Shown: positions 1-64,000 of the stretch, in pieces
How positions within the stretch are numbered: the stretch's first letter is position 1
Layout of the letters: every line of letters starts with the position of its first letter
Origin: Myxococcota bacterium
Lineage (GTDB): Bacteria > Myxococcota_A > Bradymonadia > UBA4248
Assembly (NCBI GenBank): GCA_045643185.1
Contig: JAZUKH010000280.1
Coordinates: 1,448 to 65,447 of the forward strand
Direction of reading: 5' to 3'
DNA length: 64,000 nucleotides
Position numbers and translations under genes: made by a program
Notes under the pieces: generated by a model
What the model was told of the DNA's origin: nothing
The model's input: the letters and a program-made list of their open reading frames with translations, nothing else
Database searches by the model: none

Positions 1-2457
1 CGCACAAACTTTTTGCTGGAAGAAGCAGCGGCTACACAAGCGCGCGGTGGCAATATTTATGATGATTTTATTCAGCCCTTCTATTTTGGAACACTGAATG
101 TGCCCGCCAATACACGTAATGCACGTGCCAAAGCGTTTGGAAAGATCCCTTTTTTGAACGGCGGTCTGTTTCAACCGACGGTAGAAGAAATCGAAAATCC
201 TCACCGGACCGTAGATAACGCAGTGTTTTTTGGAATTTGTGAGTCGATTCTGGGTGACTGGGAATTTACGGATCACGAGACACACCACGCCGATTCGGCG
301 CTCGACCCGATGATGCTTGGACACGTGTTTGAAATGCTGATGCCACGATCTCTTCGCGCACAAACCGGATCATTCTACACACCCATGAACCTGGTGCGTG
401 ACGTGACCCATCGTGCCATGAGCAACTGGCTGGAACGCCGATGCGGACTGACGAGCGCTGCGGCAGAAGCATTGATCGACCAAGGTCTGACAACAACATT
501 GAGCGATTCAGACATCGAACAGGTGCTGTCAGCGTTGACACAGGCGCGTATCCTCGATCTATCGGCTGGCTCCGGCGCGTTTTTGCAGGAAGCAAGCACC
601 GTACTTCATCGAGCCATTTCAGCACTGCACACCCGTCTGGGCTCGTCCGTCGCCCCTGCAGAGCTCGCCCGCGATATTTTGCTCAACAATATCTTTGGCG
701 TCGACATTCTGGAACCGGCCAACCGCATTTGTGAGCTGCGATTGTGGCTGACGACGCTTCAATATTACCAGACGGGCGCAGCGATCCCGCCGCTGCCAAA
801 TCTGGACATGAACATCCGATGCGGACATGCGCTCATCGACTTAACACAGTACGCTATGACCCTGGGCATCGACGCGACACGTCTGACCAATGCTCAGAGC
901 GCAGCCTTGCGCGCCCAATACGGTCGCGCAAACGGCCGCGAAAAACAACAACTCGCCCAGTCGATCGAAACCCTTGACCACGCCGTCGAACAACACCTCG
1001 TCGAAACGCTCAAGACAACACTACAAGCCAAAATCCATGACATTCAGTCGGCATTTCCGGCCAAAAACTTGTTTGGCGAAACGAACGTGATGCCCTTCAA
1101 CACGCGTCAGGCACTACAGGCACTGCAGGCACACCTCAACGCGCTCGAAAGCAAACACCTGAACGGCACGTTTTCGTTCGACGTGCATTATGCGGAGGTC
1201 ATGCGGGAAGGCGGCTTTGACATTATTTTGGGCAATCCGCCATGGTATTCGCTCCACACACGTGATTGCGATGAACAGGCGACACTGCGTCGTCTCTACC
1301 AAACGGCGCAAAAGCCCGACCAACAGCCAAACTTCACAAATCAGTCTATGGACATCAGCGCGCTTTTTGTCGAAAAGTCGCTCCAGGTGACGCGCCCTGG
1401 CGGCGTCGTCGCCATGCTTTTGCCCAACAAACTGTTTAACGCGCCAAGTTACGAACGTTTTCGTCAATACGTGGCGGTTCACGCTGAAACGGTCGATATG
1501 AAAGACTGGTCGGCCCTTTCGCCCTTCGACGCGGCGACCTACCCGGCCGACGTCATTCTGATGAAACGACATGCGCCATATCACGCAAACACAGGCTGGT
1601 TAACCGATCACGACGCCGTTCGGAGCGTTCTTTTGGAAGATACGCCATTGATGCGGAATGTCGCTTCAGACAACACGCTTCAATCACACTTCACGCTCAA
1701 ACGAGGTCTGCGCACAAGCGCCAACGATCTGTTTTTGTGCCGCCTCACCGAATCAGACGCTCAAACAGGCATTTCACAAGTCCAAGTAGCGTCAGAAGCC
1801 GAACCGGTCTCAATCGAAACGAGCCAACTGTACCCGATCATTCGTGGCACCGACATTCGTCCATTTCACGTGACGATCCAACACCACCTGATCTTGACAC
1901 ACACGCTGACCGATTTGAGCAAGCCGATGACAGATCTGCCAGCCCTGACCCAAAAGTGGTTTCAGCGTCACCAGACTCGACTTTCGTCACGTTCGGGCAT
2001 TCGACGTGGGCCTTACACAGCAATCTTTGGCGCTAGTCAATGTTTACGACGTCCCAAAGTCGTATGGCGAGACATTGGTCGAATGCTTTCGGCCGTTTTT
2101 GAACCGCGCGAAGACGTATTTGTGCTGAACACGGCCTATTACATACCCGTAGCTGACGAGCGCATGGGATATCTTCTGAGCGGTTTTTTGAACTCAACGC
2201 CGATCCGCGAATACTGCCAAAAGCGCGCGGAATATGCGCGCGGTGGCTATCGACGCTTTTTTGCCTGGTTGATCGGCGAAATACCATGGACGTTTGACCA
2301 AGCATTTCAAAACAGTGCGCTTGGTGAACGCATCATCGCGATTTCGAAAGAAGCGCACGCGATGGCGACGAGTCTGGGCATTCCGCTGAGGCTTCAGACA
2401 CAACTGGATCACTGTGTTTTGCGCGCGATGGCGCAGCAAGGAGCAAAATATGAATGA
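1..2457 (+). CDS. N6-adenine DNA methyltransferase, gamma-class (Eco57I/TaqI/PglX-like) with C-terminal TaqI_C-like specificity region; 5' end cut by window edge
   Basis: Frame is open from nt 1 (the track starts at TTG 13). Motifs: 'FLNGGLF' helper motif, SAM motif I 'ILDLSAGSGAFL', catalytic motif IV 'GNPPWY', and downstream 'LYPIIRGTDIRPFHV' resembling a TaqI_C target-recognition domain. Confidence 0.75.
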   Translation, partial: RTNFLLEEAAATQARGGNIYDDFIQPFYFGTLNVPANTRNARAKAFGKIPFLNGGLFQPTVEEIENPHRTVDNAVFFGICESILGDWEFTDHETHHADSALDPMMLGHVFEMLMPRSLRAQTGSFYTPMNLVRDVTHRAMSNWLERRCGLTSAAAEALIDQGLTTTLSDSDIEQVLSALTQARILDLSAGSGAFLQEASTVLHRAISALHTRLGSSVAPAELARDILLNNIFGVDILEPANRICELRLWLTTLQYYQTGAAIPPLPNLDMNIRCGHALIDLTQYAMTLGIDATRLTNAQSAALRAQYGRANGREKQQLAQSIETLDHAVEQHLVETLKTTLQAKIHDIQSAFPAKNLFGETNVMPFNTRQALQALQAHLNALESKHLNGTFSFDVHYAEVMREGGFDIILGNPPWYSLHTRDCDEQATLRRLYQTAQKPDQQPNFTNQSMDISALFVEKSLQVTRPGGVVAMLLPNKLFNAPSYERFRQYVAVHAETVDMKDWSALSPFDAATYPADVILMKRHAPYHANTGWLTDHDAVRSVLLEDTPLMRNVASDNTLQSHFTLKRGLRTSANDLFLCRLTESDAQTGISQVQVASEAEPVSIETSQLYPIIRGTDIRPFHVTIQHHLILTHTLTDLSKPMTDLPALTQKWFQRHQTRLSSRSGIRRGPYTAIFGASQCLRRPKVVWRDIGRMLSAVFEPREDVFVLNTAYYIPVADERMGYLLSGFLNSTPIREYCQKRAEYARGGYRRFFAWLIGEIPWTFDQAFQNSALGERIIAISKEAHAMATSLGIPLRLQTQLDHCVLRAMAQQGAKYE

Positions 2458-4417
2458 CATGACCTGGAATGACGCGCTTCAAGCGCGCTTTGCGCCATCG
2501 ACACCAACCGAGTTTAAAGACCAACCGAGTTTGAGCGAAGCTCAAGCGACGACGCTCGGTCATGCGCTTCGTATCATTGCGGATGACCACGCTGTGTTGT
2601 TGTGCGAAGACACGGGGACAGGCAAGACGTACGTCGCAGCGGCGTTAGCGAAGAACTTGTTGTCGCGCGGCACGATCGACAGCGTCGCGGTCGTCGGACC
2701 GGCCCATCTTTGTGGTATGTGGCGCACTGTACTGGCGCGTTTTGGGGTGAACGCGAGCTATTTGTCGTACCAAAGGGCGAGTTTGGGACATGAACCACGG
2801 GTACAGGGAAAAGCGTTGGTTTTGGTGGATGAGGCGCACGCGCTCAAAAACCCGACGACCCAAAGGTATCGCACACTCGCGCCGTTTTTGAAGCGTCACG
2901 CGCTTTGCCTGATCACCGCAACGCCGATCTCACTTGGTTTTGGCGACCTGAGTGCATTGCTTCAATTGTGTGGCCTGCCTGTCTCGATCCGGTCTGACAG
3001 CGACGCCCTGCGTATGTTTGCAATGTCACTCTGTCCGCGCTTTTTTGGCGCGCCGCTACGTCTCAATGAGGTCACCCACGAAGTGGTGCATCGCGCCATA
3101 CTTTTTGAGCTACCCAACGAGACCGAAGCCTTCGTCGATCTGTGTCTCGACACCCCCTGGCCCGTGTTTCAAAACGATCAAATGACGAATTCGACGCTGA
3201 TCCCACGCATTCTGCTTCACCGATTTCGCAGTCATCCGCACGCGAGCTTACTGTCGCTCAAACGCCTGCTTCGTTATTACGCGTCATGTCTTAAAACGGG
3301 CGCAATGCGTCCGATCACGCGCCGTGAATTCACGGCATTGTTTGGCCTTGAAGGCGTTCAACTGCCGCTCCCCTTCGGCCTTCGTGACGACGTCATGCCC
3401 ACTTCAGACGTACACACCATACTTGAACGCACGACGAGTCAGCTCTCGCGCATGATCGCGCTCGTGCAGACTATGCTTTCGTCCCCCGACATGCGCGTAC
3501 GAGCCCTGTTACCCGCCATTGCGGCGTCATCAGCCCCGGTCGTGCTGTTCACTCAATATGCCGACACCGCGCAGTTTGTGGCGCGTATCCTGGCTTCACA
3601 CACGGCGACTGGCTGCATCACCGCGTCGCAAGCGACGCTCAATGGACACACGATCGACCGTGACTTATTGCAAAACATGTTCGACCCCGATTTTGAATTA
3701 CCCGACACATGGCGAGCAGCCCATTTGCCCGTTCCACACGTATTGGTTGCGACCGATACACTGAGCGCTGGACACAATCTGCAACGAGCCGCCATTTTGT
3801 TCCACCTTGACCTGCCATGGAATCCAACCACGGTTCAGCAACGAGAAGGCCGTATTTTGCGCCATCACCAGCGTGCTGCGCGCGTCGAGCTGATCCGTCT
3901 TGAACCCCGTGCGATGCCTCCACGACTCGCAGCCATCGCTCAAAGCTTGACCGCGCGTTTTGAAGCGCGTCACGCGCTTCAAAACCAGTGGCACGACCCC
4001 TCGTTGATCACGAATCCAACGACGTTCATGCTCTCGGAGTCGCGTAAAATGCCTGGACTTTGGGCCAAGTTTGATGGCACTTGGTTGCCGATCCACCCAC
4101 AATTTGCGCGTGGTGCGCACATTTCACGTCGTCTTTCACTCCACGCTGCGTTGCTCCGCAGCGCACATCCCAATGCTTCCCAACTTCGCCGCCTCGTGGC
4201 CACACTCGCCCACGACCGCTACAACCCGTCCACGACGACGCGGCTATTGGCGCTTGAACGCTACGCCGAGATCACCGCACTTTGGCCCGCGCTCAACACG
4301 CCATTGAGCGACGACCCCGAAGCTGCTTTTGCTCAGATCGACGCACTACTCAACCAGTTTGCCGATCAACTGCCCGCCAACGCGACCGTCATGCTCGCAC
4401 AACGTGCCGCATGTTAA
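2450..4417 (+). CDS. SNF2-family (SF2) ATPase/helicase
   Basis: Walker A 'DTGTGKTYVAAA', SNF2-type 'VLVDEAHALKN' (DExH..KN), helicase motif VI 'QREGRILRHHQ'. Likely start is ATG 2450, preceded by an AGGAG RBS. Start overlaps the MTase stop (ATGAATGA), implying translational coupling. Confidence 0.7.
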   Translation: MNDMTWNDALQARFAPSTPTEFKDQPSLSEAQATTLGHALRIIADDHAVLLCEDTGTGKTYVAAALAKNLLSRGTIDSVAVVGPAHLCGMWRTVLARFGVNASYLSYQRASLGHEPRVQGKALVLVDEAHALKNPTTQRYRTLAPFLKRHALCLITATPISLGFGDLSALLQLCGLPVSIRSDSDALRMFAMSLCPRFFGAPLRLNEVTHEVVHRAILFELPNETEAFVDLCLDTPWPVFQNDQMTNSTLIPRILLHRFRSHPHASLLSLKRLLRYYASCLKTGAMRPITRREFTALFGLEGVQLPLPFGLRDDVMPTSDVHTILERTTSQLSRMIALVQTMLSSPDMRVRALLPAIAASSAPVVLFTQYADTAQFVARILASHTATGCITASQATLNGHTIDRDLLQNMFDPDFELPDTWRAAHLPVPHVLVATDTLSAGHNLQRAAILFHLDLPWNPTTVQQREGRILRHHQRAARVELIRLEPRAMPPRLAAIAQSLTARFEARHALQNQWHDPSLITNPTTFMLSESRKMPGLWAKFDGTWLPIHPQFARGAHISRRLSLHAALLRSAHPNASQLRRLVATLAHDRYNPSTTTRLLALERYAEITALWPALNTPLSDDPEAAFAQIDALLNQFADQLPANATVMLAQRAAC

Positions 4418-4456
4418 AACACTAGAGACACACTTTACTTTACATAAGACAACCCC

Positions 4457-4924
4457 ATGACCCACCGAACTAAACCTTTGTCCCCAACTGGCGGGCGCGT
4501 ATCAGAAGACGCGCATCTCCACCTATCCACCATGACGCGCACTGGGCGTCATGGCCGAATCGCCGAAAACCTCGTCGTCTGGTTTCTAAAAAACCGAGGC
4601 TACCACGTCGTCGACCGCAATTTTCGCACAACCACAGGTGAGATCGACATCATTGCGTTGGAACGCCGAAGCAATTTCCTGGCGATCCACTTTGTCGAAG
4701 TCAAATCCCGTTACGGTCACAGCCGTGCCATGCCCGAATACGCAGTGACCTATACCAAACAAAAGAAAATCTTTGGCACTGCGCGTTTTTGGATACTGAC
4801 CCATCGCTATCGTCGAACGGTCTACCACTTCGACATAGCTGCCGTCCTGATCCCCGATCGACGTTTACCACACATTCGTTATCTGCCTGACGCCTACTAT
4901 CCGCGTCAGGAGTTTGGTTGGTGA
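4457..4924 (+). CDS. yraN: YraN/UPF0102-family PD-(D/E)xK endonuclease-like protein (N-terminally extended; alternative start near 4532)
   Basis: Matches the YraN consensus: 'GRHGRIAENLVVWFLKNRGYHVVDRNFR..GEIDIIA', 'FVEVKSR', 'KQKKIFGTARFWI', 'FDIAAV'. Begins 40 bp after the helicase gene. Confidence 0.7.
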   Translation: MTHRTKPLSPTGGRVSEDAHLHLSTMTRTGRHGRIAENLVVWFLKNRGYHVVDRNFRTTTGEIDIIALERRSNFLAIHFVEVKSRYGHSRAMPEYAVTYTKQKKIFGTARFWILTHRYRRTVYHFDIAAVLIPDRRLPHIRYLPDAYYPRQEFGW

Positions 4925-4930
4925 ACGACG

Positions 4931-5503
4931 CTAGTTCACCGACATGAGCACATCCCCAAACACAGGGGCGTAGCTTTTGAACCAGTTTTCGGGAGCGACC
5001 GCGAAAAAGACCACATGATTCGCCTCCGTCGGGTGAATGATCGCGGCCATCAGTTGAACGCGTTCGCCCCCCACTCGTCCCGTATACTCGATCCTGTCGA
5101 CCGTTTCACCGTTGGCCAGCGTCACAGACTGGGTCGAAGCAGGCTTAAACTCGGCAAAGAACCAGTCATTGAGCGCCTGATTGAGTTGTTCTGGTGTCTG
5201 AACCGAGTCTGAGCGATAGACTGCGCCCATCACGGCCGAATAATTGACATCGACAAAAGCGACACCGCCTTGTTTCCCGTCACGATACTGCCATTCAGCC
5301 GGGAGTTTGAGAGCGATCTTGTCTTTTGACGTCACGTCCTTTAACTCAATCTGAGCGAGTTTTTGAACGATCGCTTGAGTTTCGTCAGGCACTTTGGCCT
5401 TGGCCAAAGGGGCAGAAACCAACAGAATGAAACTGACACAAAGAATGGGAAATAGAGAGCGTTTCATGAGAAAAGCCAAGGCGGCATAAGAAGTCTGTCG
5501 CAT
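4931..5503 (-). CDS. hypothetical exported (periplasmic) protein
   Basis: N-terminal signal peptide 'MKRSLFPILCVSFILLVSAPLAKA' (true start may be the internal Met). No recognisable catalytic motif. Confidence 0.5.
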   Translation of the reverse strand: MRQTSYAALAFLMKRSLFPILCVSFILLVSAPLAKAKVPDETQAIVQKLAQIELKDVTSKDKIALKLPAEWQYRDGKQGGVAFVDVNYSAVMGAVYRSDSVQTPEQLNQALNDWFFAEFKPASTQSVTLANGETVDRIEYTGRVGGERVQLMAAIIHPTEANHVVFFAVAPENWFKSYAPVFGDVLMSVN

Positions 5504-5530
5504 GACGCAGAATCGAGGTAAATGACAAAA

Positions 5531-5560
5531 AAAGCCCCGTTTAACGGGGCTTATTTGAAG
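5531..5560 (-). terminator. rho-independent terminator for gene 5575..6849
   Basis: Hairpin AGCCCCGTTAAACGGGGCT followed by a T-run on the minus strand, immediately 3' of the stop. Confidence 0.6.
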
Positions 5561-5574
5561 ATGACTATGCAGGA

Positions 5575-6849
5575 CTAGAGTTTTTCTTCGGTCGCGATGG
5601 CGTGAAGTTTACCCACGAGACCATCGGTGGACTTATCGATATCACCGAGGATCGCCATGATCTGCATCATACGTTTGCGATAGCGTTCGAGGGCGTTGGG
5701 GCTAGCAGCATAGAGTTTTGCACGATCAAGAAGCATAATCTCATCCGCAAAGACGACCTCTTCATTCCCGTTACGATCCTGAATAACGTACATCAGACGA
5801 TTCGGGACGGTGAGCCCATCGGGCACGGGTGAGCTTTCAACGAGATGTTTCTCTTTGATTTCTTTTTCGGACGGTGCTTTGAAGTTACGGGCGTCGGTTG
5901 CCTTGCCACTTTCTTTGAGCTGAGCAAAAACGCGATCGGCCTCTTCATCGTCGGTGATAGCACGTTTGACCTGATAGATCTCGGTAGAACGCATGGCTTC
6001 GACGGTACGATCAGCTTTAGGATAGGAAACTTTCTTAGGATCCATATCAGGATCGGTATCGACAATGGACATCATCTGAACCGGATCGATTTTGAGGGCA
6101 TAAACGATGTTTTTATCGGTTGCGCTATTTTGGCCAAGGAGAGTCTGAATTTCGTCCATATCGAGTTCAGTCTGTTCGATATGGGAATCGAGGATGCGGC
6201 CGAGAGTCATGGTGCCAGCAGCATAACCACGGATATCGCTAAGCGGGTTCTGGAGGGCATTACTGGCCATCGTGATGGCTTCAGCAGGGATATCCGCGCT
6301 GACATCGACCATGAAGTTTTTCTCTTTGTAGCGTTTGATGGTCTCGTTAAAGAATTTCTCGTTATATTCGAGAACGCCAGCGCCGAGAGATTCAGAGCGC
6401 TGTTTAAAGACCTGAGCGAATTCCTGGAAGTTGTCGACGCGGGGACGAATGGTCTCATCGATCGTTTTCGCGATATCGATACGGGCATTAACATCACTGC
6501 GATCGGAAAGAACGCCCTGCCAGAGGTAACCGATGAAAGCGCCGAAGATAAGGGCGATGATCACAACGGCAACGACCATGATATCTTTGCGTTTATCTTT
6601 GGCGTATTTGGAACCGAGGGAGGCGTCGACGAGACGACCGTCGAAGTCGAACATTTTCGCGCGTTCGCGTTCCTGTTCTTCCTCAATGATGATCTCCTGT
6701 TGCTGTTTCTGGGGAACTTTAAAGCCACCGCCGAAACCGCCGAAACCGCCACCACCTTTATTTGCGCCACCAAAGCCGCCACCGAAGCCACCGGCTTTAG
6801 ACGAACCAAATCCACTTCCATTATTTCCAGACTGATTATTGGAATTCAA
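5575..6849 (-). CDS. hypothetical single-pass membrane protein, Gly-rich N-terminus (paralog 1)
   Basis: N-terminal 'GGFGGGFGG' low-complexity region, TM helix 'IMVVAVVIIALIFGAFIGYLW', and a C-terminal domain homologous to 7092..8210 ('NRLMYVIQDRNGNEEVVFADEIMLLDR' vs 'NRVMYEVTDRRGNDNQLFADEVLLVDR'). Confidence 0.65.
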   Translation of the reverse strand: MNSNNQSGNNGSGFGSSKAGGFGGGFGGANKGGGGFGGFGGGFKVPQKQQQEIIIEEEQERERAKMFDFDGRLVDASLGSKYAKDKRKDIMVVAVVIIALIFGAFIGYLWQGVLSDRSDVNARIDIAKTIDETIRPRVDNFQEFAQVFKQRSESLGAGVLEYNEKFFNETIKRYKEKNFMVDVSADIPAEAITMASNALQNPLSDIRGYAAGTMTLGRILDSHIEQTELDMDEIQTLLGQNSATDKNIVYALKIDPVQMMSIVDTDPDMDPKKVSYPKADRTVEAMRSTEIYQVKRAITDDEEADRVFAQLKESGKATDARNFKAPSEKEIKEKHLVESSPVPDGLTVPNRLMYVIQDRNGNEEVVFADEIMLLDRAKLYAASPNALERYRKRMMQIMAILGDIDKSTDGLVGKLHAIATEEKL

Positions 6850-6939
6850 CGCTTCCTCCTGATCGGTTTAGCGACTGATACACAAATCGTTTGACGACAA
6901 AGATAGGTAATCTGCGGTCTAATCATTTTTTTAAGACAG

Positions 6940-6995
6940 ACCAAAACACGGCGTATATTCTATCGTTTTTTGGCCTTTTTCGTCAAGCTTCTTTG
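6940..6995 (-). promoter_or_regulatory. candidate sigma70-type promoter (TTGACG-N18-TAGAAT) for paralog 1
   Basis: On the coding strand: GCTTGACGAAAAAGGCCAAAAAACGATAGAATATAC. The same TTGACGAAAAA core recurs upstream of paralog 2. A perfect 8-bp palindrome GTGCGCTC-GCT-GAGCGCAC lies nearby at about 7016-7036. Confidence 0.4.
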
Positions 6996-7039
6996 CAAGG
7001 GAAGGGCGCATGAACGTGTGCGCTCGCTGAGCGCACCGA

Positions 7040-7078
7040 CAAAAAAAGGCTCCCTTTTGGGGAGCCTTTTGAAGGTTT
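7040..7078 (-). terminator. rho-independent terminator for gene 7092..8210
   Basis: AAAGGCTCCCCAAAAGGGAGCCTTTTTTT on the minus strand, directly 3' of the stop. Confidence 0.6.
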
Positions 7079-7091
7079 ACTCGTTTTGAAA

Positions 7092-8210
7092 CTATTCAGC
7101 GTCTTTATCTTTAATAAAGACGGAGAGGTCACTGCTGATATTCGCACTCACCTTACGGGTATCTTCAACGAGGCGTTTGATCTGATCGGTACGCTGATTG
7201 TAACGGTCGAGGGCATTCGCAGCCTTACCGAAAAGAAGCTTACGATCGACGAGAAGAACTTCATCGGCGAAAAGCTGATTGTCATTACCACGACGGTCGG
7301 TGACTTCGTACATCACGCGGTTCGGAAGATCAAACTCGGCAAGACTCTTCGATTCAGCTTTGGTCGGAACATAGTCACGATACTGACGCTGTGCCGTCGA
7401 CCAACCTTTCTCGGATTTATAGGCCGAATACATATCGCTAAGTTCCTGATTATCTTTCACAACATTGCGATATGTAAAGATGCTGACTACACCGTTCGCA
7501 AACTGATCACGTGGTGCTGCAGAACCCAGGTAATAAATACCATCGCTGTTGATCTGCATCGCATAGGTCACTTCAGAAACACCTTTCTTTTCGATCAACA
7601 TCTGGATCTCTTCCTCGTCGATGCGAGTTTCGTTGAGGTGGATGCTCAGAAGCTGCGTCAGAAGCATCGTGTTCGCAGAATATTCGCGAAGCGCTTTCAC
7701 AGGATTGGCCAAAGGATTACCATTAAGAAGAATGACTTCCGACGAAACCTCGCTCGACATATCGAGAAGGAAATCGAACGACTGGAAGTTGCTCATAACA
7801 GAGTCAAAAAGCGACTTGTTGTAGCTCTCCGCACCGGAAAGTTTGTCGAATTCCGTTGCAAATTTGTTGAAGTTCGCAACCTTGTTATCAACGGAACGTT
7901 TGATCGTGGAAGCTATGGTCGATTTACGTTTCTCGTCGTTATTGCTTTCGCTAATGTTACCAAAGATCAAACCAATGATCGCACCCACAATGGCAACGAC
8001 AACGATGATTGCGACGACCTTGATAACCTGTTTGTTATCGCTCCCCTGGCCAGTGTAGTTGAGCTGCTTTAACTCTTCCTCGTCAATGGGGACTTCAGGC
8101 GGGACATAGTTATAGTCATCCGGCTCCGGCTCATACTCAATGACAACTTCCGGTTCCAATTTTTTAACTTCATTGCTCGAAGAATTCAACACGGCCTCCT
8201 GAGCTCGCAA
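7092..8210 (-). CDS. hypothetical single-pass membrane protein (paralog 2 of 5575..6849)
   Basis: TM helix 'VIKVVAIIVVVAIVGAIIGLIFG'. C-terminal domain aligns with paralog 1. The antisense ORF 7086..8072 is rejected. Confidence 0.65.
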   Translation of the reverse strand: MRAQEAVLNSSSNEVKKLEPEVVIEYEPEPDDYNYVPPEVPIDEEELKQLNYTGQGSDNKQVIKVVAIIVVVAIVGAIIGLIFGNISESNNDEKRKSTIASTIKRSVDNKVANFNKFATEFDKLSGAESYNKSLFDSVMSNFQSFDFLLDMSSEVSSEVILLNGNPLANPVKALREYSANTMLLTQLLSIHLNETRIDEEEIQMLIEKKGVSEVTYAMQINSDGIYYLGSAAPRDQFANGVVSIFTYRNVVKDNQELSDMYSAYKSEKGWSTAQRQYRDYVPTKAESKSLAEFDLPNRVMYEVTDRRGNDNQLFADEVLLVDRKLLFGKAANALDRYNQRTDQIKRLVEDTRKVSANISSDLSVFIKDKDAE

Positions 8211-8309
8211 ATGTTCGTTATCTCGTCCGCGTCATCTGACTTGGCTTTCAAACAGAACGGTCATCAAATTTTCAATCTTGAACACTGTACTCGAAAAAAA
8301 CAAGTACAG

Positions 8310-8362
8310 AAAAAACCGCAGCTCTTTTACCCTAAAATAGCGTTTTTCGTCAAGCGTTTGGG
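8310..8362 (-). promoter_or_regulatory. candidate sigma70-type promoter (TTGACG -35) for paralog 2
   Basis: Coding strand carries CCAAACGCTTGACGAAAAACGCTATTTTAGGGTAAAAG, with the same 'GCTTGACGAAAAA' motif as upstream of paralog 1 at a similar distance (about 130 bp) from the start codon. Confidence 0.35.
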
Positions 8363-8385
8363 CGTTCCACGCCAACACTCAAAAC

Positions 8386-9705
8386 TTAATTTTTGCACGT
8401 AGTACACGTGGTTTTGCCGTCTTTGGTCTCGAATCGATAGAGCTTCGAATTACCATCAAGAAACACGTTCATAGGCGTCTTGGATGCCTGGTCGAGCTTG
8501 CGAATAAAGTCACGCGTTTCTTTCGGCAACGCCTTGTATTTAAGGAGCGGCTTAAGGGCCGCATCGCGCGTTTCGTTCGTATCACCAAGCCACGTGGCAT
8601 CAAGTCGAACATAATAGATCAGGGTTTGCGTCTTATCGGCCGAGGTGAACGTCCACGTCTCGCAAGACGACTTATTCTGTTCGGCATGGAACCAGGGCAC
8701 GAGCGCCTCGATGAGCGGACAAGCGTCTGGTGACTGCCACGACACGGCAACCGGCGCCTGAGCCGACTCCACCAGCGCACGTACGACCGGCTGCTCAAAC
8801 GCACGCTGTGCCCCTTCAAACGACGGCGGCAACTCTGCCTCGACTTTGTCCCCTGTCAACGTGAACGCCACAGAAAAATTCGTCATCAAAGACAGCGGAA
8901 TCGTGTATCGCCCCACGAGTTTGTCACAAGCCTCATTTTGGGTCTGATTACAGCCGATCTCAAGCGACGGCGACAGTTCCGGCGCATCCGCCTTGAGTTT
9001 GCGCGAATTCACGAGCGCCGTCAGCGCCTCGTCTTTCGCCACGATCGCCGCATAGTGGGGCAAGATCGGCGCGCCCGTCGCTACGGTCTCGTCAAGCGAT
9101 GCATCCAGCGGCTTCGTCAGATCAATAAACCCGGCCTTGTTATGCGCTGTTTCCTGAACAAACGCGTTCTTTTGAGCCAACAGATCCGTGACTGCCCTGC
9201 CGATCTCTCCCGTCAGCTGCACATAGCGCTTGCCATCGATCACGACGTTGAACGGCGCCAGGTTCAAACAATTCGATGCCGTCATCACGACATATTGGCG
9301 CCCGTCCTTCTCAAAACGAATGCGGATCTGTCGCCCCTTGTTATTGCCCTTTGACACGCTTCGACAGCCATAAATCGCGTCGGCTTCGATCAGGTCCTTA
9401 TCGACCGCCGCTTTCAGCGCATCGATCTTGGCTGCATCCACAGGCTGCTTGTCGTCATCCTCGTAGTTTTCACCAAACTTTTTGAACGTATAAAACACGT
9501 TTCGTTCATTTTTTTCAGGATGATGAATGACGACACTGATGCGCGCCGCCTTATCTTCAAGGCGAGTCACTGCAGCCTGCCCTGGTTCATCCGCATGCGG
9601 CGCAGGTTCCTGGGCTCGCGGTTGACACCCCGTAAACGCGACAAGCCCGATCAACACAGCGCCCACGCGCTGCCAAACCTCTGACATGAACCACGACCTT
9701 GTCAT
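8386..9705 (-). CDS. hypothetical lipoprotein
   Basis: Signal peptide with lipobox 'LVAFTGC'. No known domain recognised. Confidence 0.5.
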   Translation of the reverse strand: MTRSWFMSEVWQRVGAVLIGLVAFTGCQPRAQEPAPHADEPGQAAVTRLEDKAARISVVIHHPEKNERNVFYTFKKFGENYEDDDKQPVDAAKIDALKAAVDKDLIEADAIYGCRSVSKGNNKGRQIRIRFEKDGRQYVVMTASNCLNLAPFNVVIDGKRYVQLTGEIGRAVTDLLAQKNAFVQETAHNKAGFIDLTKPLDASLDETVATGAPILPHYAAIVAKDEALTALVNSRKLKADAPELSPSLEIGCNQTQNEACDKLVGRYTIPLSLMTNFSVAFTLTGDKVEAELPPSFEGAQRAFEQPVVRALVESAQAPVAVSWQSPDACPLIEALVPWFHAEQNKSSCETWTFTSADKTQTLIYYVRLDATWLGDTNETRDAALKPLLKYKALPKETRDFIRKLDQASKTPMNVFLDGNSKLYRFETKDGKTTCTTCKN

Positions 9706-9763
9706 TTTACCTCACTTTGCACGCGCGAAACCCTTTATCTGGCGACAACGCGTTACAGGACGT

Positions 9764-10495
9764 CTACTTGAGCAATTGGAACATATTACGGAGCGCGTCA
9801 GCCGGTTCGGCATCGTACGTTTTATCAGCCTGAGCACACAGCGTGAACGCCAGAAGCTTGTGCGCCGAGGCATACACGAAAAGCGACGCAGTACAATCAC
9901 GATCGACCTCTTTTTCTTTGCCCACAAGGCTGGCGCTGTATTCCTCAACAAGGTTCTTGCACTTTTTGCCGGGCTTTGGATCCATGCAAAGATCGCGCTT
10001 CTGCACATTGTCCGTTGTGATTTTAGGCATGGCCAGCGTTTCACCCAGACTGTTCAAAACATTGATCGCAACATCCGATGCCTTGAGTTCAGCCGGGAAG
10101 TCAAGAATATCGACCGTGATCGTGGCAGGATTCTTGTCATCGGGTTCCACGGCGACCAGACGCTTCGCAGACGGCGTGATCTGCCAACGAAACGGAAAGG
10201 TCAACTCGCCAAACTCATCCGAGGTGTATGGCTGGTTGAGGGTGAGCGACGTCACCTTGACACCGACTTTAGGCGCAGGTGCCACTGGCGCTTCTTCCGG
10301 CGCTAGTTCAGCAACTTTTTCAGCCTGCTTCTGCTTTTCAGCCTGCTTTTGCTTTTCAGCCTGCTTCTGCTTTTCAGCATTTATGAGTAGCCCAAACTCC
10401 TCAGGCGGGACAGCAATAGCATCCGCCCAAACCAATGACGGCATCACGCAAAGGCCGACCCCAAGCCATAATCCCATCCAGATTCGTCGTTTCAT
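9764..10495 (-). CDS. hypothetical secreted protein with (AEKQKQ)n repeat
   Basis: Signal peptide 'MKRRIWMGLWLGVGLCVMPSLVWA'. An 18-bp tandem repeat (10312-10384) encodes AEKQKQAEKQKQAEKQKQ. Confidence 0.5.
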   Translation of the reverse strand: MKRRIWMGLWLGVGLCVMPSLVWADAIAVPPEEFGLLINAEKQKQAEKQKQAEKQKQAEKVAELAPEEAPVAPAPKVGVKVTSLTLNQPYTSDEFGELTFPFRWQITPSAKRLVAVEPDDKNPATITVDILDFPAELKASDVAINVLNSLGETLAMPKITTDNVQKRDLCMDPKPGKKCKNLVEEYSASLVGKEKEVDRDCTASLFVYASAHKLLAFTLCAQADKTYDAEPADALRNMFQLLK

Positions 10496-10527
10496 ATTTC
10501 TACCTTTTGATCATTTTTAGTATCGCA

Positions 10528-10656
10528 AGGGGGAAGTCTCCCCCTACGCGGCTATGGGCGGCGATCCGTTTCCATGCCGATCCGTCGCATGCGACGAATC
10601 GACATAAAAACGTCGCTACGCCCATACGCCGCTACCCCTTCGCCTGGCGGGGCCCA
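10528..10656. repeat. MITE/REP-like intergenic element, copy A
   Basis: Termini GGGGGAAGTCTCCCCCTACGCGGCTAT ... ATACGCCGCTACCCCTTCGCCTGGCGGGGCCC, shared with copies at 35337, 48441 (inverted) and 49678. Confidence 0.7.
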
Positions 10657-10683
10657 AAACGGCGGCATCATACCATAACGTGG

Positions 10684-11469
10684 TCATTCGTGGCAGGCGA
10701 CATTGTCGTAAATCGTCACTTTTTGAAGCACCGACTTGGAAGCCGTGATCTTCTTGATCAGCTCAACATCGTGGCACTGCCCAAATGTCGTGAACATACC
10801 ATGCAATTCAGGCAAATCACGGGCAAGCAGCGCGAACTGGGTCGAGGCAGCCCCGGGGTGTGGCTGGATCATGACGATCGCGCCGGCAACGGGGCCATGT
10901 TCGGCACATCGTTCGTCCTCGATCACAAAATTCGTGCCTTCCGGTCGCGCACTGACAACGGCAAACGCATTTTTGTCGCGCCGGTCAAAGGCAAGCATGT
11001 CGTAATAAGGCGAGTCATGAGAAATACCCTGTCGATCAGTCCAAGCGGGATGCCCCGTCGCCAGTGCCTTAAAGTTGAGCACGGTCAACGGGTGATCATC
11101 CATAAACAGGTCGCAGCACAATGTGCCTTCTGACGTTTCCAGCTTGGCCGAAATGTCATGGTGCCCTGCATAAATGCGATAACCAGGTTTTGGCGTCGGT
11201 ACACTTTCCTCCTCACCCGACGTTTCAGCGATCAACGGGCTTTCCTCATTCGCCACGTCAGCACTCACCCGGTTTTCGCCCCCAACCACACTGTTTTCAT
11301 CGCCATCCTTGGTCGACGAGTCAGTGACCGTCACGTCCTCAGCGATGGCACACACTGGACGCGTCATTACCGCCGCAACAAGCCACACAACGCTCGCCAT
11401 CTGTAGGCACTGAGCTGACAATCTCGATTTTTTCATGCAATCAAACACGCTTATTTCCAACCTGCTCAT
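10684..11469 (-). CDS. cyclophilin-type peptidyl-prolyl cis-trans isomerase-like protein (divergent), exported
   Basis: 'LNFKALATGHP', 'HGPVAGAIVMIQPHPGAASTQFAL' and 'LHGMFTTFGQCHDVELIKKI' align with cyclophilin 'GxLSMAN..PNTNGSQFFI' and 'LDGKHVVFGKV..GMDVVKKI'. Has an N-terminal signal-like region. Confidence 0.5.
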   Translation of the reverse strand: MSRLEISVFDCMKKSRLSAQCLQMASVVWLVAAVMTRPVCAIAEDVTVTDSSTKDGDENSVVGGENRVSADVANEESPLIAETSGEEESVPTPKPGYRIYAGHHDISAKLETSEGTLCCDLFMDDHPLTVLNFKALATGHPAWTDRQGISHDSPYYDMLAFDRRDKNAFAVVSARPEGTNFVIEDERCAEHGPVAGAIVMIQPHPGAASTQFALLARDLPELHGMFTTFGQCHDVELIKKITASKSVLQKVTIYDNVACHE

Positions 11470-11489
11470 GTCGCCATAACGCCGACCTA

Positions 11490-11600
11490 GGCAGCGTGTC
11501 AGGCCAGGTTCCCAAAACCAACGACCTCATACTATAACGGCTTTCTACATATTAGGCGACATTGTCATGAATCACCACGTTTCAAAACGTGACATCTTAA
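11490..11600 (-). pseudogene. degenerate duplicate of the cyclophilin gene 3' end plus a flanking repeat terminus
   Basis: 11520-11600 is about 70% identical to 10660-10740 (the C-terminal codons of the PPIase plus the adjacent 'CCCAAAAC' repeat end). The copy is interrupted by stop codons. Confidence 0.4.
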
Positions 11601-11828
11601 CCGAGAGCCTCGCTTCTCCACAGATCCGAAGTCGAAGCGTAACGATGTAACGTGGCACGTCTTCATGGAATGCGTCATCACGACATACAAATAAAAGGAT
11701 ATTCACACCACGTTCGCCAAAATAATTTTTTCAAAAAAATGTCACGTTTCGCCACCTAATGGGGAATTCTTTACGGTGAGAAAAAACTCACCGTAACAAA
11801 TTATCGCTTACCTCAACAGGAGGAAAAC

Positions 11829-12815
11829 ATGGGAAAAGCCGACCTTGTTGCCAGAAAATTCATGTCAGACCCCAAGAATTTTGCAGATTCCTTCAATCTA
11901 GCTTTTCAGGTGTATGGTTACAAACGAATGTCCGTAAATGCAAATACACTCAAAGCCCTCGACACCAATCATACCCAATCTATGTTTGGAAAAATACTGG
12001 AACGCTTCTCAGACGTATTCAAAGCAGGACAGCTATTCTATGACAACAAATATTGCTATATGGCACTACTGATCGAGAATCAACACTATGTTCATCCAGG
12101 CATGCCACTCAAGTTGTTGTCATACATCATGCTGGATCTCATTCAACAAGTAAAGGACTACCAAGCTTTACATCCTAACAAAAAGCGAACAAGCGACGAG
12201 TTCCTATCGAATTTTCCAATCGATTTTCAATTAAGACCAATTTTACCGTTGGTCATATATTTTGGGCCACAAGCCTGGACAGCCCCTAAAGACCTCGCTG
12301 ACATGTTTCAATATGTCCCCAGACGCCTGAGATGGTTACTTCCTCACCAAAAATATTTAGTTTTGAGCCCAACAGCAATTAACGACAAACTATTTCAAGA
12401 CAACAAATCCGAATTTTCACTTGCCCTACAAGCCATGAAACACGCTCAAACACGAAGCACGCTGTCTGGTTTCTTCAAAAACAACGATGACTATGCTAAG
12501 GTTTCAAGTAGCCTGGCTGAAATGATTGCGGCCAACGTAAACTGTAATCTCGATAACATTACACTCAAGGAGAGCAATAACATGTACGAGATTTCACATT
12601 TTTGGGATGAATCAGACGAGCGTCTACGCAATGAAGGCTTTAAGCGTGGAGACAAACACGGCTTTAAGCGTGGAGACAAGCACGGCAGAATTGGCATATT
12701 AGTCGATTTGGTCAAAGACGGCCTGTTGACGCAACAAGCAGCAGCAGAACGAGCGAATATGAGCGAAAGCGAATTTTCGAAGCTTTGCCAATCGTCAGTC
12801 AAAACCGAACGCTAA
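11829..12815 (+). CDS. Rpn/YhgA-family (Transposase_31, PD-(D/E)xK) recombination-promoting nuclease
   Basis: N-terminus 'DLVARKFMSDPKNFADSF' resembles 'HDALFKKFLxHPDxARDF'. 'LIENQHYVHPGMPLKLLSYIM' and 'ILPLVIYFGPQ' fit the YhgA core. C-terminal 'GFKRGDKHG' repeats. Gene is AT-rich relative to its neighbours. Confidence 0.55.
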   Translation: MGKADLVARKFMSDPKNFADSFNLAFQVYGYKRMSVNANTLKALDTNHTQSMFGKILERFSDVFKAGQLFYDNKYCYMALLIENQHYVHPGMPLKLLSYIMLDLIQQVKDYQALHPNKKRTSDEFLSNFPIDFQLRPILPLVIYFGPQAWTAPKDLADMFQYVPRRLRWLLPHQKYLVLSPTAINDKLFQDNKSEFSLALQAMKHAQTRSTLSGFFKNNDDYAKVSSSLAEMIAANVNCNLDNITLKESNNMYEISHFWDESDERLRNEGFKRGDKHGFKRGDKHGRIGILVDLVKDGLLTQQAAAERANMSESEFSKLCQSSVKTER

Positions 12816-12937
12816 GGACGTGCAAGCGCGCCGAGTTTGATCGCATCTTCTATGTCAGAACAGCCATGTTTATTGAGAACAGTCGAGGCGATCGACTTCT
12901 TCACGTGATGATGAGCAAATCTATTGCTCACCGCGCG

Positions 12938-12975
12938 CGTGCAAAAACCAAAAAAGCCGCTCCAAATGGAGCGGC
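12938..12975. terminator. bidirectional rho-independent terminator
   Basis: AAAAAAGCCGCTCCAAATGGAGCGGCTTTTTT lies between the convergent genes 11829..12815 and rpsI. Confidence 0.65.
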
Positions 12976-13003
12976 TTTTTTGAAGCTGAGTTCTTTGTAA
13001 CGA

Positions 13004-13399
13004 TTAACGTTTGGAGAACTGGAAGCGGGCACGAGCAGCGGCCTGGCCGTATTTTTTACGTTCTTTAGCACGGGAATCACGGGTAAGGAATCCAGCGTGT
13101 TTGAGCGTTGTACGGAGCTGAGCATCGTAGTTCACGAGTGCGCGGGCGATACCGTGACGAACGGCGCCGGCCTGACCGGATTTACCACCACCGCAAACGT
13201 TGACAATGACGTCGAATTTATCGGCGGCTTCAACGAGTTCGAGGGGCTGACGAAGGACCATGCGGAGCGTGGCGCGATCGAAGTAGTTTTCGATTTCCTG
13301 TTTGTTGACGGTAATTTTACCGGAACCGGGACGGAGATAGACGCGAGCGACGGAGCTCTTACGACGTCCCGTAGCCATATACTGAACACTAATAGCCAT
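13004..13399 (-). CDS. rpsI: 30S ribosomal protein S9
   Basis: '[22 protein letters not shown]' and C-terminal '...ARFQFSKR' are the S9 signature. Confidence 0.95.
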
Positions 13400-13419
13400 T
13401 ATGTTTTTCTCCTAACTGA

Positions 13420-13848
13420 CTAGAGGGACTTGATTTCAGGCTGCTGAGCGGCGTGCGGATGTTCGCTGCCCTTGTAGATTTTGAGTTTACCGAGCATATC
13501 ACGGCCGAGCGTGTTCTTGGGGAGCATGCCCTTGACAGCCAATTTGAAGAGTTCTTCAGGCTTGGTCGCGAGGAATTTGCCAGCGGCAACTTCTTTGACA
13601 CCACCGACAAAACCGGTGTGACGACGATAAATTTTCTTGGTAGCTTTGTTGCCGGTGAGAACGAGTTTGTCGGCATTGATAGCAATGACGAATTCGCCGG
13701 TATCGACGTGAGGCGTGTAGGTGGGGCGATGTTTACCGCGAAGGATGCTCGCGACGGCTGCCGCTGCACGACCCAGATGCTGGCCTTCAAGATCGATAAC
13801 GTACCAGCCCTGTTCAACTTCACCGGGCTTTGCGCTGTATGTTTTCAT
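13420..13848 (-). CDS. rplM: 50S ribosomal protein L13
   Basis: '[61 protein letters not shown]' is the L13 signature. Sits upstream of rpsI in the same operon. Confidence 0.95.
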
Positions 13849-14084
13849 GAATCACCTTCCAGAGTGTCCGTCTGTCGGACGCAAAAAGAAATAGCTTCCA
13901 GACAACCCTGTCCGAAAGCAGAAGACTGAGATTGAAAAAAATCTGAAGTAGCGTGATCGACTGCATCTTCACGACGCTGCAGATCCCTTCGCGCCTTGGG
14001 CTCGTTGGCGCAGTCGATGAAATTTAACCCCTTTCATCGGCGGCGAGCCTTTTAAATGAAAATCCGTTTTTAGGCAAGCACTTT

Positions 14085-14106
14085 GTGACAAAATTCATTT
14101 TGTCAC
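14085..14106. promoter_or_regulatory. perfect 10-bp-arm palindrome GTGACAAAAT-TC-ATTTTGTCAC (candidate operator)
   Basis: Seen directly in the intergenic region between rplM (minus strand) and the Cys-rich lipoprotein gene (plus strand). Confidence 0.35.
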
Positions 14107-14469
14107 CTTATTCTGATCACTTTTTAATCGGAAATGCGCACTCACAGCGCGAAACGCCACATTCACGTCATTCTAAGACACTTCGCCGAAACGAAAAATA
14201 AAAGGCGGCGCCTATTCGCGGCCATGCCGCGGATCGCGACGCCGCGCGCGCCTATGGCTTCAGCCATCGCGCGCGCCCCCCCAAAATAACACCGCGTCAA
14301 TGGCTGAAATCAACACGTTTTCACGTTCTCACGACACAGAAATGCGCTTTTCGACACTTTTTTTGCTTTTGCCCCTACAAAAGCGAGTAATAACATTATA
14401 TAGAGAAAAGGTTTGGCCCGTCGAGCGTCGATGGCGAGCGTTTATTGACCCGTTTAGGAGTTATTTTTC

Positions 14470-16641
14470 ATGCGTAAGTATCTATTTTTGGTTCTCTGTG
14501 CCCTGAGTACGACGGCTGTTCTTGGCTGTAGCGACGATAAAGACGATGCGGATTGTGATCCCAAGACTTACAAGCCGATCTGCACTACCCAAATGATGCA
14601 GCAATATTGCGATGCCGATGGCAAGTTCGTAACGTCAAAATGCGACAATGGCTGCGACAATGCAACAGGACAATGCACGGTCGTGGGTGAAAACAACTGC
14701 GCTGCAGGCAAATTCACCTGGACATGTTCAGAAGACCACAAACAATCCAACGGGTGTTCCATGAACAAGCCATACACCGAAAACTGCGTGAATGGCTGCA
14801 GTGACGCAACCGGACGCTGCATCTGTGACGCATCGAAATGCGCTTACGGCTGCAAAGACGACGGCAGCTGCAAAGACGCACCCGCCTGCGACACGACCAA
14901 ATGCCCGGATGGCTGCAACGCCGACGGCAGCTGCGTCGAAGATATCTGCGCCTATCGCTGCGACAAGGAACGCTTCATCGGTTGCCTGCACGCGACCGAC
15001 CAGGCCGAACGCATCCTGACGTGCTCGAGCCATGAGACCTGCAGCGTCGAAGCACAGGGCTGCGTCTCAAAACAAGCCTACGAATGCACCGATGGCGATA
15101 CCAAGTGCGCCTCTTACGATGATGACGCGACGCTGTTGATCGAAGATGAAGAATTATTGATGATCTGCGAAAACGGCCACTGGGTGCGCACGATCCGAAG
15201 CCTCTGCGAAATCACACAAAGCTGCGATGCCGATTCCGGCCTTTGCGTCGAAGACGACTACACCTGCAAACCGGGCTGCTTTAACAGCGTCACACTCATC
15301 ACATGCAACGAAGACGGCGAAGAAGTCAAAACGACGTGCGGTAACCGCTGCGACCCCAACAAAAATGCCTGCGCAGACGACACGTGTGACCCAGCCACAT
15401 TCAAAACGACCTGCCAGACCGTCACGAGCCAGATGGTGTGCGACACAAACGGAAAACTCAAAGGCGTCGATTGCCCTGACGACAAGCCCATGTGCGTCCT
15501 CGGCGAATGCCGCGCCGCCTCCGCTCAGCAAACGACCTGCACAACCGGCGTCACCTGTTCCGACGATGGCCGCTCGATCATCACCTGTAAAGACAACGAG
15601 ATCACGACAAAAGAATGCGACGCTGACCGCGCCTGTAAAGAATCGAGCGACGCTTCCGTCGAACCGACCTGCGAAAAAGCTGTTTGGGAGTCCGAAGGCA
15701 TCAAATATTGCGATCCCGAACTCTTCGCTTCGTTCTGCGACAAAGATGGCCGACCCAACAACTGCGTCGAAGTTTCACAGGGCGATTACGAAATCGATGA
15801 TACCGCCTGCAAAACGAATGAAAAATGCACGATGGTCGGCGGCGAAGCCAAATGCAGCAACGAATGGTACCTCAATGCCAATATCGGCGACAAATGCACA
15901 GACGCACGCAAAGGCACTTACTTCTGCAAAGACGACGTGCCGATGTGGTGCAACGACAAGGGCTATATCCACGCCGTCGAGGATGACACGCGTACGTGCG
16001 CCAGCCAGGGGATGTTCTGCGCGGTTTACAAGGACGAAGGCAAAGACTACGCCGGTTGCTTTGAACCCTGCAACAAAGCCGGCAAAATAACCACCTGCAT
16101 TCGTTACGATGCCGAAACTGCTGCCACGATCGACGCGAGTTGCGAACTCGTCGACGGCAAACTCGCCCTCGTCCTGGAAAACTACAGTAACCTGAATTAC
16201 TGCGATTTTGGCTGCGCCGAAGGCAAATGCATCGACTACACTGCTGATATCGAAAATGTCGGTGAAGCCTGCGACCCCAATGAATTCAAGGCCTATTGCA
16301 CCGAAAACGGCCCACTGCGCGCCGTCTCGTGTGACCCCGTCGACGTCGTCGTCGGCGAAGAAGCCAGCGAAACGGATCCCACCTACACCATCAACGTCGA
16401 ACTCTGCTACGCCGACGAAATTTGCCGCAAAGACGGCTACAAAGCCTCATGCCAACAGACATGTACCGAAGGCGAAATCAAATACAGCTGCGAATACTTT
16501 CTGAACAACTACATCAGCTACCCGTCAACCTGTACGCGCTTGGAAGATGGCACGCTCGGTTATGTCGAAGACAAGCTCGACTTTGACGTCTGCGACAATG
16601 GGTGCGACGACACAAACACTAAATGCAAAGCCAAGAAGTAA
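14470..16641 (+). CDS. cysteine-rich repetitive lipoprotein (about 100 Cys)
   Basis: Lipobox 'AVLGCSDD'. Recurring 'C..DG.C / CxDxxxC' modules. Acidic. Confidence 0.6.
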   Translation: MRKYLFLVLCALSTTAVLGCSDDKDDADCDPKTYKPICTTQMMQQYCDADGKFVTSKCDNGCDNATGQCTVVGENNCAAGKFTWTCSEDHKQSNGCSMNKPYTENCVNGCSDATGRCICDASKCAYGCKDDGSCKDAPACDTTKCPDGCNADGSCVEDICAYRCDKERFIGCLHATDQAERILTCSSHETCSVEAQGCVSKQAYECTDGDTKCASYDDDATLLIEDEELLMICENGHWVRTIRSLCEITQSCDADSGLCVEDDYTCKPGCFNSVTLITCNEDGEEVKTTCGNRCDPNKNACADDTCDPATFKTTCQTVTSQMVCDTNGKLKGVDCPDDKPMCVLGECRAASAQQTTCTTGVTCSDDGRSIITCKDNEITTKECDADRACKESSDASVEPTCEKAVWESEGIKYCDPELFASFCDKDGRPNNCVEVSQGDYEIDDTACKTNEKCTMVGGEAKCSNEWYLNANIGDKCTDARKGTYFCKDDVPMWCNDKGYIHAVEDDTRTCASQGMFCAVYKDEGKDYAGCFEPCNKAGKITTCIRYDAETAATIDASCELVDGKLALVLENYSNLNYCDFGCAEGKCIDYTADIENVGEACDPNEFKAYCTENGPLRAVSCDPVDVVVGEEASETDPTYTINVELCYADEICRKDGYKASCQQTCTEGEIKYSCEYFLNNYISYPSTCTRLEDGTLGYVEDKLDFDVCDNGCDDTNTKCKAKK

Positions 16642-16644
16642 CGC

Positions 16645-18144
16645 ATGCCTGAAATTTGGTCACTCAGCCTCACTGCCTCGGGCGTTGGCGCCAGCGCCAT
16701 CGCCCTCGACGCGTCCTATCGCACTCACTTCGTGCCGCTGTCACACTCGCCCTGTGCCGCGGCGGCACTCTTCGAGGCAATTGCACAAAGTTTTGAATTT
16801 TTATTCAGTTCTGGTTCAAAACCCGAAGTAATCACGATATTAAGCGAAGAAAATTCGGTTTTTGTAAACAAAGCCGGTGAAGCACGGACACCGGTGTATT
16901 TTTCTTCGCCACTGACGATCCCACGCAGCGAGATCCCTGAAGTGTTTGGTGTTGACGCAGTGCTTGGAACGATCTACCGAAACAGCGTGCTGCGCCGACT
17001 TCAGCGTCAAATGCCCCAACTTGGTCAGAGCGAACCCCTGGGCATCACGACCGCGACGGGCCTGCTCGTCCACGCTTTGTGCGGCACACAGGCTGACGCG
17101 TTGGCCCCACTTGGCACCTCGGTGCCCTACCCTTACGACGACGTGATGGCCTACCGCGCGCTCGGCACGAGCGCCGCGCTGAGCGCCAAAGTGGTGCGCC
17201 ACGGCCGCCCCGTCGCCCTCATCAACGACATCGAAAGCCTCAACGCCAAGTCGGCCCCCATCGGCCCCTGGCGCGACAAACTCCTCGGCGTGCCGCTCTT
17301 CTTGAGCGGTCACGCCTCAGCCGGCGTGGCCTACGCCAGTGCCGCCAATCCCCTTAGCTGGTCCGCCACACTCGGTTGGCAAGCCACCGCACAGTGGACA
17401 GCCAGTGCCACATCGCTCGCCAAATACGAAATTACGATCAAAGATAAAATTGGCGAACAAAATTCAGAACCACCACAAACCAACGAACAAAATTCGCTCA
17501 ATTTCGCTGAAGAACGAACGCGAGACGAATGGACTGCGACACTGGCGTCCAAACTTTCGCTCAACGAACGAGTCGGTTGTCGACGCGACGACCACGTGTT
17601 TGGCCTCCAAACGCCGCGTTACGACAGCACCATCGTGCGCGCGTCGCACGAGCTGATCCAAAAAACGCTGTTATCCCAAAGCGATGCAAACGACCTGGTG
17701 GCACACGACATCCTGTCGCAAAGCCCGATCGGCAGCGCCGGTCTGCATTTGTGGCCCCAAAACGACGTGATCAGCATGACAGGCATGACCCATGCGCACA
17801 ACCACGCGCATCTGGTGCGCGCGGTATTCGAATCCCAGGGTTATCAACTCCGTGCGTGGCGCGACCAAACCGGTTTGAATGGCCTCGGGCCGCTTCGCGT
17901 GTCGTTCGACGCGCCCTGGGACTTGTCCTGCGCCCAAAACCTGTGCGATCTGTTGGGCGAATTGATCATCGTGATCGATGAACCCGTCGCGACGCTTTCG
18001 GCTCTCGGCGGCGCTATTGCTCTGATGCGCGACCTAGACCTGGCTCAGGCAGCGCCTCACGTGCCAGCCCTGCAACTTTCACCGGGCGAAGCAGCCAGGC
18101 GCTACCAACAACACTACACGGTGCACCAGGCCGTTTCGACCTGA
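16645..18144 (+). CDS. hypothetical protein, possibly a divergent FGGY/ASKHA-family kinase-like protein
   Basis: 4-bp gap after the Cys-rich lipoprotein gene, implying an operon. N-terminus 'IWSLSLTASGVGASAIALD' and C-terminus 'LCDLLGELIIVIDEPVATLSALGGAIALM' resemble FGGY kinase termini, but the match is weak. Confidence 0.3.
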   Translation: MPEIWSLSLTASGVGASAIALDASYRTHFVPLSHSPCAAAALFEAIAQSFEFLFSSGSKPEVITILSEENSVFVNKAGEARTPVYFSSPLTIPRSEIPEVFGVDAVLGTIYRNSVLRRLQRQMPQLGQSEPLGITTATGLLVHALCGTQADALAPLGTSVPYPYDDVMAYRALGTSAALSAKVVRHGRPVALINDIESLNAKSAPIGPWRDKLLGVPLFLSGHASAGVAYASAANPLSWSATLGWQATAQWTASATSLAKYEITIKDKIGEQNSEPPQTNEQNSLNFAEERTRDEWTATLASKLSLNERVGCRRDDHVFGLQTPRYDSTIVRASHELIQKTLLSQSDANDLVAHDILSQSPIGSAGLHLWPQNDVISMTGMTHAHNHAHLVRAVFESQGYQLRAWRDQTGLNGLGPLRVSFDAPWDLSCAQNLCDLLGELIIVIDEPVATLSALGGAIALMRDLDLAQAAPHVPALQLSPGEAARRYQQHYTVHQAVST

Positions 18145-18150
18145 CGCAGT

Positions 18151-19557
18151 CTATTTGGCGAGTAGCTGTCCGCAGGCGCCACCCACGTTGACGCCACGGG
18201 CTTCTCGAAGCGTGACAAGGCATCCGGCGTCCTGCATGATCTTAATAAACGCCTGGATGCGCTCATTCGTCGGTGCCTGAAACACGAGACGCGGCGTAGG
18301 ATTGTATGGAATCACGTTGATGTTGTGCGGCAAGTCCTTGGCAAACTCGGCCAGACGCCGCGCATCGTCGTCGGAATCGTTGACATCGCGCAACAAAACG
18401 TATTCGAGCAAAACTTTTTCGTGCGAGCGATAAGGCCAGTCGACGAGCGCCTCGTGGATCTGAGCAAGCCCAAAGCGTTTGGTGATGGGCATGAGTTTGG
18501 CACGAACTTCGTCGGTCGTGGCATTGATGCTGATGGCCAGATTGGGACGCACCTTGGCGTTTTTGAGGCGCGGCAGCTCACTCAGCACGCCAGACGTCGA
18601 CAAGGTCATGCGCACCGGCGCAATGTTCAAACCGCACTCGCAAGAAAGCACCTCGATCGCGCGCAGCACGTTGTCGAGGTTCATCAACGCTTCGCCCATG
18701 CCCATGAACACGAGGTTGACCGAGTGCGAACGTTCAGGCCCGTAATTTTTGATCGCCCAAATGACCTGTTGCACGATCTCCCCCGCGGTGAGATTGCGTC
18801 GCAAACCGAGCGTCGCCGTAGCGCAAAACGCGCAGTTCATGGCGCAGCCGACCTGTGACGAGAGGCACAGCGTGACGCGCGGCGACTTGACGTCGCGCGG
18901 CATGTGAATGGTTTCAACCCGAGCGCCGTCTTTCAGCTCGTAAATGATGCGCGTCGTGCCGTCGTCGGCGCTTCGCGTCTCGGCAATGCGCATCGGCGTC
19001 GTGTCAAACGCCGTTTCAATCAGCATGGCAGGCTTGTGACCGATATCGGGCGCGTCGTCGACGTAGGTCCACGGCCTTTGCAGCGCGCGAAACAGGTGTT
19101 CGCCGCCAGCACGCGTGGGCAGTGCCTCCAGATCTTCGGGCAAAGCCGCATAGATCGAGGGATTCTGAGCCAATGCGTTTTGGACGGCTGGCAAAAACTC
19201 ACGATCAGCTTCGGTAAGGTCGAGCTTTTCGGCCTCGTCGATCGTAAACCAACCCACGGCCTGGTGTTCATTGAGCGTCATCTGGTCGGATTCGAGCCAC
19301 ACGCGGTAAAGGTGCACGCGGATCGTGCGATCGGGGTCATGCGTTTCGCGCGTCGTAACGTACTGCGTCGGATAGGCGGTAAGCCCAAGTTCCTCGTGCA
19401 GCTCACGGGCCAGCGCGTCTTCGGGACGTTCACCGGGTTCAATTTTGCCGCCGGGAAACTCCCATTGGCCGCCATGAGACTTTTGAGCACCGCGCTGGGC
19501 GGCAAAAAAACGCCCTCGTCTGAGGATGAGGGCGGCAACGACTTCTATTTCAAGCAT
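18151..19557 (-). CDS. rlmN: fusion protein: N-terminal NUDIX (MutT-like) hydrolase plus C-terminal radical-SAM rRNA/tRNA m2A methyltransferase RlmN
   Basis: NUDIX box 'GGKIEPGERPEDALARELHEELGL'. RlmN motifs 'SSQVGCAMNCAFCATATLGLRRNLTAGEIVQQV' and C-terminal 'GGACGQL'. Confidence 0.85.
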   Translation of the reverse strand: MLEIEVVAALILRRGRFFAAQRGAQKSHGGQWEFPGGKIEPGERPEDALARELHEELGLTAYPTQYVTTRETHDPDRTIRVHLYRVWLESDQMTLNEHQAVGWFTIDEAEKLDLTEADREFLPAVQNALAQNPSIYAALPEDLEALPTRAGGEHLFRALQRPWTYVDDAPDIGHKPAMLIETAFDTTPMRIAETRSADDGTTRIIYELKDGARVETIHMPRDVKSPRVTLCLSSQVGCAMNCAFCATATLGLRRNLTAGEIVQQVIWAIKNYGPERSHSVNLVFMGMGEALMNLDNVLRAIEVLSCECGLNIAPVRMTLSTSGVLSELPRLKNAKVRPNLAISINATTDEVRAKLMPITKRFGLAQIHEALVDWPYRSHEKVLLEYVLLRDVNDSDDDARRLAEFAKDLPHNINVIPYNPTPRLVFQAPTNERIQAFIKIMQDAGCLVTLREARGVNVGGACGQLLAK

Positions 19558-19587
19558 ATCAACACAGTGTTGTTCAATGGAACTGAA

Positions 19588-20202
19588 TTATCGACGCGGT
19601 TGAGGCGGCATACAACCACCATTATTCTTACGGCGCGCTTGAGCCGCAGGCGCCTGCTGATGTGTGTGTTTGGGCTGAGGCGCCCCCGCATAGCCATTGA
19701 CTTTACGCGGCACGGCGCACCCCTGGTGTGCCGCAGCGTTCTCGATGTCGGCATCGCTGACGCCGGGGCGACGACCGCGTTGCTGCACCATAACCTGACG
19801 CTGGACGGGCGCTTCGACGATTTCATCATCATTTTCGCTCACAGCGATCATCAACTGCGTGCACGAAATGATGACGCCGATCTTCACGAGAAAGAGAAAA
19901 TTGACGTCGGTCGTCGTAACCAAAAAGCACTTGGTAAGCCAGACAACGAGCTCGATGAGCGACAAGGCAATGGCGGCCATGAGCGCGTAAGGAATGCGCA
20001 TCAAAATACCGACGCCGCAAAGCACGACGAGCGCATAAAACGGCAACGTCACGATGCCATAACCTGAATTGGCGAGCGATTCGTAGCCACCAAACGCCCC
20101 CAAAAATCCCATGACGAGAACGAGGGCGCCACCGAATATGCAACCGCCCACGGCGATCATGCGTTGTCCCAGGGATGATTTTCTGTAATTTTCGTGAATC
20201 AT
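19588..20202 (-). CDS. hypothetical polytopic membrane protein
   Basis: Four or five predicted hydrophobic helices; no recognisable motifs. Confidence 0.45.
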   Translation of the reverse strand: MIHENYRKSSLGQRMIAVGGCIFGGALVLVMGFLGAFGGYESLANSGYGIVTLPFYALVVLCGVGILMRIPYALMAAIALSLIELVVWLTKCFLVTTTDVNFLFLVKIGVIISCTQLMIAVSENDDEIVEAPVQRQVMVQQRGRRPGVSDADIENAAAHQGCAVPRKVNGYAGAPQPKHTHQQAPAAQARRKNNGGCMPPQPRR

Positions 20203-20259
20203 AATAGCCTCAAACGGTTTTCACGCGTTGCCGCAACGAATTTTGCCGGGTTCACGCGC

Positions 20260-20994
20260 CTAACCGCGCTTTTCGCCGCTCGATCGCGTATCGCGCGCCA
20301 ACGCGCAAAGCTGATCGACATGTTCATTGTACTGAATCCCGACGTGCGCGCGCACTTTTTTGAGCTGCAAATTCGGAAATGTCGCCATAACCTCCTGAAT
20401 CTGCGCGATGAGTTCCTTATTGGCTTTGGCTTTCATGCCCCCCGTCAGCACACCGATCGCGTAAGCGGAGTCCGAGTAAATGATGACGGGCAGCGATTTA
20501 TTGGTAATACGCTGCATCGCGCGCAAAATCGCCGTCAATTCAAGCACATTGTTCGTCGTATGCTCGTAGAACTCCCAAATTTCAAGCTTGTGCGCGCCAA
20601 AGAGCATAAGCACGCCCAGCCCGCCCGGTCCGGGATTCGGACTACACCCGCCATCGGTATAAACGACGATCATGCCGGGCGGGATCGTCCCGTCATCACG
20701 CGGCGTTTCTGGCTTTTCGAGGCATTCTTTGCGCGGCGCGGGCGCTGACTTTTTATCGGTCTTTGGCTGCGTCTGAGCCGGCGTAAAATCGCGCGATTCC
20801 GGCATCGCACCTTCGATATACGAAAGGTTCGAACGCTTCGCACTATAAGCCGGTGCCCCATCTTCAAGCTTGTAAACAAAGCGCACAACGCCGTTTTCCT
20901 CGATCGGCGTCAGTTCGTCGTCCACGGGCACATAGACCTTATTGGCATGCTTAAAAACCATTCGAAGCCATTTCATGTCGCAACCTTCAGGCAT
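20260..20994 (-). CDS. rnhA: ribonuclease HI with an about 100-aa N-terminal extension
   Basis: 'VYTDGGCSPNPGPGGLGV', 'ELTAILRAM', 'VRAHVGIQYNEHVDQLCALA' are RNase H motifs. The N-terminal roughly 100 aa have no RNase H homology. Confidence 0.8.
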   Translation of the reverse strand: MPEGCDMKWLRMVFKHANKVYVPVDDELTPIEENGVVRFVYKLEDGAPAYSAKRSNLSYIEGAMPESRDFTPAQTQPKTDKKSAPAPRKECLEKPETPRDDGTIPPGMIVVYTDGGCSPNPGPGGLGVLMLFGAHKLEIWEFYEHTTNNVLELTAILRAMQRITNKSLPVIIYSDSAYAIGVLTGGMKAKANKELIAQIQEVMATFPNLQLKKVRAHVGIQYNEHVDQLCALARDTRSSGEKRG

Positions 20995-21100
20995 TTTTTG
21001 GGAAGGCTCGCCTATGGCCGCGTTGCGACCATACGGCTCGCTGGCGCTGCCTATTCGCGTTGCGAATACGGCGCGCCTTTTTTAGGCTTCCCAACGGAAC

Positions 21101-22894
21101 TTAGTTCTTACCAATAACAATGATGAGTACCACAGCCGCCAAAATGACGATGAGCAAACAAATGCAGGCCACAAGTGCCCCAAAGTGCCATTCGTAAAGT
21201 TCGTCAATGATCTGATTGAACTTACGCTTAAACGCGCCAGCCGCACGCCCCACGGGCGATTCAACCAGACGCGTCACAGGTTCGGACAGCATAATGCGCT
21301 CAAACCACGCCATTTCACCCAAACGCGTCGAACGCATGGAGCGACCGATCATCCTGCTCGACAGAAACTTCGTCTTCTGTTCGTGAAAAACAGGTGGCGG
21401 CTCTTCATCCTGTGTCTGAGGATGCCATTCAGCATTACGATCCATTCGACTGATCTGGTGATTCTGTAAAAACTTGGTTTTCTGCGAATGAAAAACCGGC
21501 GGCGGATCCTCGTCCTCCCCCACTCGCCTGTTCAGGCAATTCGCCGGAAGACGCGGTGCCTCGATGGTCGGTTGACGATACGACGCAGATACCTGACAAT
21601 TCTGAACCTGATGAGGATTCACGATGCCAGCATCGTTCGTCTTCATATATTCGTTCATTTCGTCTTCCGAACCAGTGCAGAACATGAGCGTATTGGCGCT
21701 GCTGATATCTTCGATGACGGGCTGATCCAGGTTGACCGTAGCATCCGCGTCATCACTGACTGGACGACGCGGATACAATTCAGGATGCGCCATCGACGGC
21801 GGTAACGGCAAATTGAGACGACTCATGTCGTCGGTCGGCGCGTTGTCATCTTCAGCAAACTCGTCGTAAACGACCGTGCCCTGACTCGACGTGGCGCCAA
21901 CTTCATCCTCCGGCGTCTTGAAGATCGCCGTGTTGAACGCACTAATGTCTTCCGAAGAATACTCGGACAGGTTAATGCTAGTCTCGTTGGTCGCAGGAAA
22001 AACTGGGACGTTCGACGACACCTTGTCGTAAACGTCAAACCACGCTTTGTAACGCGTCTCGATGTCTTTCAGGTCGTTGATCATCTCTTGCGCATTGGCA
22101 TAGCGCATCGAGACATCCTTGGCGATCGCCTTCCTGAAAACATCAAACAACGGCCCCTCACAATACGGCTTGGGGATCTCGGGAAACTCTTTGAGCTGAC
22201 GCTGAATGACATCGCTCAAATTCTTGCCTGCAAATGCCTGTTTGCCCGTCAACATCTCAAAAAAGACGAGACCGATCGCATAGATATCGCTGTGAGGACC
22301 GAGGTTTTTGCCAAAGAACTGTTCAGGCGGCATGTACTGCGGCGTCCCAAAACCGACCGAATTTTGGAAAAATTGCTTGGTCAGGTCGGGTTGCGTGCCG
22401 TCAAAGGCTTTTGCGATACCGAAGTCGAGCAATTTCACGGTGTCACAATCGTAGCCCTCGTGAATCAGCATAATGTTGGCCGGCTTCAAATCGCGGTGAA
22501 TAATTGACTGGTTGTGCGCTTCGCCAAGGGCGCTCAAAACCTGTGTAATGACCTTGACCGAGTAGCTGTATGAGAGCGGCGCATTTTGTTTAATGGCATT
22601 TTCGAGGTTGATGCCGTTGACGAACTCCATGACGAGGTAGAGCGTGCCATCGGGCAAAGCGCCGTATTCATAGACCTGAACGATGTTCGGGTGACAGAGC
22701 TTGGACGAACACGAAACCTCGCGTAAAAAGCGCTGCTGTTGGTCGGGGAGCTGATTGGTATCACCTGGGCGCGAGCATTTGATGCCGACGTCGACACCCG
22801 TGTTGATATCCCGGGCACGAAAGACATCGCCGAAGCCACCATCACCGATCTTATCCTCAATGATGTAATGAGATAACTGTTCCCCAATATTCAT
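21101..22894 (-). CDS. Ser/Thr protein kinase (Hanks-type) with C-terminal TM anchor
   Basis: 'IGDGGFGDVFRARD', 'HRDLKPANIML' and 'DFGIAKAF' are kinase motifs. C-terminal TM 'LVACICLLIVILAAVVLIIVIG'. Confidence 0.9.
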   Translation of the reverse strand: MNIGEQLSHYIIEDKIGDGGFGDVFRARDINTGVDVGIKCSRPGDTNQLPDQQQRFLREVSCSSKLCHPNIVQVYEYGALPDGTLYLVMEFVNGINLENAIKQNAPLSYSYSVKVITQVLSALGEAHNQSIIHRDLKPANIMLIHEGYDCDTVKLLDFGIAKAFDGTQPDLTKQFFQNSVGFGTPQYMPPEQFFGKNLGPHSDIYAIGLVFFEMLTGKQAFAGKNLSDVIQRQLKEFPEIPKPYCEGPLFDVFRKAIAKDVSMRYANAQEMINDLKDIETRYKAWFDVYDKVSSNVPVFPATNETSINLSEYSSEDISAFNTAIFKTPEDEVGATSSQGTVVYDEFAEDDNAPTDDMSRLNLPLPPSMAHPELYPRRPVSDDADATVNLDQPVIEDISSANTLMFCTGSEDEMNEYMKTNDAGIVNPHQVQNCQVSASYRQPTIEAPRLPANCLNRRVGEDEDPPPVFHSQKTKFLQNHQISRMDRNAEWHPQTQDEEPPPVFHEQKTKFLSSRMIGRSMRSTRLGEMAWFERIMLSEPVTRLVESPVGRAAGAFKRKFNQIIDELYEWHFGALVACICLLIVILAAVVLIIVIGKN

Positions 22895-22918
22895 GACTAC
22901 GCCAACATTCGATTCAAA

Positions 22919-23527
22919 CTAGAAATTTTCCGCACCATTCGTGGGCGGCGCATCATTTGTGGGGCTCCAGGCGCCTTCGGTATAAATGGAGACGCTATGT
23001 TGCCAGCATTGTGCAGCGATAGGTTTGGACGCGCCGACACAATCTTCGATACAGGCATCGAGCAAGTCTTCGCGTTCCGATTCCTGAGCAGATTCGGGCA
23101 ATTTATCGGCACATGGCTGCGCGCACGACTCTTCGAACGCGTTGTCTCTGGCCTCTTCGAGCGTGGGACCAATGGCTTCAGCGGTAAATTCCTGGCCTTC
23201 AAAAGCGATCTTGGCTTCACAACGCACGAGGTCGCCGATATCAGCCGGTTCATCAGGCGTCGCGTCATCCTGCTCAGCGGCGTCATTGGTATTTCCATCG
23301 GCGGCATTTTCAGCAGCGGCCGCCCCAGCCGGTGCGTCAGCGTCGGCTTGCTCGTCTGCCACTTGGTCTTCTGTGACAGCATCGCCAACAACTGCGCCGT
23401 TGTCATTCACTTCGACCGTTTGTGACGGCGCCGGCGCTGACGGTTCAGCGACCTTAGACGTCGTTCCACACGCAAACAACGTGAAGGCGAAAAGAAGCAC
23501 AAAACTATGTAAAACCAATGATCTCAT
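22919..23527 (-). CDS. hypothetical acidic lipoprotein
   Basis: Lipobox 'LFACGTT'. Asp/Ala-rich, with a Cys-rich C-terminus. Lies 24 bp upstream of the kinase gene. Confidence 0.5.
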   Translation of the reverse strand: MRSLVLHSFVLLFAFTLFACGTTSKVAEPSAPAPSQTVEVNDNGAVVGDAVTEDQVADEQADADAPAGAAAAENAADGNTNDAAEQDDATPDEPADIGDLVRCEAKIAFEGQEFTAEAIGPTLEEARDNAFEESCAQPCADKLPESAQESEREDLLDACIEDCVGASKPIAAQCWQHSVSIYTEGAWSPTNDAPPTNGAENF

Positions 23528-23640
23528 TCAATTATCCCATCACAAACCGATGCGGCTAATCCGCATCGGCGTTTTATAAGCCGAATCCGGCATTCGAGCA
23601 ACAATCATCCACCAAGCGATCAACGGGGGCGTCGACCTCT

Positions 23641-26532
23641 CTATTTCAGTTTTTCGAAATCAATGAGGTCCTCGATATCCGGTCCCTTTTTGTCATCAGC
23701 CTGACCGGCGTTGTCCTGCGCCTTTTTGAGTTCCGCCTCTTTTTGGGCTTCTTCAAAGTTTTTCTGAGCCACCGCGGCGTGCATATCGAAATCTTCCTCA
23801 ACTTCTTCGCGCTGAGCGGTATTATCATGGATCATATCGAGCTCAGTATAGGCAAACCCTTTGATGACGAGATCATCGGGTGCCGTTTTTTCGACCACTT
23901 CATCGGGATCAGTCGGCTCATCGAGCGTGAGTTTGAGTTCTTCGACGACGGGCTTTTTAGGCGCCTGATTTTTGAGTTCTTCGAGCTCGCGCAACGCCTC
24001 TTCGCGCTCTTTGATAGCCTGTTCACGGGCAGCAGCCTGTTTTTCAGCAATGAGTCTGGCCATTCGTTCGGCATAGGATTCCGGCATAGCCTTTGGCTCG
24101 TCATCATCATCGAGTTCAAGTTTGAGGGCATTGGCCGCTTTGGCGCGTTCAGCTTCTTCAATTTTTCGCTGCTGTTCGGCTTCGAGTTCTCGGATCTGTT
24201 CGCTGCGAGCGTCGCCAACCGACACCGTTTTGACCTGCACGTCTTTGAGCGCCTCAACAGGGTGAGCATCGAGACGAGCGAAGTCAGGCGCCTCATCTTC
24301 GTTAAGCACGAGGTGTTGATTTTCGAAAGCAGCCTCGCGTTGAGCCATCTGAGCCTCTTCGAGTTCACGAATCTGGGCTTCGCGCTCGGCGAGTGCAGCG
24401 CGTTCGGCGTTTGAAAGCACTTTGGGCTTTTTGACCTCGGTCTGAGCGTTCGAAGCCGCACCAGCAGCCGGTTTTTCGTCATCGAGCGTCATCTTGAGAT
24501 CATAGTGCGTTGCAGGCGCATCGTCATCGAAGAGACGCGTGAAGTCTTTGGCCTGAACGTCGCCAAACTCAGCCTCGGTGGAGCTTGTCGCACGGGCTTC
24601 GCGCGCCTGCTCGTACACCGATTTGACCGGCTCGACAGGCTTGACTTCGACGGGCTTCACGGGTTCCGGTTCTTCGTCGAGCGTCATTTTGAGATCATAG
24701 CTGGTCTTATGCTCGGTCGTAAAGAAATCGCCCGAGAAACTACGTGCCTTATCTTCAATGGCTTTTTGTTCTTCCGAACCGTCGTCGAATTTTGGGATCT
24801 CGTTTTCCTGGAGATTATCAAAAAACGCGTTGAAATCCTTACCCGTGTTGACAGCTTCAGCGGGCATGACCGATTCTTTTTCGACCTGGTCACGAATGGA
24901 CGAGTCATCGGCATCAGCCTGTTCAAAGAAGCTTGAAAAGTCTTTTTTGGGCTTCTCAGCTTCGTTTTCGGCATTTTCGGCTTTAAAATTCTCTTCGTCA
25001 GCGGCACGTCGATCATCGTCAGCGCTAAAGAAGCTGGAAAAGTCTTTGTGTTCGACCTCATCGGCATCCTCGTCATTGAGGTGATGCTCTTCGACATCGT
25101 TGAAGAACCCTGTGAAATCCTTAGCTTCTTTCTGCGCGTCAGCATCCTGAGTGGCATTTTCCTCGTTGGCGCGGCGAGCGGCCTCGTCATCGGCATCAGC
25201 GGCGTCAAAGTATCGTGCACTGGCTTCGACCGTCCCTTCGTCATCGGTCATTTTGAGCTGTTCGTGTACGTATTTTTCTGGTTCCGCGTTGAGCAACTCA
25301 GCTTCGCGTTCCGCGGCTTCAACAGCGAGTTTTGCGCGAACGGCTTCCTGTGCCTGACGCTGTCGTTCTTCAAAAAGCTTGGCTGCTTTCGCCTCGCTTT
25401 CTTCTTTGGCATCGTGGAAGCTGTTATCGACGTAGCCATTTTGGAGCTGGTCGGGATCCACGCCGGCATCCTGTAAGATCTTACGAGCTTCTTCGTCGAG
25501 TCCGGGCACTTCGATGCGGCGTTCGGGCATTTCCATGAGTCCCTTAATGAAGCAACGATATTCAGCGATGGCACCGGTTTCAGGCAGCTCGACGGTTTTT
25601 CCACGCAACGCGGCGAGTGCAATGATCGTAAGGATGGACGTGTCGTAATACTTGGGCACGGGGTAATGCTGCGGCGACAAGTAAGCGTCACCAGCTTTTT
25701 TTGCACAATCCTCGGCAAACCATTCGGCGACGGGCGCGAGCACTTCGCCGACCATGTCAAACTGCCCGTTGAGCACGCAGGCGATGGCGGTGTTAAGGCA
25801 GTCGTAGCGTCGAATCTTATTAAGAATGGACGCGGGCGGGTTACCGCGCAGGCTGTCGCGAGCCTTCATATACATATTCAGCGCCACGACGGCTTCGTCA
25901 TCAAACCCACGGCCGATCGAAGCCAGCACACCGGCATAAATGACGGCGCTCAAACCAGCGAGTTCGTAGAAGTCGGCACAAAAGTCACGGCGGAAGAAGG
26001 AAGTCATGAGGTTTGCTTCTTCCATGACGTCGTCAGACGCCGTTTTGCCGATGACCATCATCAGTGGAATGCCATACGTCGCGGCGAATTCCATGGTGAG
26101 CATGGGCATGCCGCTCATGATGCCAACTTCGACGGGCATGATACGGCGCGTCATGAACATTTCGGGCGGCTTGAGTTCGAGGTGCATGGAAGCGCGGTCG
26201 TGCAGACAGCGTGCGGCCATGAACATATCGTCGATGACTTCGAACACGTCGTCACCGGCGGCAAACCTGAGTTGAGAACGCTGCAGATACCAGTCAAGAT
26301 TACGGTAATCGGTCTCATCGCAGTGTTTGCTGAAGAAATCGGTACACTCGTCGAGCCTGGCATCGATGGCTGCAAGATCGATATTTTTGATACGTGCGTC
26401 ACCGCGTGGCGCGGTTTCAAACTCGTTGACCACGGTCGGTTCAAAAGATTCGGGGTTCAAATTTTGTTTTGTATTCGTCGAATCCGTATCGCTCATGCGT
26501 TTTCTCCTCAGCAAAATAAGTTTGGTCTGCAT
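23641..26532 (-). CDS. large hypothetical protein: N-terminal globular region plus long acidic disordered C-terminal half with repeated short linear motifs
   Basis: 963 aa. C-terminal half contains 'KDF[ST]xFF' (five or more occurrences) and 'LK[ML]TLD[DE]E' (about five occurrences), with Glu/Asp/Ala-rich coiled-coil-like stretches. Confidence 0.6.
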   Translation of the reverse strand: MQTKLILLRRKRMSDTDSTNTKQNLNPESFEPTVVNEFETAPRGDARIKNIDLAAIDARLDECTDFFSKHCDETDYRNLDWYLQRSQLRFAAGDDVFEVIDDMFMAARCLHDRASMHLELKPPEMFMTRRIMPVEVGIMSGMPMLTMEFAATYGIPLMMVIGKTASDDVMEEANLMTSFFRRDFCADFYELAGLSAVIYAGVLASIGRGFDDEAVVALNMYMKARDSLRGNPPASILNKIRRYDCLNTAIACVLNGQFDMVGEVLAPVAEWFAEDCAKKAGDAYLSPQHYPVPKYYDTSILTIIALAALRGKTVELPETGAIAEYRCFIKGLMEMPERRIEVPGLDEEARKILQDAGVDPDQLQNGYVDNSFHDAKEESEAKAAKLFEERQRQAQEAVRAKLAVEAAEREAELLNAEPEKYVHEQLKMTDDEGTVEASARYFDAADADDEAARRANEENATQDADAQKEAKDFTGFFNDVEEHHLNDEDADEVEHKDFSSFFSADDDRRAADEENFKAENAENEAEKPKKDFSSFFEQADADDSSIRDQVEKESVMPAEAVNTGKDFNAFFDNLQENEIPKFDDGSEEQKAIEDKARSFSGDFFTTEHKTSYDLKMTLDEEPEPVKPVEVKPVEPVKSVYEQAREARATSSTEAEFGDVQAKDFTRLFDDDAPATHYDLKMTLDDEKPAAGAASNAQTEVKKPKVLSNAERAALAEREAQIRELEEAQMAQREAAFENQHLVLNEDEAPDFARLDAHPVEALKDVQVKTVSVGDARSEQIRELEAEQQRKIEEAERAKAANALKLELDDDDEPKAMPESYAERMARLIAEKQAAAREQAIKEREEALRELEELKNQAPKKPVVEELKLTLDEPTDPDEVVEKTAPDDLVIKGFAYTELDMIHDNTAQREEVEEDFDMHAAVAQKNFEEAQKEAELKKAQDNAGQADDKKGPDIEDLIDFEKLK

Positions 26533-26725
26533 TCATGCGGCGTATTCGCGCACGCGAATAGCCGCATGGCGTCGGGCGTATTCGCAAAGCGAATAGCCCG
26601 CGCTCCCCAAAATATCCCAAATAATCGTCATTTCAGCGTTGCAACGTGTTTTCCGTAGCAACGACGCGAGCCTTAGGCGTTTTCATTCAGCGCAGCTCGC
26701 ATTTCAAACATCCCAAGCACGCGGA

Positions 26726-28624
<1,899 letters not shown>

Positions 28625-28761
28625 AATATGCCCCGTAATCAGAGCTGCACGACGCAGCGGTAAAAAAAATGCGCGTGCATTTTAACTGTACGGCCTATTT
28701 AACGCAAGAAAGGACGCGCAAATTTGGACATTATTTGCGCGTCAGGATCTGTTTGCCGAAC

Positions 28762-29925
28762 TCAGTGGATCGCCGAGAACATTCGGTTTGCACGCAAGCC
28801 GTGTGTGCCGCTGCTCCACCAGATGATCTGTGCGCGTCCTTTGATATTGTCGACGGGCACCTGTCCCCAACATCGCGAGTCGAGCGAGTTGTCGCGGTTA
28901 TCGCCCATCGCGAAAAAGTGACCTGGCTTAACGACGATCGGCCCAAAGTGACTATCGGTCTCGGGCAGTTGATGCGTCATCGTGGTGAATTCCGCGTCAC
29001 CGTGCCGCACGTGGTTCCAATAACCTTCACGTCGGTCAGAAATACCGAATTTATTGATGACCGTGTGCTGATAATACGGCGTCGAATTTATCGGTTCGCC
29101 ATTGACGAGCACGACCTGGTTGATGACCTCGATACGGTCACCTTCCACCCCGATAACGCGCTTAATGTAGTCTTTCTCGCCCACGAGTGCTTCGGGGCGC
29201 ATACACAACGAGTTAGTGCGGGCGAGGTGTTCCGCGGCTTCCTGCTGTGGGAAGGCAAACACGACGACGTCACCGCGTTTCACGTCACTGAAATGTGCGA
29301 CATACTTGTTAAGGATCGGCAAACGGATGCCGTAACTCAACTTGGTAACGAAAAGCTGGTCGCCTTCAAGCAACGTAGGCACCATAGAACGCGTCGGGAT
29401 CTTAAACGGCTCGATGAAGAACGTACGAAGGATGAGCGCAAACACCAAGGCAAACATCAAGCTTTCGAAAACTTCACGCGTGGCGCTTTTTTCAAAGGGT
29501 TTGAGCGCGGTCGAAGCGATCTTTTTGACCGTGGCGAGTGCCGCCAGGTCAACGCCTTGCGCACTGTCGAGCGATTCTTTAAGTTTTTGAGACGCCGCAA
29601 CGAAATTCTGTTCTGCGTCTTTATCAATTTTGCCCTTACCCGCTTTGTAGAGCTTCATGGCGTCTTTGAGCGCGACTTTGGCGTCTTTGCGCATCTTGGG
29701 TGATGCGTCAAAAGCAACTTTGTTCGCAGCATCAGCCTTGTTCTCAGCGGATTCGCCATCGGACTCGTGATCAGACGGGGTGTCATTGGGCGTGTCAGCT
29801 TGGTTTTCAGCCTCAGACGGGGTGTCGTTGGGCATATCAGCCGACGTGACTTGGTTTTCAGCCTCAGACGGGGTGTTCTCAGGCGTCATAGGATTTGGTG
29901 TATCGTTTTCAGGCATACTAATCAC
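28762..29925 (-). CDS. lepB: signal peptidase I with an about 150-aa acidic repetitive N-terminal extension
   Basis: 'RSMVPTLLEGDQLFV', 'GDVVVFAFP', 'KDYIKRVIGVEGDRIEV', 'FFAMGDNRDNSLDSRCWG' are LepB motifs. N-terminal repeats 'DTPSEAENQ'. Confidence 0.9.
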   Translation of the reverse strand: MISMPENDTPNPMTPENTPSEAENQVTSADMPNDTPSEAENQADTPNDTPSDHESDGESAENKADAANKVAFDASPKMRKDAKVALKDAMKLYKAGKGKIDKDAEQNFVAASQKLKESLDSAQGVDLAALATVKKIASTALKPFEKSATREVFESLMFALVFALILRTFFIEPFKIPTRSMVPTLLEGDQLFVTKLSYGIRLPILNKYVAHFSDVKRGDVVVFAFPQQEAAEHLARTNSLCMRPEALVGEKDYIKRVIGVEGDRIEVINQVVLVNGEPINSTPYYQHTVINKFGISDRREGYWNHVRHGDAEFTTMTHQLPETDSHFGPIVVKPGHFFAMGDNRDNSLDSRCWGQVPVDNIKGRAQIIWWSSGTHGLRANRMFSAIH

Positions 29926-29974
29926 AAAAAATCCCCCTTGTCCACGAGGTCAAGGGGGAATCTAATACGGGGGA

Positions 29975-30955
29975 TTAAGCGATATCGGGTGACTCGACGC
30001 GGAAGAGCTGTTGTCCAAGGAAGATGAGGTCGCCGTGATAGAGGCTGCAACGGCCATTTATTTTCATCCAAGTTCCGTTAGAGGAATTCATGTCGAGGAG
30101 GTAATAATTTCCGTCTTCGCGCGGGAAGATCTGAGCATGTCTTCCGCTCATGAAGCGGTCTTTATTGAAGATGATATCGCCCTGTTCACGTCCGAAGTTA
30201 GCGCCTTCGGGTGAGAGGCAATAAACATTCTGAGTAATATTGCCGATACCGATCTGTACGAGTTTGAAATCGCCGTTTGTCGGGGGTGATCCCATATATC
30301 GGGTACCATCGGAGGAACGAGCTTTTGAAGAAACGACCTGTTCGAAGCGTTCGAAGCGGAGCAACTGTCGTCCAGCCAAAAAGACATCACCGGGGTGCAA
30401 CATGACCTCACCGCGCACGCGGATGTATGAGCCATTGAGGCTATCGAGGTCTTCGATATAAAGGCTTCGGTCTTTAACGATGAGTCTTGCCTGACGGGGC
30501 GAGAGGTAGGCATCGGTCGGGAAGCGGGAGTCGCCGGAGCGGCCAATGATGGTCTCGTTGTATTTCAGGGGGATACGCGCGCCATCGGTAGAATCTTCGT
30601 TGATCTGAATGAGGGAGATATCGAGATCGATCGGCTGAACGTCGATCTCCTCGAATTCGTGTTTATCGCCAGCATTACCGAGGTAAGCGGCGCAATAACC
30701 GCAATACTTATTGGAGCGGGGGCAAACGGCACCACAGCTTCGACAATGGACTTCATTTTCGCCGACGGGGGCGGAATAAAAGATGTCGGAGAGGGAAGAA
30801 TCGCCGTAGGCATCGTGACCAACGCTCGAAGAGTTTTTACGACGTTTTGCGGAACCGCCACTGGAAGCTTTGTCGTCTTCTTTCGCAAGGACTTTGAGCA
30901 GGACCTCGGTAAGACGCTCATCGATGTGGCCGGCATTAGAACCATTAACAGTCAT
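29975..30955 (-). CDS. zinc-ribbon plus tandem FHA-domain protein
   Basis: 'HCRSCGAVCPRSNKYCGYCAAYL' zinc ribbon. Two FHA cores ('IIGRSGDSRF...LDSLNGSYIRV' and 'FGREQGDIIF...MNSSNGTWMKI'). Confidence 0.8.
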   Translation of the reverse strand: MTVNGSNAGHIDERLTEVLLKVLAKEDDKASSGGSAKRRKNSSSVGHDAYGDSSLSDIFYSAPVGENEVHCRSCGAVCPRSNKYCGYCAAYLGNAGDKHEFEEIDVQPIDLDISLIQINEDSTDGARIPLKYNETIIGRSGDSRFPTDAYLSPRQARLIVKDRSLYIEDLDSLNGSYIRVRGEVMLHPGDVFLAGRQLLRFERFEQVVSSKARSSDGTRYMGSPPTNGDFKLVQIGIGNITQNVYCLSPEGANFGREQGDIIFNKDRFMSGRHAQIFPREDGNYYLLDMNSSNGTWMKINGRCSLYHGDLIFLGQQLFRVESPDIA

Positions 30956-31246
30956 TGAGAACCCCTGTATGAAACAGCGTCTGAAGGACGTGTTGTAAGG
31001 CGTAAGGACATAACATGGTATGAAAAAAGGCCCGCGATGCCGTAAGCCATCACGTTAAACGACCCTGCAAAGCAGGTGGGCCTCGGTATAGAGTCGGAAA
31101 GTATCCTGGACTAGCAGGCGCGCTCGCCGGATCTCTAGGGGATGAGTCCCAATGATTAACGCACAAGGGGTTTAGCATAAATCGGCGTTTCGCGAACACC
31201 GCAGGCTTTACGCGTTTATAACACGAACGAGCTCAATGGGGATAAA

Positions 31247-31280
31247 AAAAAAGCCTTCTGTGACCAGAAGGCTTTTATTT
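31247..31280. terminator. rho-independent terminator 3' of rplS
   Basis: AAAAAAAAAGCCTTCTGGTCACAGAAGGCTTTTATTTTT hairpin directly after the L19 stop. Confidence 0.6.
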
Positions 31281-31308
31281 TTCGCAAAGCTTTTAAGCAG
31301 CCGGACGA

Positions 31309-31698
31309 TTAATCCTGAACTTCACCGGTCGTGGGGACCATGGCTTTACGCGTGCGGACGGATTTGATACGGGCAGCTTTACCACGGAGGTCACGGAGGT
31401 AATAAAGTTTCGCGCGACGAACGTTACCGAGGATGGAAACTTCGATCTTAGCGATTTTCGGTGAGTGGATGGGGAACGTACGTTCAACACCGCAGCCGTA
31501 GGAAATTTTACGGACGGTGAAGGTTTCGCGGCAGCTGGAACCGGAGCGACGGATCACGACGCCTTCGAAGATCTGGATACGTTCTTTATCACCATCCTTG
31601 ATGGAGCAGTGAACGCGAACCGTGTCGCCGGGGCGGAAATCAGGAATGTCGTTACGGAGCTGTTTTTTCTCGATAGCAGCGATAATTGGGCAAGTCAT
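31309..31698 (-). CDS. rplS: 50S ribosomal protein L19
   Basis: '[10 protein letters not shown]...[11 protein letters not shown]...[22 protein letters not shown]...[19 protein letters not shown]'. The true start is the internal Met ([12 protein letters not shown]). The longer track ORF 31309..31971 is an N-terminal over-extension. Confidence 0.9.
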
Positions 31699-31795
31699 GT
31701 TTTTAAATCTCCTAAATTTGGAATCATGCGTTAATGACACGCGGCGCGATAGTATGCCCGAGCCGATGTCAAAAGTCAAACCATTTGCGGCCCCA

Positions 31796-32596
31796 TCACA
31801 GCGATTTTGAGGGGTCATCATCCGCCTGCCCAGCGGATGATTTACGTCGGCGTCGTTTCGGCTTCGGCTGGGCGAGTCCGACAAGAATCTTGTCTTCTTC
31901 GGAGAGCGAGTCAGATAGACGCTCGTAGATCTCGGGACGGCGTTCTTTCGTTCTAAGAATGGACGCTGCACGACGCCATTTCGCTATAGCTTCGTGGTTA
32001 CCTCCCAAAAGAATATCGGGAACACAAGCGCCTCTAAAGTCAGTGGGGCGCGTATATTGAGGATATTCAAGCCAGCCATCGGAGAAGCTTTCCTCAACAG
32101 AAGAATCATCATTTCCGAGAACACCAGGCCATAATCTGGCGATGGCATCTGCCATGACCGAAGCGGCTAGCTCACCTCCGGTCAGAACGTAGTCACCAAT
32201 AGAAAGTTCCTCGTCGACGTAGGCGCGAACGCGCTCATCAACACCTTCATAATGACCACACACGAAAGCAACAGACTGATGCTCCGAACTGATCCGCCGC
32301 GCGACTTTCTGATCAAACGGCTTTCCCTGCGGGCTCGTAAGCACGACATGAATGCCGGGATGATCTTTGCGAACTTGTTCGATCGCATCGACAATGGGAC
32401 CGGGTTGCATCACAAGACCGGCGCCACCACCATACGGCGCATCATCAACGCGATGGTGCTTGTCTGTACTAAAATCGCGAATCTGGGTAAACGAATAACT
32501 GAGCGTGCCAGCGGCTACCGCTCGACCAAGGATCGAGCTGCTCATCGCCGTCTCAAAGTACGCCGGAAAGAGCGATACAAAACAAAGATGACTCAT
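31796..32596 (-). CDS. trmD: tRNA (guanine37-N1)-methyltransferase
   Basis: 'ILGRAV..G......[26 protein letters not shown]' is the TrmD signature. Operon position between rimM and rplS. Confidence 0.9.
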
Positions 32597-32599
32597 GAT

Positions 32600-33133
32600 C
32601 TACGCCTCGTCGTCATTATAGACAGCGTCGATCTGGGCCATCCATTCTCCATCGACTTCGATCGTACCTTTCTCGGTATCGACATTACCCACATATTGAG
32701 CGACGAAGGGAACCATGCCACTGCCTTTGCCGGACGTGCGCGAATAGCATAGCAATTCGTGGGCACCACTCGGCATCACGCTTTTCACTTTTCCCCAATC
32801 ATGACCAGACGAATCCACCAAGTTAAGACCGATCAAATCGCAGACGTAAAACTCGTCTTTCAGCGGTTTGAGAGCTGAACGGTCGATATAAACTTCCAGA
32901 CCAGTCAGGCCAAAAGCTTTGTCGCGGTCATCAATGCCTTCCAGCGTCAGCGCATAGAAATGCGTGCATTTCTGGCAACGGAGCACCTTATATGGCTTCT
33001 GTTCGGAACCAAGGTAGACCGTTTTCACGTGCGCAAGCGTCGTGCTATCCTCATCTTTCGGAAATACACGAACTGCTCCGAGAATGCCATGTGCGCGGCC
33101 GGCTTCGCCGACCAGTATTCGCGATTCAGACAT
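32600..33133 (-). CDS. rimM: 16S rRNA processing protein RimM
   Basis: 'ILVGEAGRAHGILGAVRVFP' is the RimM N-terminal signature; conserved operon position. Confidence 0.85.
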   Translation of the reverse strand: MSESRILVGEAGRAHGILGAVRVFPKDEDSTTLAHVKTVYLGSEQKPYKVLRCQKCTHFYALTLEGIDDRDKAFGLTGLEVYIDRSALKPLKDEFYVCDLIGLNLVDSSGHDWGKVKSVMPSGAHELLCYSRTSGKGSGMVPFVAQYVGNVDTEKGTIEVDGEWMAQIDAVYNDDEA

Positions 33134-33205
33134 CGTCGTCTCTCAAAAAAAAGCACCATGATCATACGAAACATGGTGCAAATATACGATATAAAACTCG
33201 GGCGC

Positions 33206-33442
33206 TTATTCGACAACATCAAGCGTTACACGATATGGCAACGCCTGTTTTCTCGCCGCCGCATTCAAAATCGTACGAATCGATTCCGCCGTGCGGCCCT
33301 GTTTGCCGATAATCTTACCCATGTCGCCAGCAGAAACACGAAGCTCCAGAACGAGCGTATCGCCCTTCATCACCTCGGTCACATTCACGCCATCGGGGTC
33401 ATCAACAAGGGTCTTAGCTATACATTCAACGAGTTCTTTCAT
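33206..33442 (-). CDS. KH-domain RNA-binding protein (YlqC/UPF0109 family)
   Basis: '[22 protein letters not shown]' is a KH GxxG loop. Canonical position between rpsP and rimM. Start taken at [10 protein letters not shown] (the track ORF is extended to 33544). Confidence 0.75.
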
Positions 33443-33471
33443 GTCCTTACTCCACGACCAGTTCAAATCGA

Positions 33472-33717
33472 TTACTTGGCTGCTTTCGCCTGGGCGATAA
33501 GCGTGCGAACCGTGTCGGAAATCGAAGCACCCTGGGCGATCCACGCATCAACACGTTCCATGTTGAAGTTGATCTTGTGGGGGTTGCTCACGGAATCATA
33601 CGTTCCGAGCTGTTCAATGTAGCGGCCGTCACGAACATTGCGGCTGTCCGTGGCAACGAGTTTGTAAAACGGATGGTGCGTCGCACCGTGTCTCTGAAGT
33701 CGAAGACTTACTGCCAT
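33472..33717 (-). CDS. rpsP: 30S ribosomal protein S16
   Basis: '[41 protein letters not shown]' is the S16 signature. Confidence 0.95.
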
Positions 33718-34059
33718 CTTTCCTCCAATATACCTTATTGAGTATCTGCTTTGCAGCTTTGACTAAAAACGCTGTTCTTCCATACCTCCGGAAGTCCAGA
33801 CAAAAACGCACGCGCTTTTACGCTCCACCACGCCCATTGTCAACCCATTTTTGCCAATCAACAACTTGTAACACTATTACATTAAATATGTGCGTCTGTG
33901 TTTGACAAATCCAATCAAGACGAATAATTTTAATGGCCTTTTTTCGATATGCCTACATGTCGGAAAGTCGGGCTTCAAAACCATACTCAATCTTTTCATC
34001 CCGCAAATCGGAACAACCCAATGATACCGATTCGCATAAAATAAAGGATCGTTCGCTTC

Positions 34060-35304
34060 ATGACTTCCAAAGTAATTCGCTGCTCATTCTGTGGCAAAGA
34101 AAAAAAAGATGTTCAGAAATTGATCTATCGCAAAGACTCCCCTGATCAGGGCGTCTGCATCTGCGACGCATGCATCACACTCTGCCGGGAAATTATGGCC
34201 GAAGAACCCCGCCCCGCAGGTGATACCGCCATGCCAACCTCCGCAGATATGCTCCCAACCAAAATCAAAGCCTACCTCGACGAAAATATCGTCGGACAGG
34301 ACCGCGCAAAGATCGCCATGAGCGTCGCGATCTACAACCACTACAAACGTATCGAGAACAAGTCTGACGAAAAAGACGACGTCACACTCTCAAAAGGCAA
34401 TATCCTGATGATCGGACCGACCGGGTGCGGAAAAACTCTCATCGCGCAGACCATCGCAAAACTCCTCAATGTCCCCTTCGCCGTCGCAGATGCTACGACA
34501 CTCACCGAAGCCGGTTACGTCGGCGAAGACGTCGAAAATATCATCAAAAATCTCTGGCTCGCCGCAAACAAAAATATCGAACAAACCGAACGCGGTATCG
34601 TCTGCATCGACGAAATCGATAAGATCGCTACGCGCGGCGCCGGCGGACGCGATGTCGGCGGCGAAGGCGTACAACAGGCCCTCCTCAAAATGATCGAAGC
34701 CGGAACGGTCACCTTCTCACCCGACGCTTCCAAAAATCGACCTGGCATGCAGGATCTCATCCGCGTCAACACCACAAACATCCTCTTCATCTTCACCGGC
34801 GCCTTCACAAAACTCGCCAATATCATCGAAAAACGCGTCGGCGATACCTCCATGGGCTTCACCGCCGTCGCAACAAAAAAAGAATTACAAAACGAGTCCA
34901 AACTCCTCGAACAGGCAACCACACAGGATGTCATCAAATACGGACTCATCCCCGAATTCATGGGCCGTATCCCCATCATCGTCACCCTCGATGAACTCAC
35001 CGAAGACATGCTCCTCGACATCGTCTCAAAACCAAAAAATAGCATCCTTCGTCAGTATGTGCGACTCTTCCAGTTCGAACACGTCCGACTCAACGTCACC
35101 CATGAAGGACAACTCGCCATCGTCCGCGAAGCCATCCGCCGAAAAAGCGGCGCCCGCGGCCTCCGATCCATCTTCGAAGAAGTTATGCTCGACATCATGT
35201 ACGAAATTCCGTCCATGAAAAATCTCGCCGAAGTCATCATCGACGAAGACGTCGTCCTCAAAAAGAAAGAGCCCATCCTCCGCTTCACCGAAGAAGCTTC
35301 CTAG
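34060..35304 (+). CDS. clpX: ATP-dependent Clp protease ATP-binding subunit ClpX
   Basis: N-terminal zinc finger 'CSFCGK...CICDAC', Walker A 'GPTGCGKTLIAQ', 'EAGYVGEDVENII'. Confidence 0.95.
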   Translation: MTSKVIRCSFCGKEKKDVQKLIYRKDSPDQGVCICDACITLCREIMAEEPRPAGDTAMPTSADMLPTKIKAYLDENIVGQDRAKIAMSVAIYNHYKRIENKSDEKDDVTLSKGNILMIGPTGCGKTLIAQTIAKLLNVPFAVADATTLTEAGYVGEDVENIIKNLWLAANKNIEQTERGIVCIDEIDKIATRGAGGRDVGGEGVQQALLKMIEAGTVTFSPDASKNRPGMQDLIRVNTTNILFIFTGAFTKLANIIEKRVGDTSMGFTAVATKKELQNESKLLEQATTQDVIKYGLIPEFMGRIPIIVTLDELTEDMLLDIVSKPKNSILRQYVRLFQFEHVRLNVTHEGQLAIVREAIRRKSGARGLRSIFEEVMLDIMYEIPSMKNLAEVIIDEDVVLKKKEPILRFTEEAS

Positions 35305-35336
35305 TCTTCCATCAGCCTTTTTTTGGGATATGGCAG

Positions 35337-35443
35337 GGGAAAGCCTTCCCCTACGCGGCTATTTTTCACACAAAGGTGCGCAGCTCGCTACGCACCTTTG
35401 TGAAAAAATACGCCGCTACCCCTTCTCGCCTGCGGCGCGCCCC
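35337..35443. repeat. MITE/REP-like intergenic element, copy B
   Basis: GGGGAAAGCCTTCCCCTACGCGGCTAT ... internal palindrome TTTTCACACAAAGGTGCGCAGC/GCTACGCACCTTTGTGAAAAA ... ATACGCCGCTACCCCTTCTCGCCTGCGGCGCGCCC. Confidence 0.65.
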
Positions 35444-35502
35444 CAGCTTGTACGCTTTTCACCACGCCACCCATCACAGATTTATTTGGAGATCTCCAAT
35501 CT

Positions 35503-36429
35503 ATGTCCGACAAAGTTTTTCACTCCGGATTTATTGCGCTCGTGGGTCGCACGAATGCCGGTAAATCCACGCTCGTCAACGCATTGACGGGCGAGCGCGT
35601 CAGCATCACAAGTTCAAAAGCTCAGACGACGCGAAATAAGATCCGTGGCATCGTCAACCGTGACGACGCCCAATTCGTTTTTATCGACACACCAGGTCTG
35701 CACGACTGGCTCAAACGCACACTCAACCAGGTCATGATCCAACAGGCTCTGTCCAGCCTCGGCGACGCCGACACCGTGTTGATGCTCATCGACGCTAACC
35801 ACGCTCTGCAAAAAAATGGCGAGATCGAAGAAATCGAAGCCGGGCTCATTGACGCCCTCAAAAAAGTCAATAAACCCGCTGTCCTCGCCATCAACAAGCT
35901 CGACATGCTCTCTGACCCGGCTAAAGTGCTTCCCATCATCGCCAAATATAGCCAGGCCTATCCGTTCACCGATATCGTCGCTGTCAGTGCCAAAAAACAT
36001 CGTGAACTCGAAACCCTGCTCGACTGCGTCGTCAAAAATCTGCCCGAACAAGAAGCCCTCTATCCAGAAGAACTCTATACCGACCAGTCAGAACGCTTTT
36101 TGGCCGCCGAAACGATTCGAGAAGTCATCTACTATCAGATGAGTAAAGAGCTTCCCTACTCCGCCGTCGTTGAGATCGACGACTTCAAATCGATGCGTGA
36201 TCGCAACCGCATTGAGATCAAAGCTACCATCTACGTCGAACGCGAAAGCCAAAAAGCCATTTTCGTCGGTAAAGCAGGCGCCCAGATCAAATCGCTCGGT
36301 ATCGCTGCTCGCGAAAAACTCGCCAAAGTCCTCGACGCCAACATTCAGCTCGAACTCGTCGTCAAAGTCAAAGCTGAGTGGAGCGAAAACATGAAAGACC
36401 TCCGCGAATTCGGTCTGGCAGACAAGTAA
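35503..36429 (+). CDS. era: GTPase Era
   Basis: 'GFIALVGRTNAGKSTLVNAL' G1 motif, 'DTPG' G3 motif, C-terminal KH region. Confidence 0.9.
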   Translation: MSDKVFHSGFIALVGRTNAGKSTLVNALTGERVSITSSKAQTTRNKIRGIVNRDDAQFVFIDTPGLHDWLKRTLNQVMIQQALSSLGDADTVLMLIDANHALQKNGEIEEIEAGLIDALKKVNKPAVLAINKLDMLSDPAKVLPIIAKYSQAYPFTDIVAVSAKKHRELETLLDCVVKNLPEQEALYPEELYTDQSERFLAAETIREVIYYQMSKELPYSAVVEIDDFKSMRDRNRIEIKATIYVERESQKAIFVGKAGAQIKSLGIAAREKLAKVLDANIQLELVVKVKAEWSENMKDLREFGLADK

Positions 36430-36441
36430 GGAGAGACACCT

Positions 36442-38208
36442 ATGTCAAAACGTCAACGCCTTCCCATCGTCGCACTCGTCGGCCGACCAAATGTCGGCAA
36501 ATCGAGACTGTTCAACCGCTTCGTGGGTTCGCGCAAAGCCCTCGTCGAAAACACGCCAGGTGTCACGCGCGACCGAAACTACGGCACGGCCAAATGGGAT
36601 CACCACCAGTTCACCGTCATCGATACTGGCGGTTTTGAACCCGATTCCAACGACATTTTGCTCGAACAGATGCGCGTACAAGCCCAGTTGGCCGTCGAAG
36701 AAGCGGATGTCATCGTCTTCGTCGTCGACTCACGCGCCGGACTGCTGCCCGCTGACTGGCAGATCGCCGATATTCTCCGAAAATCCAGCAAACGCGTCAT
36801 TCTCGCCGTCAACAAGATCGATCAGCCAAAACTCATCGACCTCTCATACGAATTTTACGAACTCGCTTTTGAAGAACTCATCGCGATCTCCGCGGAACAC
36901 GGTCTCGGCTTCAGCGAACTCGCCGACGCCGTCACGCGCGATTTCCCGACCGTCGACGATGACAGCAACAAACATCATAGATTCGAACTCGATAACGACT
37001 TCGGCGAATTCACCGAAGAATACGTCGAACAGTTCGGCGAATATCCCAAAGGCTATGAACCGTCTGAAGACGACGAATTCGAAGACGATTACGAAATGGT
37101 CGATGGCGAACGCGTCCAGTTCATTCCGGCAGAAGACGGCGATGAAAGCGAATTCAACGAGGCTGACGAAGAAAGTGACGTTGACGCTGACAACGAAAAT
37201 GACGTTGACGCTGACGACGAAATGACCTTCGTCCAGACCGAAGAAGATTACGAAGACTTCACAGAAGATGAGGAAGAAGACCTCAATCGCGCTCACACGT
37301 TTGAAAGCGAAGACGACGCTGAACTCTACGAAGTGCCCGCAACAGCACGCGACGAAAACTCACTCGAAGAACGTGTGCTGAACGAAACGATCTCGGTCGC
37401 CGTACTTGGCAAGCCCAATACCGGCAAATCCACGCTGATCAACCGCTTGCTCGGCTACAAACGCCTTTTGACGGCCGACATTGCCGGCACCACGCGTGAC
37501 ACGATAGACACCGAGCTCGAAGGCAAAGACGGTCAGCAGTTCCTGCTCATCGACACGGCCGGTATTCGACGCAAATGCACGATCAGCCAGCGTATCGAAA
37601 AATTCTCGATCGTCAAAGCACTCGACGCGGTCGAACGTGCCGATATTGTGCTCATCGTCATCGATGCACGCGTAGGCGCCACGGATCAGGACCTCAAAAT
37701 TGCGCAGATCGCCATCGAAAAAGGCTGTGCCATCGCCGTTTTGCTCAACAAGTGGGACCTCATCGAAGGTAAGACCGATCAGACGGCAACCGAATACATC
37801 AAAGACGCTAAAGAAAAGTTCTCGTTCATCGAACATGTGCCCGTCTTCACGATCAGTGCCCTAACCGGAACGCGTACGCACAAGATCCTCGACATCGCCA
37901 AGAAGCTCTACATTCAGGCAAGCGTCCGCGTGCCGACGGGTGAATTGAACCGTGTCTTCCGACGTATCTTGGCCGATCACAACCCACCGACGGTCGGCAG
38001 CCGCACGCTCAAGTTCTACTTCGCGCAACAGGTCGCCATCCGTCCACCGACGTTCGTGATCCAGTCAAACGCGCCTGAGATCATTCCAAGCGACTACAAG
38101 CGCTACATCATCAACCAGATCCGTCGCTACTACGGCTTTGCCGGGACGCCTATCCGCATCCTGTTCAAAAAACCAGCTGGTCGCCGCAAATGGACGGATA
38201 AAAAGTAA
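36442..38208 (+). CDS. der: GTPase Der (EngA) with an about 150-aa acidic insertion between the two GTPase domains
   Basis: Two G-domains ('VGRPNVGKSRLFN', 'LGKPNTGKSTLIN'). Inter-domain linker rich in D/E ('DDEFEDDYEMVDGERVQFIPAEDGDESEF...'). Confidence 0.9.
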   Translation: MSKRQRLPIVALVGRPNVGKSRLFNRFVGSRKALVENTPGVTRDRNYGTAKWDHHQFTVIDTGGFEPDSNDILLEQMRVQAQLAVEEADVIVFVVDSRAGLLPADWQIADILRKSSKRVILAVNKIDQPKLIDLSYEFYELAFEELIAISAEHGLGFSELADAVTRDFPTVDDDSNKHHRFELDNDFGEFTEEYVEQFGEYPKGYEPSEDDEFEDDYEMVDGERVQFIPAEDGDESEFNEADEESDVDADNENDVDADDEMTFVQTEEDYEDFTEDEEEDLNRAHTFESEDDAELYEVPATARDENSLEERVLNETISVAVLGKPNTGKSTLINRLLGYKRLLTADIAGTTRDTIDTELEGKDGQQFLLIDTAGIRRKCTISQRIEKFSIVKALDAVERADIVLIVIDARVGATDQDLKIAQIAIEKGCAIAVLLNKWDLIEGKTDQTATEYIKDAKEKFSFIEHVPVFTISALTGTRTHKILDIAKKLYIQASVRVPTGELNRVFRRILADHNPPTVGSRTLKFYFAQQVAIRPPTFVIQSNAPEIIPSDYKRYIINQIRRYYGFAGTPIRILFKKPAGRRKWTDKK

Positions 38209-38299
38209 AACCGCTCATAACGGTGTTGGTCTTCACGCCTAGCTGAACTTCGCCATTTGACAAAAACTGAGCTGAAGACAAACACCAAAAACCAAAAAA

Positions 38300-38332
38300 G
38301 ACGCGTCGATCGACGCGGCTTTTTGAGTTTTT
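38300..38332. terminator. bidirectional terminator between der and dfx
   Basis: AAAAAAGACGCGTCGATCGACGCGGCTTTTTGAGTTTTT. Confidence 0.6.
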
Positions 38333-38346
38333 AGAGCATTACGCGG

Positions 38347-38736
38347 TTAAAGCGCAGTCTTCCAAAGGCCATGCAGGTTGCAATAGGCATACACGGCGAT
38401 GGGCATTTCACCATCGGTCATGCAGAAACGCGCTTCAGGCTTGTCACCAGGTTTGAGCGCGATGCGATGACCACCCTTGGACGTTTCGACGAAGATCCAC
38501 TGAATGTAGTGGGCATCGACCATCGGGTGTTCAGCACTGCCAACATTGACAATGAGGCGCATACCGCGTTCATCAGCCTCGACCGTCACCACAGGAAGGT
38601 GCTTTTCAACGCTGGCTTCGACCGTGTTGGCAACAAGTTCAACCATTTTATCGCCGCAACAAACCGGGTTCACGCCAGAATCATTGACCATTCCAATGAG
38701 ATTACCGCAATGTTTACAAACATAAAAACGAGGCAT
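38347..38736 (-). CDS. dfx: desulfoferrodoxin (2Fe superoxide reductase)
   Basis: N-terminal desulforedoxin motif 'CKHCGN...CCGDKM' plus neelaredoxin part 'KHLPVV...HPMVDAHYIQWI...YCNLHGLWK'. Start is at MPRFYV, with a GGGAG RBS 8 nt upstream. Confidence 0.85.
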   Translation of the reverse strand: MPRFYVCKHCGNLIGMVNDSGVNPVCCGDKMVELVANTVEASVEKHLPVVTVEADERGMRLIVNVGSAEHPMVDAHYIQWIFVETSKGGHRIALKPGDKPEARFCMTDGEMPIAVYAYCNLHGLWKTAL

Positions 38737-38806
38737 AAGACAATCTCCCAAGGCTGAGTACGCAACGATCCGCCGACCAGGACGGACGGTTGCGCACGTA
38801 AAAGTA

Positions 38807-41800
38807 CTAACTCAACGACTTAGCAGCTTTTTTCATCTTCTTGTCGCAGAGTTTCAGCACATCGAACATGGAGTTAACGGACTCGACTGCGCTTGGATCA
38901 AGCCCCTGAGCCGCGTTGACGATCTTAACGACCTGATCGGCGTATTGAATGACCGCGTCAAAACGTGTTGACCAAGTCTTGACGAAGTCTTCTGACGCCG
39001 AAGTGCCAGACGAGACGGCAGGATTGTTTTGCGCACTGGCGAGTAAGGAACGGAGAGATTCGATCTGAATCGAGTTCGAACTAAGCGAGGCGTTGGCTTC
39101 GTCACGTTCGGCACGAAGTTGCGCCGATTCGGCTTCGAGAGCCGCCACGCGTTCTTTCGCTTCATCGGCAGCGGCGCGAAGCGCTTCGATATCACCGGCC
39201 GCATTCTGCATTTCAGCAATCTCAGCGCGCAATGCAGAAATTTGGTTACCGGCATCAACCGCTTCGGCACGAAGCTGTTCGAGTTCCGCACCCGTGATCT
39301 CGTTGGCTGACTGAGCCATGTTCAACGAGCTTTGAACTAAGTTAAACTCCTCTTTCGTGGAATCAAGTTCCTCTTTCAAATTTTCAATTTGCGTTTCGAG
39401 GTAAACGTTCTCTTCACGCGCTTTTTCAAGTTCCTGCTTGAGTTCCGCCACTTCGGCACCAGAGTTGGTCGAGCTTTCACTGGCTTCGTTGAGCTTGGAA
39501 CGCAGATCTTGAATTTCGCCAAAGTGACGCGTTTTTTCATCGTTGGATGCTTCGAGTTCGTCGCGCAACGCAACAAGTTCCTGCTGAAGTTTGAGGTTTT
39601 CTGCACAAACTTCACCGAGCTTGTCGTTGAGCGCCATGATCTGGCCATCGAAATCACCTTTAGCTTCGTTCGAGGCATCAAGTTGAGCACGCAACTGAAC
39701 GATCTCTTCCTCATTCGCGTTGGACTCAGCACGCAATTCGTCGAGTTCCGCGTTTTGACGGCTCACACAAGCCTGATATTCATCGACTTGGTCTTGAAGA
39801 GCCTTCGCCTGGTTTTGACTTTCAACGAGTTGTTGCTGCAAGGCTTCGGCATTGGCAGCATTCGCAGCAATGACGTTTTGAGCTTCACCAAGTTGCTGCG
39901 TCAGACTGGCAACAGCCTCGTCCTGACCAGCGACCGAGTTTTGAGCCTGAGCACATTGAGCCTGAACGGTTTCGATGTCCAACTTGAGTTCGGATACCTG
40001 ATCACGCAGCTTTTCGAGTTCTTCATTGGCGGCACCAAGCTCCGATTCGGCTTTGACGCGCGCCACTTCAGCATTATCACATTGTTGAAGTGCAGATGCA
40101 GCCTGTTCGAGTGCCTCGGCGCGCTCAGCTTCAGCCTCAGCCTGAGCTTTTTGGGCACGTTCCAACAGGGCGCTCATTTCTTCCGCCGCACGTTCGGCCA
40201 TGGCCTGAGCTTTTTCGGCCTCCAAGCAATTCTTTTCGACATCGGCCATTTGTTCGCGCAGATCCGACATTTCAGCTTCAGCTGACATGCGCGCATCATC
40301 TGACTCGGTGATGCCGTCATGTACAGCGCGCAACTCATTTTCTGCAGCGACACGAGCTTCCTTGGCCACCGACAGACTTTCTTTCAACGTAGCGACTTCG
40401 TTTTCGAGAACGCCAACTTTTTCAAGAACGTCGTCGCGTTCAGCCATCGTCTTTTCTAGGCACACACCAAGTTTTTCAGCTTCGTGTTCGGCGGCTTTCA
40501 AACGAGTCCTAAGTTGCGTCACCTCAATTTCGAGAGCCGCCGGGTCAGGCACAGCGCCAAGATCAGGCGCACTCATTGTGTAATTGTTTTTCTGAGCATA
40601 GACGAATTGAGGTTCAGACTCTTCCTGAATGCAACTGATCTCGGAACGCGGATCATCGATACAAGTCAGATTGCTAACGGACTGAACGACAGCGGGGATT
40701 TCAACCGATTCACCATTAACTTCTGGATCGTACGCATCACGCGCATCGGCTTCGTTCAGCGCCATCGAGAGCTTATCGACCTGAACGATCTCAGATTCTG
40801 CAGGCACAGCAACGTCGGCAAGGAATTCACCAGGTTGGTCGAGCGCATCCTCAATGGGGCTGATGTCTTCGTCCAACTCATTTTCATCCATATCGTCGTC
40901 GTAGCTGCCAACCGACACGTCATTGAAAGCATCGAAGTCACCGTTCTGATCGTTAACCTCGTCAGACAATGCGGACTCATCAGCATCGTCAATGGCTTCG
41001 ACGATAACGGACTCTCCAACGCGATTGGCCAAGGCATCGCGGTCGTCATCAACAACACTTCGGGCATCGGTCACCGGCAAAGGTGTATCGTAACCAGCGT
41101 CCTGACCCTCGTCTGCCATCGGAACCGCGTCGTCTGCCATCGGAACCGCGTCATCTGCCATCGGAACCGCGTCGTCTGCCATCGGAACCGCGTCGTCTGC
41201 CATCGGAACTGCGTCGTCTGCCATCGGAACTGCGTCGTCTGCCATCGGAACTGCGTCGTCTTCCATCGGAACTGCGTCGTCGTAGTCATGATTTTGGTCA
41301 TACGAAGCTTCCGCCACGTCATTTTGAGGCGCATTCATCGGAGCGTAAGCATCGACGAACTCTTGTTCCTCGCGATAAGCCGGATTTTCGCTACCATGAT
41401 AGCTATTTTCAACGTGGTTATCGGCATAAAGCACATTTTCGGGCATGACCGAATTGCCATAAGCCTCCTCGTTGGCCAAATTAGCGCTGCTATCGTATTC
41501 ATGTGGCACAAAACCGCGTTGCGGATGAGGCACCATGCGACCGCCGCGATCACGCTGATTTCGGCGTGGTGCGGGCGGTACCATATTGTTCACGGGGTTG
41601 CCTCCAGCGGCATTAACGGCCGGCATCTGAGATGACGAAGGCGCCGACACACCACTTGCTTCCCCAGCACGACCGATTGGAACGCTACGCGTCACACGTC
41701 GCGCCGTCGGCGCGATCTGAGCCGACGGCCCAACAGAACTATCTCGTCCAAAGCGGGCACCACGAGCCCTGGCGCCATAACGATCACCAAGCGGCGCAGG

Positions 41801-43201
41801 CGCGATCGGCATTTCTTCATGATCGACCATCTCTTCGACCGGGCCATTGTTCACCGGTTCGTCAGCCTGAATCTGCCCTGACACAGGTTCAGACACCGGT
41901 GCAGACGCATCGACCGGTTCTTCCTGAAATTCTTCGTCGCCTTCCATGGGCGGCATGCTCGCCCCCTCGTTTGAGGCCACTGATTCATAAGGCCCCTCGT
42001 CATTCGTCGCCGCGTCGATCTCATCGAGGCTAAACGCCTGGGTCGGATTAGGCGACGATCCAAACGATTCCTCGCCTCTGTCGTCAAAGCGACGCTCTTC
42101 CAGATCCTGATCTTCAACAGGAGCCGGTTCATTCGCGGCTTCAAAGTTGGCCGGTGCCCCAAGCTCTTCCTGCGGCTCGAACGCCGGCATCGGCGCCTGT
42201 GCAGGCGCAGCCTGCGCCACACGTTCCATTTCCTGATCAAAAGAAGGCTGGTTGATCATCGTCGGACGGAACGTACCGTTACTGTTCGGAATGGGACGCA
42301 TGCCCACATTATTAGGTAACGACGGACTTGGAATTGACGGTTGTTGTGCGCCAATACCACTCATCGGGATCTTGGGCGCACCTGGCATAGACGCAAAACC
42401 AGCAGGTTTGTTCTGAGGCATGCCAACCATCGGCGAACCAGGCATACCAGGCATAGGACTATTCGGCATTGGCCCACGACCACTCGCCAGCGAGCCGCCT
42501 GGCATCTGACCAGGCATGCCAACCATCGGGCCACCAGGCATCTGACCCCCCATCGGGCCACCAGGCATCTGACCACCCATCGGACCACCAGGCATACCAC
42601 TCATCGGACCGCCAGGCATCTGACCGGGCATGCCAACCATCGGACCTTTGGGCGGCATCTGACCAGGCATGCCAACCATCGGACCGCCAGGCATCTGACC
42701 GGGCATACCAACCATCGGCTTGTTCTGAGGCATCTGACCAGGCATCTGACCGGGCATACCAACCATCGGCTTGTTCTGAGGCATCTGACCAGGCATGCCC
42801 ATCGGAGCGCCGGGCATCGGACGTATCATGCCCGGTTGAGGCGCGGCACCAGGTAGTTCAGAAAACTCCAAATTCGATTCACCACAACGCAATACGTCAC
42901 CAGGACGAATCTCAAAAGGTTCCATCGGCTTGATGCGCATATTGTTCACATAACAACCGTTCGAGCTGTTATTGTCGATAAAATAATACCGACCGTTCTG
43001 GAAAACGACTTTAGCGTGAAATCGTGAAACAGCCTTCGTCATGATCCTCAGCATGTTACCTTCGTTGCGACCTATGGTCACTTCCGGCTGCTGCGCATTG
43101 ACATCGGCATAAAAAGACTGAAAATTCTGATCCCTATAGACAATTCGCGCCACGATGCATCTCCTTAAACGGATTTTTAGGCCCTCCCTTAGGGCATACA
43201 T
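38807..43201 (-). CDS. giant FHA-domain protein with Pro/Gly/Met-rich repeats, (DDAVPMA)8 repeat and about 650-aa coiled-coil C-terminus
   Basis: N-terminal FHA ('TIGRNEGNMLRIM...FIDNNSSNGCYVNN'). 'MPGQMPGGPMVGMPGQ' repeats. Eight copies of 'DDAVPMA'. Heptad-rich SMC/myosin-like tail. Confidence 0.75.
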   Translation of the reverse strand: MYALREGLKIRLRRCIVARIVYRDQNFQSFYADVNAQQPEVTIGRNEGNMLRIMTKAVSRFHAKVVFQNGRYYFIDNNSSNGCYVNNMRIKPMEPFEIRPGDVLRCGESNLEFSELPGAAPQPGMIRPMPGAPMGMPGQMPQNKPMVGMPGQMPGQMPQNKPMVGMPGQMPGGPMVGMPGQMPPKGPMVGMPGQMPGGPMSGMPGGPMGGQMPGGPMGGQMPGGPMVGMPGQMPGGSLASGRGPMPNSPMPGMPGSPMVGMPQNKPAGFASMPGAPKIPMSGIGAQQPSIPSPSLPNNVGMRPIPNSNGTFRPTMINQPSFDQEMERVAQAAPAQAPMPAFEPQEELGAPANFEAANEPAPVEDQDLEERRFDDRGEESFGSSPNPTQAFSLDEIDAATNDEGPYESVASNEGASMPPMEGDEEFQEEPVDASAPVSEPVSGQIQADEPVNNGPVEEMVDHEEMPIAPAPLGDRYGARARGARFGRDSSVGPSAQIAPTARRVTRSVPIGRAGEASGVSAPSSSQMPAVNAAGGNPVNNMVPPAPRRNQRDRGGRMVPHPQRGFVPHEYDSSANLANEEAYGNSVMPENVLYADNHVENSYHGSENPAYREEQEFVDAYAPMNAPQNDVAEASYDQNHDYDDAVPMEDDAVPMADDAVPMADDAVPMADDAVPMADDAVPMADDAVPMADDAVPMADEGQDAGYDTPLPVTDARSVVDDDRDALANRVGESVIVEAIDDADESALSDEVNDQNGDFDAFNDVSVGSYDDDMDENELDEDISPIEDALDQPGEFLADVAVPAESEIVQVDKLSMALNEADARDAYDPEVNGESVEIPAVVQSVSNLTCIDDPRSEISCIQEESEPQFVYAQKNNYTMSAPDLGAVPDPAALEIEVTQLRTRLKAAEHEAEKLGVCLEKTMAERDDVLEKVGVLENEVATLKESLSVAKEARVAAENELRAVHDGITESDDARMSAEAEMSDLREQMADVEKNCLEAEKAQAMAERAAEEMSALLERAQKAQAEAEAERAEALEQAASALQQCDNAEVARVKAESELGAANEELEKLRDQVSELKLDIETVQAQCAQAQNSVAGQDEAVASLTQQLGEAQNVIAANAANAEALQQQLVESQNQAKALQDQVDEYQACVSRQNAELDELRAESNANEEEIVQLRAQLDASNEAKGDFDGQIMALNDKLGEVCAENLKLQQELVALRDELEASNDEKTRHFGEIQDLRSKLNEASESSTNSGAEVAELKQELEKAREENVYLETQIENLKEELDSTKEEFNLVQSSLNMAQSANEITGAELEQLRAEAVDAGNQISALRAEIAEMQNAAGDIEALRAAADEAKERVAALEAESAQLRAERDEANASLSSNSIQIESLRSLLASAQNNPAVSSGTSASEDFVKTWSTRFDAVIQYADQVVKIVNAAQGLDPSAVESVNSMFDVLKLCDKKMKKAAKSLS
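41108..41282. repeat. 21-bp tandem repeat (about 8.5 copies) encoding (DDAVPMA)n
   Basis: GTCTGCCATCGGAACCGCGTC units with minor variants (C/T, G/A) seen directly in the sequence. Confidence 0.85.
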
Positions 43202-43647
43202 CTATTAAATTTATCACAATGCGCCTCGACTTACTAGCAGGCGTTCATCAATTCGTCATACCTTGGCTGCTCCCGCCTCGAAGAAGAAAGGAATAAGGCG
43301 GAGATGAAACCAATTCGATACGCGACGGGTCGATTTTTCAGCAGAGACCATTGCTGTCAGCGTCAATAGCACACGTCTGAACATAACATGCCTGACCATC
43401 CATGGGCATGAGGTTGCACACAGGCACGTTGACGCCTTCAGCTACCTGAAACAAGCTTACACTCAAAGTTACTGCTAATTTTGACGCAAATTTGAGCTGT
43501 CCCCAGCAATGTTCGAGCAATCTTGTGCACATGCTGCTTTGTCATCACAACCAAATTATTTGCGTCACCATCAGCACAAGCGAGGATGGCAAAAAACGTT
43601 GCCAGAAAATAAGCAGAACAAAAAAATGATTAATTTCTTTATACGAA

Positions 43648-43695
43648 CACCACAGTGACAATTTGTATAAAAGCAGCGTTATCACTGTGGTGTGA
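43648..43695 (-). terminator. hairpin 3' of the Cys-rich lipoprotein gene
   Basis: CACCACAGTGA ... TCACTGTGGTG inverted repeat (11-bp arms) right after the stop codon at 43710. Confidence 0.4.
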
Positions 43696-43709
43696 ACTAC
43701 AAATACTAA

Positions 43710-44642
43710 TTATTCTTCATCTTGGCTTTCTTCATTGTCAGAAGAACCAATACATGTTTCTAAACTGTTGAGAAGTGAGGCACAAGCGACTTCGGAGTCA
43801 CTCTCATGATCCCATTCACAAATATAAAATGAGCGCATAGCGTCTTTGCAGTCATCTGTTTGTTCGCTGATGATACTGTTTACCTCCGCGATACAATCTG
43901 AAATAGGCTCGTCATTATCGGGGTTATCATCATTGATGTGTTTTTCATATTCTCTAACGCAAAATTCATTCGCTTTAATACCATAATACAAATCGAGGTA
44001 TTTTGTAGCGAGACAAAGATTTTTGTCATCAGAAGCTGACTTGCATGCTGTATCACGTTCTGATGCAGATTTATCTTTGTTTTCATAATTACATTTAACG
44101 GAGGCTTCGAGTTTGTCTTTGCAATCCGCAGCTTTTTGAATAAGATTTTGAGTATCATTAATGCACGAAGCCTGAGTTGCAGTATCATTATTGATCGCTT
44201 TGCAATAATCCGTTGTCATATCTTCAACGGACTTTTCAGCAGGTTTATCCGCGCATTTATTATCTGCGCCGCAATACGTGCTCTTGCATTCATCGCCATT
44301 GGCGCAATCGGCACCGTTGTCATTTTTGCTGTCGGCTGCTGGTTTATCCGCGCATTTTTTATTATCACCGCAATACGCGCTCTTGCATTCATCGCCATTG
44401 GCGCAATCAGCACCATTATCTTTTTTGCTGTCGGCTGCTGGTTTATCCGCGCATTTATTATCTGCGCCGCAGTATTCGCTTAAGCATTCATCGGCATTTA
44501 CGCAATCAGCACCGTTGCTCTTTCTGTCATCGTCACTATCGCTATCACACGCCGTGAAACCGAGGGATAATAAACTTACAAAACCCACCATTGTCACTAA
44601 TTTACGCATCAATTCTCTCCTATAAAAATCATATAAAAACAC
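43710..44642 (-). CDS. Cys-rich repeat lipoprotein (AT-rich, likely acquired)
   Basis: Lipobox 'LGFTACDSD'. Three copies of 'NGADCANGDECKSxYCGxxNKCADKPAADSK'. Lower GC than the flanks. Confidence 0.6.
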   Translation of the reverse strand: MFLYDFYRRELMRKLVTMVGFVSLLSLGFTACDSDSDDDRKSNGADCVNADECLSEYCGADNKCADKPAADSKKDNGADCANGDECKSAYCGDNKKCADKPAADSKNDNGADCANGDECKSTYCGADNKCADKPAEKSVEDMTTDYCKAINNDTATQASCINDTQNLIQKAADCKDKLEASVKCNYENKDKSASERDTACKSASDDKNLCLATKYLDLYYGIKANEFCVREYEKHINDDNPDNDEPISDCIAEVNSIISEQTDDCKDAMRSFYICEWDHESDSEVACASLLNSLETCIGSSDNEESQDEE

Positions 44643-44757
44643 GACACTGTTCGGATCATTCCAAACAGCCGTGACGAGTTGATAACAGCATTTTTAATGC
44701 CATCCTTAACAAAATTAAAGTTAATACGCAAATCGCAGCTCAGCCAATTCACTAGCG

Positions 44758-45945
44758 TTACTGATAATCGACCTCGGCGCCAAACCAGTTTGTAAATCGC
44801 ACAACCTGAGTGCCTTCTATGTTTTTCATGCGTTCGGGTGCCAGATCGACTTTGCCCATACCATCGGGCAGGTCGACAACAAAATGAGGAATAGCAAGCC
44901 CCGAAAGGCGACCACGCAAATGGGTCATGATGTTCAGCCCAGTCTGAACGGGCGTGCGAAAATGACTCGTGCCCTGCGCGACATCGCACAAAAAGAGGTA
45001 ATACGGTCGACAGCCGTGACGAACCAACCAGCGATTCAAGGCTTCATGCGCTTCGGGCGCTTCATTGACGCCACGCAGCAGCACACTTTGGTTGCCGAGA
45101 ATACACCCGGCGGCGCGCAAACGCCGAAACGCCAATTCCGACTCAAGGCTGGCCTCGTTGGGATGATTAAACTGTGTGTTGACGTAAAGCGGCGCGTAAC
45201 GTTCAAACACGCGCAAAAGCGCGTCATCATTGAGACGCTGCGGCAAAGTGCACGGCATGCGCGTGCCGATACGGATCACATCAATGTGTTCGCACGCGCG
45301 TAAACGCGCCACAACTTTTTCGATAAACGGCGTGGGCAGCGCCAACACATCGCCGCCCGAAAGCAGCACGTCGCGGATCTGTGTATTCGCACAGACAGCA
45401 TCGATGGATGCCATGATCAGGTCTTCGGTCGGCGTCTGCATCTGACCGACTTTGCAGCGACGCGTGCAGTGGCGACAACGCATCGCACACTCATGTGTCG
45501 TGTAGATCAGTACTCTGTCGGGATAGCGCCGCGTCGCGCAGCCAAAATACGTATGTCGCGCTTCCCCCAGCGGGTCGTCCATCAACGCGTCAGCAACCTG
45601 CGTCTCGGCCATCGACGGCACCCCCTGACGACGGATCGGACCGGCAACGTCGTTTTCAGCTACCATCAAAGCCAAGTAATGCGGGCTGAGACACAGTGAA
45701 AAGGTCGAAGCAAATGCACGAATACCTGCGCGCTCGTCCTCGGTCAGCGTCAGGATCTCATCGAGTGCCGTCTCGGTCATCACGCGATGCGCCCACTGCC
45801 ACTCAAAAGATGCCCAATCCGCTTCACTCACGCCTCGCCAAATCTCAGGACGCACGGCAAATGACGACCTCACCTCGCCGATCACAGCGGGATCGCGGTT
45901 CAACGCTTTTTGTTCCGTTTCCGAAATGCTTTTAGACCCAATCAT
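44758..45945 (-). CDS. lysine 2,3-aminomutase family radical-SAM enzyme (KamA/EpmB-like)
   Basis: 'YTTHECAMRCRHCTRR' is the KamA-type CxxxCxxC cluster. The N-terminal 'WASFEWQWAHRV' region is typical of KamA. Confidence 0.7.
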   Translation of the reverse strand: MIGSKSISETEQKALNRDPAVIGEVRSSFAVRPEIWRGVSEADWASFEWQWAHRVMTETALDEILTLTEDERAGIRAFASTFSLCLSPHYLALMVAENDVAGPIRRQGVPSMAETQVADALMDDPLGEARHTYFGCATRRYPDRVLIYTTHECAMRCRHCTRRCKVGQMQTPTEDLIMASIDAVCANTQIRDVLLSGGDVLALPTPFIEKVVARLRACEHIDVIRIGTRMPCTLPQRLNDDALLRVFERYAPLYVNTQFNHPNEASLESELAFRRLRAAGCILGNQSVLLRGVNEAPEAHEALNRWLVRHGCRPYYLFLCDVAQGTSHFRTPVQTGLNIMTHLRGRLSGLAIPHFVVDLPDGMGKVDLAPERMKNIEGTQVVRFTNWFGAEVDYQ

Positions 45946-45975
45946 GCGCTCAAATTCCCGTCACACCATACGCCC

Positions 45976-46857
45976 TTACTTGCGACCGCCTTGAAAATCA
46001 ACGTATTTGCCCAACAACAGCTCGTATTTGTCTTTAAACTCAGGTCCAATGTACGCCGGGTTGGTCGTGATAGACGTCGCGAGCAGGGACGAAACGGGGT
46101 TCTGAGCCTCCGTCCCGAGCGGGATCATGGGGATCAATCGTTTGATAACGCGGTGAACGTTCGCAACATTATTATTCATGTGTCCCACGACTTCTTCGAC
46201 CGTCACGACGGATTCGTGCCAGCTGTCATAGTCAGTCATCTGAGCGATAGTGGCATAGGCCATCTCGGCTTCAGCGGCAAGCTTGGCTTCGGGATTGGCC
46301 GTCATGCCAACGATGTCGGCGCCCAACGTGCGATACATGAGGCTCTCAGCCCGGGTCGAAAAAGCTGGACCTTCCATACACAGGTAAGTGCCCTTGTCAT
46401 GGGTCGTGATGCCTTCAGCGCGACAAGCGGCGATCAGCACCTGACGAAGCTGTTCGTTAAACGGGTAGCCGTTGGCAATGTGTACGACCAAGTCATCATA
46501 AAAAGTATTTACGCGGCGCGTCGTGCGGTCAATGATCTGGTCGGGCACACAAAAATGTTCGGGCTCATACTCAAGTCGAAGGCTTCCCACAGCCGAAAAC
46601 GTGACGATCCAGAACACACCGATGCTTTTGAGCGCCCAAATGTTGGCGCGGTAAGGCACGTTAGACGGATTGATGCGGTGACCGCGTCCGTGACGCGGCA
46701 AAAAAGCCACGCGGCGGCCTTCGATCTCGGCAATAACGATCTTATCGCTCGGTTTTCCAAACGGTGTGTCGATATCCAGCTCTTCAATGACGCGCAGTCC
46801 TTCGATACTGGTCAATCCGCTGCCACCGATCATGGCGATTTGCGCTTTGACTTCCAT
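45976..46857 (-). CDS. mtnP: S-methyl-5'-thioadenosine phosphorylase / purine nucleoside phosphorylase
   Basis: 'IAMIGGSGL', 'FLPRHGRGHRINPSNVPYRANIWAL', 'GTYLCMEGPAFSTRAES' match the MTAP/PNP family. Confidence 0.8.
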   Translation of the reverse strand: MEVKAQIAMIGGSGLTSIEGLRVIEELDIDTPFGKPSDKIVIAEIEGRRVAFLPRHGRGHRINPSNVPYRANIWALKSIGVFWIVTFSAVGSLRLEYEPEHFCVPDQIIDRTTRRVNTFYDDLVVHIANGYPFNEQLRQVLIAACRAEGITTHDKGTYLCMEGPAFSTRAESLMYRTLGADIVGMTANPEAKLAAEAEMAYATIAQMTDYDSWHESVVTVEEVVGHMNNNVANVHRVIKRLIPMIPLGTEAQNPVSSLLATSITTNPAYIGPEFKDKYELLLGKYVDFQGGRK

Positions 46858-46861
46858 GAGA

Positions 46862-47605
46862 TTACTCCTTCAAAAAACAGACTTTTTCAGCCCCAACAAG
46901 TTGTTTGTGATTAGCGCCCTGGCGCACGGCGAGCAGCACCTGTCGGGCATCACGAATCCGGGAACCACAGACGGCATCGATACCAGCGTCCCACAAGCAG
47001 GGTGAGAGCGGCACACTTGGCCCGACGATGACTTTGTAGGCATCTGGACGAGCCCAGGCGATGAGGTCTTCCGTGGCATGCGTGACGAGCGTCGATGACG
47101 TCATGACGACGATATCGGCAGTTTTGAGGCGCTCAGGCGCCAGCGAGACGGGAATATCCCCCGGTTCGCAACGATGGTCGAGTTCATAAGTCTCGACTTG
47201 CAGTCCGAGCGCTTTAAAGTCCTCGCCAAAGTGAAAGTGCCCGATGAGCGCGATTGATGCGTTCGAAGCCTGTGCCCGTTGAGCGATCAGGTCTTGAGCG
47301 CGCGAGGCGAGTCCGGGCGAGTGGAATGACGGGCAAGCGGCGTTCAGCGAAGCCACGGCGAGTGCACGAGCTGTGAGGGATGGCGCCTGGTAAAGCGAGG
47401 CAAGATCGTGAACGCGTTGTCCGATGAGCGACCCAGCCATGGGCAAAATGGCCCCTGGCGGATCATCACACCAGCGATGAGCCGTGGCGCATAGACCACA
47501 CCCGTACTGCGTTTGCACACAGGTCCAAAAGATGCCCACGCTGACGTCGCAGATCACGGCGTCACGTGGCACACTCGATAAAACCGACTCAAAAATGCGC
47601 GTCAT
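46862..47605 (-). CDS. DUF4213/DUF364-family Rossmann-like protein
   Basis: 'DVSVGIFWTCVQTQYGCGLCAT' N-terminus and 'IVVMTSSTLVTHATEDLI...KVIVGPSVP' C-terminus match the DUF364 pattern. Confidence 0.5.
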   Translation of the reverse strand: MTRIFESVLSSVPRDAVICDVSVGIFWTCVQTQYGCGLCATAHRWCDDPPGAILPMAGSLIGQRVHDLASLYQAPSLTARALAVASLNAACPSFHSPGLASRAQDLIAQRAQASNASIALIGHFHFGEDFKALGLQVETYELDHRCEPGDIPVSLAPERLKTADIVVMTSSTLVTHATEDLIAWARPDAYKVIVGPSVPLSPCLWDAGIDAVCGSRIRDARQVLLAVRQGANHKQLVGAEKVCFLKE

Positions 47606-47641
47606 TCGTTCGTTTTGAGCCGCGCGTTGCGCGGCAAAACC

Positions 47642-48265
47642 TTAATCAACAACGAAGGCGCCGCTACCCGATGCGACATCCTGAACGACAGAACCGGTAT
47701 CGGTGGCTTCGATGGCATCCGAACTGGCAGCATCATCCGCCGGCGCCTCGACCGCGTTGTCTTCGACCTCAGTCGTCACGGACGCACACTGTTCGCGGAT
47801 CGAACCATAGCGTTCAAGCCAAGCGTCGTTGTCGAGCGATTCGTCATTGTGAACCGCCTGGCAGCCATACTGCTGGAATGCGAGCTGCGCGAAGCAATCG
47901 CAATAGTCTTTCGCCCAATTCTGGTCGACGGGACCAAGAACGTTGCCATTTTCATCCACATCGTTGAGCAAAAGGCCGTTTTCGTCAAACACGGTGACAT
48001 CAAAACAGGTCTTGGCAAAGCTCTTCATGTAAGCATCGCAGTCGGTCGTCGCAGCATCACCGTCCGCGTCACCGGCGGCGTCACTTTCGTCAGCGTCAGC
48101 CTGCTGGCTTTCTTCGGTCGCATTCGATGCAAACGAGTTATTGCTGTTGAATGTCACAGAACCACAAGCGGTCACACAGGCGAGGAAAGCCCCAGCCATT
48201 ATCAGCATCATCCAATTTTTCATGATTGTCTCCTTAAAATCGATCCAAGCGCCAAAGCATGGCAA
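47642..48265 (-). CDS. hypothetical acidic lipoprotein
   Basis: Lipobox 'LACVTACGS'. Asp-rich, with several Cys. Confidence 0.5.
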   Translation of the reverse strand: MPCFGAWIDFKETIMKNWMMLIMAGAFLACVTACGSVTFNSNNSFASNATEESQQADADESDAAGDADGDAATTDCDAYMKSFAKTCFDVTVFDENGLLLNDVDENGNVLGPVDQNWAKDYCDCFAQLAFQQYGCQAVHNDESLDNDAWLERYGSIREQCASVTTEVEDNAVEAPADDAASSDAIEATDTGSVVQDVASGSGAFVVD

Positions 48266-48440
48266 AAAACATTATGAATTAAGCACATTTAGCGCGGATA
48301 ATCAAAACTTCTATGGAACCCAACGGCGATTTTTTTCAAAACCGACCCTTTAAGCGTGGTAACGTTAAACGAATGCGGATCATTCCGCGATCTTGGCCAT
48401 CGCGATCCAGTTTTCGACCGTCATGGCACCTGGTCATGCC

Positions 48441-48500
48441 GAGGGGGTAGCGGCGTATTTCGCAACGCGAAATAGCCGCGTAGGGGGAGACTTCCCCCTC
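48441..48500. repeat. MITE/REP-like element, short copy C (inverted orientation)
   Basis: Reverse complement is GAGGGGGAAGTCTCCCCCTACGCGGCTAT-TTCGCGTTGCGAA-ATACGCCGCTACCCCCTC, the same termini as copies A, B and D with a minimal palindromic core. Confidence 0.65.
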
Positions 48501-48572
48501 CCAAAGAAAATGTATAATTTTTATTGACAATGAATGTTTATGCGCGTAAAAGTTGCGCCCGTTCGAACGGAC

Positions 48573-48646
48573 CGGAGCATAGCGCAGCCTGGTAGCGCGC
48601 TTGCATGGGGTGCAAGAGGTCGCAGGTTCAAATCCTGTTGCTCCGA
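48573..48646 (+). tRNA. tRNA-Pro (anticodon GGG)
   Basis: Cloverleaf folds: acceptor CGGAGCA/TGCTCCG, D-arm GCGC-AGCCTGGTA-GCGC, anticodon arm CTTGC-ATGGGGT-GCAAG (G37), T-arm GCAGG-TTCAAAT-CCTGT, discriminator A. Confidence 0.85.
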
Positions 48647-48668
48647 TTTCCAACGAACGCACCGTCAC

Positions 48669-48742
48669 CGGAGCATAGCGCAGCCTGGTAGCGCGCTTGC
48701 ATGGGGTGCAAGAGGTCGCAGGTTCAAATCCTGTTGCTCCGA
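48669..48742 (+). tRNA. tRNA-Pro (anticodon GGG), identical tandem copy
   Basis: Exact duplicate of the first tRNA, 22 bp downstream. Followed by the terminator GCCCATCGCAAGATGGGCTTTTTTTT at 48779-48806. Confidence 0.85.
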
Positions 48743-48778
48743 TTTGTTTCATAAACGTCAGCCCAGCTGGTGTTGGAA

Positions 48779-48806
48779 GCCCATCGCAAGATGGGCTTTT
48801 TTTTTG
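48779..48806 (+). terminator. rho-independent terminator after tRNA-Pro pair
   Basis: GCCCATC-GCAA-GATGGGC followed by T8. Confidence 0.7.
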
Positions 48807-48910
48807 CCGTGTGATCGCACCGAAAAAGGGCGAGTTTTAAGCCTCAAATGATTGCCTTCGGTCGCTGCTTGGCGTTATAATGGCGCGCCCGTTTTGTTTG
48901 GAGAGGCAGC

Positions 48911-49645
48911 ATGAAAATCGGTATTTTTTCGGACATTCACAGCAACTTAAACGCCCTAAAGGTCGTTCTGGACTTCTACCGCGACAATCCATGCGATGAA
49001 TATCTCTGCCTGGGTGACGTGGTCGGCTATGGGCCTCAACCCGATGAATGCTGTGACCTCGTCAAGAATTTTGCACGCCTCACCATTCTCGGCAATCACG
49101 ACGCCGCCGTCTGCGGACGCATGAACTACGAGTATTACTACGATGCCGCTCGCAACGTTCTCGATTACCATGCCCGCATCATCTCGCCCGATAACATGAC
49201 CTGGCTCTCCAATCTGCCCTACAAATTCGATCATGAGGCCGGATTTACGATCTGCCACGGTTCCCCCATCAATCCCGAAGAATTCAACTACGTTTTTTAC
49301 CTCGAACAGGCCATCCAGCTCCTTCCCTTTTACAATGAGCTCGCGCCGGTCACCTTTATCGGTCATTCCCATCTGACCAAATCCTTTGCCCTCACCCCCA
49401 CCGAGGCAACCGATATCACCGGAAACACGCTGCATTTCGAGGATGATAAAAAATACTTCGTCACCGTCGGCTCCGTCGGCCAGCCGCGCGACTATGACAA
49501 CCGCGCCTGTTGCACCATTTATGACACGGAAACCAAGACGCTGACGTATTATCGTCTTAACTACGATATCGAAGACACCGTCAAAAAACTCTTCGCAACC
49601 GAGATCACCTATAACTTCGGAAAACGCCTGTATCTCGGCATATAA
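48911..49645 (+). CDS. metallophosphoesterase (calcineurin-like, YfcE-type)
   Basis: 'IGIFSDIHSNLNAL', 'LCLGDVVGYGP', 'ILGNHD' are MPP motifs I-III. Confidence 0.8.
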   Translation: MKIGIFSDIHSNLNALKVVLDFYRDNPCDEYLCLGDVVGYGPQPDECCDLVKNFARLTILGNHDAAVCGRMNYEYYYDAARNVLDYHARIISPDNMTWLSNLPYKFDHEAGFTICHGSPINPEEFNYVFYLEQAIQLLPFYNELAPVTFIGHSHLTKSFALTPTEATDITGNTLHFEDDKKYFVTVGSVGQPRDYDNRACCTIYDTETKTLTYYRLNYDIEDTVKKLFATEITYNFGKRLYLGI

Positions 49646-49677
49646 GTCGGTTTTTCGATACAAGCTCGTGGGATCGT

Positions 49678-49849
49678 GAGGGGGAAGTCTCCCCCTACGC
49701 GGCTATTTGGAATTTCTGTAGTAGACCACGCGTCAGAGACGTGTAGACCACGCGTCAGAGACGTGTAGACCACGCGTCAGAGACGTGTAGACCACGCGTC
49801 TCTACAGAAATACCAAATACGCCGCTACCCCTTCGCCTGGCAGGGGCCC
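49678..49849. repeat. MITE/REP-like element, copy D, carrying an internal 22-bp tandem array
   Basis: Same termini as A, B and C. Core is TTGGAATTTCTGTAG + (TAGACCACGCGTCAGAGACGTG)x3 + TAGACCACGCGTCTCTACAGAAATACCAA. Confidence 0.7.
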
Positions 49850-49854
49850 AGGAT

Positions 49855-49925
49855 GTTTTGTCTGGTCAGAAACTCAAAATCTCAGCCGTAGCGACGACGA
49901 AAACAAACAGGCTGAGATAATAACC
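49855..49925. ncRNA. conserved hairpin element (copy 1 of 2); candidate small RNA or regulatory stem-loop
   Basis: TTTGTCTGGTCAGAAACTCAAAATCTCAGCC-[22 nt]-GGCTGAGAT is about 80% identical to 52375-52445. The 9-bp stem is conserved. Confidence 0.3.
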
Positions 49926-50038
49926 TGTACTCTTAATGGTTGCCGTGCAAGCTTGCATGAAGGCGCGAAATGTGAGAAACTGGCGCGCCTAAGGATGGTT
50001 GAATCCAGCTAATATTGTTGCATGGATTTGGAGGAAAG

Positions 50039-51061
50039 ATGTTTTCGAGGAGATCAATAACTTCATTTCTGTTGAGCACCACACTGCTGATGGGACTCAG
50101 CGCCACAGCCCACGCCCAGGACATGGAAGACTTCAAGGCGCGCATGGCTCAAGCTTCAGAAATGACAAAGAGCAACATGAGTGAAGCCCTTCGTCTGTAC
50201 CTGGAGACGCGCATTCAATATGCCGGTCCCGAGATCGACTATTCGTTAGGCCGCACCTATCAGCGCTTGTACCAGTGCAGCCAAGCGCAACAATATTATA
50301 TTCAGGTCATGGTAAACTACGACCTTGGCCCCGATAACCCGATCTATTCGCGCGCCGTATCGGACTACGACACGATCGCTGACTGCGAAAGCTGGCAGCA
50401 GGTGACGATCAGCTGCACCAAAGCCTCCGATGATATCCTGTCGATCGACGACCAAAAAATGACCGAATGTTGGGATCGCCCGTATTCGCTGCCAGATGGC
50501 GAACATGAGATCAAACTGATCAGCGCAAAAGGTCCCGAAAAATCACTCAAATTCACCGCCAAAGCAGGTTCGGCACCTCAACACCTCGAAATTGCCTTCC
50601 CGCTCGCGGATGAGGAAGAGAAAACGCCTACCCTCGAACAGTGCGCAGCCATCATTCCACGCACCAAGATCGTCGAATACAAAGAGCGTTTCAACCCCTA
50701 TCTTTACTGGGGTCTGATCGCAGGCGGACTTGCCTTTGTTGCCGGCGGCGCGGGTTTTGGCGCCTGGGCGAATTCGGCACTCGTCGATGTTCAAAAATAT
50801 GACGACATGTACATCATCACCAACGATCTGAAAGCCAAATCCAAAGCCGATGATGCGCGTGACACCGTCAAAGTCGCCAACGCCCTCATGTATTCCGCCA
50901 TCGGCATCGGTGGTGCCGCAGCCATTACGGGCGCAACACTCGCCATTCTTAGCGCGATCAGCCCCAAAGTTGCTGTCGAAACCTATCAGCAAAACGACGT
51001 CAGCGCCTTCGTTGCCCCATCCAACGAAGGACTTATGCTCGGTCTGGGCATGACCTTCTAA
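50039..51061 (+). CDS. exported protein with PEGA-like domain and C-terminal TM helices
   Basis: GGAGGA RBS then ATG at 50039. Signal peptide '...LMGLSATAHA'. 'ILSIDDQKMTEC...PDGEHEIKL' is PEGA-like. Gly/Ala-rich hydrophobic C-terminal helices. Confidence 0.55.
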   Translation: MFSRRSITSFLLSTTLLMGLSATAHAQDMEDFKARMAQASEMTKSNMSEALRLYLETRIQYAGPEIDYSLGRTYQRLYQCSQAQQYYIQVMVNYDLGPDNPIYSRAVSDYDTIADCESWQQVTISCTKASDDILSIDDQKMTECWDRPYSLPDGEHEIKLISAKGPEKSLKFTAKAGSAPQHLEIAFPLADEEEKTPTLEQCAAIIPRTKIVEYKERFNPYLYWGLIAGGLAFVAGGAGFGAWANSALVDVQKYDDMYIITNDLKAKSKADDARDTVKVANALMYSAIGIGGAAAITGATLAILSAISPKVAVETYQQNDVSAFVAPSNEGLMLGLGMTF

Positions 51062-51333
51062 ACGCACTGGGGTCAAAATACCTCATTTTGCCCCGGCAAT
51101 CATGGCGGATGTTGCACTTGTCCCCATGACCAACTTGTCTCATTCATCAAGACAATGCCACAGACAAGTGAGCGCTCAGTGACAAACTCCCCATCCCATC
51201 AAATGGTCAGGAAAAATCGACGGACGTTGCTAAAAGCGATATACGCGGAACAAAATTTGCATTAAAACTTACAGTTTAGCGTGATTGTGTAACGATTACT
51301 TTACTGAATCAACACCACTAGAGAGGTAACAAC

Positions 51334-52191
51334 ATGCCAGAATGGAATCAGTTTTTCAAAAACATTGGTGACGTTTACCAGGGTCGTACGGCTGAAACCC
51401 GTCTTCAGGGCTGCATGATTGCCCGCGTTGTGGATAACGTCGACCCCTTTGATCAGCACCGCGTCCGCATCTCCTACCCGTCGTTGGCCGACCAATATAC
51501 CAAAGATACATCGTCCAACGGTGAAGATGCCAAGATCCAAAGCCCGTGGGTCCGTATCGCAAATTTGATGGCAGGCGATGATTTCGGTAGCCTCTGGCTC
51601 CCTGAAATCGATGACGAAGTCCTCGTCGCTTTCGAAGATGGTGATATGGCTCACCCCTACATCGTCGGAAGCCTCTGGAACGGTGGCGATAGACTCGTCC
51701 CCAAAACCATGACCTATACCCCCGACCAGATCGAAGTCGAACTCTCCAATAACGCTCAGGGCGGTAAAAATGATTATCGACTCATCCGATCCCGTATGGG
51801 CCACCACATCGCCTTCATCGATAAAGAAGGAAAAGGTGGTATCTCCCTCCGCTCCAAAAAATCCGCTGAACTCTACATCGATGACGAAGATGGTAAAGAA
51901 CGTATTCGCCTCTACGATAAAGACCAAAAACAATGGCTCGAAATCGATACCGTGAATAAGAAAATTACCCTCGAAACCGATACCGGCGATATCCTCATTA
52001 AGGCCGCTGAAAAAATTCGTCTCGAATGCAAAAACCTCGAAGTCGATGCCAGCGACTCCATCACCGTCGATGCCGGCACATCCATCAAAACGACCTGCCA
52101 GACCCTCAATGCCAAAGCAAGCTCCAGCATGGATGTTAACGGCGGTACCAAGATCAAGATGAGCGCTACGCGCATCGATCTTAACCCGTAA
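51334..52191 (+). CDS. phage baseplate assembly protein V / gp5-VgrG-like spike (Phage_base_V OB-fold plus beta-helix tail)
   Basis: 'RVVDNVDPFDQHRVRISYPSL...SPWVRIANLMAGDDFGSLWLPEIDDEVLVAFEDGDMAHPYIVGSLWNG' matches the gpV/gp5 N-domain. C-terminal 'KKITLETDTGDILIKAAEKIRLECKNLEVDA...' repetitive beta-strand region. Confidence 0.7.
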   Translation: MPEWNQFFKNIGDVYQGRTAETRLQGCMIARVVDNVDPFDQHRVRISYPSLADQYTKDTSSNGEDAKIQSPWVRIANLMAGDDFGSLWLPEIDDEVLVAFEDGDMAHPYIVGSLWNGGDRLVPKTMTYTPDQIEVELSNNAQGGKNDYRLIRSRMGHHIAFIDKEGKGGISLRSKKSAELYIDDEDGKERIRLYDKDQKQWLEIDTVNKKITLETDTGDILIKAAEKIRLECKNLEVDASDSITVDAGTSIKTTCQTLNAKASSSMDVNGGTKIKMSATRIDLNP

Positions 52192-52210
52192 TTCAATCCC
52201 AAACCTTCAA

Positions 52211-52240
52211 AAAGCCGCTCCCAAGAGCGGCTTTTTTTGT
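52211..52240 (+). terminator. rho-independent terminator of gpV-like gene
   Basis: AAAGCCGCTC-CCAAGA-GCGGCTTTTTTTGT. Confidence 0.7.
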
Positions 52241-52374
52241 GCTTAACGACACCGTTGAACGATCCAGACACGTTCCCGGCAAAAGATCTGACGACACTGC
52301 GCGACAACTATACGCATTCGTCAACGTTTTGCTACACGACTCGTTCAAAACAAGTTACGACTCACCCAAGAATG

Positions 52375-52445
52375 CTTTGTCTGGTCGAAAAAAATCTCAG
52401 CCGTAGCGAAGCCGAAGGCAAGCAGGCCGAGATTGGGGCGAGTGG
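52375..52445. ncRNA. conserved hairpin element (copy 2 of 2)
   Basis: CTTTGTCTGGTCGAAAAAAATCTCAGCC-[22 nt]-GGCCGAGAT. See copy 1 at 49855. Confidence 0.3.
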
Positions 52446-52508
52446 AGACGTGAGGGGCGAGCGTCTCCACGGGTTCGAAGCCGAAGACAAGTTCGCAAGC
52501 ACCCAAAA

Positions 52509-52584
52509 ACAACAAAGGCCGCTCTCGAAGAGCGGCCTTTGTTGTTCATGCCTCTATGATCTCGGGGCGCTAAGCCCCGGGATC
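52509..52584 (-). terminator. two stacked hairpins 3' of the giant gene
   Basis: AACAAAGGCCGCTCTCGAAGAGCGGCCTTTGTT and GATCTCGGGGCGCTAAGCCCCGGGATC. The second recurs 3' of the paralog (at about 63536-63565). Confidence 0.55.
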
Positions 52585-52595
52585 AGAATGACCGG

Positions 52596-55500
52596 TTAGT
52601 ACACGTTGAACTGACAGGATTCGTTGCAACTACTCACCTTGGGATCGCGGAAGTCGCAGGCTTCGTCGCCGTTCTTGATGCCATCGCCGCAGTAGGCCGC
52701 GCGCGTACAGTTGGTATTGCAACCGCCGTAAGCGCCCGTGTTGCCGTCCGTACCATTGTCACATTCTTCGCCAGCGTCGACATGACCGTCGCCGCAGAAG
52801 GCATTGAGCTTACACTTGGTCGAGCAACCGCCATAAGCGTCGTCATTGTTATTCGCGCCGTTATCGCAGGCTTCTTCGGAATCAAGCACACCGTCACCGC
52901 AGAAGTGTTCTAAGCCAGAACACGTAGCGTTACAACCGTTATAGCGGCCTGAGCCGTTGGCATCGCCATCGTCACAGACTTCTTTCGGACCATCGACCGT
53001 CGAATCGTCGTACTGAACGATGCCATCGCCGCAACGCGGACCAAGCGTACAGTCTGTACGGCAACCATTGTAAAGGGCGTTGCTGTTGTTTTCGCCATTA
53101 TCGCAGATCTCGGGATGATCAGCGTCACCGTTGAGTATGCCGTCACCGCAATAGGCGTTGAGCGTACAGCTTGTGGAGCAGCCGCCATAGAGGTTATCTT
53201 CGTTGGCTGCGCCCTTATCACAATATTCCGGATGATCTTCATCACCGTTGACACGACCGTCACCGCAGTAAGCCGCGAGTCGGCAGTTCTTCTTGCAGCC
53301 GCCATAAGCGTCGCTGAAGTTGCCCGTGCCGGGGTCGCAGGTCTCACCAGCTTCAGTGTCGATGTTTTTATCACCGCAGTAAGGTGCGCGCGTGCAGTCG
53401 GCGTTACAGGAGCCATAGACACCCGTATTGCCTTCCGTGCCGTAGTCGCATTCTTCCGGATGATCCGCATCACCGTTCTTCATGCCATCACCGCAGTAGG
53501 GGCCGAGCTGGCAAGTCGAACGACAGCCGTTGTAGGCACCCGTGTTGCCGTTAGGATCGTCGCAGACTTCATTGTCAGTATCGACAACGCCGTCGCCGCA
53601 GTAGGCCGCGAGTTGGCAATCCTTCGTGCAACCACCGTATTCGTTGTTGTTGTCATCGCCATAGTCGCAAGCTTCGGGGTGATCTGCGTCGCCATTCTTT
53701 ATGCCGTCACCGCAGAAGGCCGCGAGCGTGCAGTTGGCTTTACAACCGCCGTAGGCGCCCGTGTTACCAGCAGGATCGTCGCATTCTTCGTCGCCGTTCT
53801 TGATGCCGTCGCCGCAGAACTGGACGTAGCCGGAGCAATCGGCGTTGCAACCGTCGTAGACGTCGGCGCCATTGTGTTCGCCATCGTCACAGACTTCGTC
53901 GCCGTTCTTGATGCCGTCACCGCAGTAGGCCGCGCGCGTACAGTTGGCTTTGCAGCCGCCGTAGGCGCCCGTGTTACCAGCAGGATCGTCGCATTCTTCG
54001 TTCACCGGGTCGAGAACGCCATCACCACAGACATTGGCTTTCGTACAGTCGGACTTGCAGCCGTTGTACGAATTATCATTGAATTCAACGCCGAAGTCAC
54101 AGGCTTCGTCGCCATTCTTGATGCCATCGCCGCAGTAAGCCGCGAGCGTACAATTGGCTTTACAACCACCATAAGCGCCCGTGTTGCCAGCAGGATCGTC
54201 GCATTCTTCGTCGCCGTTCTTGATGCCGTCGCCGCAGAACTGGACGTAACCCGAGCAATCCGAGTTACAACCGTTGTAAATGTCCTGACCATTCGTCGCG
54301 CCGTCATCACAGACTTCGGAGCCATTACGAATGCCGTCACCGCAGTAAGCCGCGAGCGTACAGTTGGCTTTGCAACCACCGTAGGCACCCGTGTTGCCTG
54401 CCGTGCCGTCATCACAAGCTTCGTCGCCGTTCTTGATGCCGTCGCCGCAGAACTGAACGTAACCCGAGCAATCCGAGTTACAACCATTATAGATATTCGA
54501 ACCGTTCGAAGCGCCATCATCACAGACTTCGGAACCATTACGGATGCCGTCGCCGCAGCGAGGTCCGAGCACGCAAGCTTTGGTGCAGCCATTGTACGCG
54601 GTGTTGCTGTTCTCAGCGCCGTTATCGCAGTCTTCGTCGCCATTCTTGGTGCCATCGCCGCAATAAGGACCGAGCTTACAAGTCGCATCGCAACCATCGT
54701 ATTCGCCCTTATTGTTTGCCGTGCCGTCGTCACACTGTTCGGAGCCGTTCTTGATGCCGTCGCCGCAGTAGGCGTTCAACATACAGAGCGTGGAGCAACC
54801 GCCATAGACGCCGTCAACGTTCGAGGAACCAAGGTCGCACTCTTCGTCGCCGTTCTTGTCGCCATCACCGCAGTACGGGCCAAGCTGGCAAGTAGACGTA
54901 CAACCATCGTAAGCACCCGTGTTGTTTGCCGTGCCGTTATCGCAGACTTCGTGACCTTCATCGACGATACCATCACCGCAATACGAAGCGAGCGTACAAT
55001 CTTGGTTGCAACCGTTGTATTCGCCCTTATTGTTTGACGTGCCGTTATCACACTGTTCGTTGCCGTTCTTGGTGCCGTCACCGCAGAAGGCGTTGAGTTT
55101 GCACTTGGTCGAGCAACCACCGTAGACACCGTCTTCGTTGGCTTTGCCATAGTCGCAGTCTTCGCCAGCGTCTTTGACGCCGTCGCCGCAACGCGGTGCG
55201 AACGTACAGTCAGCATTACAACCGTTATACGAACCGTCGTTGACGCCATCGTCACACTGTTCCTTGCCGTTCACCTTGCCGTCGCCGCAATACAACGCTT
55301 TGCCCGAGCAATCGGCATTACAGCTGTTGTCGCCATAAGCATCGTTGCTGTTACGAGCGCCGTTATCGCAGACTTCGTGGCCAGCATCGATGTTGCCATC
55401 GCCGCAACGCGGAGCCTTGCGACAAGTCGTCAAGCAACCGTCAGAGCCATAAGCTGAGTCGCTGTTCGACGCGCCGTTATCGCATTGTTCTTTGCCATTG

Positions 55501-58500
55501 ACCTTGCCGTCGCCGCAACGCGGAGCCAACTTACAAGCGTCGGTACAAGCACCTTCGCCATAAGCGGACGCCTTGTTATCCGCGCCGTTATCGCACTGCT
55601 CGCCGTTAAGCGAATCGATCTCGCCATCACCGCAGAACGGAGCGAGTTCACACTTGTCGTTACAAAGACCTTTACCGTAGTTATCGGCTTTGTTCTGGTC
55701 TTTACCATCGTCGCAAGCTTCACCCTTGCTTTCCGCAACTTCGCCATCACCGCAAACCGCGTACTGGCAATTGGACGTACAGCTATCGCCGTTGGCCGCA
55801 CCATCATCGCATTGTTCACCCATCGCCGTGTCGACGACGCCGTCGCCACAGACCATGTATTTACAAGTCGTCTGGTTGCAGTTAACCGGCCAGGAACCGT
55901 CTGCATTCTTATCGCACTGTTCGCCAGCATCAACGCTACCGTTGCCGCACAACGTGCCGCCACCTGTACAGGTCGATTTGCCCGTCTTGAGGAAGCCGTC
56001 CAACGTCAACTTATACATTGAACCCTGGTCACAACGTTCCGTCTGGAAGAAGTGAAGTTCATAGATACCGTCTTCATAGATGTCATATCTCGGATCGCAG
56101 ACCATATCGTCGAACGTTTCACCATCGAGCGTACAACGCTGATTCGAAAGCGTGTTATCAGCCTGATCACCACCGCGCAAACCACCAAGGTCGACGAACT
56201 GCTTACGGTTAATGAACGCCCAAACGTCGTCATCACCCGTGAAATCGAGTTTTTCGCCACCCTTGTACTGGAAGAACGTATGGAGTTCTGACGAGAAGTT
56301 ACCGAACGTACGAACAGAACCTCTACCTTCTTTGCCATCATCATAACCAACTTTTTGAAGCGGATAGAAGTGCGCCTGAATATAGTCATGATCTTCTACG
56401 ATGGCCATATCCGAACCGTCGTAATTCTTGGCACAGACTCTCGTTCCATTGATCGTCTTACACGGATTGGCAGCATCGAACACGTATTTCGCACCCGAAT
56501 CGCCCTCTCTGAACAAGCGGAGCGTCGTGTCGAATTTCTTGTTCAAGCCTGAAAGCTCGCGATACCAATAGTAGAACGTACCCGGACAGGTAACCTGGTC
56601 GGTAATATAGTATTGGCCGTTATCCTTCGCACCGCATGCTTTCGAACCCCAGTTCGAAACGAGAACCGGTTTGCCATCGGCATCAAGTTCGTTCTCGACC
56701 ATACCGGTACAACCTTTGTTGACGGTCCAGTCGATGTTGCCATTGTGTGTTGCAGGCTTGTTACGCTGATAGTACGGACCACAACCAAAATCGGGGAAGC
56801 CGTAACCAACGTACCAATCGTTGTACGACATATCGATGGCGTTCGAATACGTGTAGGGGATCTCGTCGGAATACGTGAAATTCACTGTTCTTATATAAGT
56901 ATTCGATGAGTAACACGTAGTCCCCTTTGTATTGCAACATTGAGCACCATTCGAAGTCTTAAAGTTCTGATAATTTGTTTTTCTACACTCATAACACTGA
57001 TCATTATATTCATTACCAGTGCTGCATGTACGCTTTGAATAGCACTTACCGCCATTCTCGTACCCGCTACATGACCTGTTCGAATAGCACGTACCATCAA
57101 TGTAATAGCCACTACAGGTCAACAAGTTCGTACAAGCATTACTGACGGAATAGAACTCACCCAACAAGGCAGTGGTCATCCAACCATCGCCAGTACCGTG
57201 ACTCTGAGTTGCGCGGAAGTCGTAGTACGAAATGTCGATATCGACGTATGGATCGGACTTCATGCTTGCGAAGTCGGTGCAATCGAAGCCGGGTTCGACT
57301 TCACACTGGCTTGAGCAACCGTCACCCGAGACCATGTTACCATCGTCGCACGCTTCGGCCGGAACGAATTTGCCATTGGGGCATTCTTCTTTCGTCGCAG
57401 CGGTCGTGCCGCCTTCACACATGACGAGGCCGTTGTTATCACGTTTCGGGATCATCCACAGCGTGATGCCATCGCCACATTTCGGCGTATACGTCGCTTT
57501 GCCCGTGTCATCGTCGATGTATTCATCGAACATGACTTCGCGTTTGCAACTGGGCGAACAACCGTCGTTAGGATAGTGGTTACCGTCATCGCATTCTTCA
57601 CCGATGTCGAGGATACCGTCACGGCATTTACCTTTAACGGCATGACCGTCTTCATCGACGTGATAATTGCTTTCGAGTTTACACGCATCGCAGCCGTCGT
57701 TGGCAGCATCGTTACCATCGTCGCATTCCTCGGCGAGTTGGTATTTGACGCCATCCAATTCAACGACTTTGTCGATAACGCCGTTACCGCAGTAGACGGA
57801 GCTGTCGATTTCAGCAGCAGGTGAACATTCACCGCCGTTTTCAGGACAAGCGTAGTGTGTTTCGATCTCGCAATTTTCGTTGCAGCCATCGCCACTCGTC
57901 GTATTGCCATCGTCACAGGCTTCGCCGTACTGAACGATGCCGTCACCGCAGTAACCCTTGGTGGCACTGCACACGGTTTTTTCGTTCATTGTATAGGTAC
58001 AAGCGTAACCCTCTTCACGCTGGCAACGAGCCGAACAGCCATCGCCGTCGTTGTTGTTACCATCGTCACAGGCTTCACCCCAAGCGCGGATACCGTCGCC
58101 GCAGGCCGCCGCAACGCAGTGTTCGCCTTCATTCGGGCAGATGTAACCCGGTTCGATCTGGCCTTCGTAACAGCCATCGCCTTTATCCGTGTTGTGATCA
58201 TCGCATTTTTCGAAGTCATGCTGAACGATGCCATCGCCGTAGAGGTCGGAGATCGGACGACACCAAACGTTTTCAGCGTCATCGCGAGAGTCAGCCGTAC
58301 AAGCCTGACCGTTCGTCGGAATCGTGCCGGATGCGCAGCAGTATTCGACGGGGCAGCGTTTTGTGCTGGCGGAATAACCCTGGCACATATAGCCGGAGAC
58401 AGGCTGACAAGCGTTGGTGCACATCGTCGTTCCGTCGACCGTAGGATCGCAAACTTCGCTTGCATCACGCTGGTTGTTACCGCAAGCATCTCGGTAACAT

Positions 58501-61500
58501 CCCGAGTCATCACACATGTACTTGGGCTGAATGATGCAGTTCTTGCAGCCATCGATATCGGCGCCAAAGTCGCATTCTTCATCGCCATTGATGACGCCAT
58601 CGCCGCAACGATCCGCGAGCGTACAATCCGATTTACAACCGCCGTAGGCGCCCGTGTTGTAAGCTTCGCCATCGTCACAAACTTCGGGATGCGACGCATC
58701 ACCGTTCACGATGCCATCGCCGCAGTAAGCATTCTTGATGCACTTGCTGGAGCAGCCATCATAGACGCCATCCGCATTGGCAGAACCGTTATCACATTCT
58801 TCGCCTTCCGTCGTGTCGACGTTGCCGTCGCCGCAGTAGGACGCAAGCGTACAATCCGATTTACAACCGCCATAAAGGCCGTCATTGTAACCATCATCAC
58901 ACGCTTCCTTGCCCTCTTCGACGATGCCATCGCCGCAGAAGCGGTCGATCTTACAAGCGCTGTTGCACTTGTTGTAGCCGCCGACGTTCTGGTCAGCGTC
59001 ATCGCATTGTTCGCCGGCATTGGTATCGGTATGACCATCGCCGCAACGGGGTCCAAGCTGACAACTGGTCGTACAGCCGCCATAGACGGTGTCATTGTTA
59101 TTGACGCCGTTATCACAGACTTCAGAACCGTTGACTTTGCCATCACCGCAATAGGTGTTGGGACCGGAGCATTTAGCATTACAAGAATCGGCGCCATAAC
59201 CAGTGCCGTTCGACGCGCCGTTATCACAGACTTCGTCGCCATTCTTAATGCCGTCACCGCACCACGGGCCCCACTTGCATTCGCTGGTGCAGCTCGAGTG
59301 TTCGGCGAGTTTGTAAAGACCGGTGTTCTTGGCCGAACCAAAGTCGCAATCTTCGCCCGGGTCGACGTTGCCGTCACCGCACGAAGCGTTCACACCGGAG
59401 CAGTTGGCGTTACAGGAATCAGCGCCGTAACCGGTGCCGTTCGACGCGCCGTTATCGCAGACTTCGCTGCCGTTCTTGACGCCATCGCCGCAATACGGAC
59501 CGATTTCGCACTTCGTCGTGCAGGAACCTTCGCCGTAAGCTGCGTCGCTGTTAGCCGAGCCGTTATCACAGGCTTCGCTGCCATTTTTAACGCCGTCGCC
59601 GCAACGCGGACCAAGTTCGCAACTGGTCGTGCAGCCGTTGTAGGCGCTGTCATTGTTGGCCGAGCCGTTATCACAGGCTTCATCGCCATTCTGAGTGCCG
59701 TCACCGCACCAGCTGTTAGCCCCAGAACACGTCGCGTTACACGAATCCAGACCGTAGCCGGAACCGTTACGCGCGCCGTTATCACATTTTTCGCTGGCAT
59801 CCACGACGCCGTCGCCGCACTTGTGAGCAACGCCCGAACAACTCGCGTTACAGCTGTCGTCGCCGTAAGCATCGTCGCTGTTAGCCGCGCCGTTATCGCA
59901 AACTTCACCAGCCGACGCGTCGACGTTACCGTCGCCGCAGTAGCGAGCTACGCCCGAACAATCCGCTTTGCAGCTGTCGAGACCGTAGGCCGTGTCGCTG
60001 TTCAAACGCACGCCGTTATCGCAGACTTCGCCCTGATCGGCCTGAACCACGCCGTCACCGCAATAGAACGCCAAACCTGAACACGTCGAGTTACAGCTAT
60101 CCTCGCCATAGGCGGTGTCGCTGTTTTTCGCACCGTTATCACATTTTTCTTTGCCTGCATCGGCTTTGTCATCACCGCAGTGCGGACCGAGCTGACACTT
60201 GGTCGTGCAGCCATTGTAAGCCGTATCGCTGTTCGATTTACCGTTATCACAGACTTCCGGATGATCGGCATCGCCATTCACTTCACCGTCGCCGCAATAC
60301 GCAGCCTTCGTGCAGTCCGCATTGCAGCCGCCATAGGCACCCGTGTTCTTGTCTTTGCCAAGGTCGCATTCTTCGCGGCCATTGACGATGCCGTCACCGC
60401 AATACGCCGAGACGGTGCAATCCGAATTACAACCGGTGCCGTCCGCAACGTATTTGCCGTTATTACCACGCGTGCCAAGGTCGCACGCTTCATTGGCGTC
60501 GACCACGCCGTCACCGCAATACGAGGCGAGCTGACATTCGACCGTGCAACCGCCATAGGCGCCCGTGTTGAGCGAAGCACCAGAAGCGTCGACGCCAAGG
60601 TCGCATTTTTCGTAAGGCGCCGTGACGACGCCATCACCGCAGTACGCAACGCGTTGACAATGCGTGTCGCAACCGTCGATGCCATAAGCGCGGTCGTTGT
60701 TGCCCGGACCGTTATCACAGGCTTCGTTGTACGCCGCGTCGACCACGCCGTCGCCGCATTTGGGCGTCGCCGTACAGTCGGGATTACACGTGCCATACGC
60801 GCCCGTGTTGCCTGCATCGCCAAGGTCGCATTCTTCACCCGAACCCGGATCGACATAACCGTTACCGCAACGACCAGGCAGCGTACATGCCGGCGTACAC
60901 GTGCCATATTCACCCGTGTTGCCGTCTTCGCCGAGGTCGCATTCTTCTTTCTGATCGGCATCGACTTTGCCGTCGCCGCAACGTGAAGACAACGTACAGT
61001 CGGTGTTACACGTGCCATCAGTGCCCGAGTTGTTTTCTTTGCCAAGGTCGCATTCTTCGGCGCCGTTCTGTTCACCGTCGCCGCAGTAAGGCGCGACCGT
61101 ACAGTCGGCGTTACAACCCGTACCATCGGCCACATACGCGCCGTTGTTCTTGGCTGAACCGTTATCGCAGAGTTCGTCGCCATTGACCTCACCGTCGCCG
61201 CAGTAAAATTCTGCGCCAGAGCAGTCATCTTTACAACCGGCATCAGAACCGTCACCGACCTTGCTGTAACCGCCCACGTTGAGCGAAGCAAGCGTTGACT
61301 TATCAACGCCAAGGTCGCACTTTTCATTGCCGTTCAAAATACCGTCACCGCAGTATTCAGCGAGCGATCGGCAGTCGGCATTACAATGCCCGTACGTGCC
61401 CGGACCACCCGTCAATTCGCCAGTTCCCGGGTTAAGGTAACCTTCGTCGCAGACTTCAGCGCCCGGCGTCACAACACCGTCACCGCAGAACGGCATTTTC

Positions 61501-62894
61501 GTGGTGCAATCATTGGAACAGCCGCCGTATTCGCCGTTGTTGATTCCGTCGTCGCAGGCTTCCTTGAGCACGGCCCCCGTGTCAGGGTCAATTCCGATCT
61601 CGTCGATCTTGCCGTTACCGCAATACGCATCAGCGTGTTTACAGTTGGCCGAGCAGTGACCATAACCGCCTTCGCCGCCCGACGGGATCTTGTTACCCGC
61701 TTCATCGGTCGTCCAAAGCATCGGCTTACCATCGGCGTCCAACTTGCCATCGTCGCATTCTTCGCCCGGATCCGGGTTACCGTCACCGCAAAAGCCCGTC
61801 CACTGGCAGCTGTAGCAGTTCGCGGCGCCGCGGCTGACATCCCAGCCGTAGTCAGGCTGATCCGTATTTTTCGAAATGGGACCATAGTCGCAGTCTTCGC
61901 CACCTGCAGCATCGACGACTTCATCGCCGCAGCCTTTCGGCAAACACGACGTGTAGCCGCTCGACGTCGTCGAACACGTCCACCCTTCTTCGAGCGTACA
62001 CGTGTCAGAGCACCCGTCACCGGCCGAGGTATTACCGTCGTCGCATTCTTCCTTACCCGCCACAATGCGGTCACCGCAACGCGTCACGCAACCATCTTTC
62101 GTGCATTTCCAGCCTTTTTCGACCTTGCACTCGACCGAGCAGCCGTCGCCGTTGATCCCGTTGCCATCATCGCACTGTTCGTCCGACGTCAACAGGCCGT
62201 TACCGCAGATCTTTTCGTAAGCCGTGTCGCAGAGTTCGCCGGGGATCGGGCAAACATAGCCTTCTTCCAGCTGACATTCAGAGGAACAGCCATCGCCGCT
62301 ATCCACGTTACCATCGTCGCACTGCTCAGAGCCGACGATGATACCGTCGCTACAAATCTCTTTGCAGCCGTCGTCGCCGCATTTCCAGCCATTTTCGATC
62401 GTGCAACGCGCCGAACAGCCGTCGCCGTCCAAGGTATTACCGTCGTCGCAGCGCTCGTTGTCAGCTTTCACGCCGTCACCACACGTGTTTTTCGCAACGT
62501 GTTTAGAACAGGCACCACCGTTTTTCGGACAATCATACCCGTCTTCGATGGCCTTACAGTTAGCAAGGCAACCGTCGCCGGAATTTGTATTGCCGTCGTC
62601 ACAGGCTTCGCCATCCTCGATCGTGCCGTTGCCGCAGGTCTCCGCGCTCTCTTCCATCGAGCAAACCGTGCCATCGCACTTCCACCCCGCTTCGAGCTGG
62701 CACGCCGACGAACAACCATCGTTGCTCGCCGTGTTCCCGTCGTCGCAGGACTCGCCGACGTTAAGAACGCCATCACCACACACGCCGCCTTCCACAGGTT
62801 CATTCCCGTGTTTGCCACCGTTGTCGTGACTGCAACCTAACAGGCCGCATGCACCACAAAGACACATCGCCCATATCCAGGTTTGGGTTCTCAT
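52596..62894 (-). CDS. giant (3432 aa) secreted cysteine-rich repeat lipoprotein: about 60 TIGR02232-type 'Myxococcus cysteine-rich repeats' flanking a central fibro-slime/PA14-like region
   Basis: Start ATG complement of 62892-62894 after an AGGAGGA RBS. Lipobox 'LLGCSHD'. Repeats 'CGDG..NG.EECDDGN...GDGCS..C'. Central about 450 aa lack repeats and contain 'FTGDDDVWAFINRKQFVDLGGL' (fibro-slime/PA14-like motif). Antisense ORFs are rejected. Confidence 0.85.
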   Translation of the reverse strand: MRTQTWIWAMCLCGACGLLGCSHDNGGKHGNEPVEGGVCGDGVLNVGESCDDGNTASNDGCSSACQLEAGWKCDGTVCSMEESAETCGNGTIEDGEACDDGNTNSGDGCLANCKAIEDGYDCPKNGGACSKHVAKNTCGDGVKADNERCDDGNTLDGDGCSARCTIENGWKCGDDGCKEICSDGIIVGSEQCDDGNVDSGDGCSSECQLEEGYVCPIPGELCDTAYEKICGNGLLTSDEQCDDGNGINGDGCSVECKVEKGWKCTKDGCVTRCGDRIVAGKEECDDGNTSAGDGCSDTCTLEEGWTCSTTSSGYTSCLPKGCGDEVVDAAGGEDCDYGPISKNTDQPDYGWDVSRGAANCYSCQWTGFCGDGNPDPGEECDDGKLDADGKPMLWTTDEAGNKIPSGGEGGYGHCSANCKHADAYCGNGKIDEIGIDPDTGAVLKEACDDGINNGEYGGCSNDCTTKMPFCGDGVVTPGAEVCDEGYLNPGTGELTGGPGTYGHCNADCRSLAEYCGDGILNGNEKCDLGVDKSTLASLNVGGYSKVGDGSDAGCKDDCSGAEFYCGDGEVNGDELCDNGSAKNNGAYVADGTGCNADCTVAPYCGDGEQNGAEECDLGKENNSGTDGTCNTDCTLSSRCGDGKVDADQKEECDLGEDGNTGEYGTCTPACTLPGRCGNGYVDPGSGEECDLGDAGNTGAYGTCNPDCTATPKCGDGVVDAAYNEACDNGPGNNDRAYGIDGCDTHCQRVAYCGDGVVTAPYEKCDLGVDASGASLNTGAYGGCTVECQLASYCGDGVVDANEACDLGTRGNNGKYVADGTGCNSDCTVSAYCGDGIVNGREECDLGKDKNTGAYGGCNADCTKAAYCGDGEVNGDADHPEVCDNGKSNSDTAYNGCTTKCQLGPHCGDDKADAGKEKCDNGAKNSDTAYGEDSCNSTCSGLAFYCGDGVVQADQGEVCDNGVRLNSDTAYGLDSCKADCSGVARYCGDGNVDASAGEVCDNGAANSDDAYGDDSCNASCSGVAHKCGDGVVDASEKCDNGARNGSGYGLDSCNATCSGANSWCGDGTQNGDEACDNGSANNDSAYNGCTTSCELGPRCGDGVKNGSEACDNGSANSDAAYGEGSCTTKCEIGPYCGDGVKNGSEVCDNGASNGTGYGADSCNANCSGVNASCGDGNVDPGEDCDFGSAKNTGLYKLAEHSSCTSECKWGPWCGDGIKNGDEVCDNGASNGTGYGADSCNAKCSGPNTYCGDGKVNGSEVCDNGVNNNDTVYGGCTTSCQLGPRCGDGHTDTNAGEQCDDADQNVGGYNKCNSACKIDRFCGDGIVEEGKEACDDGYNDGLYGGCKSDCTLASYCGDGNVDTTEGEECDNGSANADGVYDGCSSKCIKNAYCGDGIVNGDASHPEVCDDGEAYNTGAYGGCKSDCTLADRCGDGVINGDEECDFGADIDGCKNCIIQPKYMCDDSGCYRDACGNNQRDASEVCDPTVDGTTMCTNACQPVSGYMCQGYSASTKRCPVEYCCASGTIPTNGQACTADSRDDAENVWCRPISDLYGDGIVQHDFEKCDDHNTDKGDGCYEGQIEPGYICPNEGEHCVAAACGDGIRAWGEACDDGNNNDGDGCSARCQREEGYACTYTMNEKTVCSATKGYCGDGIVQYGEACDDGNTTSGDGCNENCEIETHYACPENGGECSPAAEIDSSVYCGNGVIDKVVELDGVKYQLAEECDDGNDAANDGCDACKLESNYHVDEDGHAVKGKCRDGILDIGEECDDGNHYPNDGCSPSCKREVMFDEYIDDDTGKATYTPKCGDGITLWMIPKRDNNGLVMCEGGTTAATKEECPNGKFVPAEACDDGNMVSGDGCSSQCEVEPGFDCTDFASMKSDPYVDIDISYYDFRATQSHGTGDGWMTTALLGEFYSVSNACTNLLTCSGYYIDGTCYSNRSCSGYENGGKCYSKRTCSTGNEYNDQCYECRKTNYQNFKTSNGAQCCNTKGTTCYSSNTYIRTVNFTYSDEIPYTYSNAIDMSYNDWYVGYGFPDFGCGPYYQRNKPATHNGNIDWTVNKGCTGMVENELDADGKPVLVSNWGSKACGAKDNGQYYITDQVTCPGTFYYWYRELSGLNKKFDTTLRLFREGDSGAKYVFDAANPCKTINGTRVCAKNYDGSDMAIVEDHDYIQAHFYPLQKVGYDDGKEGRGSVRTFGNFSSELHTFFQYKGGEKLDFTGDDDVWAFINRKQFVDLGGLRGGDQADNTLSNQRCTLDGETFDDMVCDPRYDIYEDGIYELHFFQTERCDQGSMYKLTLDGFLKTGKSTCTGGGTLCGNGSVDAGEQCDKNADGSWPVNCNQTTCKYMVCGDGVVDTAMGEQCDDGAANGDSCTSNCQYAVCGDGEVAESKGEACDDGKDQNKADNYGKGLCNDKCELAPFCGDGEIDSLNGEQCDNGADNKASAYGEGACTDACKLAPRCGDGKVNGKEQCDNGASNSDSAYGSDGCLTTCRKAPRCGDGNIDAGHEVCDNGARNSNDAYGDNSCNADCSGKALYCGDGKVNGKEQCDDGVNDGSYNGCNADCTFAPRCGDGVKDAGEDCDYGKANEDGVYGGCSTKCKLNAFCGDGTKNGNEQCDNGTSNNKGEYNGCNQDCTLASYCGDGIVDEGHEVCDNGTANNTGAYDGCTSTCQLGPYCGDGDKNGDEECDLGSSNVDGVYGGCSTLCMLNAYCGDGIKNGSEQCDDGTANNKGEYDGCDATCKLGPYCGDGTKNGDEDCDNGAENSNTAYNGCTKACVLGPRCGDGIRNGSEVCDDGASNGSNIYNGCNSDCSGYVQFCGDGIKNGDEACDDGTAGNTGAYGGCKANCTLAAYCGDGIRNGSEVCDDGATNGQDIYNGCNSDCSGYVQFCGDGIKNGDEECDDPAGNTGAYGGCKANCTLAAYCGDGIKNGDEACDFGVEFNDNSYNGCKSDCTKANVCGDGVLDPVNEECDDPAGNTGAYGGCKANCTRAAYCGDGIKNGDEVCDDGEHNGADVYDGCNADCSGYVQFCGDGIKNGDEECDDPAGNTGAYGGCKANCTLAAFCGDGIKNGDADHPEACDYGDDNNNEYGGCTKDCQLAAYCGDGVVDTDNEVCDDPNGNTGAYNGCRSTCQLGPYCGDGMKNGDADHPEECDYGTEGNTGVYGSCNADCTRAPYCGDKNIDTEAGETCDPGTGNFSDAYGGCKKNCRLAAYCGDGRVNGDEDHPEYCDKGAANEDNLYGGCSTSCTLNAYCGDGILNGDADHPEICDNGENNSNALYNGCRTDCTLGPRCGDGIVQYDDSTVDGPKEVCDDGDANGSGRYNGCNATCSGLEHFCGDGVLDSEEACDNGANNNDDAYGGCSTKCKLNAFCGDGHVDAGEECDNGTDGNTGAYGGCNTNCTRAAYCGDGIKNGDEACDFRDPKVSSCNESCQFNVY

Positions 62895-63123
62895 ATTTCC
62901 TCCTATCACAAACAAAATTGTTTGTGCTCGTTTCGGATCCGCGCCCCCTATGGGCGCTATATACACAAATACACTATATTATATGCAATGCACGCTTCAA
63001 CTTCAACGACTAAGCACGCATTTTGACCATGGTTAGCCCAATTGCCTATTATTTTAGGCGCGGCTATTTCATACGCCGCGCCCGCGTCGCTTCTCCCTCG
63101 CTTGAGCCGCCCGTACCGGACGG

Positions 63124-63270
63124 CTCTACGCTCGGTCAATACGCGACGCGTTTTTTATTTACTCTACGCTCGGTCAATACGCGACGCGTTTTTTATTTAC
63201 TCTACGCTCGGTCAATACGCGACGCGTTTTTTATTTACTCTACGCTCGGTCAATACGTGACGCGTTGTCA
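63124..63270. repeat. 38-bp direct tandem repeat x4 (CTCTACGCTCGGTCAATACGCGACGCGTTTTTTATTTA)
   Basis: Seen directly in the intergenic region upstream of the giant gene. Confidence 0.85.
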
Positions 63271-63276
63271 TTTGAA

Positions 63277-63440
63277 AGCGAAGGCGTATCGGCAAAGCCG
63301 ATAGCCGAAGCCGCGCGCCGTATTTGCGTAAGCAAATAGGCGCACGAAAAAAAATAATAAAGCGAAGGCGTATCGGCAAAGCCGATAGCCGAAGCTGCGC
63401 GCCGTATTTGCGTGAGCAAATAGGCGCACGAAAAAATATT
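63277..63440. repeat. about 84-bp direct repeat x2 containing REP-like palindromes (TATCGGCAAAGCCGATA; CGCCGTATTTGCG-AAGC-AAATAGGCG)
   Basis: AAAGCGAAGGCGTATCGGCAAAGCCGATAGCCGAAGC[C/T]GCGCGCCGTATTTGCGT[A/G]AGCAAATAGGCGCACGAAAAAA occurs twice. Confidence 0.8.
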
Positions 63441-63574
63441 AATAAATAATAATTTTTATCAAAGCATGACAATATGTTTATTTTTCAATGACATACACAG
63501 AGTACAAAAAAAGGCCGCACGGATTAGGTGCGGCCTTGAGGCTCGGAGCTAAGCCCCGAGATCAGAATGAACGG

Positions 63575-64000
63575 TTAGTACACGTTGAACTGACAGGATT
63601 CGCTGCAACCACTCGCCTTTGGATCGCGGAAGTCGCAGGCTTCGTCGCCGTTCTTGATGCCATCGCCGCAGTAGGCAGCGCGCGTGCAGTTGGTATTGCA
63701 ACCGCCGTAAGCGCCCGTGTTTGCCGCCGCGCCATCGTCGCATTCCTCGCCGTTGTCCGTGTCGATACGACCGTCACCGCAGTAGGAAGCGAGCGTGCAG
63801 TTGACATTACAGCCGCCGTAACCACCGACGTTGTTGTCAGCGCCGAGGTCGCAGGCTTCTTCCGGATCGAGCGTACCGTCGCCGCAACGACGACCGAGCT
63901 GACAATTTGCCGTACAGCCGTTGTAGGCATCCGTGCCGTTGGCTGAGCCCTTGTCACAGACTTCGCCTTCGTCGGCCTGAATGACCCCGTCACCGCAGCG
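63575..64000 (-). CDS. C-terminal part of a second cysteine-rich repeat protein (tandem paralog of the giant gene; continues beyond window)
   Basis: The last about 150 nt (63575-63730) are nearly identical to 52596-52750, including C-terminal '...CNESCQFNVY*' and the downstream hairpin. The track ORF 63562..63993 is in the wrong frame. Confidence 0.75.
   Translation of the reverse strand, partial: RCGDGVIQADEGEVCDKGSANGTDAYNGCTANCQLGRRCGDGTLDPEEACDLGADNNVGGYGGCNVNCTLASYCGDGRIDTDNGEECDDGAAANTGAYGGCNTNCTRAAYCGDGIKNGDEACDFRDPKASGCSESCQFNVY

Follow-up and report, generated by a model that had tools for sequence, protein, structure and literature searches.

Two neighbouring genes for extremely acidic proteins of unnamed families in an uncultured gut Myxococcota bacterium

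In a 64 kb window (the whole stretch of DNA analysed here) from an uncultured gut Myxococcota bacterium, two neighbouring genes on the minus strand encode extremely acidic proteins, one carrying long runs of aspartate and the other an array of repeated short motifs. The question raised by this locus is whether the two genes, here called A and B, form a functional unit or are better understood separately. Both genes are real. Gene A (26726..28624, minus strand) encodes a 632 aa protein with a pI of 4.4 and a net charge of -64. Gene B (minus strand) has an open reading frame of 963 aa that extends to 26532, but its true start is likely the second ATG, at 26496 (M13 of the ORF), which is preceded by GAGGAG; translation from this position (23641..26496) gives a protein of 951 aa that is 100% identical to the 951 aa protein P0043 (net charge -104). 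The extreme acidity reported in the first-pass annotation of this DNA is upheld, while its description of a two-gene module is only partly right, as it holds for one lineage only. Our preferred view is that A and B have separate identities and came to adjoin each other in one gut/rumen Myxococcota lineage.

The neighbourhood is that of a housekeeping chromosomal region, with lepB, trmD, clpX, era, der and RNase H genes. The pair had been placed upstream of lepB; in the direction of transcription it lies downstream, and lepB is not a conserved neighbour of A and B. An FHA gene adjoins the pair in part of the lineage only. Neither lepB nor the FHA gene was accepted as a member of the unit, as they are absent upstream in three related loci (L001, L002 and L006). 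Low-complexity matches aside, scans with Pfam, NCBIfam, PHROGs and PADLOC identified no named family for A, B, their sub-domains or the small lipoprotein encoded after B, the sole other match being a Clp_N-like stretch of 18 residues in B. When A and B were compared with PDB sequences, singly or as profiles, the only matches were again of low complexity. The earlier reading of the pair as having no assigned function is consistent with this result, since neither protein's domains match a named family in Pfam, NCBIfam, PADLOC or the PDB sequences. Judged by sequence comparison, A and B are members of families without a name. Both lack a signal peptide and any membrane segment and are therefore cytoplasmic.

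The N-terminal domain of A (aa 1-188; 28061..28624, minus strand) is predicted with confidence to be a tandem winged helix. In the AF2 model (pLDDT >90), helices at aa 35-59 are followed by strands at 61-71, and helices at 101-149 by a hairpin at 153-162, such that a helix-turn-helix followed by a β-hairpin wing occurs twice and the two units pack together. The domain contains the invariant sequences HSTNELYRxxTSYVYPG and GIRW. Its top matches in a structure search were BpuJI, N.BspD6I, SelB and many wHTH regulators. Identity to the recognition domains of the type IIS enzymes BpuJI and N.BspD6I is 12-13% with a Foldseek E-value of 0.25, which is not significant, and A differs from these enzymes in that it lacks a nuclease domain (no nuclease family was detected in Pfam scans) and in that conservation is concentrated in helix 2, in the loop after it and in the wing, sparing the usual recognition helix. 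The position of these residues and the mildly acidic character of the C-terminal domain of A speak against nucleic-acid binding, which the fold would suggest.

The winged-helix domain is followed by two acidic tracts, the first at aa 186-222 (27959..28069, minus strand; D13, AEDTS, D15) and the second at aa 244-263 (27836..27895, minus strand; D10, ADDAS, D5). The long Asp runs first noted in A are thus genuine, but their lengths (D13, D15, D10 and D5, within aa 190-263) differ from the D12 and D17 originally given. Runs of D13 have an expectation of about 4e-9 given gene A's own composition. A disordered Ala/Pro/Val/Lys-rich linker comes next (aa 264-336; 27617..27835, minus strand; pLDDT <50) and includes a tandem repeat at 27702-27799, where Tandem Repeats Finder counted 3.1 copies of a 33-nt unit. 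Although this linker is hydrophobic, it is not a membrane helix because it has a proline every 3-4 residues. In A orthologues, D/E runs of 5-12 residues are found at the same alignment position, and the length of the Asp tracts varies from D5 to D13 while their position is conserved. The linker is acidic in 35/35 homologues examined, with net charges of -9 to -51, and the window protein is the extreme (-51). The poly-Asp tracts would be an enlargement, particular to this lineage, of a linker whose acidity extends across the whole A family.

The remainder of A is a helical domain (aa 337-610; 26795..27616, minus strand) whose fold may resemble that of the HhH-GPD glycosylases (Foldseek probability 0.23) but which has no conserved catalytic residues. 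The domain was compared with the HhH-GPD DNA glycosylases Endo III, OGG, AlkA/Mag1 and DUF2419. No HhH-GPD match (PF00730) was found in the window protein or in 35 family members, and hhalign of the domain profile against E. coli Nth (Endo III) gave a probability of 0.1. In aa 337-632 of the family alignment (A1), no position holds an Asp or Lys that is invariant or nearly so, and the stretch that resembles VDTH/VPVD reads IPLPKVRETSFRLGF. The related loci examined contain no Nth homologue. The C-terminal domain is, at most, a degenerate, non-catalytic relative of the HhH-GPD glycosylases.

Some nucleic-acid-binding proteins carry an acidic region. HMGB1 is a nucleic-acid-binding protein with an acidic auto-regulatory tail. 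The delta subunit of RNA polymerase (RpoE) of Firmicutes consists of an N-terminal domain (aa 1-90) and an acidic C-terminal region with a net charge of -47 (PMC7749165), and Hfq is autoregulated through its acidic C-terminal domain (PMC5606850). Like A, delta has a small folded helical/winged-helix-type domain followed by a disordered polyanionic region (net -51 in the A linker). The analogy is one of architecture only, in that A has two winged-helix units, an internal acidic region and a 270-aa C-terminal domain after it; Pfam scans found no HARE-HTH (PF05066) in A. By analogy with delta and Hfq, the poly-Asp tracts would most likely tune or auto-inhibit the binding of the winged-helix domain electrostatically.

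The N-terminal domain of B (aa 1-375; 25372..26496, minus strand) is all-helical and belongs to a rare unnamed family with 47 representatives among 1.84 billion proteins. A profile search with distant homologues of the domain in a word-indexed protein database retrieved only 2 proteins, and the structural model of B is not strong enough to assign the protein a particular fold, a TPR- or 14-3-3-like helical-repeat peptide-binding domain included. Within the domain is a highly conserved, Met-rich segment (aa 100-170; 25987..26199, minus strand) in which 12 of 71 residues are Met; this count is 8-12 in long-tailed B proteins and 0-5 in short-tailed or stand-alone relatives. B has no membrane helix, because its hydropathy maximum (1.59) falls within the globular domain.

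The rest of B is an acidic tail (aa 376-951; 23644..25371, minus strand) in which conserved motif islands are set. KDFxxFF motifs lie at aa 459, 484, 518 and 553 (24820..25122, minus strand), the last of them running on into FFDNLQENEIPKFDDGS (to 24775, minus strand). These are followed by two bipartite modules (aa 585-609 and 650-674; 24475..24744, minus strand) in which DFxx[FL]F is separated by ~10 aa from LKMTLD[DE]E. Repetition of these motifs had already been recognized, and it is real, but the counts require correction: KDF[ST]xFF was said to occur five or more times, whereas KDFxxFF occurs four times, along with KDFTRLF and SFSGDFF, and of the roughly five copies claimed for LK[ML]TLD[DE]E only two have the strict form, with three variants (LKMTDD, LKLELD and LKLTLD). 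When the B tail was permuted 20,000 times, DFxx[FL]F had a mean of 0.014 (5 observed) and LK[LM][TE]LD a mean of 0.0004 (4 observed). The motifs are absent from all other ORFs of the window and of seven related loci (about 150 kb of related sequence). As suggested previously, they look like short linear motifs: they form conserved islands in variable acidic spacers and range from 1 to 7 copies between orthologues, and the bipartite DFxx[FL]F-LKMTLD unit is duplicated whole in two B proteins (P0075 and P0061). Thr or Ser is common at fixed motif positions but not strict, as N, G, K or E also occur. The tail had been described as a disordered D/E-rich region. It is indeed acidic over ~575 aa, but it is not purely disordered, since it includes a conserved helical C-terminal module of ~110 aa (aa 806-916; 23749..24081, minus strand) that comprises a long charged helix, LKLTLD/LQLTP, DLVIKGFAYxxLDMIHxNTA and EEDFDMHAA and has no PDB or Pfam match.

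Two further genes are conserved after B. The first, directly adjacent (22919..23527, minus strand), encodes a small acidic lipoprotein with a signal peptide, an LFAC lipobox and a Cys-rich C-terminal part. The second, after the lipoprotein gene (21101..22894, minus strand), encodes a Ser/Thr protein kinase (Pfam Pkinase, E-value: 4e-48) with a C-terminal membrane anchor, and all orthologues of this kinase end in a membrane helix. The order B, lipoprotein, kinase was found in 7/7 sufficiently long loci of the genome scan and in 13 loci of the metagenome scan. These loci include five short-tailed B relatives (L086-L089 and L091), whose identity to the B N-terminal domain is about 40%. Even a very distant homologue of the B domain (P0201) adjoins a kinase-like gene. 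The deeper conserved block is B, the small lipoprotein and the tail-anchored Ser/Thr kinase.

The distribution of A is different. Its 42 homologues and its relatives in 92 GTDB species place it in a Myxococcota-wide, unnamed family; Pfam searches that admitted E-values up to 1 matched neither the window protein nor 35 other members of the family. Orthologous A-B pairs do exist, with A directly upstream of B in 19/20 long-tailed B loci for which upstream sequence is available. Most occurrences of A are without B, and rho adjoins A in 24 loci. Conversely, B occurs without A in L094, which is long-tailed and keeps the lipoprotein and kinase, and in the short-tailed relatives: A is missing upstream in L086-L089, and L091 has no upstream sequence and is hence uninformative on A. 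The adjacency of A and B (19/20), and the fact that the two proteins became acidic in parallel, may point to a joint role.

Based on these results, we propose that B is a docking platform, and probably a substrate, that acts with the kinase at the membrane, and that A is a winged-helix protein with an inflated acidic linker; we give this reading a probability of about one in three. The ancestral B would have been a protein of ~400 aa with a short acidic tail, which in this lineage would have expanded to a polyanionic disordered region of ~575 aa bearing [KR]DFxxFF, FFDxLDExAIPKFDDGS, LKMTLD and the bipartite DFxx[LF]F-N10-LKMTLD between fast-evolving acidic spacers. We infer a mechanism in which cytoplasmic B, as a multivalent docking platform and probably a substrate, works with the kinase on the cytoplasmic side of the membrane. 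Docking would take place at the motifs, and the Ser/Thr at fixed motif positions are candidate phosphosites, although the motifs need not be phosphosites because Ser/Thr there is not strict. Because Myxococcota genomes carry many Ser/Thr kinases, the adjacency of B and the kinase may also be partly chance. The Mkap proteins of Myxococcus xanthus, kinase-associated helical-repeat adaptors, may resemble B in that B is a helical, possibly TPR-like protein encoded with a eukaryotic-like Ser/Thr kinase, its presumed working partner; we know of no counterpart to the giant acidic motif-bearing tail of B. Of the roles suggested at first, that of a scaffold stays the most reasonable reading, for B, while nothing in the analysis favours a chaperone-like or a mineral/calcium-binding role.

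An alternative that we regard as doubtful is that A and B do form a functional pair, co-transcribed as a bicistron, whose products bind each other or share a target (for example, with the B motifs docking on the A C-terminal domain). Besides keeping a conserved same-strand order in 19/20 loci, A and B are both most acidic in the same lineage, and a terminator-like hairpin is absent between them, yet one is present after lepB (a perfect 11-bp hairpin between the lepB stop and A; 28713..28743, minus strand) and a hairpin also follows the B stop (9-bp, GC-rich, followed by TTTGTG; 23547..23569, minus strand). The A-B spacer does contain two tandem hairpins with 10-bp stems directly upstream of the B start (26537..26601, minus strand; copies at 26543-26598), and the RNA fold of the intergenic region has a z-score of -4.85. 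These hairpins were initially called REP-like, but they are a local tandem pair, and REP elements were rejected as their identity as dispersed copies are missing from the 64 kb window. Against a functional pair, A occurs without B in most of the 92 Myxococcota species, often beside rho, B persists with the lipoprotein and kinase but without A in L094 and L086-L089, and adjacency in a single lineage may be inherited synteny.

It is improbable that B is instead a hub of the HubP/FimV/PopZ type, which would associate with itself or scaffold a condensate and organize the cell pole or a membrane patch, with the kinase as only one client. In favour, the acidic disordered region of B is very long, its aromatic motifs are sticker-like and repeated, its spacers vary, and the Met-rich conserved segment of the N-terminal domain appears together with the motif-bearing tail; this co-occurrence, however, is probably a single evolutionary event. 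HubP/FimV proteins are large and have an extensive acidic repeat-containing cytoplasmic region that is thought to recruit clients (PMC12918733). [quoted passage not shown]

Quite unlikely is a role for A and B as bulk buffers of polycations or metal ions (Ca2+, Mg2+, polyamines) or as mineral binders, in which charge density and not the motifs would be functional. Net charges of -64 and -104 and Asp runs of up to 15 residues fit such a role, but four observations do not. First, both proteins are cytoplasmic. Second, conservation is strong in the globular domains and short motifs, and it is the purely acidic spacers that vary freely. Third, poly-Asp length is not conserved (D5 to D13). Fourth, family-profile scans detected no metal-binding family, EF-hands included.

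A long shot is a sticker-and-spacer signalling scaffold in which FF motifs, from the tail of the same B molecule or from tails nearby, would fit into a Met-rich groove of the N-terminal domain, building head-to-tail multivalent assemblies at the membrane; the kinase would phosphorylate motif Ser/Thr as a switch and A would be recruited as a client, which would make B a prokaryotic counterpart of eukaryotic FFAT-like docking that arose in Myxococcota. Like the eukaryotic FFAT ("two phenylalanines in an acidic tract") and acidic activation domains, B has multivalent aromatic FF motifs in acidic disorder (FFDNLQE in the window protein; the orthologues have the consensus FFDxLDE). The likeness is confined to the pattern and does not imply homology. 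We know of no MSP/VAP-like receptor here. The balance of acidic and hydrophobic residues has been discussed elsewhere (PMC9241528).

Still less probable is that A and B are DNA mimics or an anti-restriction or defence pair whose acidic tracts imitate DNA and block nucleic-acid-binding enzymes: the composition is extremely acidic and the A N-terminal domain resembles a type IIS recognition domain, but A has no nuclease domain, the neighbourhood is housekeeping, inheritance with the kinase is stable across the lineage, PADLOC gave zero matches and PHROG matches are confined to the low-complexity acidic region. That the poly-Asp tracts arose when simple repeats were collapsed or expanded during assembly is scarcely credible, and this idea was rejected, exact tract length aside: the contig is metagenome-assembled, the tracts have a loose 9-nt periodicity and the exact A sequence is missing from a protein collection that contains its neighbours, but more than 20 orthologues from independent assemblies carry the features, with D/E runs at the same alignment position and variable copy number, the mixed Asp codons (GAC:GAT of 31:17) have the same ratio as elsewhere in gene A (26:13), and the reading frame is intact with both flanking domains conserved.

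Long polyanionic disordered regions with conserved multivalent short linear motifs are, to our knowledge, common in eukaryotic signalling and rarely documented in bacteria. Myxococcota are a phylum known for eukaryote-like signalling. In B, an acidic motif region of this kind is joined to a domain that is rare and has no name, and its gene is linked to that of a eukaryotic-like, tail-anchored Ser/Thr kinase in a gut-associated lineage. Because the host organisms are uncultured, work on these proteins will necessarily be heterologous. If the kinase link and motif docking are true, this locus would provide a simple natural system for motif-array expansion and for the use of scaffolds by bacterial kinases, and it would offer an initial route to the function of two protein families that are named in no database.

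Gene A (26726..28624, minus strand) encodes a protein of 632 aa with a pI of 4.4 and a net charge of -64. As assembled, it contains Asp runs of 13, 15, 10 and 5 residues within aa 190-263, with an Ala/Pro/Val/Lys-rich stretch on their C-terminal side. The first-pass annotation had given 12-17 residues; long runs are indeed present, with these corrected lengths, and the 13-residue run has an expectation of ~4e-9 given the protein's own composition. All 42 A homologues in a large protein collection are unnamed or "hypothetical". Tract length varies: the 22 closest homologues carry D/E runs of 5-12 residues at the same position, right after the N-terminal domain, and the longest tracts are those of the window. 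Asp codons in the tracts are mixed GAC and GAT, at a ratio matching that of the remainder of the gene (31:17 versus 26:13), and a loose 9-nt periodicity is the sole periodicity in the tract DNA. An assembly artefact was rejected based on the runs at the same site in homologues and the mixed codons. The linker is acidic in all homologues examined (net charge -9 to -51, the extreme being the window), and the N-terminal domain is neutral to basic (pI 7-9.7). Because of this shared acidity, the poly-Asp tract represents an inflated ancestral property and not a new invention. A 33-nt tandem repeat (27702..27799, 3.1 copies, 82% matches) codes for the APVAAPKAVAA-type part of the linker, indicating that the linker has also grown by unit duplication. 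A collection of 15 billion proteins does not contain the exact 632-aa sequence, although it does contain B and the lipoprotein, which come from the same NCBI contig of 65.7 kb; in the source annotation, A may have been predicted differently or omitted.

Searches of A and 35 family members against Pfam, NCBIfam, PADLOC and PDB sequences returned low-complexity matches only. The AlphaFold2 model, built on the alignment of A homologues (A1), is confident at aa 1-188 and aa 337-610 (pLDDT about 90) and disordered between aa 188 and aa 337. When compared to glycosylase-type folds, the C-terminal domain had a Foldseek probability of only 0.23. It does not match Pfam HhH-GPD, its hhalign probability with E. 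coli Nth is 0.1, and it has no conserved Asp or Lys in alignment A1; it can be no more than a degenerate, non-catalytic HhH-GPD relative. A four-Cys cluster (e.g. GCEFRCRRAGVCPLPACREKGEV) closes the distant homologues P0023, P0026, P0029-P0035, P0039 and P0041 in A1, at the same place as the Fe-S cluster loop of Endo III-type glycosylases; the window protein lacks it. Read most economically, A would be a winged-helix protein in which the acidic linker and the ligand are in electrostatic competition. RNA polymerase delta, with its acidic C-terminal region (net charge -47; PMC7749165), and Hfq, with its acidic C-terminal domain (PMC5606850), offer precedents for such a linker, and among known kinds A comes closest to winged-helix proteins that carry acidic auto-regulatory tails.

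The 193-nt spacer between A and B folds well as RNA (z -4.85) and carries two tandem copies of a hairpin with a 10-bp stem directly 5' of the B start. These hairpins had been described as REP-like, a label that is unjustified because no further copies occur in the 64 kb window; they may affect B translation or transcript stability. A 9-bp GC-rich hairpin and TTTGTG lie 3' of the B stop. The B ORF (23641..26532, minus strand) could encode 963 aa. Based on a GAGGAG sequence 7 nt 5' of the second ATG (26496), the 951-aa length of database copy P0043 (100% identity) and the MSD/MSE starts of the orthologues, the product is probably 951 aa in length (net charge -104), and residues are numbered from this start. 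B has no signal peptide or membrane helix and is predicted to be cytoplasmic.

The acidic tail of B (aa 376-951) contains FF-type motifs (KDFTGFF, KDFSSFF twice, KDFNAFF, SFSGDFF and KDFTRLF) and LK-type motifs (LKMTDD, LKMTLD twice, LKLELD and LKLTLD). The pattern DF..[FL]F is observed five times versus a mean of 0.014 in 20,000 shuffles, and LK[LM][TE]LD four times versus 0.0004, bearing out the KDF[ST]xFF-type repeats of the first-pass annotation. Its LK[ML]TLD[DE]E, counted about five times, has two strict copies, variants adding the rest. With motif counts far above those of shuffles and an improbable 13-residue Asp run, the original observation is confirmed with small corrections. Conserved islands alternate along the tail with variable acidic spacers, the islands being FFDxxDxxDxAARRAN, two copies of KDFSxFF, FFDxLDExAIPxFDDGS, DFFSxExxPxSxLKMTLDxEPEP, RDFxxLFD followed by LKMTLDE, AQxRELExEQARK, LKLELD and a continuous conserved module of ~110 aa (aa 806-916). 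DFxx[LF]F and LKMTLD form a bipartite unit of about 25 aa, which some orthologues (e.g. P0075 and P0061) have duplicated in its entirety; copy numbers among orthologues are 1-7 for DFxxFF and 1-6 for LKMTLD-type motifs. At fixed positions of either type, Ser/Thr is frequent without being invariant. Other ORFs, in the window and in seven related loci, contain neither type. Judged from sequence, this pattern is that expected of short linear docking motifs.

All 176 B homologues in the large protein collection are likewise unnamed or "hypothetical". Residues 1-375 are very strongly conserved among orthologues, and an exhaustive HMMER search of 1.84 billion representative proteins with aa 1-388 identified only 47 relatives. 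Of those that are complete, most are stand-alone proteins (270-400 aa), with Myxococcota or other high-GC organisms as their source. A Pfam scan of these 47 gave no matches. Profile searches matched the globular domains of A and B to no named family, and neither protein belongs to one. The most conserved segment of B is aa 100-170 (25987..26199), in which 12 of 71 residues (17%) are Met and the AlphaFold pLDDT is <50. This segment has 8-12 Met in long-tailed B proteins versus 0-5 in short-tailed or stand-alone relatives. Because the Met-rich segment and the FF-motif tail appear jointly, the N-terminal domain may bind B's own FF motifs; as the two probably reflect one evolutionary event, self-binding is a lead and not evidence.

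Members of the source lineage are uncultured Myxococcota whose samples are of gut origin (ruminant and other) or anaerobic; the sources include the omasum of goat and roe deer and the colon of dairy cattle. Following a genome scan, the order A, B, small lipoprotein (22919..23527, minus strand), Ser/Thr kinase (21101..22894, minus strand) was found in all seven sufficiently long gut-lineage loci, often with RNase H next. The window RNase H (20260..20994, minus strand), 3' of the kinase, has an N-terminal extension of ~100 aa; the gene also follows the kinase in L005, L008, L011, L014, L092, L093 and L095. FHA and lepB genes lie 5' of A in some loci only, the pair being kept in L005, L014 and L015 and other genes occurring in L001, L002 and L006. 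In the window, the gene directly upstream of lepB (29975..30955, minus strand) encodes a zinc ribbon and two FHA domains, and a perfect 11-bp hairpin lies 3' of lepB.

Elsewhere in the window, 52596..62966 (minus strand) is a giant ORF (3456 aa) in which six or more DUF4215 (myxobacterial Cys-rich repeat) domains occur, 38807..43201 (minus strand) encodes a protein of 1464 aa whose N-terminal domain is FHA and whose long C-terminal region is coiled-coil/filament-like, and 18151..19557 (minus strand) fuses NUDIX hydrolase and radical SAM domains. At 13..4417 (plus strand), an Eco57I/MmeI-type N6-adenine methylase gene with a TaqI_C specificity domain precedes an overlapping SNF2/ResIII helicase gene; the two possibly act as a pair in restriction-modification or defence.

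The main rival to a B-centred unit is that A and B are true functional partners, as the term "two-gene module" implied. In its favour, A adjoins B in 19 of the 20 long-tailed B loci having upstream sequence. Against it, relatives of A are spread over 92 GTDB species, every one a Myxococcota metagenome-assembled genome, and a B-type gene lies beside A, in the close lineage only, at 11 of 84 loci (genome scan plus earlier look-ups). The pairing is specific to one lineage, A being mostly without B. At 24 distant Myxococcota loci (L003, L028, L033, L034, L037, L038, L041, L044, L045, L047-L051, L053, L056, L059, L063, L066, L068, L071, L075, L078 and L080; A at about 8001-9800), rho is directly 3' of A on the same strand (gap 23-556 nt), usually followed by an epimerase gene. 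At L007 (9861-11549), L016 (8970-10643) and L072 (8485-10212), where A is at about 50% identity, the next gene encodes an unnamed protein of ~560 aa that begins M(V)RTLRELR...LICSD(F/H)HVGE and has no Pfam match. A metagenome scan with the B N-domain alignment identified short-tailed B relatives (388-489 aa; L086-L089 and L091) that lack FF and LKMTLD motifs and retain the lipoprotein and tail-anchored kinase downstream. A is absent upstream in L086-L089 (L091 has no upstream sequence) and likewise from L094, which has a long-tailed B; P0201, a very distant B-domain homologue, adjoins a kinase-like gene. Since the lipoprotein and kinase are kept even without A, the evolutionarily stable unit is B, lipoprotein and tail-anchored kinase.

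All kinase orthologues have a C-terminal membrane helix, and the window kinase has a single such helix with almost nothing outside the membrane. Its linker contains two copies of a motif, E(D/E)PPPVFH(S/E)QKTKFL, that is only sporadic among orthologues. While the two genes, their domains, motif arrays, conservation and synteny pattern are established, the role of B is inferred: it would be a multivalent docking platform that works together with the membrane-anchored kinase, and is possibly also a kinase substrate. The nearest known kinds to B are kinase-associated helical adaptors and acidic hub proteins of the HubP/FimV kind (PMC12918733), whose defining features B does not show. Bulk cation or mineral binding, proposed earlier with calcium in mind, is hard to reconcile with a cytoplasmic location and with motif-level conservation. 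A role as DNA mimics or in defence also fits poorly, given the housekeeping gene context, a negative PADLOC scan and PHROG matches that are low-complexity only. The features of A, and of B as a putative docking platform, are unusual for bacteria and well conserved.

Follow-up and report, generated by a model that had tools for sequence, protein, structure and literature searches.

A two-copy intergenic stem-loop repeat bordering a PEGA-like/gpV gene pair in a Bradymonadales-like bacterium, with a possible minus-strand terminator anatomy

The window analysed here is the whole 64,000-nucleotide stretch of contig JAZUKH010000280.1 from a Myxococcota bacterium. Two neighbouring genes on its plus strand form the setting of this study. 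The first (50039–51061) encodes a secreted-looking protein of 340 aa, referred to as PEGA-like, which has no Pfam match at E ≤ 0.01, and the second (51334–52191) encodes a gpV/VgrG-type spike protein of 285 aa (Phage_base_V, E 7e-20). Both are syntenic in relatives. A conserved promoter-like motif, TTGCATG-N11-TGTGAGAAACT, precedes the PEGA-like gene (49953–49983, plus strand), and the gpV-like gene is followed by a canonical plus-strand terminator with a 12-bp stem, a 4-nt loop and T7 (52209–52236). A strong bidirectional terminator (52508–52546; 18-bp stem, −30 kcal/mol) stands behind a convergent giant DUF4215 gene of 3456 aa on the minus strand (52596–62966). A Pfam search of the main ORFs from 34 to 64 kb gave matches for ClpX, Era, Der, an FHA protein, PNP, a radical SAM protein, DUF364, a metallophosphoesterase, Phage_base_V and DUF4215.

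The spacers on either side of the gene pair contain direct copies, in plus-strand orientation, of one short sequence. BLAST aligned 49847–49918 with 52366–52433 at 82% identity over 72 columns, including a 4-nt gap (E 2.9e-13), and a repeat search of the window gave 86% identity for the hairpin portion (49876–49918 and 52391–52433). The sequence TTTGTCTGGTC, common to both copies, has two exact matches in the window, and AAATCTCAGCCGTAGCGA, also common to both, has two against 0.08 expected. A covariance model built on the pair (R1) scored copy 1 at 101 bits and copy 2 at 92 bits. The preliminary description of this DNA, which reported a hairpin element present twice with shared blocks, was thus borne out, and its extent was revised: the spans given there were 49855–49925 and 52375–52445, while the similarity stops at 49918 and 52433 and begins about 8 nt earlier. 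Copy 1 was placed at 49851–49918 and copy 2 at 52370–52433, neither being assigned a strand; the BLAST similarity starts at 49847 for copy 1, overlapping the last bases of a MITE-like repeat, and at 52366 for copy 2. The MITE-like structured repeat, its copy D (49673–49850, also unstranded; 22-nt × 3.6 tandem core), has its right end at 49850, as set by its other copies, and touches copy 1, as had been described. Two tRNA-Pro genes (48573–48742) are located 1.1 kb upstream.

Each copy is made up of a U-rich 5′ box, a variable A-rich spacer, a 9-bp stem and a 22-nt loop. In copy 1 these are the box GATGTTTTGTCTGGTC (49853–49867), the spacer (49868–49878, 11 nt), the 5′ arm ATCTCAGCC (49879–49887), the loop (49888–49909) and the 3′ arm GGCTGAGAT (49910–49918). 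In copy 2 they are the box (52372–52386), the spacer (52387–52393, 7 nt), the 5′ arm (52394–52402), the loop (52403–52424, with an inner GCC/GGC mini-stem) and the 3′ arm GGCCGAGAT (52425–52433). The spacer between box and stem is 9 nt long in a strain variant, L001. Five of the nine stem pairs are G-C. By our own estimate, a perfect 9-bp stem with a loop of up to 30 nt arises in a random 70-mer with p ~0.005, and the hairpin is therefore regarded as a genuine feature of the repeat. The stem had been described as preserved in both copies. This holds for copy 1; in copy 2 a T-to-C substitution (49913 T, 52428 C) produces an A·C mismatch on the plus strand, and only on the minus strand, as G·U, is the pairing kept. 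We counted one substitution between the copies in the 18 stem positions and five in the 22 loop positions, a depletion in the stem that is not significant. A further local duplication of 16 nt was noticed inside and beside copy 2. Similarity to the repeat on the far side of the MITE-like insertion, in 49646–49672, was not significant (220/2000 shuffles).

The two copies differ by a 4-nt indel and the strains, which are 99.55% identical overall, by +2 nt; the other strain comes from ENA sample ERZ27247232. Such frame-breaking indels, between copies as well as between strains, show that the element is non-coding. A short ORF in copy 1 (MFCLVRNSKSQP up to its stop), the ORF 52237–52599 and an antisense ORF at 49933–50145 were considered and rejected, being indel-broken or overlapping real features. 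Candidate promoters within the element, picked out by eye (a TTGTCT −35, TGAGATAAT as an extended −10 in copy 1, and a sigma-54 GG/GC spacing), were likewise rejected, none being conserved between the copies. Reading of the sequence revealed no integron attC (R′/R″ cores), dif, parS or LexA-type motif.

The preliminary description had proposed a search for further copies. Neither BLAST nor model R1 with its filters off found a third copy in the 64 kb window, and no true match turned up in the collections searched. Rfam 15 had no match on the element, at the gathering threshold or at E ≤ 10; the only Rfam matches in 49600–52700 were sub-threshold and fell onto the two canonical terminators. Viral contigs searched with two patterns yielded 27 matches, all of them coding-sequence coincidences lacking the partner arm. 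An 18-mer gave seven chance matches in unrelated phyla among the GTDB representative genomes, none with a hairpin; the source genome was not among the matches. In JGI metagenomes the box-plus-stem pattern had no match and the stem-plus-loop pattern had seven. Three of the seven (L050–L052) carry 8/9 bases of the partner arm and an inverted ACCAGACA; they lie inside a 406-aa ORF and were therefore dismissed as chance. The other four, without a partner arm, were also rejected. BLAST against plasmid and phage collections returned nothing meaningful, and exact-protein look-ups with the PEGA-like and metallophosphoesterase proteins, made to find further strains, had nothing on record. When R1 was run on the loci of 14 relatives, the matches were marginal and none was significant. 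One of these, at 19212–19282 of L002, combines a box like that of the element with a 10-bp stem and a 22-nt loop (13.6 bits, E ~1, not significant); it is placed where a PP2C gene could be terminated. Another site in the same locus (8549–8575, AAAAAAAATCTCAGAAAGCGACG), upstream of the orthologous promoter-like motif, has a 13-nt seed with E 0.14 and was treated as chance.

Two similar sequences in direct orientation around a segment that includes the gene of a phage-type spike protein, with tRNA-Pro genes nearby, recall attachment sites. Like attL/attR, or like the subterminal hairpin ends of IS200/IS605 elements, the copies are hairpin-bearing sequences in direct orientation around a gene cassette, and they might be products of the integration of the 2.5-kb PEGA-like/gpV cassette, or might permit its excision. 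The preliminary description had entertained such an attachment-site remnant and had asked whether the segment is missing in relatives. It is not: the pair, with a PEGA-like protein of about 330 aa, is syntenic in all relatives fetched (L002–L009 and L044–L048), and none of them carries the repeat. Among the gpV proteins available, the closest is 67% identical. The metallophosphoesterase gene is immediately upstream of the pair in these relatives as well, except in L006–L008. In L044 the spacer between the metallophosphoesterase and PEGA-like genes contains only a terminator and the promoter-like motif, and in L057 the interval from gpV to the next gene contains a terminator alone. The two corresponding sites of the closest relatives thus lack the repeat, and its copies are not the traces of an inserted gene pair.

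Other properties of the locus also speak against recombination sites. The Pfam scan of ORFs from 34 to 64 kb of the window yielded no integrase, transposase, TnpA or TnpB, and the cargo between the hairpins, unlike that of IS200/IS605, consists of the PEGA-like and gpV-like genes only, with no tnpA or tnpB. The tRNA-Pro genes show no similarity to the repeat, nor is any tRNA-derived sequence present in it, and the viral collections hold no copies. The longest run identical between the copies is 19 nt, which is short for efficient RecA-dependent homologous exchange. With the cassette ancestral and syntenic in repeat-less relatives, the proposal of an attachment-site remnant was refuted, and we consider a recombination role for the copies extremely improbable. 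Two of the three outcomes that the preliminary description had named as speaking against it were observed, namely no further copies found in the searches and conserved synteny.

Stem-loop-containing intergenic repeat families are common in bacteria, and many of them are uncharacterised (PMC2267715). The element resembles REP/BIME, ERIC and the unnamed families of that paper in being about 70 nt long, intergenic, non-coding, stem-loop-forming, species-restricted and situated beside other small repeats. It differs from them in number, two copies being documented here in the 64 kb window against 9 to hundreds in those families. Unlike REP, it has no short G+C-rich palindrome, and no RAYT-type gene occurs among the scanned ORFs. 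The MITE-like repeat of the same genome (10522–10656, 35335–35432, 48440–48500 and 49673–49850) occupies similar spacers, one member being directly adjacent to copy 1, but the element shares with it neither sequence nor ends (the terminal sequences GGGGGAAGTCTCCCCC...CGCCGCTACCCC...GGGGCCCA are lacking) and has no terminal inverted repeats or target duplication. The earlier placing of the element outside the MITE family was therefore correct. The spacers of the Bradymonadales-like clade are already crowded with other small repeats.

When the two strands were compared, a coherent anatomy was seen on the minus strand only. There the hairpin is followed at once by TTTTGAGTTTCTG in copy 1, TTTTTTTCG in copy 2 and TTTTATTTCTG in L001. 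The T-rich tract of copy 1, TTTTGAGTTTC (49868–49878, minus strand), runs on as TG into the box, and that of copy 2 is TTTTTTT and then CG (52387–52393, minus strand), the L001 version being that given above. T-richness 3′ of the stem is thus retained in three versions although their sequence and length differ. The plus strand has no T-tract after the hairpin (AATAACC and TGGGGCG). The minus-strand hairpin energy is −13.1 kcal/mol for copy 1 and −17.8 kcal/mol for copy 2, compared with −14.6 kcal/mol for copy 2 on the plus strand. The fold z-score of the element is −2.1 on the minus strand versus −0.6 on the plus strand, and for 142 nt the values are −3.0 and −2.0, respectively.

These features are those of intrinsic (Rho-independent) terminators: a stable G+C-containing 9-bp stem (−13 to −18 kcal/mol) with a U-rich tract directly 3′ of it and, for copy 2, a position downstream of a minus-strand gene. 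The likeness is incomplete. Such terminators have a short loop (about 3–8 nt), and the canonical ones in the window and in relatives have loops of ~3–5 nt and G+C-rich stems of 9–18 bp, whereas both copies have a 22-nt loop. A window-wide scan for a 9-bp stem with a T-tract found ~20 distinct sites, mostly canonical short-loop hairpins; both copies were among the remainder. On the minus strand no gene lies upstream of copy 1, which has no co-directional gene. Copy 2, 163 nt beyond the stop of the DUF4215 gene, is downstream of the 52508–52546 terminator on the minus strand and redundant with it. At a paralogous minus-strand gene end (63575) the 3′ flank of the giant gene is shared, and no such element is present. 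Past the T-tract, ~17 conserved bases of the box are left without explanation by a terminator. The length of the loop and the location of copy 1 are unusual for a terminator, the stop ahead of copy 2 is far stronger (−30 kcal/mol), and with two copies only, conservation is inseparable from shared ancestry. Weighing these points, we assign a probability of roughly 40% to the reading that the element is a lineage-specific, low-copy intergenic stem-loop repeat whose only coherent anatomy is that of a minus-strand intrinsic terminator.

The preliminary description had also suggested a regulatory stem-loop. This reading stands only in altered form, the hairpin having terminator anatomy on the minus strand alone. 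On the plus strand, the promoter-like motif of the PEGA-like gene follows copy 1 at a distance of 35 nt, which places the copy outside that transcription unit, and copy 2 begins 134 nt past the gpV terminator, so that neither copy is within a flanking mRNA.

A small RNA, listed in the preliminary description as another possibility, was considered as well, in the form of an independent transcript of the plus strand. The U-rich box and the A-rich 3′ half of the loop could form an H-type pseudoknot, making the copies two small-RNA paralogues or a 5′ module; copy 2 would then be a ~170-nt small RNA reaching to the terminator at 52508–52546, and copy 1 a truncated duplicate. In copy 1 the box UGUUUU (49854–49859) can pair with AAAACA of the loop (49900–49905), and in copy 2 UGCUUU (52373–52378) with AAGGCA (52415–52420), with one double-sided change from U-A to C-G and one from U-A to U·G; a column-permutation control gave 221/5000 (p ~0.04). 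Several alternative registers of box/loop pairing exist, however, because the sequence complexity is low. Like paralogous small RNAs, the copies are similar non-coding hairpin units, and copy 2 lies in a 270-nt interval between two terminators, adjoining a perfect 9-bp hairpin (52442–52470). A weak promoter candidate, TTCAAA-N18-AAGAAT, was seen by eye to stop ~5 nt ahead of the box, but no sigma-70-like promoter emerged from a consensus scan, and the MITE-like repeat fills the position where a promoter of copy 1 would be. Moreover, the main stem of copy 2 carries the A·C mismatch on the plus strand, the U-tract is missing there, no plus-strand terminator separates copy 1 from the next gene, the fold z-scores are weak, the similarity covers 70 nt only and ends at the hairpin, and neither an Rfam family nor a homologue in relatives was found. 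A structured plus-strand RNA is accordingly rated improbable. Its more specific form, in which paralogous pseudoknotted RNAs specific to this gut/rumen Bradymonadales-like lineage would regulate or insulate an orphan contractile-injection spike gene pair at both borders, is rated lower still.

The inverted repeat might instead be bound as DNA by a protein. Its 9-bp halves, 31 bp apart between half-site centres and preceded by an A-tract, would then be an operator or an upstream site at each border of the gene pair. The distance of copy 1 from the conserved TTGCA-N-TGTGAGA promoter-like motif of the PEGA-like gene, and the resemblance of the half-site CTGAGAT to the TGTGAGAT core of that motif, are consistent with this. 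Relatives, however, keep the motif and have no such inverted repeat, copy 2 is upstream of no gene and has one mutated half-site, and no regulator gene is adjacent. We regard a protein-binding site as quite improbable.

A stronger competitor of the minus-strand terminator is a functionless relic, that is, a short segment duplicated at two spacers, or a dead small repeat deposited there, which inherited its hairpin and T-tract and has no present role. Consistent with this, there are only two copies, conserved in no relative and located in fast-evolving spacers rich in other repeats; the 16-nt local duplication at copy 2, the substitutions not significantly fewer in the stem than in the loop, and the largely unremarkable fold z-scores point the same way. 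Against it, the 9-bp stem is retained, perfect or G·U-tolerant, despite 86% overall identity, the T-richness 3′ of the stem survives indels in three versions, and the box–loop pairing includes a possible compensatory change. The relic is somewhat doubtful, though clearly likelier than a plus-strand RNA.

On the reading preferred here, a stem-loop repeat of ~68–72 nt would have been gained at two spacer sites of this Bradymonadales-like genome after the split from the nearest sequenced relatives. Transcribed from the minus strand, its 9-bp G+C-containing stem, followed by the U-rich tract, would act as a putative factor-independent terminator. If functional, it would most likely halt transcription that runs leftward, as antisense or read-through, at each border of the plus-strand PEGA-like/gpV pair: copy 2 would provide a second stop past the giant convergent gene's own terminator, and copy 1 a stop for antisense transcription ahead of the upstream metallophosphoesterase gene.

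For annotation, the two direct repeats flanking the PEGA-like/gpV pair give no evidence of horizontal insertion, and recognizing this averts a false mobile-cassette call. Beyond that their import is small: they add to the small stem-loop repeats with which the spacers of uncultured Bradymonadales-like genomes are crowded. Should the plus-strand pseudoknot be real, a little-studied lineage of predatory bacteria would have yielded a new motif of small RNA; should the minus-strand terminator be real, stray repeats would be able to supply insulating terminators.

The two copies of the element lie in direct orientation within 49600–52700 of the window, as units of about 70 nt. When 49847–49918 was compared with 52366–52433 by BLAST, they were found to be 82% identical over 72 columns, including a 4-nt gap (E 2.9e-13); in a repeat search, identity was 86% for the hairpin part and 81% for the 5′ part. 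The longest run identical in both copies is 19 nt. The parts of each copy are a box rich in U/T, G(G/A)ATG(T/C)TTTGTCTGGTC; a spacer that is A-rich and varies in length; the 9-nt first arm ATCTCAGCC; and a 22-nt loop with the second arm GGC(T/C)GAGAT after it. The block TTTGTCTGGTC has 2 exact matches in the 64 kb, and AAATCTCAGCCGTAGCGA, with up to 3 mismatches allowed, has 2 matches against 0.08 expected. It is clear that the repeat and its hairpin are both real. The likeness breaks off sharply past GAGAT; hence the coordinates in the preliminary description, which had recognized the repeat correctly, were about 8 nt too far right. Its claim that the stem is preserved holds for the minus strand, where the T-to-C change at 52428 in copy 2 gives a G.U pair, but not for the plus strand, where it gives an A.C mismatch. 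It may be noted that a 16-nt local direct repeat, CGAAGCCGAAG(G/A)CAAG, occurs within the loop of copy 2 (52407–52422) and again 69 nt downstream (52476–52491), with a perfect 9-bp hairpin (52442–52470) in between.

Further copies were sought with R1, a covariance model derived from copies 1 and 2. With filters off, R1 detected no third copy in the 64-kb window, and it gave no significant match in any relative's locus. At neither the gathering threshold nor E ≤ 10 did Rfam 15 match the element; the nearby sub-threshold matches were only generic terminator look-alikes on the canonical terminators 52209–52236 and 52508–52546. Pattern scans of IMG/VR viral contigs returned nothing or demonstrable chance matches. 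Nothing beyond demonstrable chance matches came from pattern scans of GTDB representative genomes and JGI metagenomes, or from BLAST against plasmids and phages.

The neighbourhood of the element is ordinary chromosome. It encodes ClpX, Era, Der, an FHA coiled-coil protein, a radical SAM/LAM-like protein, PNP, DUF364, a tandem pair of identical tRNA-Pro(GGG) genes (48573–48646 and 48669–48742), a metallophosphoesterase, the PEGA-like protein (50039–51061), the gpV-like spike (Phage_base_V, E 7e-20) and a convergent 3456-aa DUF4215-repeat protein. Scanning the principal ORFs at 34–64 kb revealed no integrase or transposase. The earlier name 'PEGA' had as its sole basis a PDGEHEI-type motif seen by eye; the protein has no Pfam match at E ≤ 0.01, and none is on record for its orthologues. 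The gpV-like homologues belong to MAGs of gut or rumen origin, labelled Bradymonadales, Myxococcota or "Proteobacteria"; the closest is only 67% identical to the window protein. The last codons and 3′ flank of the DUF4215 gene (52566–52600), the flank comprising a small hairpin and a terminator, recur at 63545–63579, where another minus-strand gene, cut off by the window edge, ends; the two giant genes look like tandem paralogues with a common C-terminus (...QFNVY*). Elsewhere in the window, a 6S RNA gene lies at 31025–31210 on the minus strand, scoring 51.8 bits in Rfam against a gathering threshold of 46.4; just upstream of it is a bidirectional terminator (31250–31275).

One possibility raised earlier was that the copies bracket an inserted segment. 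This is wrong, as the bracketed gene pair is syntenic in relatives without the element. When synteny was checked, the order of the PEGA-like and gpV-like genes was kept in every relative fetched (loci L002–L009 and L044–L048), and in most of these the metallophosphoesterase gene is directly upstream. L044 (GCA_045599585.1) has the entire left-hand gene order of the window, and its metallophosphoesterase-to-PEGA-like spacer contains a canonical terminator and a promoter-like motif only, with no element. At the locus L057, whose gpV is at least 90% identical to that of L044, the gpV terminator comes next and the following gene begins 70 nt after it; here too the element is missing. Since the pair is syntenic and R1 finds nothing significant in the relatives' loci, the two genes are ancestral and both element copies were gained later.

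Other differences were seen among these loci. In L044, the relative of closest synteny, the tRNA-Pro(GGG) pair (~3260–3440) is on the opposite strand from the window. The metallophosphoesterase gene has one orientation in the window and L044 and the reverse one in L002, L009, L045 and L047. These differing orientations suggest small local inversions around this spot. In one relative lineage, L006/L007 (11235–18276), the PEGA-like/gpV pair adjoins a baseplate cluster on the opposite strand (GPW_gp25, Baseplate_J, Tail_P2_I); in most of the other relatives, as in the window, housekeeping genes surround an orphan spike gene.

The strongly conserved motif TTGCAAG-N11-TGTGAGA(T/A) occurs once in the window (49953–49983). 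It is found 50–90 nt upstream of the PEGA-like gene there and in L002–L009 and L044–L046 (L002 8579–8603, L006 8760–8784, L009 8788–8812, L044 4546–4570, L045/L046 4650–4674), whose gpV-like proteins are 59–65% identical to the window's; the exact motif is absent from L047/L048. We infer a putative sigma-70-type promoter, with −35 TTGCAA, a 17-nt spacer and an extended −10 (TGn, GAWWNT), a reading supported by the canonical TTGACA-N17-TAAAAG that precedes the tRNA-Pro genes. In both the window and L044, a related TTGCA...TGTGT motif lies ahead of the gpV-like gene. Copy 1 ends 35 nt before the promoter-like motif and would therefore be outside the PEGA-like mRNA, and copy 2 starts 134 nt past the canonical gpV terminator. 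Neither is predicted to lie within a flanking gene's transcript on the plus strand. No consensus plus-strand promoter was found ahead of either copy, and the would-be promoter position of copy 1 is filled by a MITE-like repeat (right end 49850).

A T-rich tract directly follows the hairpin, read on the minus strand, in each of the three versions available: copy 1 (TTTTGAGTTTCTG), copy 2 (TTTTTTTCG) and the strain variant L001 (TTTTATTTCTG). The tracts differ from one another by indels. Over 1564 nt, L001 matches the window at 99.55% identity; it shows just two indels, and both are in the element spacer. The lone stem substitution is tolerated on the minus strand only, the hairpin of copy 2 folds more stably there (−17.8 versus −14.6 kcal/mol on the plus strand), and the fold z-scores are better. 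Because this was the only coherent functional anatomy found, we favour the element being a minus-strand intrinsic-terminator module riding on a small repeat. A scan of the window for a 9-bp stem plus T-tract gave about 20 distinct sites, mostly canonical short-loop hairpins, with both element copies among the rest. Several features, however, argue against this reading: the loop measures 22 nt, compared with ~3–5 nt in canonical terminators here and in relatives; on the minus strand there is no gene for copy 1 to terminate; copy 2 is preceded on that strand by an 18-bp terminator of −30 kcal/mol; the giant gene's 3′ flank recurs at the paralogous gene end (63575), but the element does not; and the conserved box lies beyond the T-tract. 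At best, the element would be a redundant terminator or insulator.

Alternatively, box–loop pairing in a plus-strand RNA could give a 6-bp pseudoknot helix. The box UGUUUU of copy 1 is able to pair with AAAACA in the loop, and the copy 2 counterparts, UGCUUU and AAGGCA, differ from these by a compensatory change on both sides of one pair and by a wobble change at another, so that, of the 8 substitutions lying outside the spacer, 3 keep the helix. A column-permutation control equalled this support in 221 of 5000 trials. As the covariation comes from two sequences only, in low-complexity segments with several alternative pairing registers, it is suggestive only. The two strand signals are at odds, the main-stem G.U pointing to the minus strand and the pseudoknot U.G to the plus strand.

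The MITE-like repeat occurs at 10522–10656, 35335–35432, 48440–48500 (minus strand) and 49673–49850 (copy D), with similar copies in L046 (~7060–7170) and L006 (~8490–8560). This family, with the sequence GGGGGAAGTCTCCCCC-TA-CGCGGC-TAT[variable hairpin]ATA-CGCCGC-TACCCCTTCGCCTGGC(A)GGGGCCCA, looks like a structured module and not a classical MITE; no obvious target duplication was seen, and no Rfam family matched at the gathering threshold. The variable core of copy D is a 22-nt × 3.6 tandem array. One such repeat explains a strain-level indel between L045 and L046.

When tested for membership, the element could be assigned neither to this local family nor to any Rfam family, conserved sRNA gene, att sites or IS200/IS605 ends. 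It fits the broad class of species-restricted, stem-loop-bearing intergenic repeats, with two copies as counted in the window only. Such families are well documented: a survey of 40 genomes described 92 stem-loop repeat families, 67 of them previously undescribed and mostly intergenic (PMC2267715). The element, known from its two copies in the window, is a further example, and its novelty is limited to that of one more member of a documented class.

What the first reader, a model, noticed from the sequence alone, without database searches (positions are those of the whole stretch)
51334..52191. Orphan phage gpV/gp5-like baseplate spike gene without other tail genes
A 285-aa protein with a clear Phage_base_V OB-fold N-domain and a beta-helical C-terminus stands alone, with its own terminator. 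It lies between a PEGA-domain exported protein and the giant Cys-rich lipoprotein, with no sheath, tube or baseplate genes in the window. It could be a spike for a distantly encoded eCIS/T6SS/tailocin or a domesticated remnant.
Basis: partly seen in the sequence, partly recalled or inferred. Interest (0 to 1): 0.5.

Follow-up and report, generated by a model that had tools for sequence, protein, structure and literature searches.

The report
Orphan injection-spike gene in Bradymonadia-like bacterium
This intact, strongly conserved gene encodes the needle-tip ("spike") protein of a phage-tail-like injection machine, but in this bacterial lineage it has left the machine's gene cluster and instead sits next to a membrane-protein gene behind its own sigma-54-type promoter, so it either arms a machine encoded elsewhere or has taken on a new job.

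Summary
ORF 51334-52191(+) encodes a 285-aa protein with a gp5/gpV OB-fold (Pfam PF04717, E=7e-20) followed by a beta-helix that runs to the C-terminus. There is no fused effector. The gene has a good RBS and a strong terminator, and no sheath, tube, hub, baseplate or PAAR gene lies in the 64 kb.

It corresponds to the C-terminal half of eCIS/T6SS spikes; the gp27-like hub half is absent. Its 29-37 % relatives sit almost always inside eCIS clusters, right after CIS_tube and Phage_GPD hub genes. All Myxococcota/Bradymonadia homologues form one separate clade with no CIS gene within 10 kb, surrounded by housekeeping genes. That clade is absent from viral contigs and under purifying selection.

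Partner genes vary within the clade:
- DUF2169 or PAAR in early branches.
- A specific Zn-ribbon SAM-methyltransferase-like gene in several branches.
- In the window's subclade, an upstream exported two-TM protein ("UP").

The window's subclade also has an invariant sigma-54-type -24/-12 element 71-88 nt upstream of the spike ATG.

It is not a remnant. My best reading (about 0.45) is a regulated spike that works in trans with a contractile machine encoded elsewhere. The main rival (about 0.3) is a spike repurposed for a role without such a machine. Whole-genome searches, which these tools cannot do, would decide.

The parts
51334..52191 (+). Spike gene: 285 aa. N-terminal roughly 25-aa clade-specific segment, gp5/gpV OB-fold (residues 29-115, with a low-confidence 13-aa insertion near residues 53-66), linker, then beta-helix to the C-terminal 'IDLNP'.
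   Evidence: ORF. PF04717 E=7e-20. AF2 pLDDT 85.6. Foldseek to CIS, T6SS, pyocin and P2 spikes. Clade alignment. dN/dS 0.06-0.3.
51320..51326 (+). Shine-Dalgarno-like AGAGAGG, 7 nt upstream of the ATG.
   Evidence: Read directly from the sequence. A purine-rich GGGAA/GAGG block sits at the same place in relatives.
51247..51260 (+). Sigma-54-type -24/-12 promoter element GGAAC-N5-TTGC (CGGAACAAAATTTGCA), 88 nt before the ATG.
   Evidence: GG and TTGC are invariant in an otherwise 35 %-identical intergenic alignment. The element sits at -71 to -88 in 19 subclade loci and in none of 21 outside it. It is not enriched in the window as a bare pattern. Function is inferred.
52209..52236 (+). Intrinsic terminator of the spike gene.
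   Evidence: 12-bp stem with 6 GC pairs plus a T-run. Folds at -18.2 kcal/mol, z=-4.96.
50039..51061 (+). UP: a conserved partner gene encoding a 340-aa exported membrane protein. It has a signal peptide, a TPR-like helical domain, a Cys-containing beta-sandwich, two TM helices forming a long hairpin, and a short C-tail ending in F. The start is taken at ATG 50039 behind GGAGG; the mechanical ORF starts at TTG 50015.
   Evidence: Homologous protein directly upstream of the spike in every subclade locus with enough flank. The family has 31 proteins, no Pfam, NCBIfam or PADLOC match. AF2 pLDDT 78. Weak fold hits only.
51067..51096 (+). Hairpin immediately after the UP stop codon. A short GGGGNC-loop-GNCCYC hairpin sits at the same place in relatives. 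Possible UP terminator or RNA element.
   Evidence: Alignment. Folds at -14.6 kcal/mol, z=-3.3 in the window; no T-run in the window, but U-run versions occur in L011.

Best explanation
The gene encodes a functional central-spike protein of the contractile-injection-system kind. It has an OB-fold followed by a beta-helix; by analogy with solved spikes these would assemble as a trimer with the three helices intertwined into a needle. It is the 'gp5 half' of a split spike and lacks the gp27-like hub half.

Its ancestors were the gpV-like genes that lie next to a Phage_GPD hub gene in eCIS clusters. In an ancestor of a Myxococcota/Bradymonadia clade the gene left the cluster and became a chromosomally fixed, vertically inherited small module.

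In this organism the module is UP (an exported two-TM protein with its own transcript) followed by the spike gene. The spike gene has its own sigma-54/enhancer-binding-protein-type promoter, RBS and terminator.

Most likely mechanism (inferred): on an activating signal the spike is made and trimerises. It is mounted through its OB-fold on a gp27-like hub of a contractile machine (eCIS or T6SS) encoded elsewhere in the genome. There it forms the membrane-piercing tip, possibly capped by a PAAR protein.

Shown: the fold, the descent from eCIS spikes, the orphan and vertically inherited state, purifying selection, the partner genes, and the conserved promoter motif.

Inferred: trimerisation, sigma-54 dependence, use on a remote machine, and any physical link to UP.
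For: Fold and family:
- PF04717 at E=7e-20.
- Partial VgrG-type hits confined to the C-terminal OB plus helix part.
- PDB sequence hits to Streptomyces CIS, T6SS VgrG, Anabaena All3320, AlgoCIS, Pvc8 and Afp8 spikes.
- Foldseek to 7aef_q at E=1e-13 and TMq 0.64, to 7b5h_AJ, and to R2 pyocin and P2 gpV spikes.

Descent from eCIS spikes:
- About 60 of 72 homologues at 29-37 % identity lie directly after CIS_tube and GPD hub genes, with sheath and gp19 tube genes upstream.

Spike-type partners persist in orphan relatives:
- DUF2169 lies directly downstream in clade members L016, L021 and L125. L063 and L187, which carry tandem gpV paralogues and group outside the main orphan clade, have it too.
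- A PAAR_motif protein lies downstream in clade member L047 and in L148 and L174/175. L148 and L174 did not group with the main orphan clade in the NJ tree.

Functional and maintained:
- More than 80 intact homologues of 261-287 aa.
- dN/dS 0.06-0.3.
- Divergence of the same order as ClpX. ClpX is 65-70 % identical to Bradymonadales/'Proteobacteria' MAG proteins, against 57-67 % for the spike.

Regulated:
- A conserved -24/-12 element.

Machines exist in the phylum:
- Some Myxococcota carry eCIS clusters (PMC11937823).
- Sigma-54/EBP control of satellite vgrG/hcp genes in T6SS organisms is from my own knowledge.
Against: - No hub, tube, sheath, baseplate or PAAR gene lies in 64 kb here or within 10 kb in more than 30 related orphan loci.
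- eCIS clusters seen here are self-contained and carry their own spike next to the hub. I know of no precedent for a trans-encoded eCIS spike (own knowledge).
- The protein lacks the gp27-like half that every canonical T6SS VgrG has.
- Cultured Bradymonabacteria are reported to lack T6SS (PMC11509652).
- The module behaves like a core gene: single copy, vertically inherited, with conserved non-CIS partners (UP and the methyltransferase-like protein). It does not behave like a shuffled weapon island.
- In the window's subclade no PAAR, adaptor or effector gene accompanies it.
Confidence: 0.45

Rival explanations
1. Exapted spike. In the Bradymonadia-like subclade the spike no longer belongs to a contractile machine. 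It works in a small stand-alone system with the UP membrane protein and, ancestrally, the Zn-ribbon methyltransferase-like protein. It could act as an envelope-associated needle or anchor, or as an assembly or signalling factor switched on by a sigma-54 activator.
For: - The UP-spike pairing survives complete turnover of flanking genes: Metallophos/tRNA here, cytochrome c assembly genes in L004, ftsK in L006, rpoBC in L192.
- The UP family exists only with this spike.
- The methyltransferase-like family is found only beside these spikes among about 190 loci. It forms UP-spike-MTase triplets in L004, L192 and L193.
- PAAR and DUF2169 are absent from the subclade.
- The gene shows core-gene-like conservation.
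- Cultured Bradymonabacteria reportedly lack T6SS.
- No CIS gene appears in any of more than 30 orphan loci.
Against: - I know of no example of a gp5/gpV-type spike working without a tube and sheath.
- The spike has no signal peptide, while most of UP is periplasmic.
- UP and the spike are separate transcripts: a hairpin follows UP and the sigma-54 element precedes only the spike.
- The methyltransferase-like gene is missing here.
- Absence of CIS genes in the rest of the genome is untested.
Confidence: 0.3
2. Auxiliary T6SS/eCIS cargo island. The spike is one of several interchangeable tips, and the neighbouring gene (UP here, the methyltransferase-like protein elsewhere) is its cargo effector or an immunity protein.
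For: - Orphan vgrG-adaptor-effector islands are common in T6SS organisms (own knowledge).
- DUF2169 and PAAR neighbours occur in relatives.
- UP is an exported membrane protein, as many immunity proteins are.
Against: - Partners are conserved over deep divergence rather than polymorphic.
- UP lies upstream on its own transcript, and no toxin domain was found.
- The gene is single copy per locus, with no duplicated spike or effector arrays in the subclade.
- There is no gp27-like domain.
Confidence: 0.12
3. Dead remnant of a prophage, tailocin or eCIS cluster, or a mis-called ORF.
For: It stands alone without other tail genes.
Against: - Intact, with near-constant length in more than 80 homologues.
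- dN/dS 0.06-0.3.
- Conserved RBS, promoter element and terminator.
- No clade member in IMG/VR viral contigs.
- GC content matches the surroundings.
- Synteny with UP is conserved across genera.
Confidence: 0.03

Closest known systems
Split eCIS spike: a gpV-like (Phage_base_V) gene next to a Phage_GPD hub gene in eCIS clusters of cyanobacteria, haloarchaea, Methanosarcinales, Acidobacteriota, Paenibacillus and others. Fused versions solved as AlgoCIS Alg8 (7aef_q) and Anabaena All3320 (7b5h_AJ).
   Same: These are the closest sequence relatives outside the clade (29-37 % identity). They share the OB-fold plus beta-helix architecture and give the best structural matches.
   Different: - Those genes sit inside complete sheath/tube/baseplate clusters directly after the hub gene and are usually followed by PAAR and gp25-like genes. 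This one has none of these within 64 kb.
- This protein carries extra segments: an N-terminal roughly 25 aa, a 13-aa OB insertion, about 20 aa after the OB-fold, and extra helix rungs.
- It has different neighbours (UP) and a sigma-54-type promoter.
T6SS VgrG (TssI) and orphan vgrG islands with DUF2169 or PAAR partners
   Same: The gp5-like OB-fold and beta-helix align with VgrG C-terminal halves. Relatives in the same clade carry DUF2169 or PAAR genes downstream, as vgrG islands do.
   Different: It lacks the whole gp27-like N-terminal half. All VgrG models score far below their cut-offs (60 vs 121.8; 51.9 vs 186; 101 vs 275). No T6SS gene is nearby, and cultured Bradymonabacteria are reported to lack T6SS.
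Phage P2 gpV / R2-pyocin spike PA0616 (short OB plus beta-helix spikes with a separate gpD hub)
   Same: The same domain logic: a short spike with the hub encoded separately. Foldseek E is 1e-6 to 1e-4.
   Different: TIGR01644 scores 20.4 against a cut-off of 46.75. Sequence identity is low (11-14 %). There is no phage or tailocin context. Whether an apex metal site exists was not tested.
Francisella VgrG (minimal beta-helix-only T6SS spike)
   Same: It is a precedent for a truncated spike working with separately encoded partners. Residues 204-279 weakly match NF041249 (E=4.7e-5).
   Different: The score is below cut-off (23.4 vs 100). Francisella VgrG lacks the OB-fold and lies within its T6SS island.

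Membership tests
Phage_base_V / gp5 OB-fold domain family (PF04717) | Significant match to the OB-fold profile above the gathering score | tested here: met
   71.6 bits against 23.8, E=7e-20, residues 29-115 covering profile positions 2-75 of 75.
CIS central spike (gp5/gpV/Cis8-type) | OB-fold followed by a C-terminal beta-helix | tested here: met
   AF2 model with pLDDT 85.6. Foldseek alignment of about 250 columns to AlgoCIS and Anabaena CIS spikes, probability 1.0.
CIS central spike (gp5/gpV/Cis8-type) | Homotrimer with an intertwined helix | not testable with these tools
   Only a monomer could be modelled. Strands in residues 215-285 are not called by DSSP in the monomer, as expected for an intertwined helix.
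eCIS locus component (Cis8) | Encoded within a cluster with sheath, tube, hub, gp25-like and baseplate genes | tested here: not met
   No such gene in the 64-kb window or within 10 kb in more than 30 clade loci. The rest of the genome could not be searched.
T6SS VgrG/TssI (TIGR01646, TIGR03361, NF033848) | Full-length gp27-like plus gp5-like architecture reaching the curated cut-off | tested here: not met
   Scores of 60, 51.9 and 101 bits against cut-offs of 121.8, 186 and 275. Only model positions from about 344 or 368 onward are matched.
Phage P2 gpV subfamily (TIGR01644) | Score above the curated cut-off | tested here: not met
   20.4 bits against 46.75.
Spike-PAAR tip complex | A PAAR or DUF4280 gene associated with the spike | tested here: not met
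   No PAAR-family hit in the window with two custom PAAR HMMs and the L009 DUF4280 protein. PAAR is present next to relatives L047, L148 and L174.
Sigma-54-dependent promoter | GG at -24 and GC at -12 separated by 10 nt, close to TGGCAC-N5-TTGC | tested here: met
   CGGAACAAAATTTGCA at 51246-51261 (core element 51247-51260). GG and TTGC are invariant in 19 subclade loci at -71 to -88, and L004 has CGGCAC-N5-TTGCT.
Sigma-54-dependent promoter | Transcription depends on RpoN and an enhancer-binding protein | not testable with these tools
   No expression data. No rpoN or EBP gene was identified in the window. An EBP gene lies 3.7 kb from the spike in L193, which may be coincidence.
PEGA domain protein (claim about the upstream neighbour) | Match to Pfam PEGA (PF08308) | tested here: not met
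   No Pfam family at E<=0.01. Only weak fold similarity of the beta-sandwich to transthyretin-like or carboxypeptidase-regulatory domains, E>=3e-3.

The most novel reading that the evidence does not exclude
A contractile-machine-independent 'spike module'. In a Bradymonadia-like lineage that lacks T6SS and eCIS, a domesticated gp5/gpV-type needle protein has been kept for a very long time. It is switched on by a sigma-54 activator and works with a lineage-specific inner-membrane protein (UP) and, ancestrally, a Zn-ribbon methyltransferase-like protein. It would be a new kind of envelope or predation-related device. This would be the first case of a phage-tail spike exapted away from any tail.
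Probability: 0.28. Interest if true: 0.8.

Novelty: new variant of a known kind. Interest (0 to 1): 0.5.

Why it matters
Spike proteins are normally studied as parts of T6SS, eCIS, tailocin or phage clusters. Here one spike lineage has been inherited vertically across a whole clade of largely uncultured, partly gut- and rumen-associated Myxococcota. It is detached from any such cluster and has its own regulatory signal and its own dedicated partner genes.

If it serves a remote machine, it shows that eCIS- or T6SS-type weapons in these putative predators can be armed in trans and under sigma-54 control. If no machine exists, it is a clean example of a phage-tail part repurposed for a new cellular function. 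It would then be a candidate component of the still unknown contact-dependent killing or kin-recognition apparatus of Bradymonabacteria, which are reported to lack T6SS.

Either way the module (UP, sigma-54 element, spike, methyltransferase-like protein) is a defined, testable unit.

Tried and rejected
- **Fused C-terminal effector.** Rejected: the model and fold matches show helix to the end.
- **Prophage or tailocin remnant.** Rejected: no phage genes in the window. The best viral-contig relative is 32 % identical and sits in a CIS/phage-like context.
- **Pseudogene.** Rejected by dN/dS and length conservation.
- **Anti-phage defence system.** No PADLOC match for the spike, UP or the L004 methyltransferase-like protein. 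The L007 protein gave only a weak generic methyltransferase hit to mad2.
- **Riboswitch or known RNA in the long UP-spike spacer.** Rfam gave only sub-threshold chance hits.
- **Giant DUF4215 protein as a partner.** It is not a neighbour in any related locus.
- **UP and the spike as one operon.** Judged unlikely: a hairpin follows UP, and the sigma-54 element lies only upstream of the spike.
- **Sigma-70 promoter scan.** It found nothing in 49600-52700.
- **AFDB50 fold search for UP.** The library was unavailable.
- **Literature linking Bradymonadales to contractile injection systems, or describing orphan Phage_base_V genes.** Nothing relevant found.
- **NJ trees.** These are rough. The placement of the PAAR+MTase loci L148 and L174 outside the main orphan clade is not reliable either way.
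Full report
**1. The observation**

The ORF at 51334-52191(+) is real: 285 aa with an ATG start. An AGAGAGG Shine-Dalgarno lies 7 nt upstream of the ATG. A strong intrinsic terminator follows at 52209-52236, with a 12-bp stem and a T-run, folding at -18.2 kcal/mol with z=-5.

Pfam gives Phage_base_V (PF04717) for residues 29-115 at E=7e-20. NCBIfam VgrG-type models match only with their C-terminal OB plus helix portions and stay far below their cut-offs. The P2 gpV model is also below its cut-off. PHROGs gives only weak baseplate hits.

An AlphaFold2 model built on 62 homologues has mean pLDDT 85.6. Foldseek against the PDB ranks the AlgoCIS spike first (7aef_q, E=1e-13, TMq 0.64, rmsd 3.4 Å over 253 columns). 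The Anabaena CIS spike All3320, the Streptomyces CIS spike, T6SS VgrGs, Afp8/Pvc8, the R2-pyocin spike and P2 gpV follow. Sequence search of the PDB agrees.

The targets are about 580-640 aa and the match covers their C-terminal halves. This protein is therefore the 'gp5 half' (OB-fold plus beta-helix) without the gp27-like hub half. The helix runs to the C-terminal IDLNP, so there is no fused effector.

**2. The window**

Pfam scans of about 45 ORFs found only chromosomal housekeeping and regulatory genes:
- rplS, trmD, rimM, clpX, era, der and signal peptidase.
- A Ser/Thr kinase and FHA proteins.
- A restriction-modification methylase with an SNF2 helicase.
- Two tRNA-Pro genes.
- The giant DUF4215 Cys-rich repeat protein.

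None hits the window. GC content at the gene matches its surroundings. 'Orphan in this window' is confirmed.

ClpX of the window is 65-70 % identical to ClpX of MAGs labelled Proteobacteria or Bradymonadales, and 56-58 % identical to Bradymonadia MAGs. The organism is therefore a Bradymonadia-like member of Myxococcota. Related contigs come from roe-deer and goat omasum MAGs and other metagenome-assembled genomes.

**3. Relatives and their contexts**

The protein database holds about 85 homologues at 40-67 % identity, nearly all 261-287 aa. More distant ones at 28-36 % carry source names such as 'Rhs element Vgr protein' or 'phage baseplate assembly protein V'.

I fetched loci by exact look-up. 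I also scanned species-representative genomes, metagenomes and viral contigs. Every locus was annotated with phmmer or HMM searches.

Almost all homologues at 29-37 % identity lie inside canonical eCIS clusters. They come from cyanobacteria, haloarchaea, Methanosarcinales, Acidobacteriota, Paenibacillus and others. They sit immediately after CIS_tube and a Phage_GPD hub gene, with sheath and gp19 tube genes upstream and PAAR, gp25-like and baseplate genes downstream. L009 is a fully Pfam-annotated example.

Every Myxococcota/Bradymonadia homologue, by contrast, has no CIS gene within 10 kb. In NJ trees these form one clade separate from the cluster-embedded spikes. No clade member occurs in IMG/VR.

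**4. Partner genes inside the orphan clade**

- **Early branches.** A DUF2169 gene lies directly downstream in L016, L021 and L125; this family is known as a VgrG adaptor (own knowledge). L063 and L187 also have it, but they carry tandem gpV paralogues and group outside the main orphan clade. A PAAR_motif protein lies downstream in L047.
- **Methyltransferase-like partner.** A specific protein with an N-terminal CxxC...CxxC Zn-ribbon and a class-I SAM methyltransferase fold lies 3-92 bp downstream in L004/5, L007/8, L015, L192, L193 and L194.
  - It follows a PAAR gene in L148 and L174/175.
  - Its HMM hits nothing else in about 190 loci.
  - Its glycine-rich SAM motif is canonical (GCGPG) in some members and degenerate (GSAVG, GAALG, GCGLA) in others.
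- **The window's subclade** (at least about 46 % identity). A 304-362-aa protein (UP) always lies directly upstream on the same strand. This holds in the window, L001-6, L010-13, L112, L113, L115, L118-120, L192 and L193. The outer flanks are completely different in each branch.
- L004, L192 and L193 carry the full triplet UP-spike-MTase. The host-associated group including the window has lost the methyltransferase-like gene from the locus, and there is none in the window.

**5. UP**

UP occupies window 50039-51061, with its ATG behind GGAGG. It has no Pfam, NCBIfam or PADLOC match, and its family of 31 proteins is confined to this clade.

The AF2 model (pLDDT 78) shows these elements in order:
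- a signal-peptide helix;
- a TPR-like helical domain (residues 29-112);
- a beta-sandwich (120-186);
- a disordered linker;
- a long helical hairpin containing two hydrophobic TM segments (220-307);
- a low-confidence tail ending in an invariant F.

Three Cys residues are invariant across the family and a fourth is nearly so. Foldseek finds only weak partial similarity to TPR proteins and to transthyretin-like or carboxypeptidase-regulatory domains.

**6. Regulation**

The 272-bp UP-spike spacer aligns poorly among ten loci (35 % mean column identity), except for two elements.

- **Hairpin after UP.** A hairpin follows the UP stop codon directly. In the window it lies at 51067-51096 and folds at -14.6 kcal/mol, z=-3.3. 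It has no T-run here, but U-run versions occur in relatives.
- **Sigma-54-type element.** An invariant GG...TTGC block has sigma-54 -24/-12 spacing. In the window it reads CGGAACAAAATTTGCA at 51246-51261 (core element 51247-51260).
  - The pattern NGG[A/C]A[C/T]-N5-TTGC occurs 71-88 nt upstream of the spike ATG in 19 subclade loci. L004 has the near-consensus CGGCACTGAACTTGCT.
  - It occurs in none of 21 loci outside the subclade and not upstream of UP.
  - As a bare pattern it is not enriched in the window: 5 matches against 3.3 expected.
  - The evidence is therefore positional conservation, and sigma-54 dependence is an inference.
- No sigma-70-like promoter was found. No known RNA family reached threshold.

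UP and the spike are thus probably separate transcripts.

**7. Selection**

Pairwise Nei-Gojobori estimates among eight clade genes give dN/dS of 0.06-0.30 with dS saturated at 1.3 or above. The spike is about as conserved between these genomes (57-67 %) as ClpX is (65-70 %). It is a maintained, functional gene.

**8. Interpretation**

Shown:
- The protein is a bona fide CIS-type spike (gp5 half).
- It descends from split eCIS spikes.
- It is fixed in the chromosome of a Myxococcota clade, away from CIS clusters.
- It has lineage-specific partners and a conserved promoter element.

Which machine, if any, it serves cannot be settled here, because only flanks of up to 10 kb and this one contig are available.

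My best reading (about 0.45) is a regulated, trans-encoded spike for a contractile machine elsewhere in the genome. The arguments for it:
- All spike features are retained.
- Relatives keep PAAR or DUF2169 partners.
- Some Myxococcota carry eCIS (PMC11937823).
- Sigma-54 control of satellite spike genes has precedent in T6SS organisms (own knowledge).

The main rival (about 0.3) is exaptation into a machine-independent module with UP and, ancestrally, the methyltransferase-like protein. The arguments for it:
- Inheritance looks like that of a core gene.
- The partners are dedicated non-CIS proteins.
- PAAR and adaptors have been lost from the subclade.
- The gp27-like half is missing.
- Cultured Bradymonabacteria are reported to lack T6SS (PMC11509652) and to rely on T4P and a T3SS-like apparatus (PMC7460792).

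A conventional polymorphic cargo island (about 0.12) fits poorly with the deep conservation of the partners. A dead remnant (about 0.03) is effectively excluded.

**9. Novelty**

The protein kind is known, and orphan vgrG genes are commonplace. This case differs in several ways:
- It is a gp27-less spike that derives from eCIS-type spikes.
- It is vertically inherited across a clade.
- It carries a sigma-54-type promoter.
- It has clade-specific partners (UP and the Zn-ribbon methyltransferase-like protein).
- It lies in a lineage where no contractile machine has been reported.

I rate it a new variant of a known kind with moderate interest (0.5). A genome-wide census could raise that if the machine is truly absent.

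Noticed in passing
L174:9781-14358; L148:1998-5321; L175: Operon-like row of gpV-like spike, PAAR_motif protein and Zn-ribbon SAM-methyltransferase-like protein. In L174 a 2OG-Fe(II) oxygenase and a HAD-like protein follow. No CIS structural gene lies within 10 kb. The methyltransferase-like family occurs only next to these spikes.
   Followed up: partly
L004:10918-11967, L192:10825-11850, L193:4608-5525 versus L007, L194, L174: The spike-linked methyltransferase-like proteins have a canonical SAM motif I (GCGPG) in some members. Others have degenerate versions (GCGLA, GSAVG, GAALG). This suggests drift towards a non-catalytic role before the gene was lost from the locus in the window's subclade.
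   Followed up: partly
L046:472-2622; L063:9345-13201; L187:9959-13252+; L161, L173, L176, L190: High-GC metagenomic or MAG loci carry two or three tandem paralogous gpV-like genes of 340-390 aa. In L063 and L187 a DUF2169 gene follows them. No CIS genes are nearby.
   Followed up: no
window 52596-62966 (-): A 3456-aa protein with a lipoprotein-type N-terminus (…LLGC) and dozens of DUF4215 (PF13948) Cys-rich 'CGDG' repeats. It is convergent with the spike gene but is not a neighbour of the spike in any related locus.
   Followed up: partly
window 48573-48646 and 48669-48742 (+): Two tandem tRNA-Pro(GGG) genes 22 nt apart, with identical Rfam scores.
   Followed up: no
window 13-4417 (+): An Eco57I/MmeI-like N6-adenine methylase with a TaqI_C specificity domain, followed by an overlapping SNF2/ResIII helicase. 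This looks like a restriction-modification or BREX-like defence pair at the contig edge.
   Followed up: no
window 38807-43201 (-) and 29975-30955 (-): A 1464-aa protein with an N-terminal FHA domain and a long C-terminal coiled coil, and a separate protein with two FHA domains. A Ser/Thr kinase lies at 21101-22894. This is typical myxobacterial signalling content.
   Followed up: no
window 14470-18144 (+), 23641-26532 (-), 26639-28663 (+), 5575-9705: Several large ORFs (723, 499, 963, 674, 424, 372 and 439 aa) have no Pfam match at the threshold used. The four largest also have no NCBIfam match.
   Followed up: partly
window 18151-19557 (-): An unusual fusion of an N-terminal NUDIX hydrolase domain with a radical-SAM domain in one 468-aa ORF.
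   Followed up: no
L193:8275-9939 (-): A sigma-54 activator (Sigma54_activat) gene lies 3.7 kb downstream of the UP-spike-MTase triplet in this Myxococcota MAG. It could be the cognate enhancer-binding protein or a coincidence.
   Followed up: no
window 51067-51096; L011:4445-4460 and equivalents: A short hairpin (GGGGNC-loop-GNCCYC) is conserved immediately after the UP stop codon. Both stem arms differ between loci, which would fit compensatory change, but this was not counted formally. It is extended in the window and has no T-run there.
   Followed up: partly

Follow-up and report, generated by a model that had tools for sequence, protein, structure and literature searches.

Several described systems come close to what is seen at this locus. 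The REP and BIME elements of Enterobacteria and Pseudomonas are short imperfect palindromes with an extrahelical base; they are strictly intergenic, often lie just past gene ends in many dispersed copies and in both orientations, and cluster in alternating orientation within one spacer. Intrinsic terminators, including tandem and double-hairpin forms, are GC-clamped hairpins with T- or U-rich runs directly after stop codons. Ectopic gene conversion, as in tufA/tufB and repeat-rich surface-protein families, leaves bounded, near-identical tracts in diverged paralogues, with silent sites and the non-coding flank included. In DGR VR/TR pairs, about 150 nt of a gene 3′ end and the hairpin that follows can be found duplicated nearby. 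Finally, phase-varying promoter repeats, such as the TAAA tract of Neisseria nadA and the 7-bp repeats of Haemophilus hmw, are tandem repeats upstream of a large surface-type protein gene. The locus described here resembles each of these systems in the respects listed.

It lies at the end of a 64-kb window (the whole stretch of DNA that was analysed) and consists of a giant gene, the 3′ part of a second gene of the same kind and the non-coding spacer between them. A sequence-only reading had drawn attention to this arrangement, and that observation is largely real, with corrections. We favour, with a probability of about 60%, the explanation that the two gene ends were homogenised by conversion or unequal recombination and that the spacer is a BIME-like cluster of terminator- or REP-like hairpins with local tandem amplification.

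Two DUF4215 genes and their 3′ ends

The features at the two gene ends are as follows.

52596–62894, minus strand: giant gene with lipoprotein-type signal, cysteine-rich repeats and fibro-slime domain (profile matches)
63575–64000, minus strand: 3′ part of the paralogue, 141 codons and TAA (profile matches)
52566–52742, minus strand: shared tract, giant-gene copy (alignment)
63545–63721, minus strand: shared tract, paralogue copy (alignment)
63542–63560, minus strand: stop-adjacent hairpin of the paralogue, CUCGGGGC-UUA-GCUCCGAG (fold and alignment)
63504–63537, minus strand: Rho-independent terminator of the paralogue, 10-bp stem then U7 (terminator rule)
approx. 52507–52547, minus strand: terminator hairpin of the giant gene, 19-bp stem then U-run (fold)

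The giant gene spans 10.3 kb, has a GGAGG ribosome-binding site ahead of its ATG and encodes a product of 3432 aa. The protein begins with a lipoprotein-type signal peptide, MRTQTWIWAMCLCGACGLLGC (..LLGC), contains 10% cysteine in approximately 68 CGDG-type cysteine-rich repeats, and matches both DUF4215 (PF13948; 1.9e-104) and the myxo_disulf_rpt repeat (TIGR02232; 1.4e-188). A fibro-slime domain (TIGR02148) occupies a central position at aa 2199–2296, scoring 47.9 bits against a curated cut-off of 45 (1.3e-12). A C-terminal sorting signal was considered and rejected, the tail CDFRDPK..CQFNVY having no hydrophobic segment. Upstream of the giant gene, the tandem paralogue proposed by the sequence-only reading was borne out by profile matches as a second DUF4215 gene on the same minus strand; its TAA stop codon is at 63575–63577, 141 codons are visible before the window end cuts it, and the fragment matches DUF4215 (1.6e-06; 28.7 bits, cut-off 27) and myxo_disulf_rpt (1.8e-12).

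The two genes share a tract of 177 nt at their 3′ ends, at a fixed offset of 10,979 nt, with 168 of the 177 positions identical (94.9%) and a longest exact run of 56 nt. The tract comprises 30 nt of 3′ UTR with a small hairpin (27 of 30 identical), the stop codon (identical) and the last 48 codons (138 of 144 identical). Its edges are abrupt: identity falls to 63%, with indels, in the coding sequence just upstream and to the random level of 30% further downstream. The background set by the approximately 105-nt repeat units is lower than the identity of the tract: comparison of the paralogue with internal units of the giant gene gives at most 82.8%, and the best internal pairs within the giant gene reach 82% (155 nt) and 85% (300 nt). 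Three of the nine differences in the tract fall in the UTR and six in coding sequence, of which three are at third codon positions and three are non-synonymous (V/A, S/G and N/S). The 3′ ends had been described as duplicated and identical; the shared tail and the stop-adjacent hairpin hold, and the tails are 95% identical rather than identical. Gene conversion or recent duplication, suggested at the same time, is supported by a sharply bounded tract that is 95% identical and takes in synonymous sites and 30 nt of UTR, whereas the rest of the two genes is at about 63% identity. From its alignment, the tract is most readily understood as a patch left by gene conversion or by unequal recombination, or else as a gene end that was recently duplicated. 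Compared with the known cases of ectopic conversion, only two copies and one tract are visible here.

A DGR was also considered. The mismatches in the tract are not adenine-specific (coding-strand adenines at the nine mismatches number two in the giant-gene copy and one in the paralogue copy), and the tract is therefore not a VR/TR pair. It differs from such a pair in that each copy is the in-frame end of a gene and that no gene for a reverse transcriptase lies next to it; the sole reverse-transcriptase-like match among the window ORFs scanned with Pfam is an RVT_3 part of an RNase H protein at 20260–20994.

Beyond the shared tract the two genes diverge. The counterpart of the stop-adjacent hairpin lies at approximately 52557–52585 in the giant gene, and this small hairpin, inside the tract, is the sole one common to both gene ends. 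The terminators had been taken for identical copies, which they are not: they share only a GGCCGC stem base and otherwise differ in sequence. That of the paralogue has the form expected of an intrinsic terminator, a GC-rich stem-loop directly followed by a U-run (63537→63511 and U7), with the stem-loop sequence AAGGCCGCAC..GTGCGGCCTT at 63511–63537. That of the giant gene reads ..AAAGGCCGCTCT..AGAGCGGCCTTT.., and the 99-nt 3′ UTR of this gene folds at −55.8 kcal/mol (z −8).

No exact match turned up for the spacer ORFs or for the giant protein, which was looked up with two alternative starts; the paralogue tail reached at best 48–54% identity in a scan of genome contigs, and protein searches gave at best 53% identity for the N-terminus of the giant gene product and 34% for its central domain. 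Metagenome DNA scans with hairpin A of the spacer and with a 21-mer from the tail, together with one viral scan, found nothing. None of these searches of proteins, contigs and metagenomes turned up an orthologous locus or a second strain in assembled form. The source organism is an uncultured, Bradymonadia-like (Myxococcota-related) bacterium. The ClpX encoded in the window has 82–84% identity to MAG proteins and 57–65% to Bradymonadales or Bradymonadia MAG proteins.

Layout of the spacer

The spacer between the giant gene and the paralogue occupies 62895–63574, which confirms the 680 bp given for it earlier. Its features, in the direction of the genes, are these.

63430–63503, no strand assigned: AT-rich tract with weak minus-strand promoter-like sites at 63462→63433 (GC content, consensus match)
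63275–63446, minus strand: 84-bp ×2 array, each unit with a U-rich leader, hairpin A and hairpin B (folds, alignment)
63315–63343 and 63399–63427, minus strand: copies of hairpin A (family design)
63283–63306 and 63367–63390, minus strand: copies of hairpin B (family design)
63124–63266, plus strand: 38-bp ×3.8 array, unit ..CAATAC-GCGACGCG-TTTTTTATTTA (Tandem Repeats Finder, folds)
63084–63150, plus strand: long GC-rich hairpin, in which an 8-bp stem, CGCGTCGC/GCGACGCG, encloses GAGCCG..CGGCTC, then T6 on the plus strand (folds)
63057–63082, plus strand: family hairpin GGCGCGGC-TAT-TTC-ATA-C-GCCGCGCC, in the opposite orientation to the flanking genes (motif scan)
63023–63052, plus strand: promoter-like site TTGACC-18-TATTAT, directed into the hairpins and the 38-bp array (consensus match only)
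62978–63006, minus strand: best promoter-like site for the giant gene, TTGAAG-17-TATAAT, sigma-70-like, 84 nt from the ATG (consensus match only)
62895–62975, minus strand: putative 5′ UTR with hairpins at 62941–62957 and 62907–62926 and a ribosome-binding site, AGGAGG, at 62898–62903 (fold z −4.35)

Read from the paralogue towards the giant gene, the order is thus stop codon, proximal hairpin, terminator and U7, AT-rich tract, two 84-bp modules and the 38-bp array. The long hairpin (63150→63084) comes next and then the short one (63082→63057); after them stand the promoter-like site, a hairpin-bearing leader of 81 nt and, last, the ribosome-binding site with the ATG.

Tandem Repeats Finder reports 99% matches for the 38-bp array, which has three perfect copies and a 29-nt partial copy, and 95% for the 84-bp ×2.0 array, whose copies differ at four positions. 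The spacer had been said to consist largely of these arrays; both are confirmed, but together they make up 315 of the 680 bp (46%), for which ‘largely’ is too strong a word. The AT-rich tract noted previously is also present, at approximately 63420–63509 with 22–23% GC. Pattern search, blastn and a covariance model gave no further copy of the 38-bp or 84-bp unit in the window; 930 kb of related loci, searched with the covariance model of the 84-bp unit, likewise yielded none, so that the complete unit was rejected as a dispersed element.

On either strand the whole spacer folds far more stably than shuffled sequence does (z −9.0 and −8.4), and the structure resides in the 84-bp units and in the GC-rich region at 63053–63150. 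Each 84-bp unit forms two hairpins (approx. −39 to −40 kcal/mol, z −5.8 to −6.0), which supports the earlier description of structured tandem repeats for this array (z −5.8) but not for the 38-bp one, whose unit alone is not significantly structured (z −1.3/−1.6). Hairpin B is followed by UUCGCUUUAUUAUUUUUUUU; with only four U in the first eight nt, the 84-bp modules fail the strict terminator rule. The 38-bp unit holds ATAC, GCGACGCG and a T-run, and pairs with the single CGCGTCGC at 63084; from this pairing it looks like the 3′ arm and T-tail of the long hairpin. The long hairpin itself has TTC where the dispersed hairpin family described in the next section has TAT, so its membership of that family is a matter of resemblance only.

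Other explanations of the spacer were considered and set aside. Coding ORFs are ruled out because the unit length of 38 bp is not divisible by 3 and the ORFs in the spacer are implausible, and a CRISPR array because the copies run head-to-tail without spacers. An iteron-type origin was rejected (no DnaA box in the spacer, a window count at chance level and a monotonic cumulative GC skew), as was an inverton (no inverted repeats of at least 12 nt paired within 62700–63800). The Rfam covariance models gave no match in the spacer at E ≤ 1 and none at the dispersed elements at E ≤ 0.5, which argues against a known RNA family.

A dispersed hairpin family with a bulged C

Hairpins A and B and the hairpin at 63057–63082 share one design. 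Two complementary GC-rich arms enclose TAT and ATA, between which an upper stem and loop may be present, and a single C between ATA and the second arm stays unpaired. A strict scan for this design, with an outer stem of at least five perfect pairs, gave 10 hits in the window against 0.03 expected from 100 Markov-chain randomisations preserving dinucleotide frequencies. Replacing the bulged C by A, G or T gave one, zero and zero hits, respectively, removing the bulge gave two, and other 3-mer cores gave at most two each. In all, there are approximately 12 distinct family hairpins in seven intergenic regions of the window, all between long ORFs (a few of which were checked with Pfam).

10548–10632, intergenic: family member region
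21049–21072, intergenic: family member region
26534–26600, intergenic: family member region with two hairpins
35355–35416, intergenic: family member region, after clpX
48450–48479, intergenic: family member region
49699–49825, intergenic: family member region
Spacer, seventh region: 63057–63082 on the plus strand; hairpin A ×2 and hairpin B ×2 on the minus strand

The element at 49699–49825 carries a perfect 22-bp ×3.6 tandem array in its loop. Four composite copies share longer flanks, AGGGGGAAGTCTCCCCCTAC / hairpin / TACCCCTTCGCC, and have GTAG on the reverse strand (..GGGGTAGCGGCG..); this GTAG is absent from hairpins A and B, from the hairpin at 63057–63082 and from most copies in relatives. 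Among the window ORFs scanned with Pfam, the only transposase-like one is YhgA-like, at 11829–12815, and none was seen to encode a RAYT (Y1) transposase, the enzyme that goes with REP elements.

We compared five related gut MAG loci (L002, L003, L010, L013 and L020; 68.6 kb) with 61 other loci (approx. 865 kb). The family had 15 hits in the former and one in the latter, and is thus specific to the lineage. Parts of the spacer hairpins recur in the related loci: L003 and L013 have the upper stem of hairpin A (TATTTGC..GCAAATAC) and L010 has that of hairpin B (TATCGGC..GCCGATAC). So does their placement. A double hairpin and T7–T9 often lie just past the ends of long ORFs (L003, L010), and in L002 a double hairpin of this kind, T-run included, follows at 8441–8507 the stop codon of a DUF4215 gene at 8418. 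An opposite-orientation hairpin stands 100–185 nt upstream of each DUF4215 gene start in the related loci (L002, L003, L013 and L020). L020, with sense hairpins after its gene 1 and a reverse hairpin before its DUF4215 gene, mirrors the layout of the spacer.

These results uphold and extend to related loci the suggestion that the 84-bp units contain REP-like palindromes, as both of their hairpins belong to the dispersed family. There are differences from REP and BIME elements, however: the conserved part is the mid-stem TAT/ATA-C and the GC arms vary, most copies lack a conserved 5′ GTAG, and parts of the element are tandemly amplified here as 84-bp and 38-bp units. The likeness to intrinsic terminators lies in hairpins with T- or U-rich runs that directly follow stop codons (63504–63537 here, and in L002, L003 and L010). 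The family differs from them in having a stem motif whose sequence is conserved between species, something not required of a terminator, and in including copies that lack a T-run or face away from the nearest gene. Since the family hairpins occur in both orientations relative to the genes, termination cannot be their sole role.

Possible origin and roles of the spacer

Under the explanation that we favour, the identity profile suggests that ectopic gene conversion or unequal recombination has recently homogenised the two same-strand DUF4215 genes at their 3′ ends. The non-coding spacer would be a BIME-like cluster of the lineage-specific hairpin family, in which two tandem copies of a double-hairpin and U-rich module, in sense orientation, would follow the paralogue terminator, and just above the giant-gene promoter there would be two hairpins that face the other way, with a T-run after them. 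The arrays may then be local tandem duplications of parts of the modules, (hairpin A + hairpin B) ×2 and (3′ arm + T-tail) ×3.8, probably arising by replication slippage or unequal crossing-over at hairpin DNA. To judge from their context in relatives, the modules likely serve in termination or insulation between the two genes, or in stabilisation of mRNA 3′ ends, and the extra array copies are likely to be neutral or at most modulatory. Given the perfect copies and the conversion tract, it is plausible that the region is locally recombinogenic and slippage-prone, the ‘recombination hotspot’ of the sequence-only reading.

Two alternatives concern the shared tract or its assembly. Selection on a functional 3′ module, made up of a C-terminal peptide and a 3′-UTR hairpin with a role in, for example, mRNA stability or localisation, might have kept the tail in place of recent conversion. 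Both genes retain the hairpin after the stop codon even though its 3′ arm differs (CGGGGC/GCCCCG vs CUCGGGGC/GCUCCGAG), and related proteins too end shortly after the last half repeat; the tails of these relatives, however, are unrelated and lack such a hairpin. Across the 48 codons, synonymous sites are conserved (only three third-position changes) and three of the six coding changes are non-synonymous, which is the opposite of what protein-level selection should leave, so that such selection does not explain the near-identity of the tract. Selection on a 3′ RNA element could in principle produce high identity instead of conversion, but we regard retention of the tail as a functional module as very unlikely. 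Nor do we think it at all probable that the tail or the arrays are artefacts of chimeric or collapsed short-read assembly of repetitive DNA. The setting would allow it, as the 65,724-bp MAG contig ends no more than 1.7 kb past the window end, inside the repetitive paralogue, and a second sample, in which two window proteins are present in identical form and which likely contains the same strain, gave only contigs of 1.5–3.4 kb. Yet the tract copies differ at nine positions and have distinct flanks on both sides, with only 63% identity beyond, which runs counter to the earlier worry that the paralogue might be a misassembled second copy of the same gene. The 84-bp copies differ from each other as well, at four positions, and the three perfect 38-bp copies, 114 bp in all, are short enough for reads or k-mers to bridge. 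Because the sequence is a MAG contig, the array copy numbers could nonetheless depend on the assembly.

Other alternatives assign the spacer a specific function. The arrays had been proposed to form a repeat-regulated promoter. In a version of this idea that we considered, the 38-bp units would carry regulator sites, in the form of the 11-bp palindrome ACGCGACGCGT, and copy number would tune or phase-vary the giant gene. Each of the three complete units has one such palindrome and the partial copy a variant of it, and its four exact matches in the window exceed the 0.43 expected; that enrichment stems from a single tandem duplication, however, and not from independent sites. The predicted −35 element lies approximately 120–470 bp below the arrays, and the giant gene encodes a surface-type protein of a class that is often phase-variable. 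Known promoter phase-variation repeats, by contrast, have units of 1–9 bp and lie within or beside the core promoter, whereas the units here are 38 and 84 bp long and stand more than 110 bp above the predicted −35 element. The best sigma-70-like site (63006→62978) lies below the arrays, 118 bp from the nearest one, and a repeat-regulated promoter is therefore not supported. Moreover, a spacing of 38 bp amounts to 3.6 helical turns, which places the palindromes out of phase; a search for a sigma-54 promoter that might accompany distant upstream activator sites found none, and no regulator gene is adjacent. We thus consider a cis-regulatory role of the arrays unlikely. Much the same holds for small RNAs, which might be transcribed from the plus strand (approx. 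100 nt, from TTGACC-18-TATTAT through two hairpins to a T-run at 63151–63156) and from the minus strand (approx. 80 nt per 84-bp unit). A promoter-like site, two stable hairpins and a T-run are a classic small RNA layout (−49.6 kcal/mol, z −4.9), and the 84-bp units, each with two hairpins and a U-rich tail, lie near weak promoter-like sites in the AT-rich tract. But the region at 63053–63165 folds better on the minus strand (−61.9 vs −49.6 kcal/mol), hairpins of this design are also present in many intergenic regions that have no promoter-like context, and neither Rfam nor the covariance model of the 84-bp unit returned a match or a further copy in the searches described above; small RNAs are an improbable product of the spacer on these grounds. 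It is similarly doubtful that the TAT..ATA hairpins with a bulged C are an undescribed structure-specific recognition element, for instance for an unknown single-strand DNA transposase or recombinase or RNA-binding protein, amplified as a copy-number-variable insulator or switch between genes. If so, the tandem copies would set the level of read-through from the paralogue into the giant gene, or of giant-gene expression.

Taken as homogenised gene ends around a BIME-like hairpin cluster, the gene pair and its spacer are ordinary in kind and mainly useful as description. No long-standing question is opened, and the conserved family of bulged-C hairpins is a moderately interesting by-product. 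Its simple, testable motif, GC arm-TAT..ATA-C-GC arm, marks the intergenic regions of this lineage, and could aid the annotation of terminators and REP-like elements there as well as checks of MAG assemblies. The locus also gives a concrete view of the evolution of repeat-rich surface-protein genes and their spacers, here in an uncultured Myxococcota-like lineage from the gut, in which concerted evolution of gene ends goes together with tandem amplification of hairpin elements.

Dispersed elements around the family hairpins

The family hairpins, which are dispersed intergenic structures of the design GC arm-TAT..ATA-bulged C-GC arm, also occur as part of a composite dispersed element laid out as AGGGGGAAGTCTCCCCCTAC, family hairpin and TACCCCTTCGCC(TGGCGGGGCCC), in which the hairpin takes the form GCGGCTAT..insert..ATACGCCGC with a variable insert of 10-100 nt. 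There are four copies in the window, and the element is also found in related MAGs (L003, 60-170; L013, 10710-10765). It had no match in Rfam.

Copies of the composite dispersed element in the window
10528-10657, +, copy 1
35335-35441, +, copy 2
48430-48500, -, copy 3
49679-49850, +, copy 4

The loop of the family hairpin at 49699-49825 holds a perfect 22-bp array (3.6 copies of the unit GTAGACCACGCGTCAGAGACGT), and this is a second instance of tandem amplification inside family elements. A different and unrelated dispersed element, TTTGTCTGGTC..AAAATCTCAGCCGTAGCGA..CAGGC(T/C)GAGAT, is present in two copies (49857-49912 and 52376-52440), one of them directly downstream of the terminator of the giant DUF4215 gene.

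Other genes in the window

Directly downstream of the giant gene, and convergent with it, lies a gene for a stand-alone Phage_base_V (gp5/VgrG-like spike) protein of 285 aa. A short ENA contig from sample ERZ27247232 encodes an identical protein. The sole transposase-like ORF among the window ORFs scanned is YhgA-like. The 310-aa putative lipoprotein, which had no match in Pfam, has 33-aa repeats encoded by a 99-bp x2.8 array. Within the coding sequence of the FHA protein lie several tandem arrays; among these are one of 21 bp x8.2 (41109-41281) and others at 42519-42796 whose periods range from 27 to 75 bp.

Protein and RNA genes
11829-12815, +, YhgA-like (Transposase_31) ORF
31025-31210, -, 6S RNA (SsrS; 51.8 bits, gathering score 46.4)
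38807-43201, -, 1464-aa protein with FHA domain and coiled-coil regions
43710-44642, -, 310-aa cysteine-rich putative lipoprotein
48573-48646 and 48669-48742, identical tandem tRNA-Pro(GGG) genes, 22-nt gap
51334-52191, +, Phage_base_V protein

Start context of the DUF4215 genes

Comparison of the start regions of the giant gene (window 62892-63030, -) and the L003 DUF4215 gene (230-339, +) revealed a similar translation-start context, GTGATAGGAGGA..ATG. Both genes also carry a CAAAATGCGT motif, which lies some 110-130 nt ahead of the start codon. These shared features may mark a promoter or operator that is conserved in the DUF4215 gene family.
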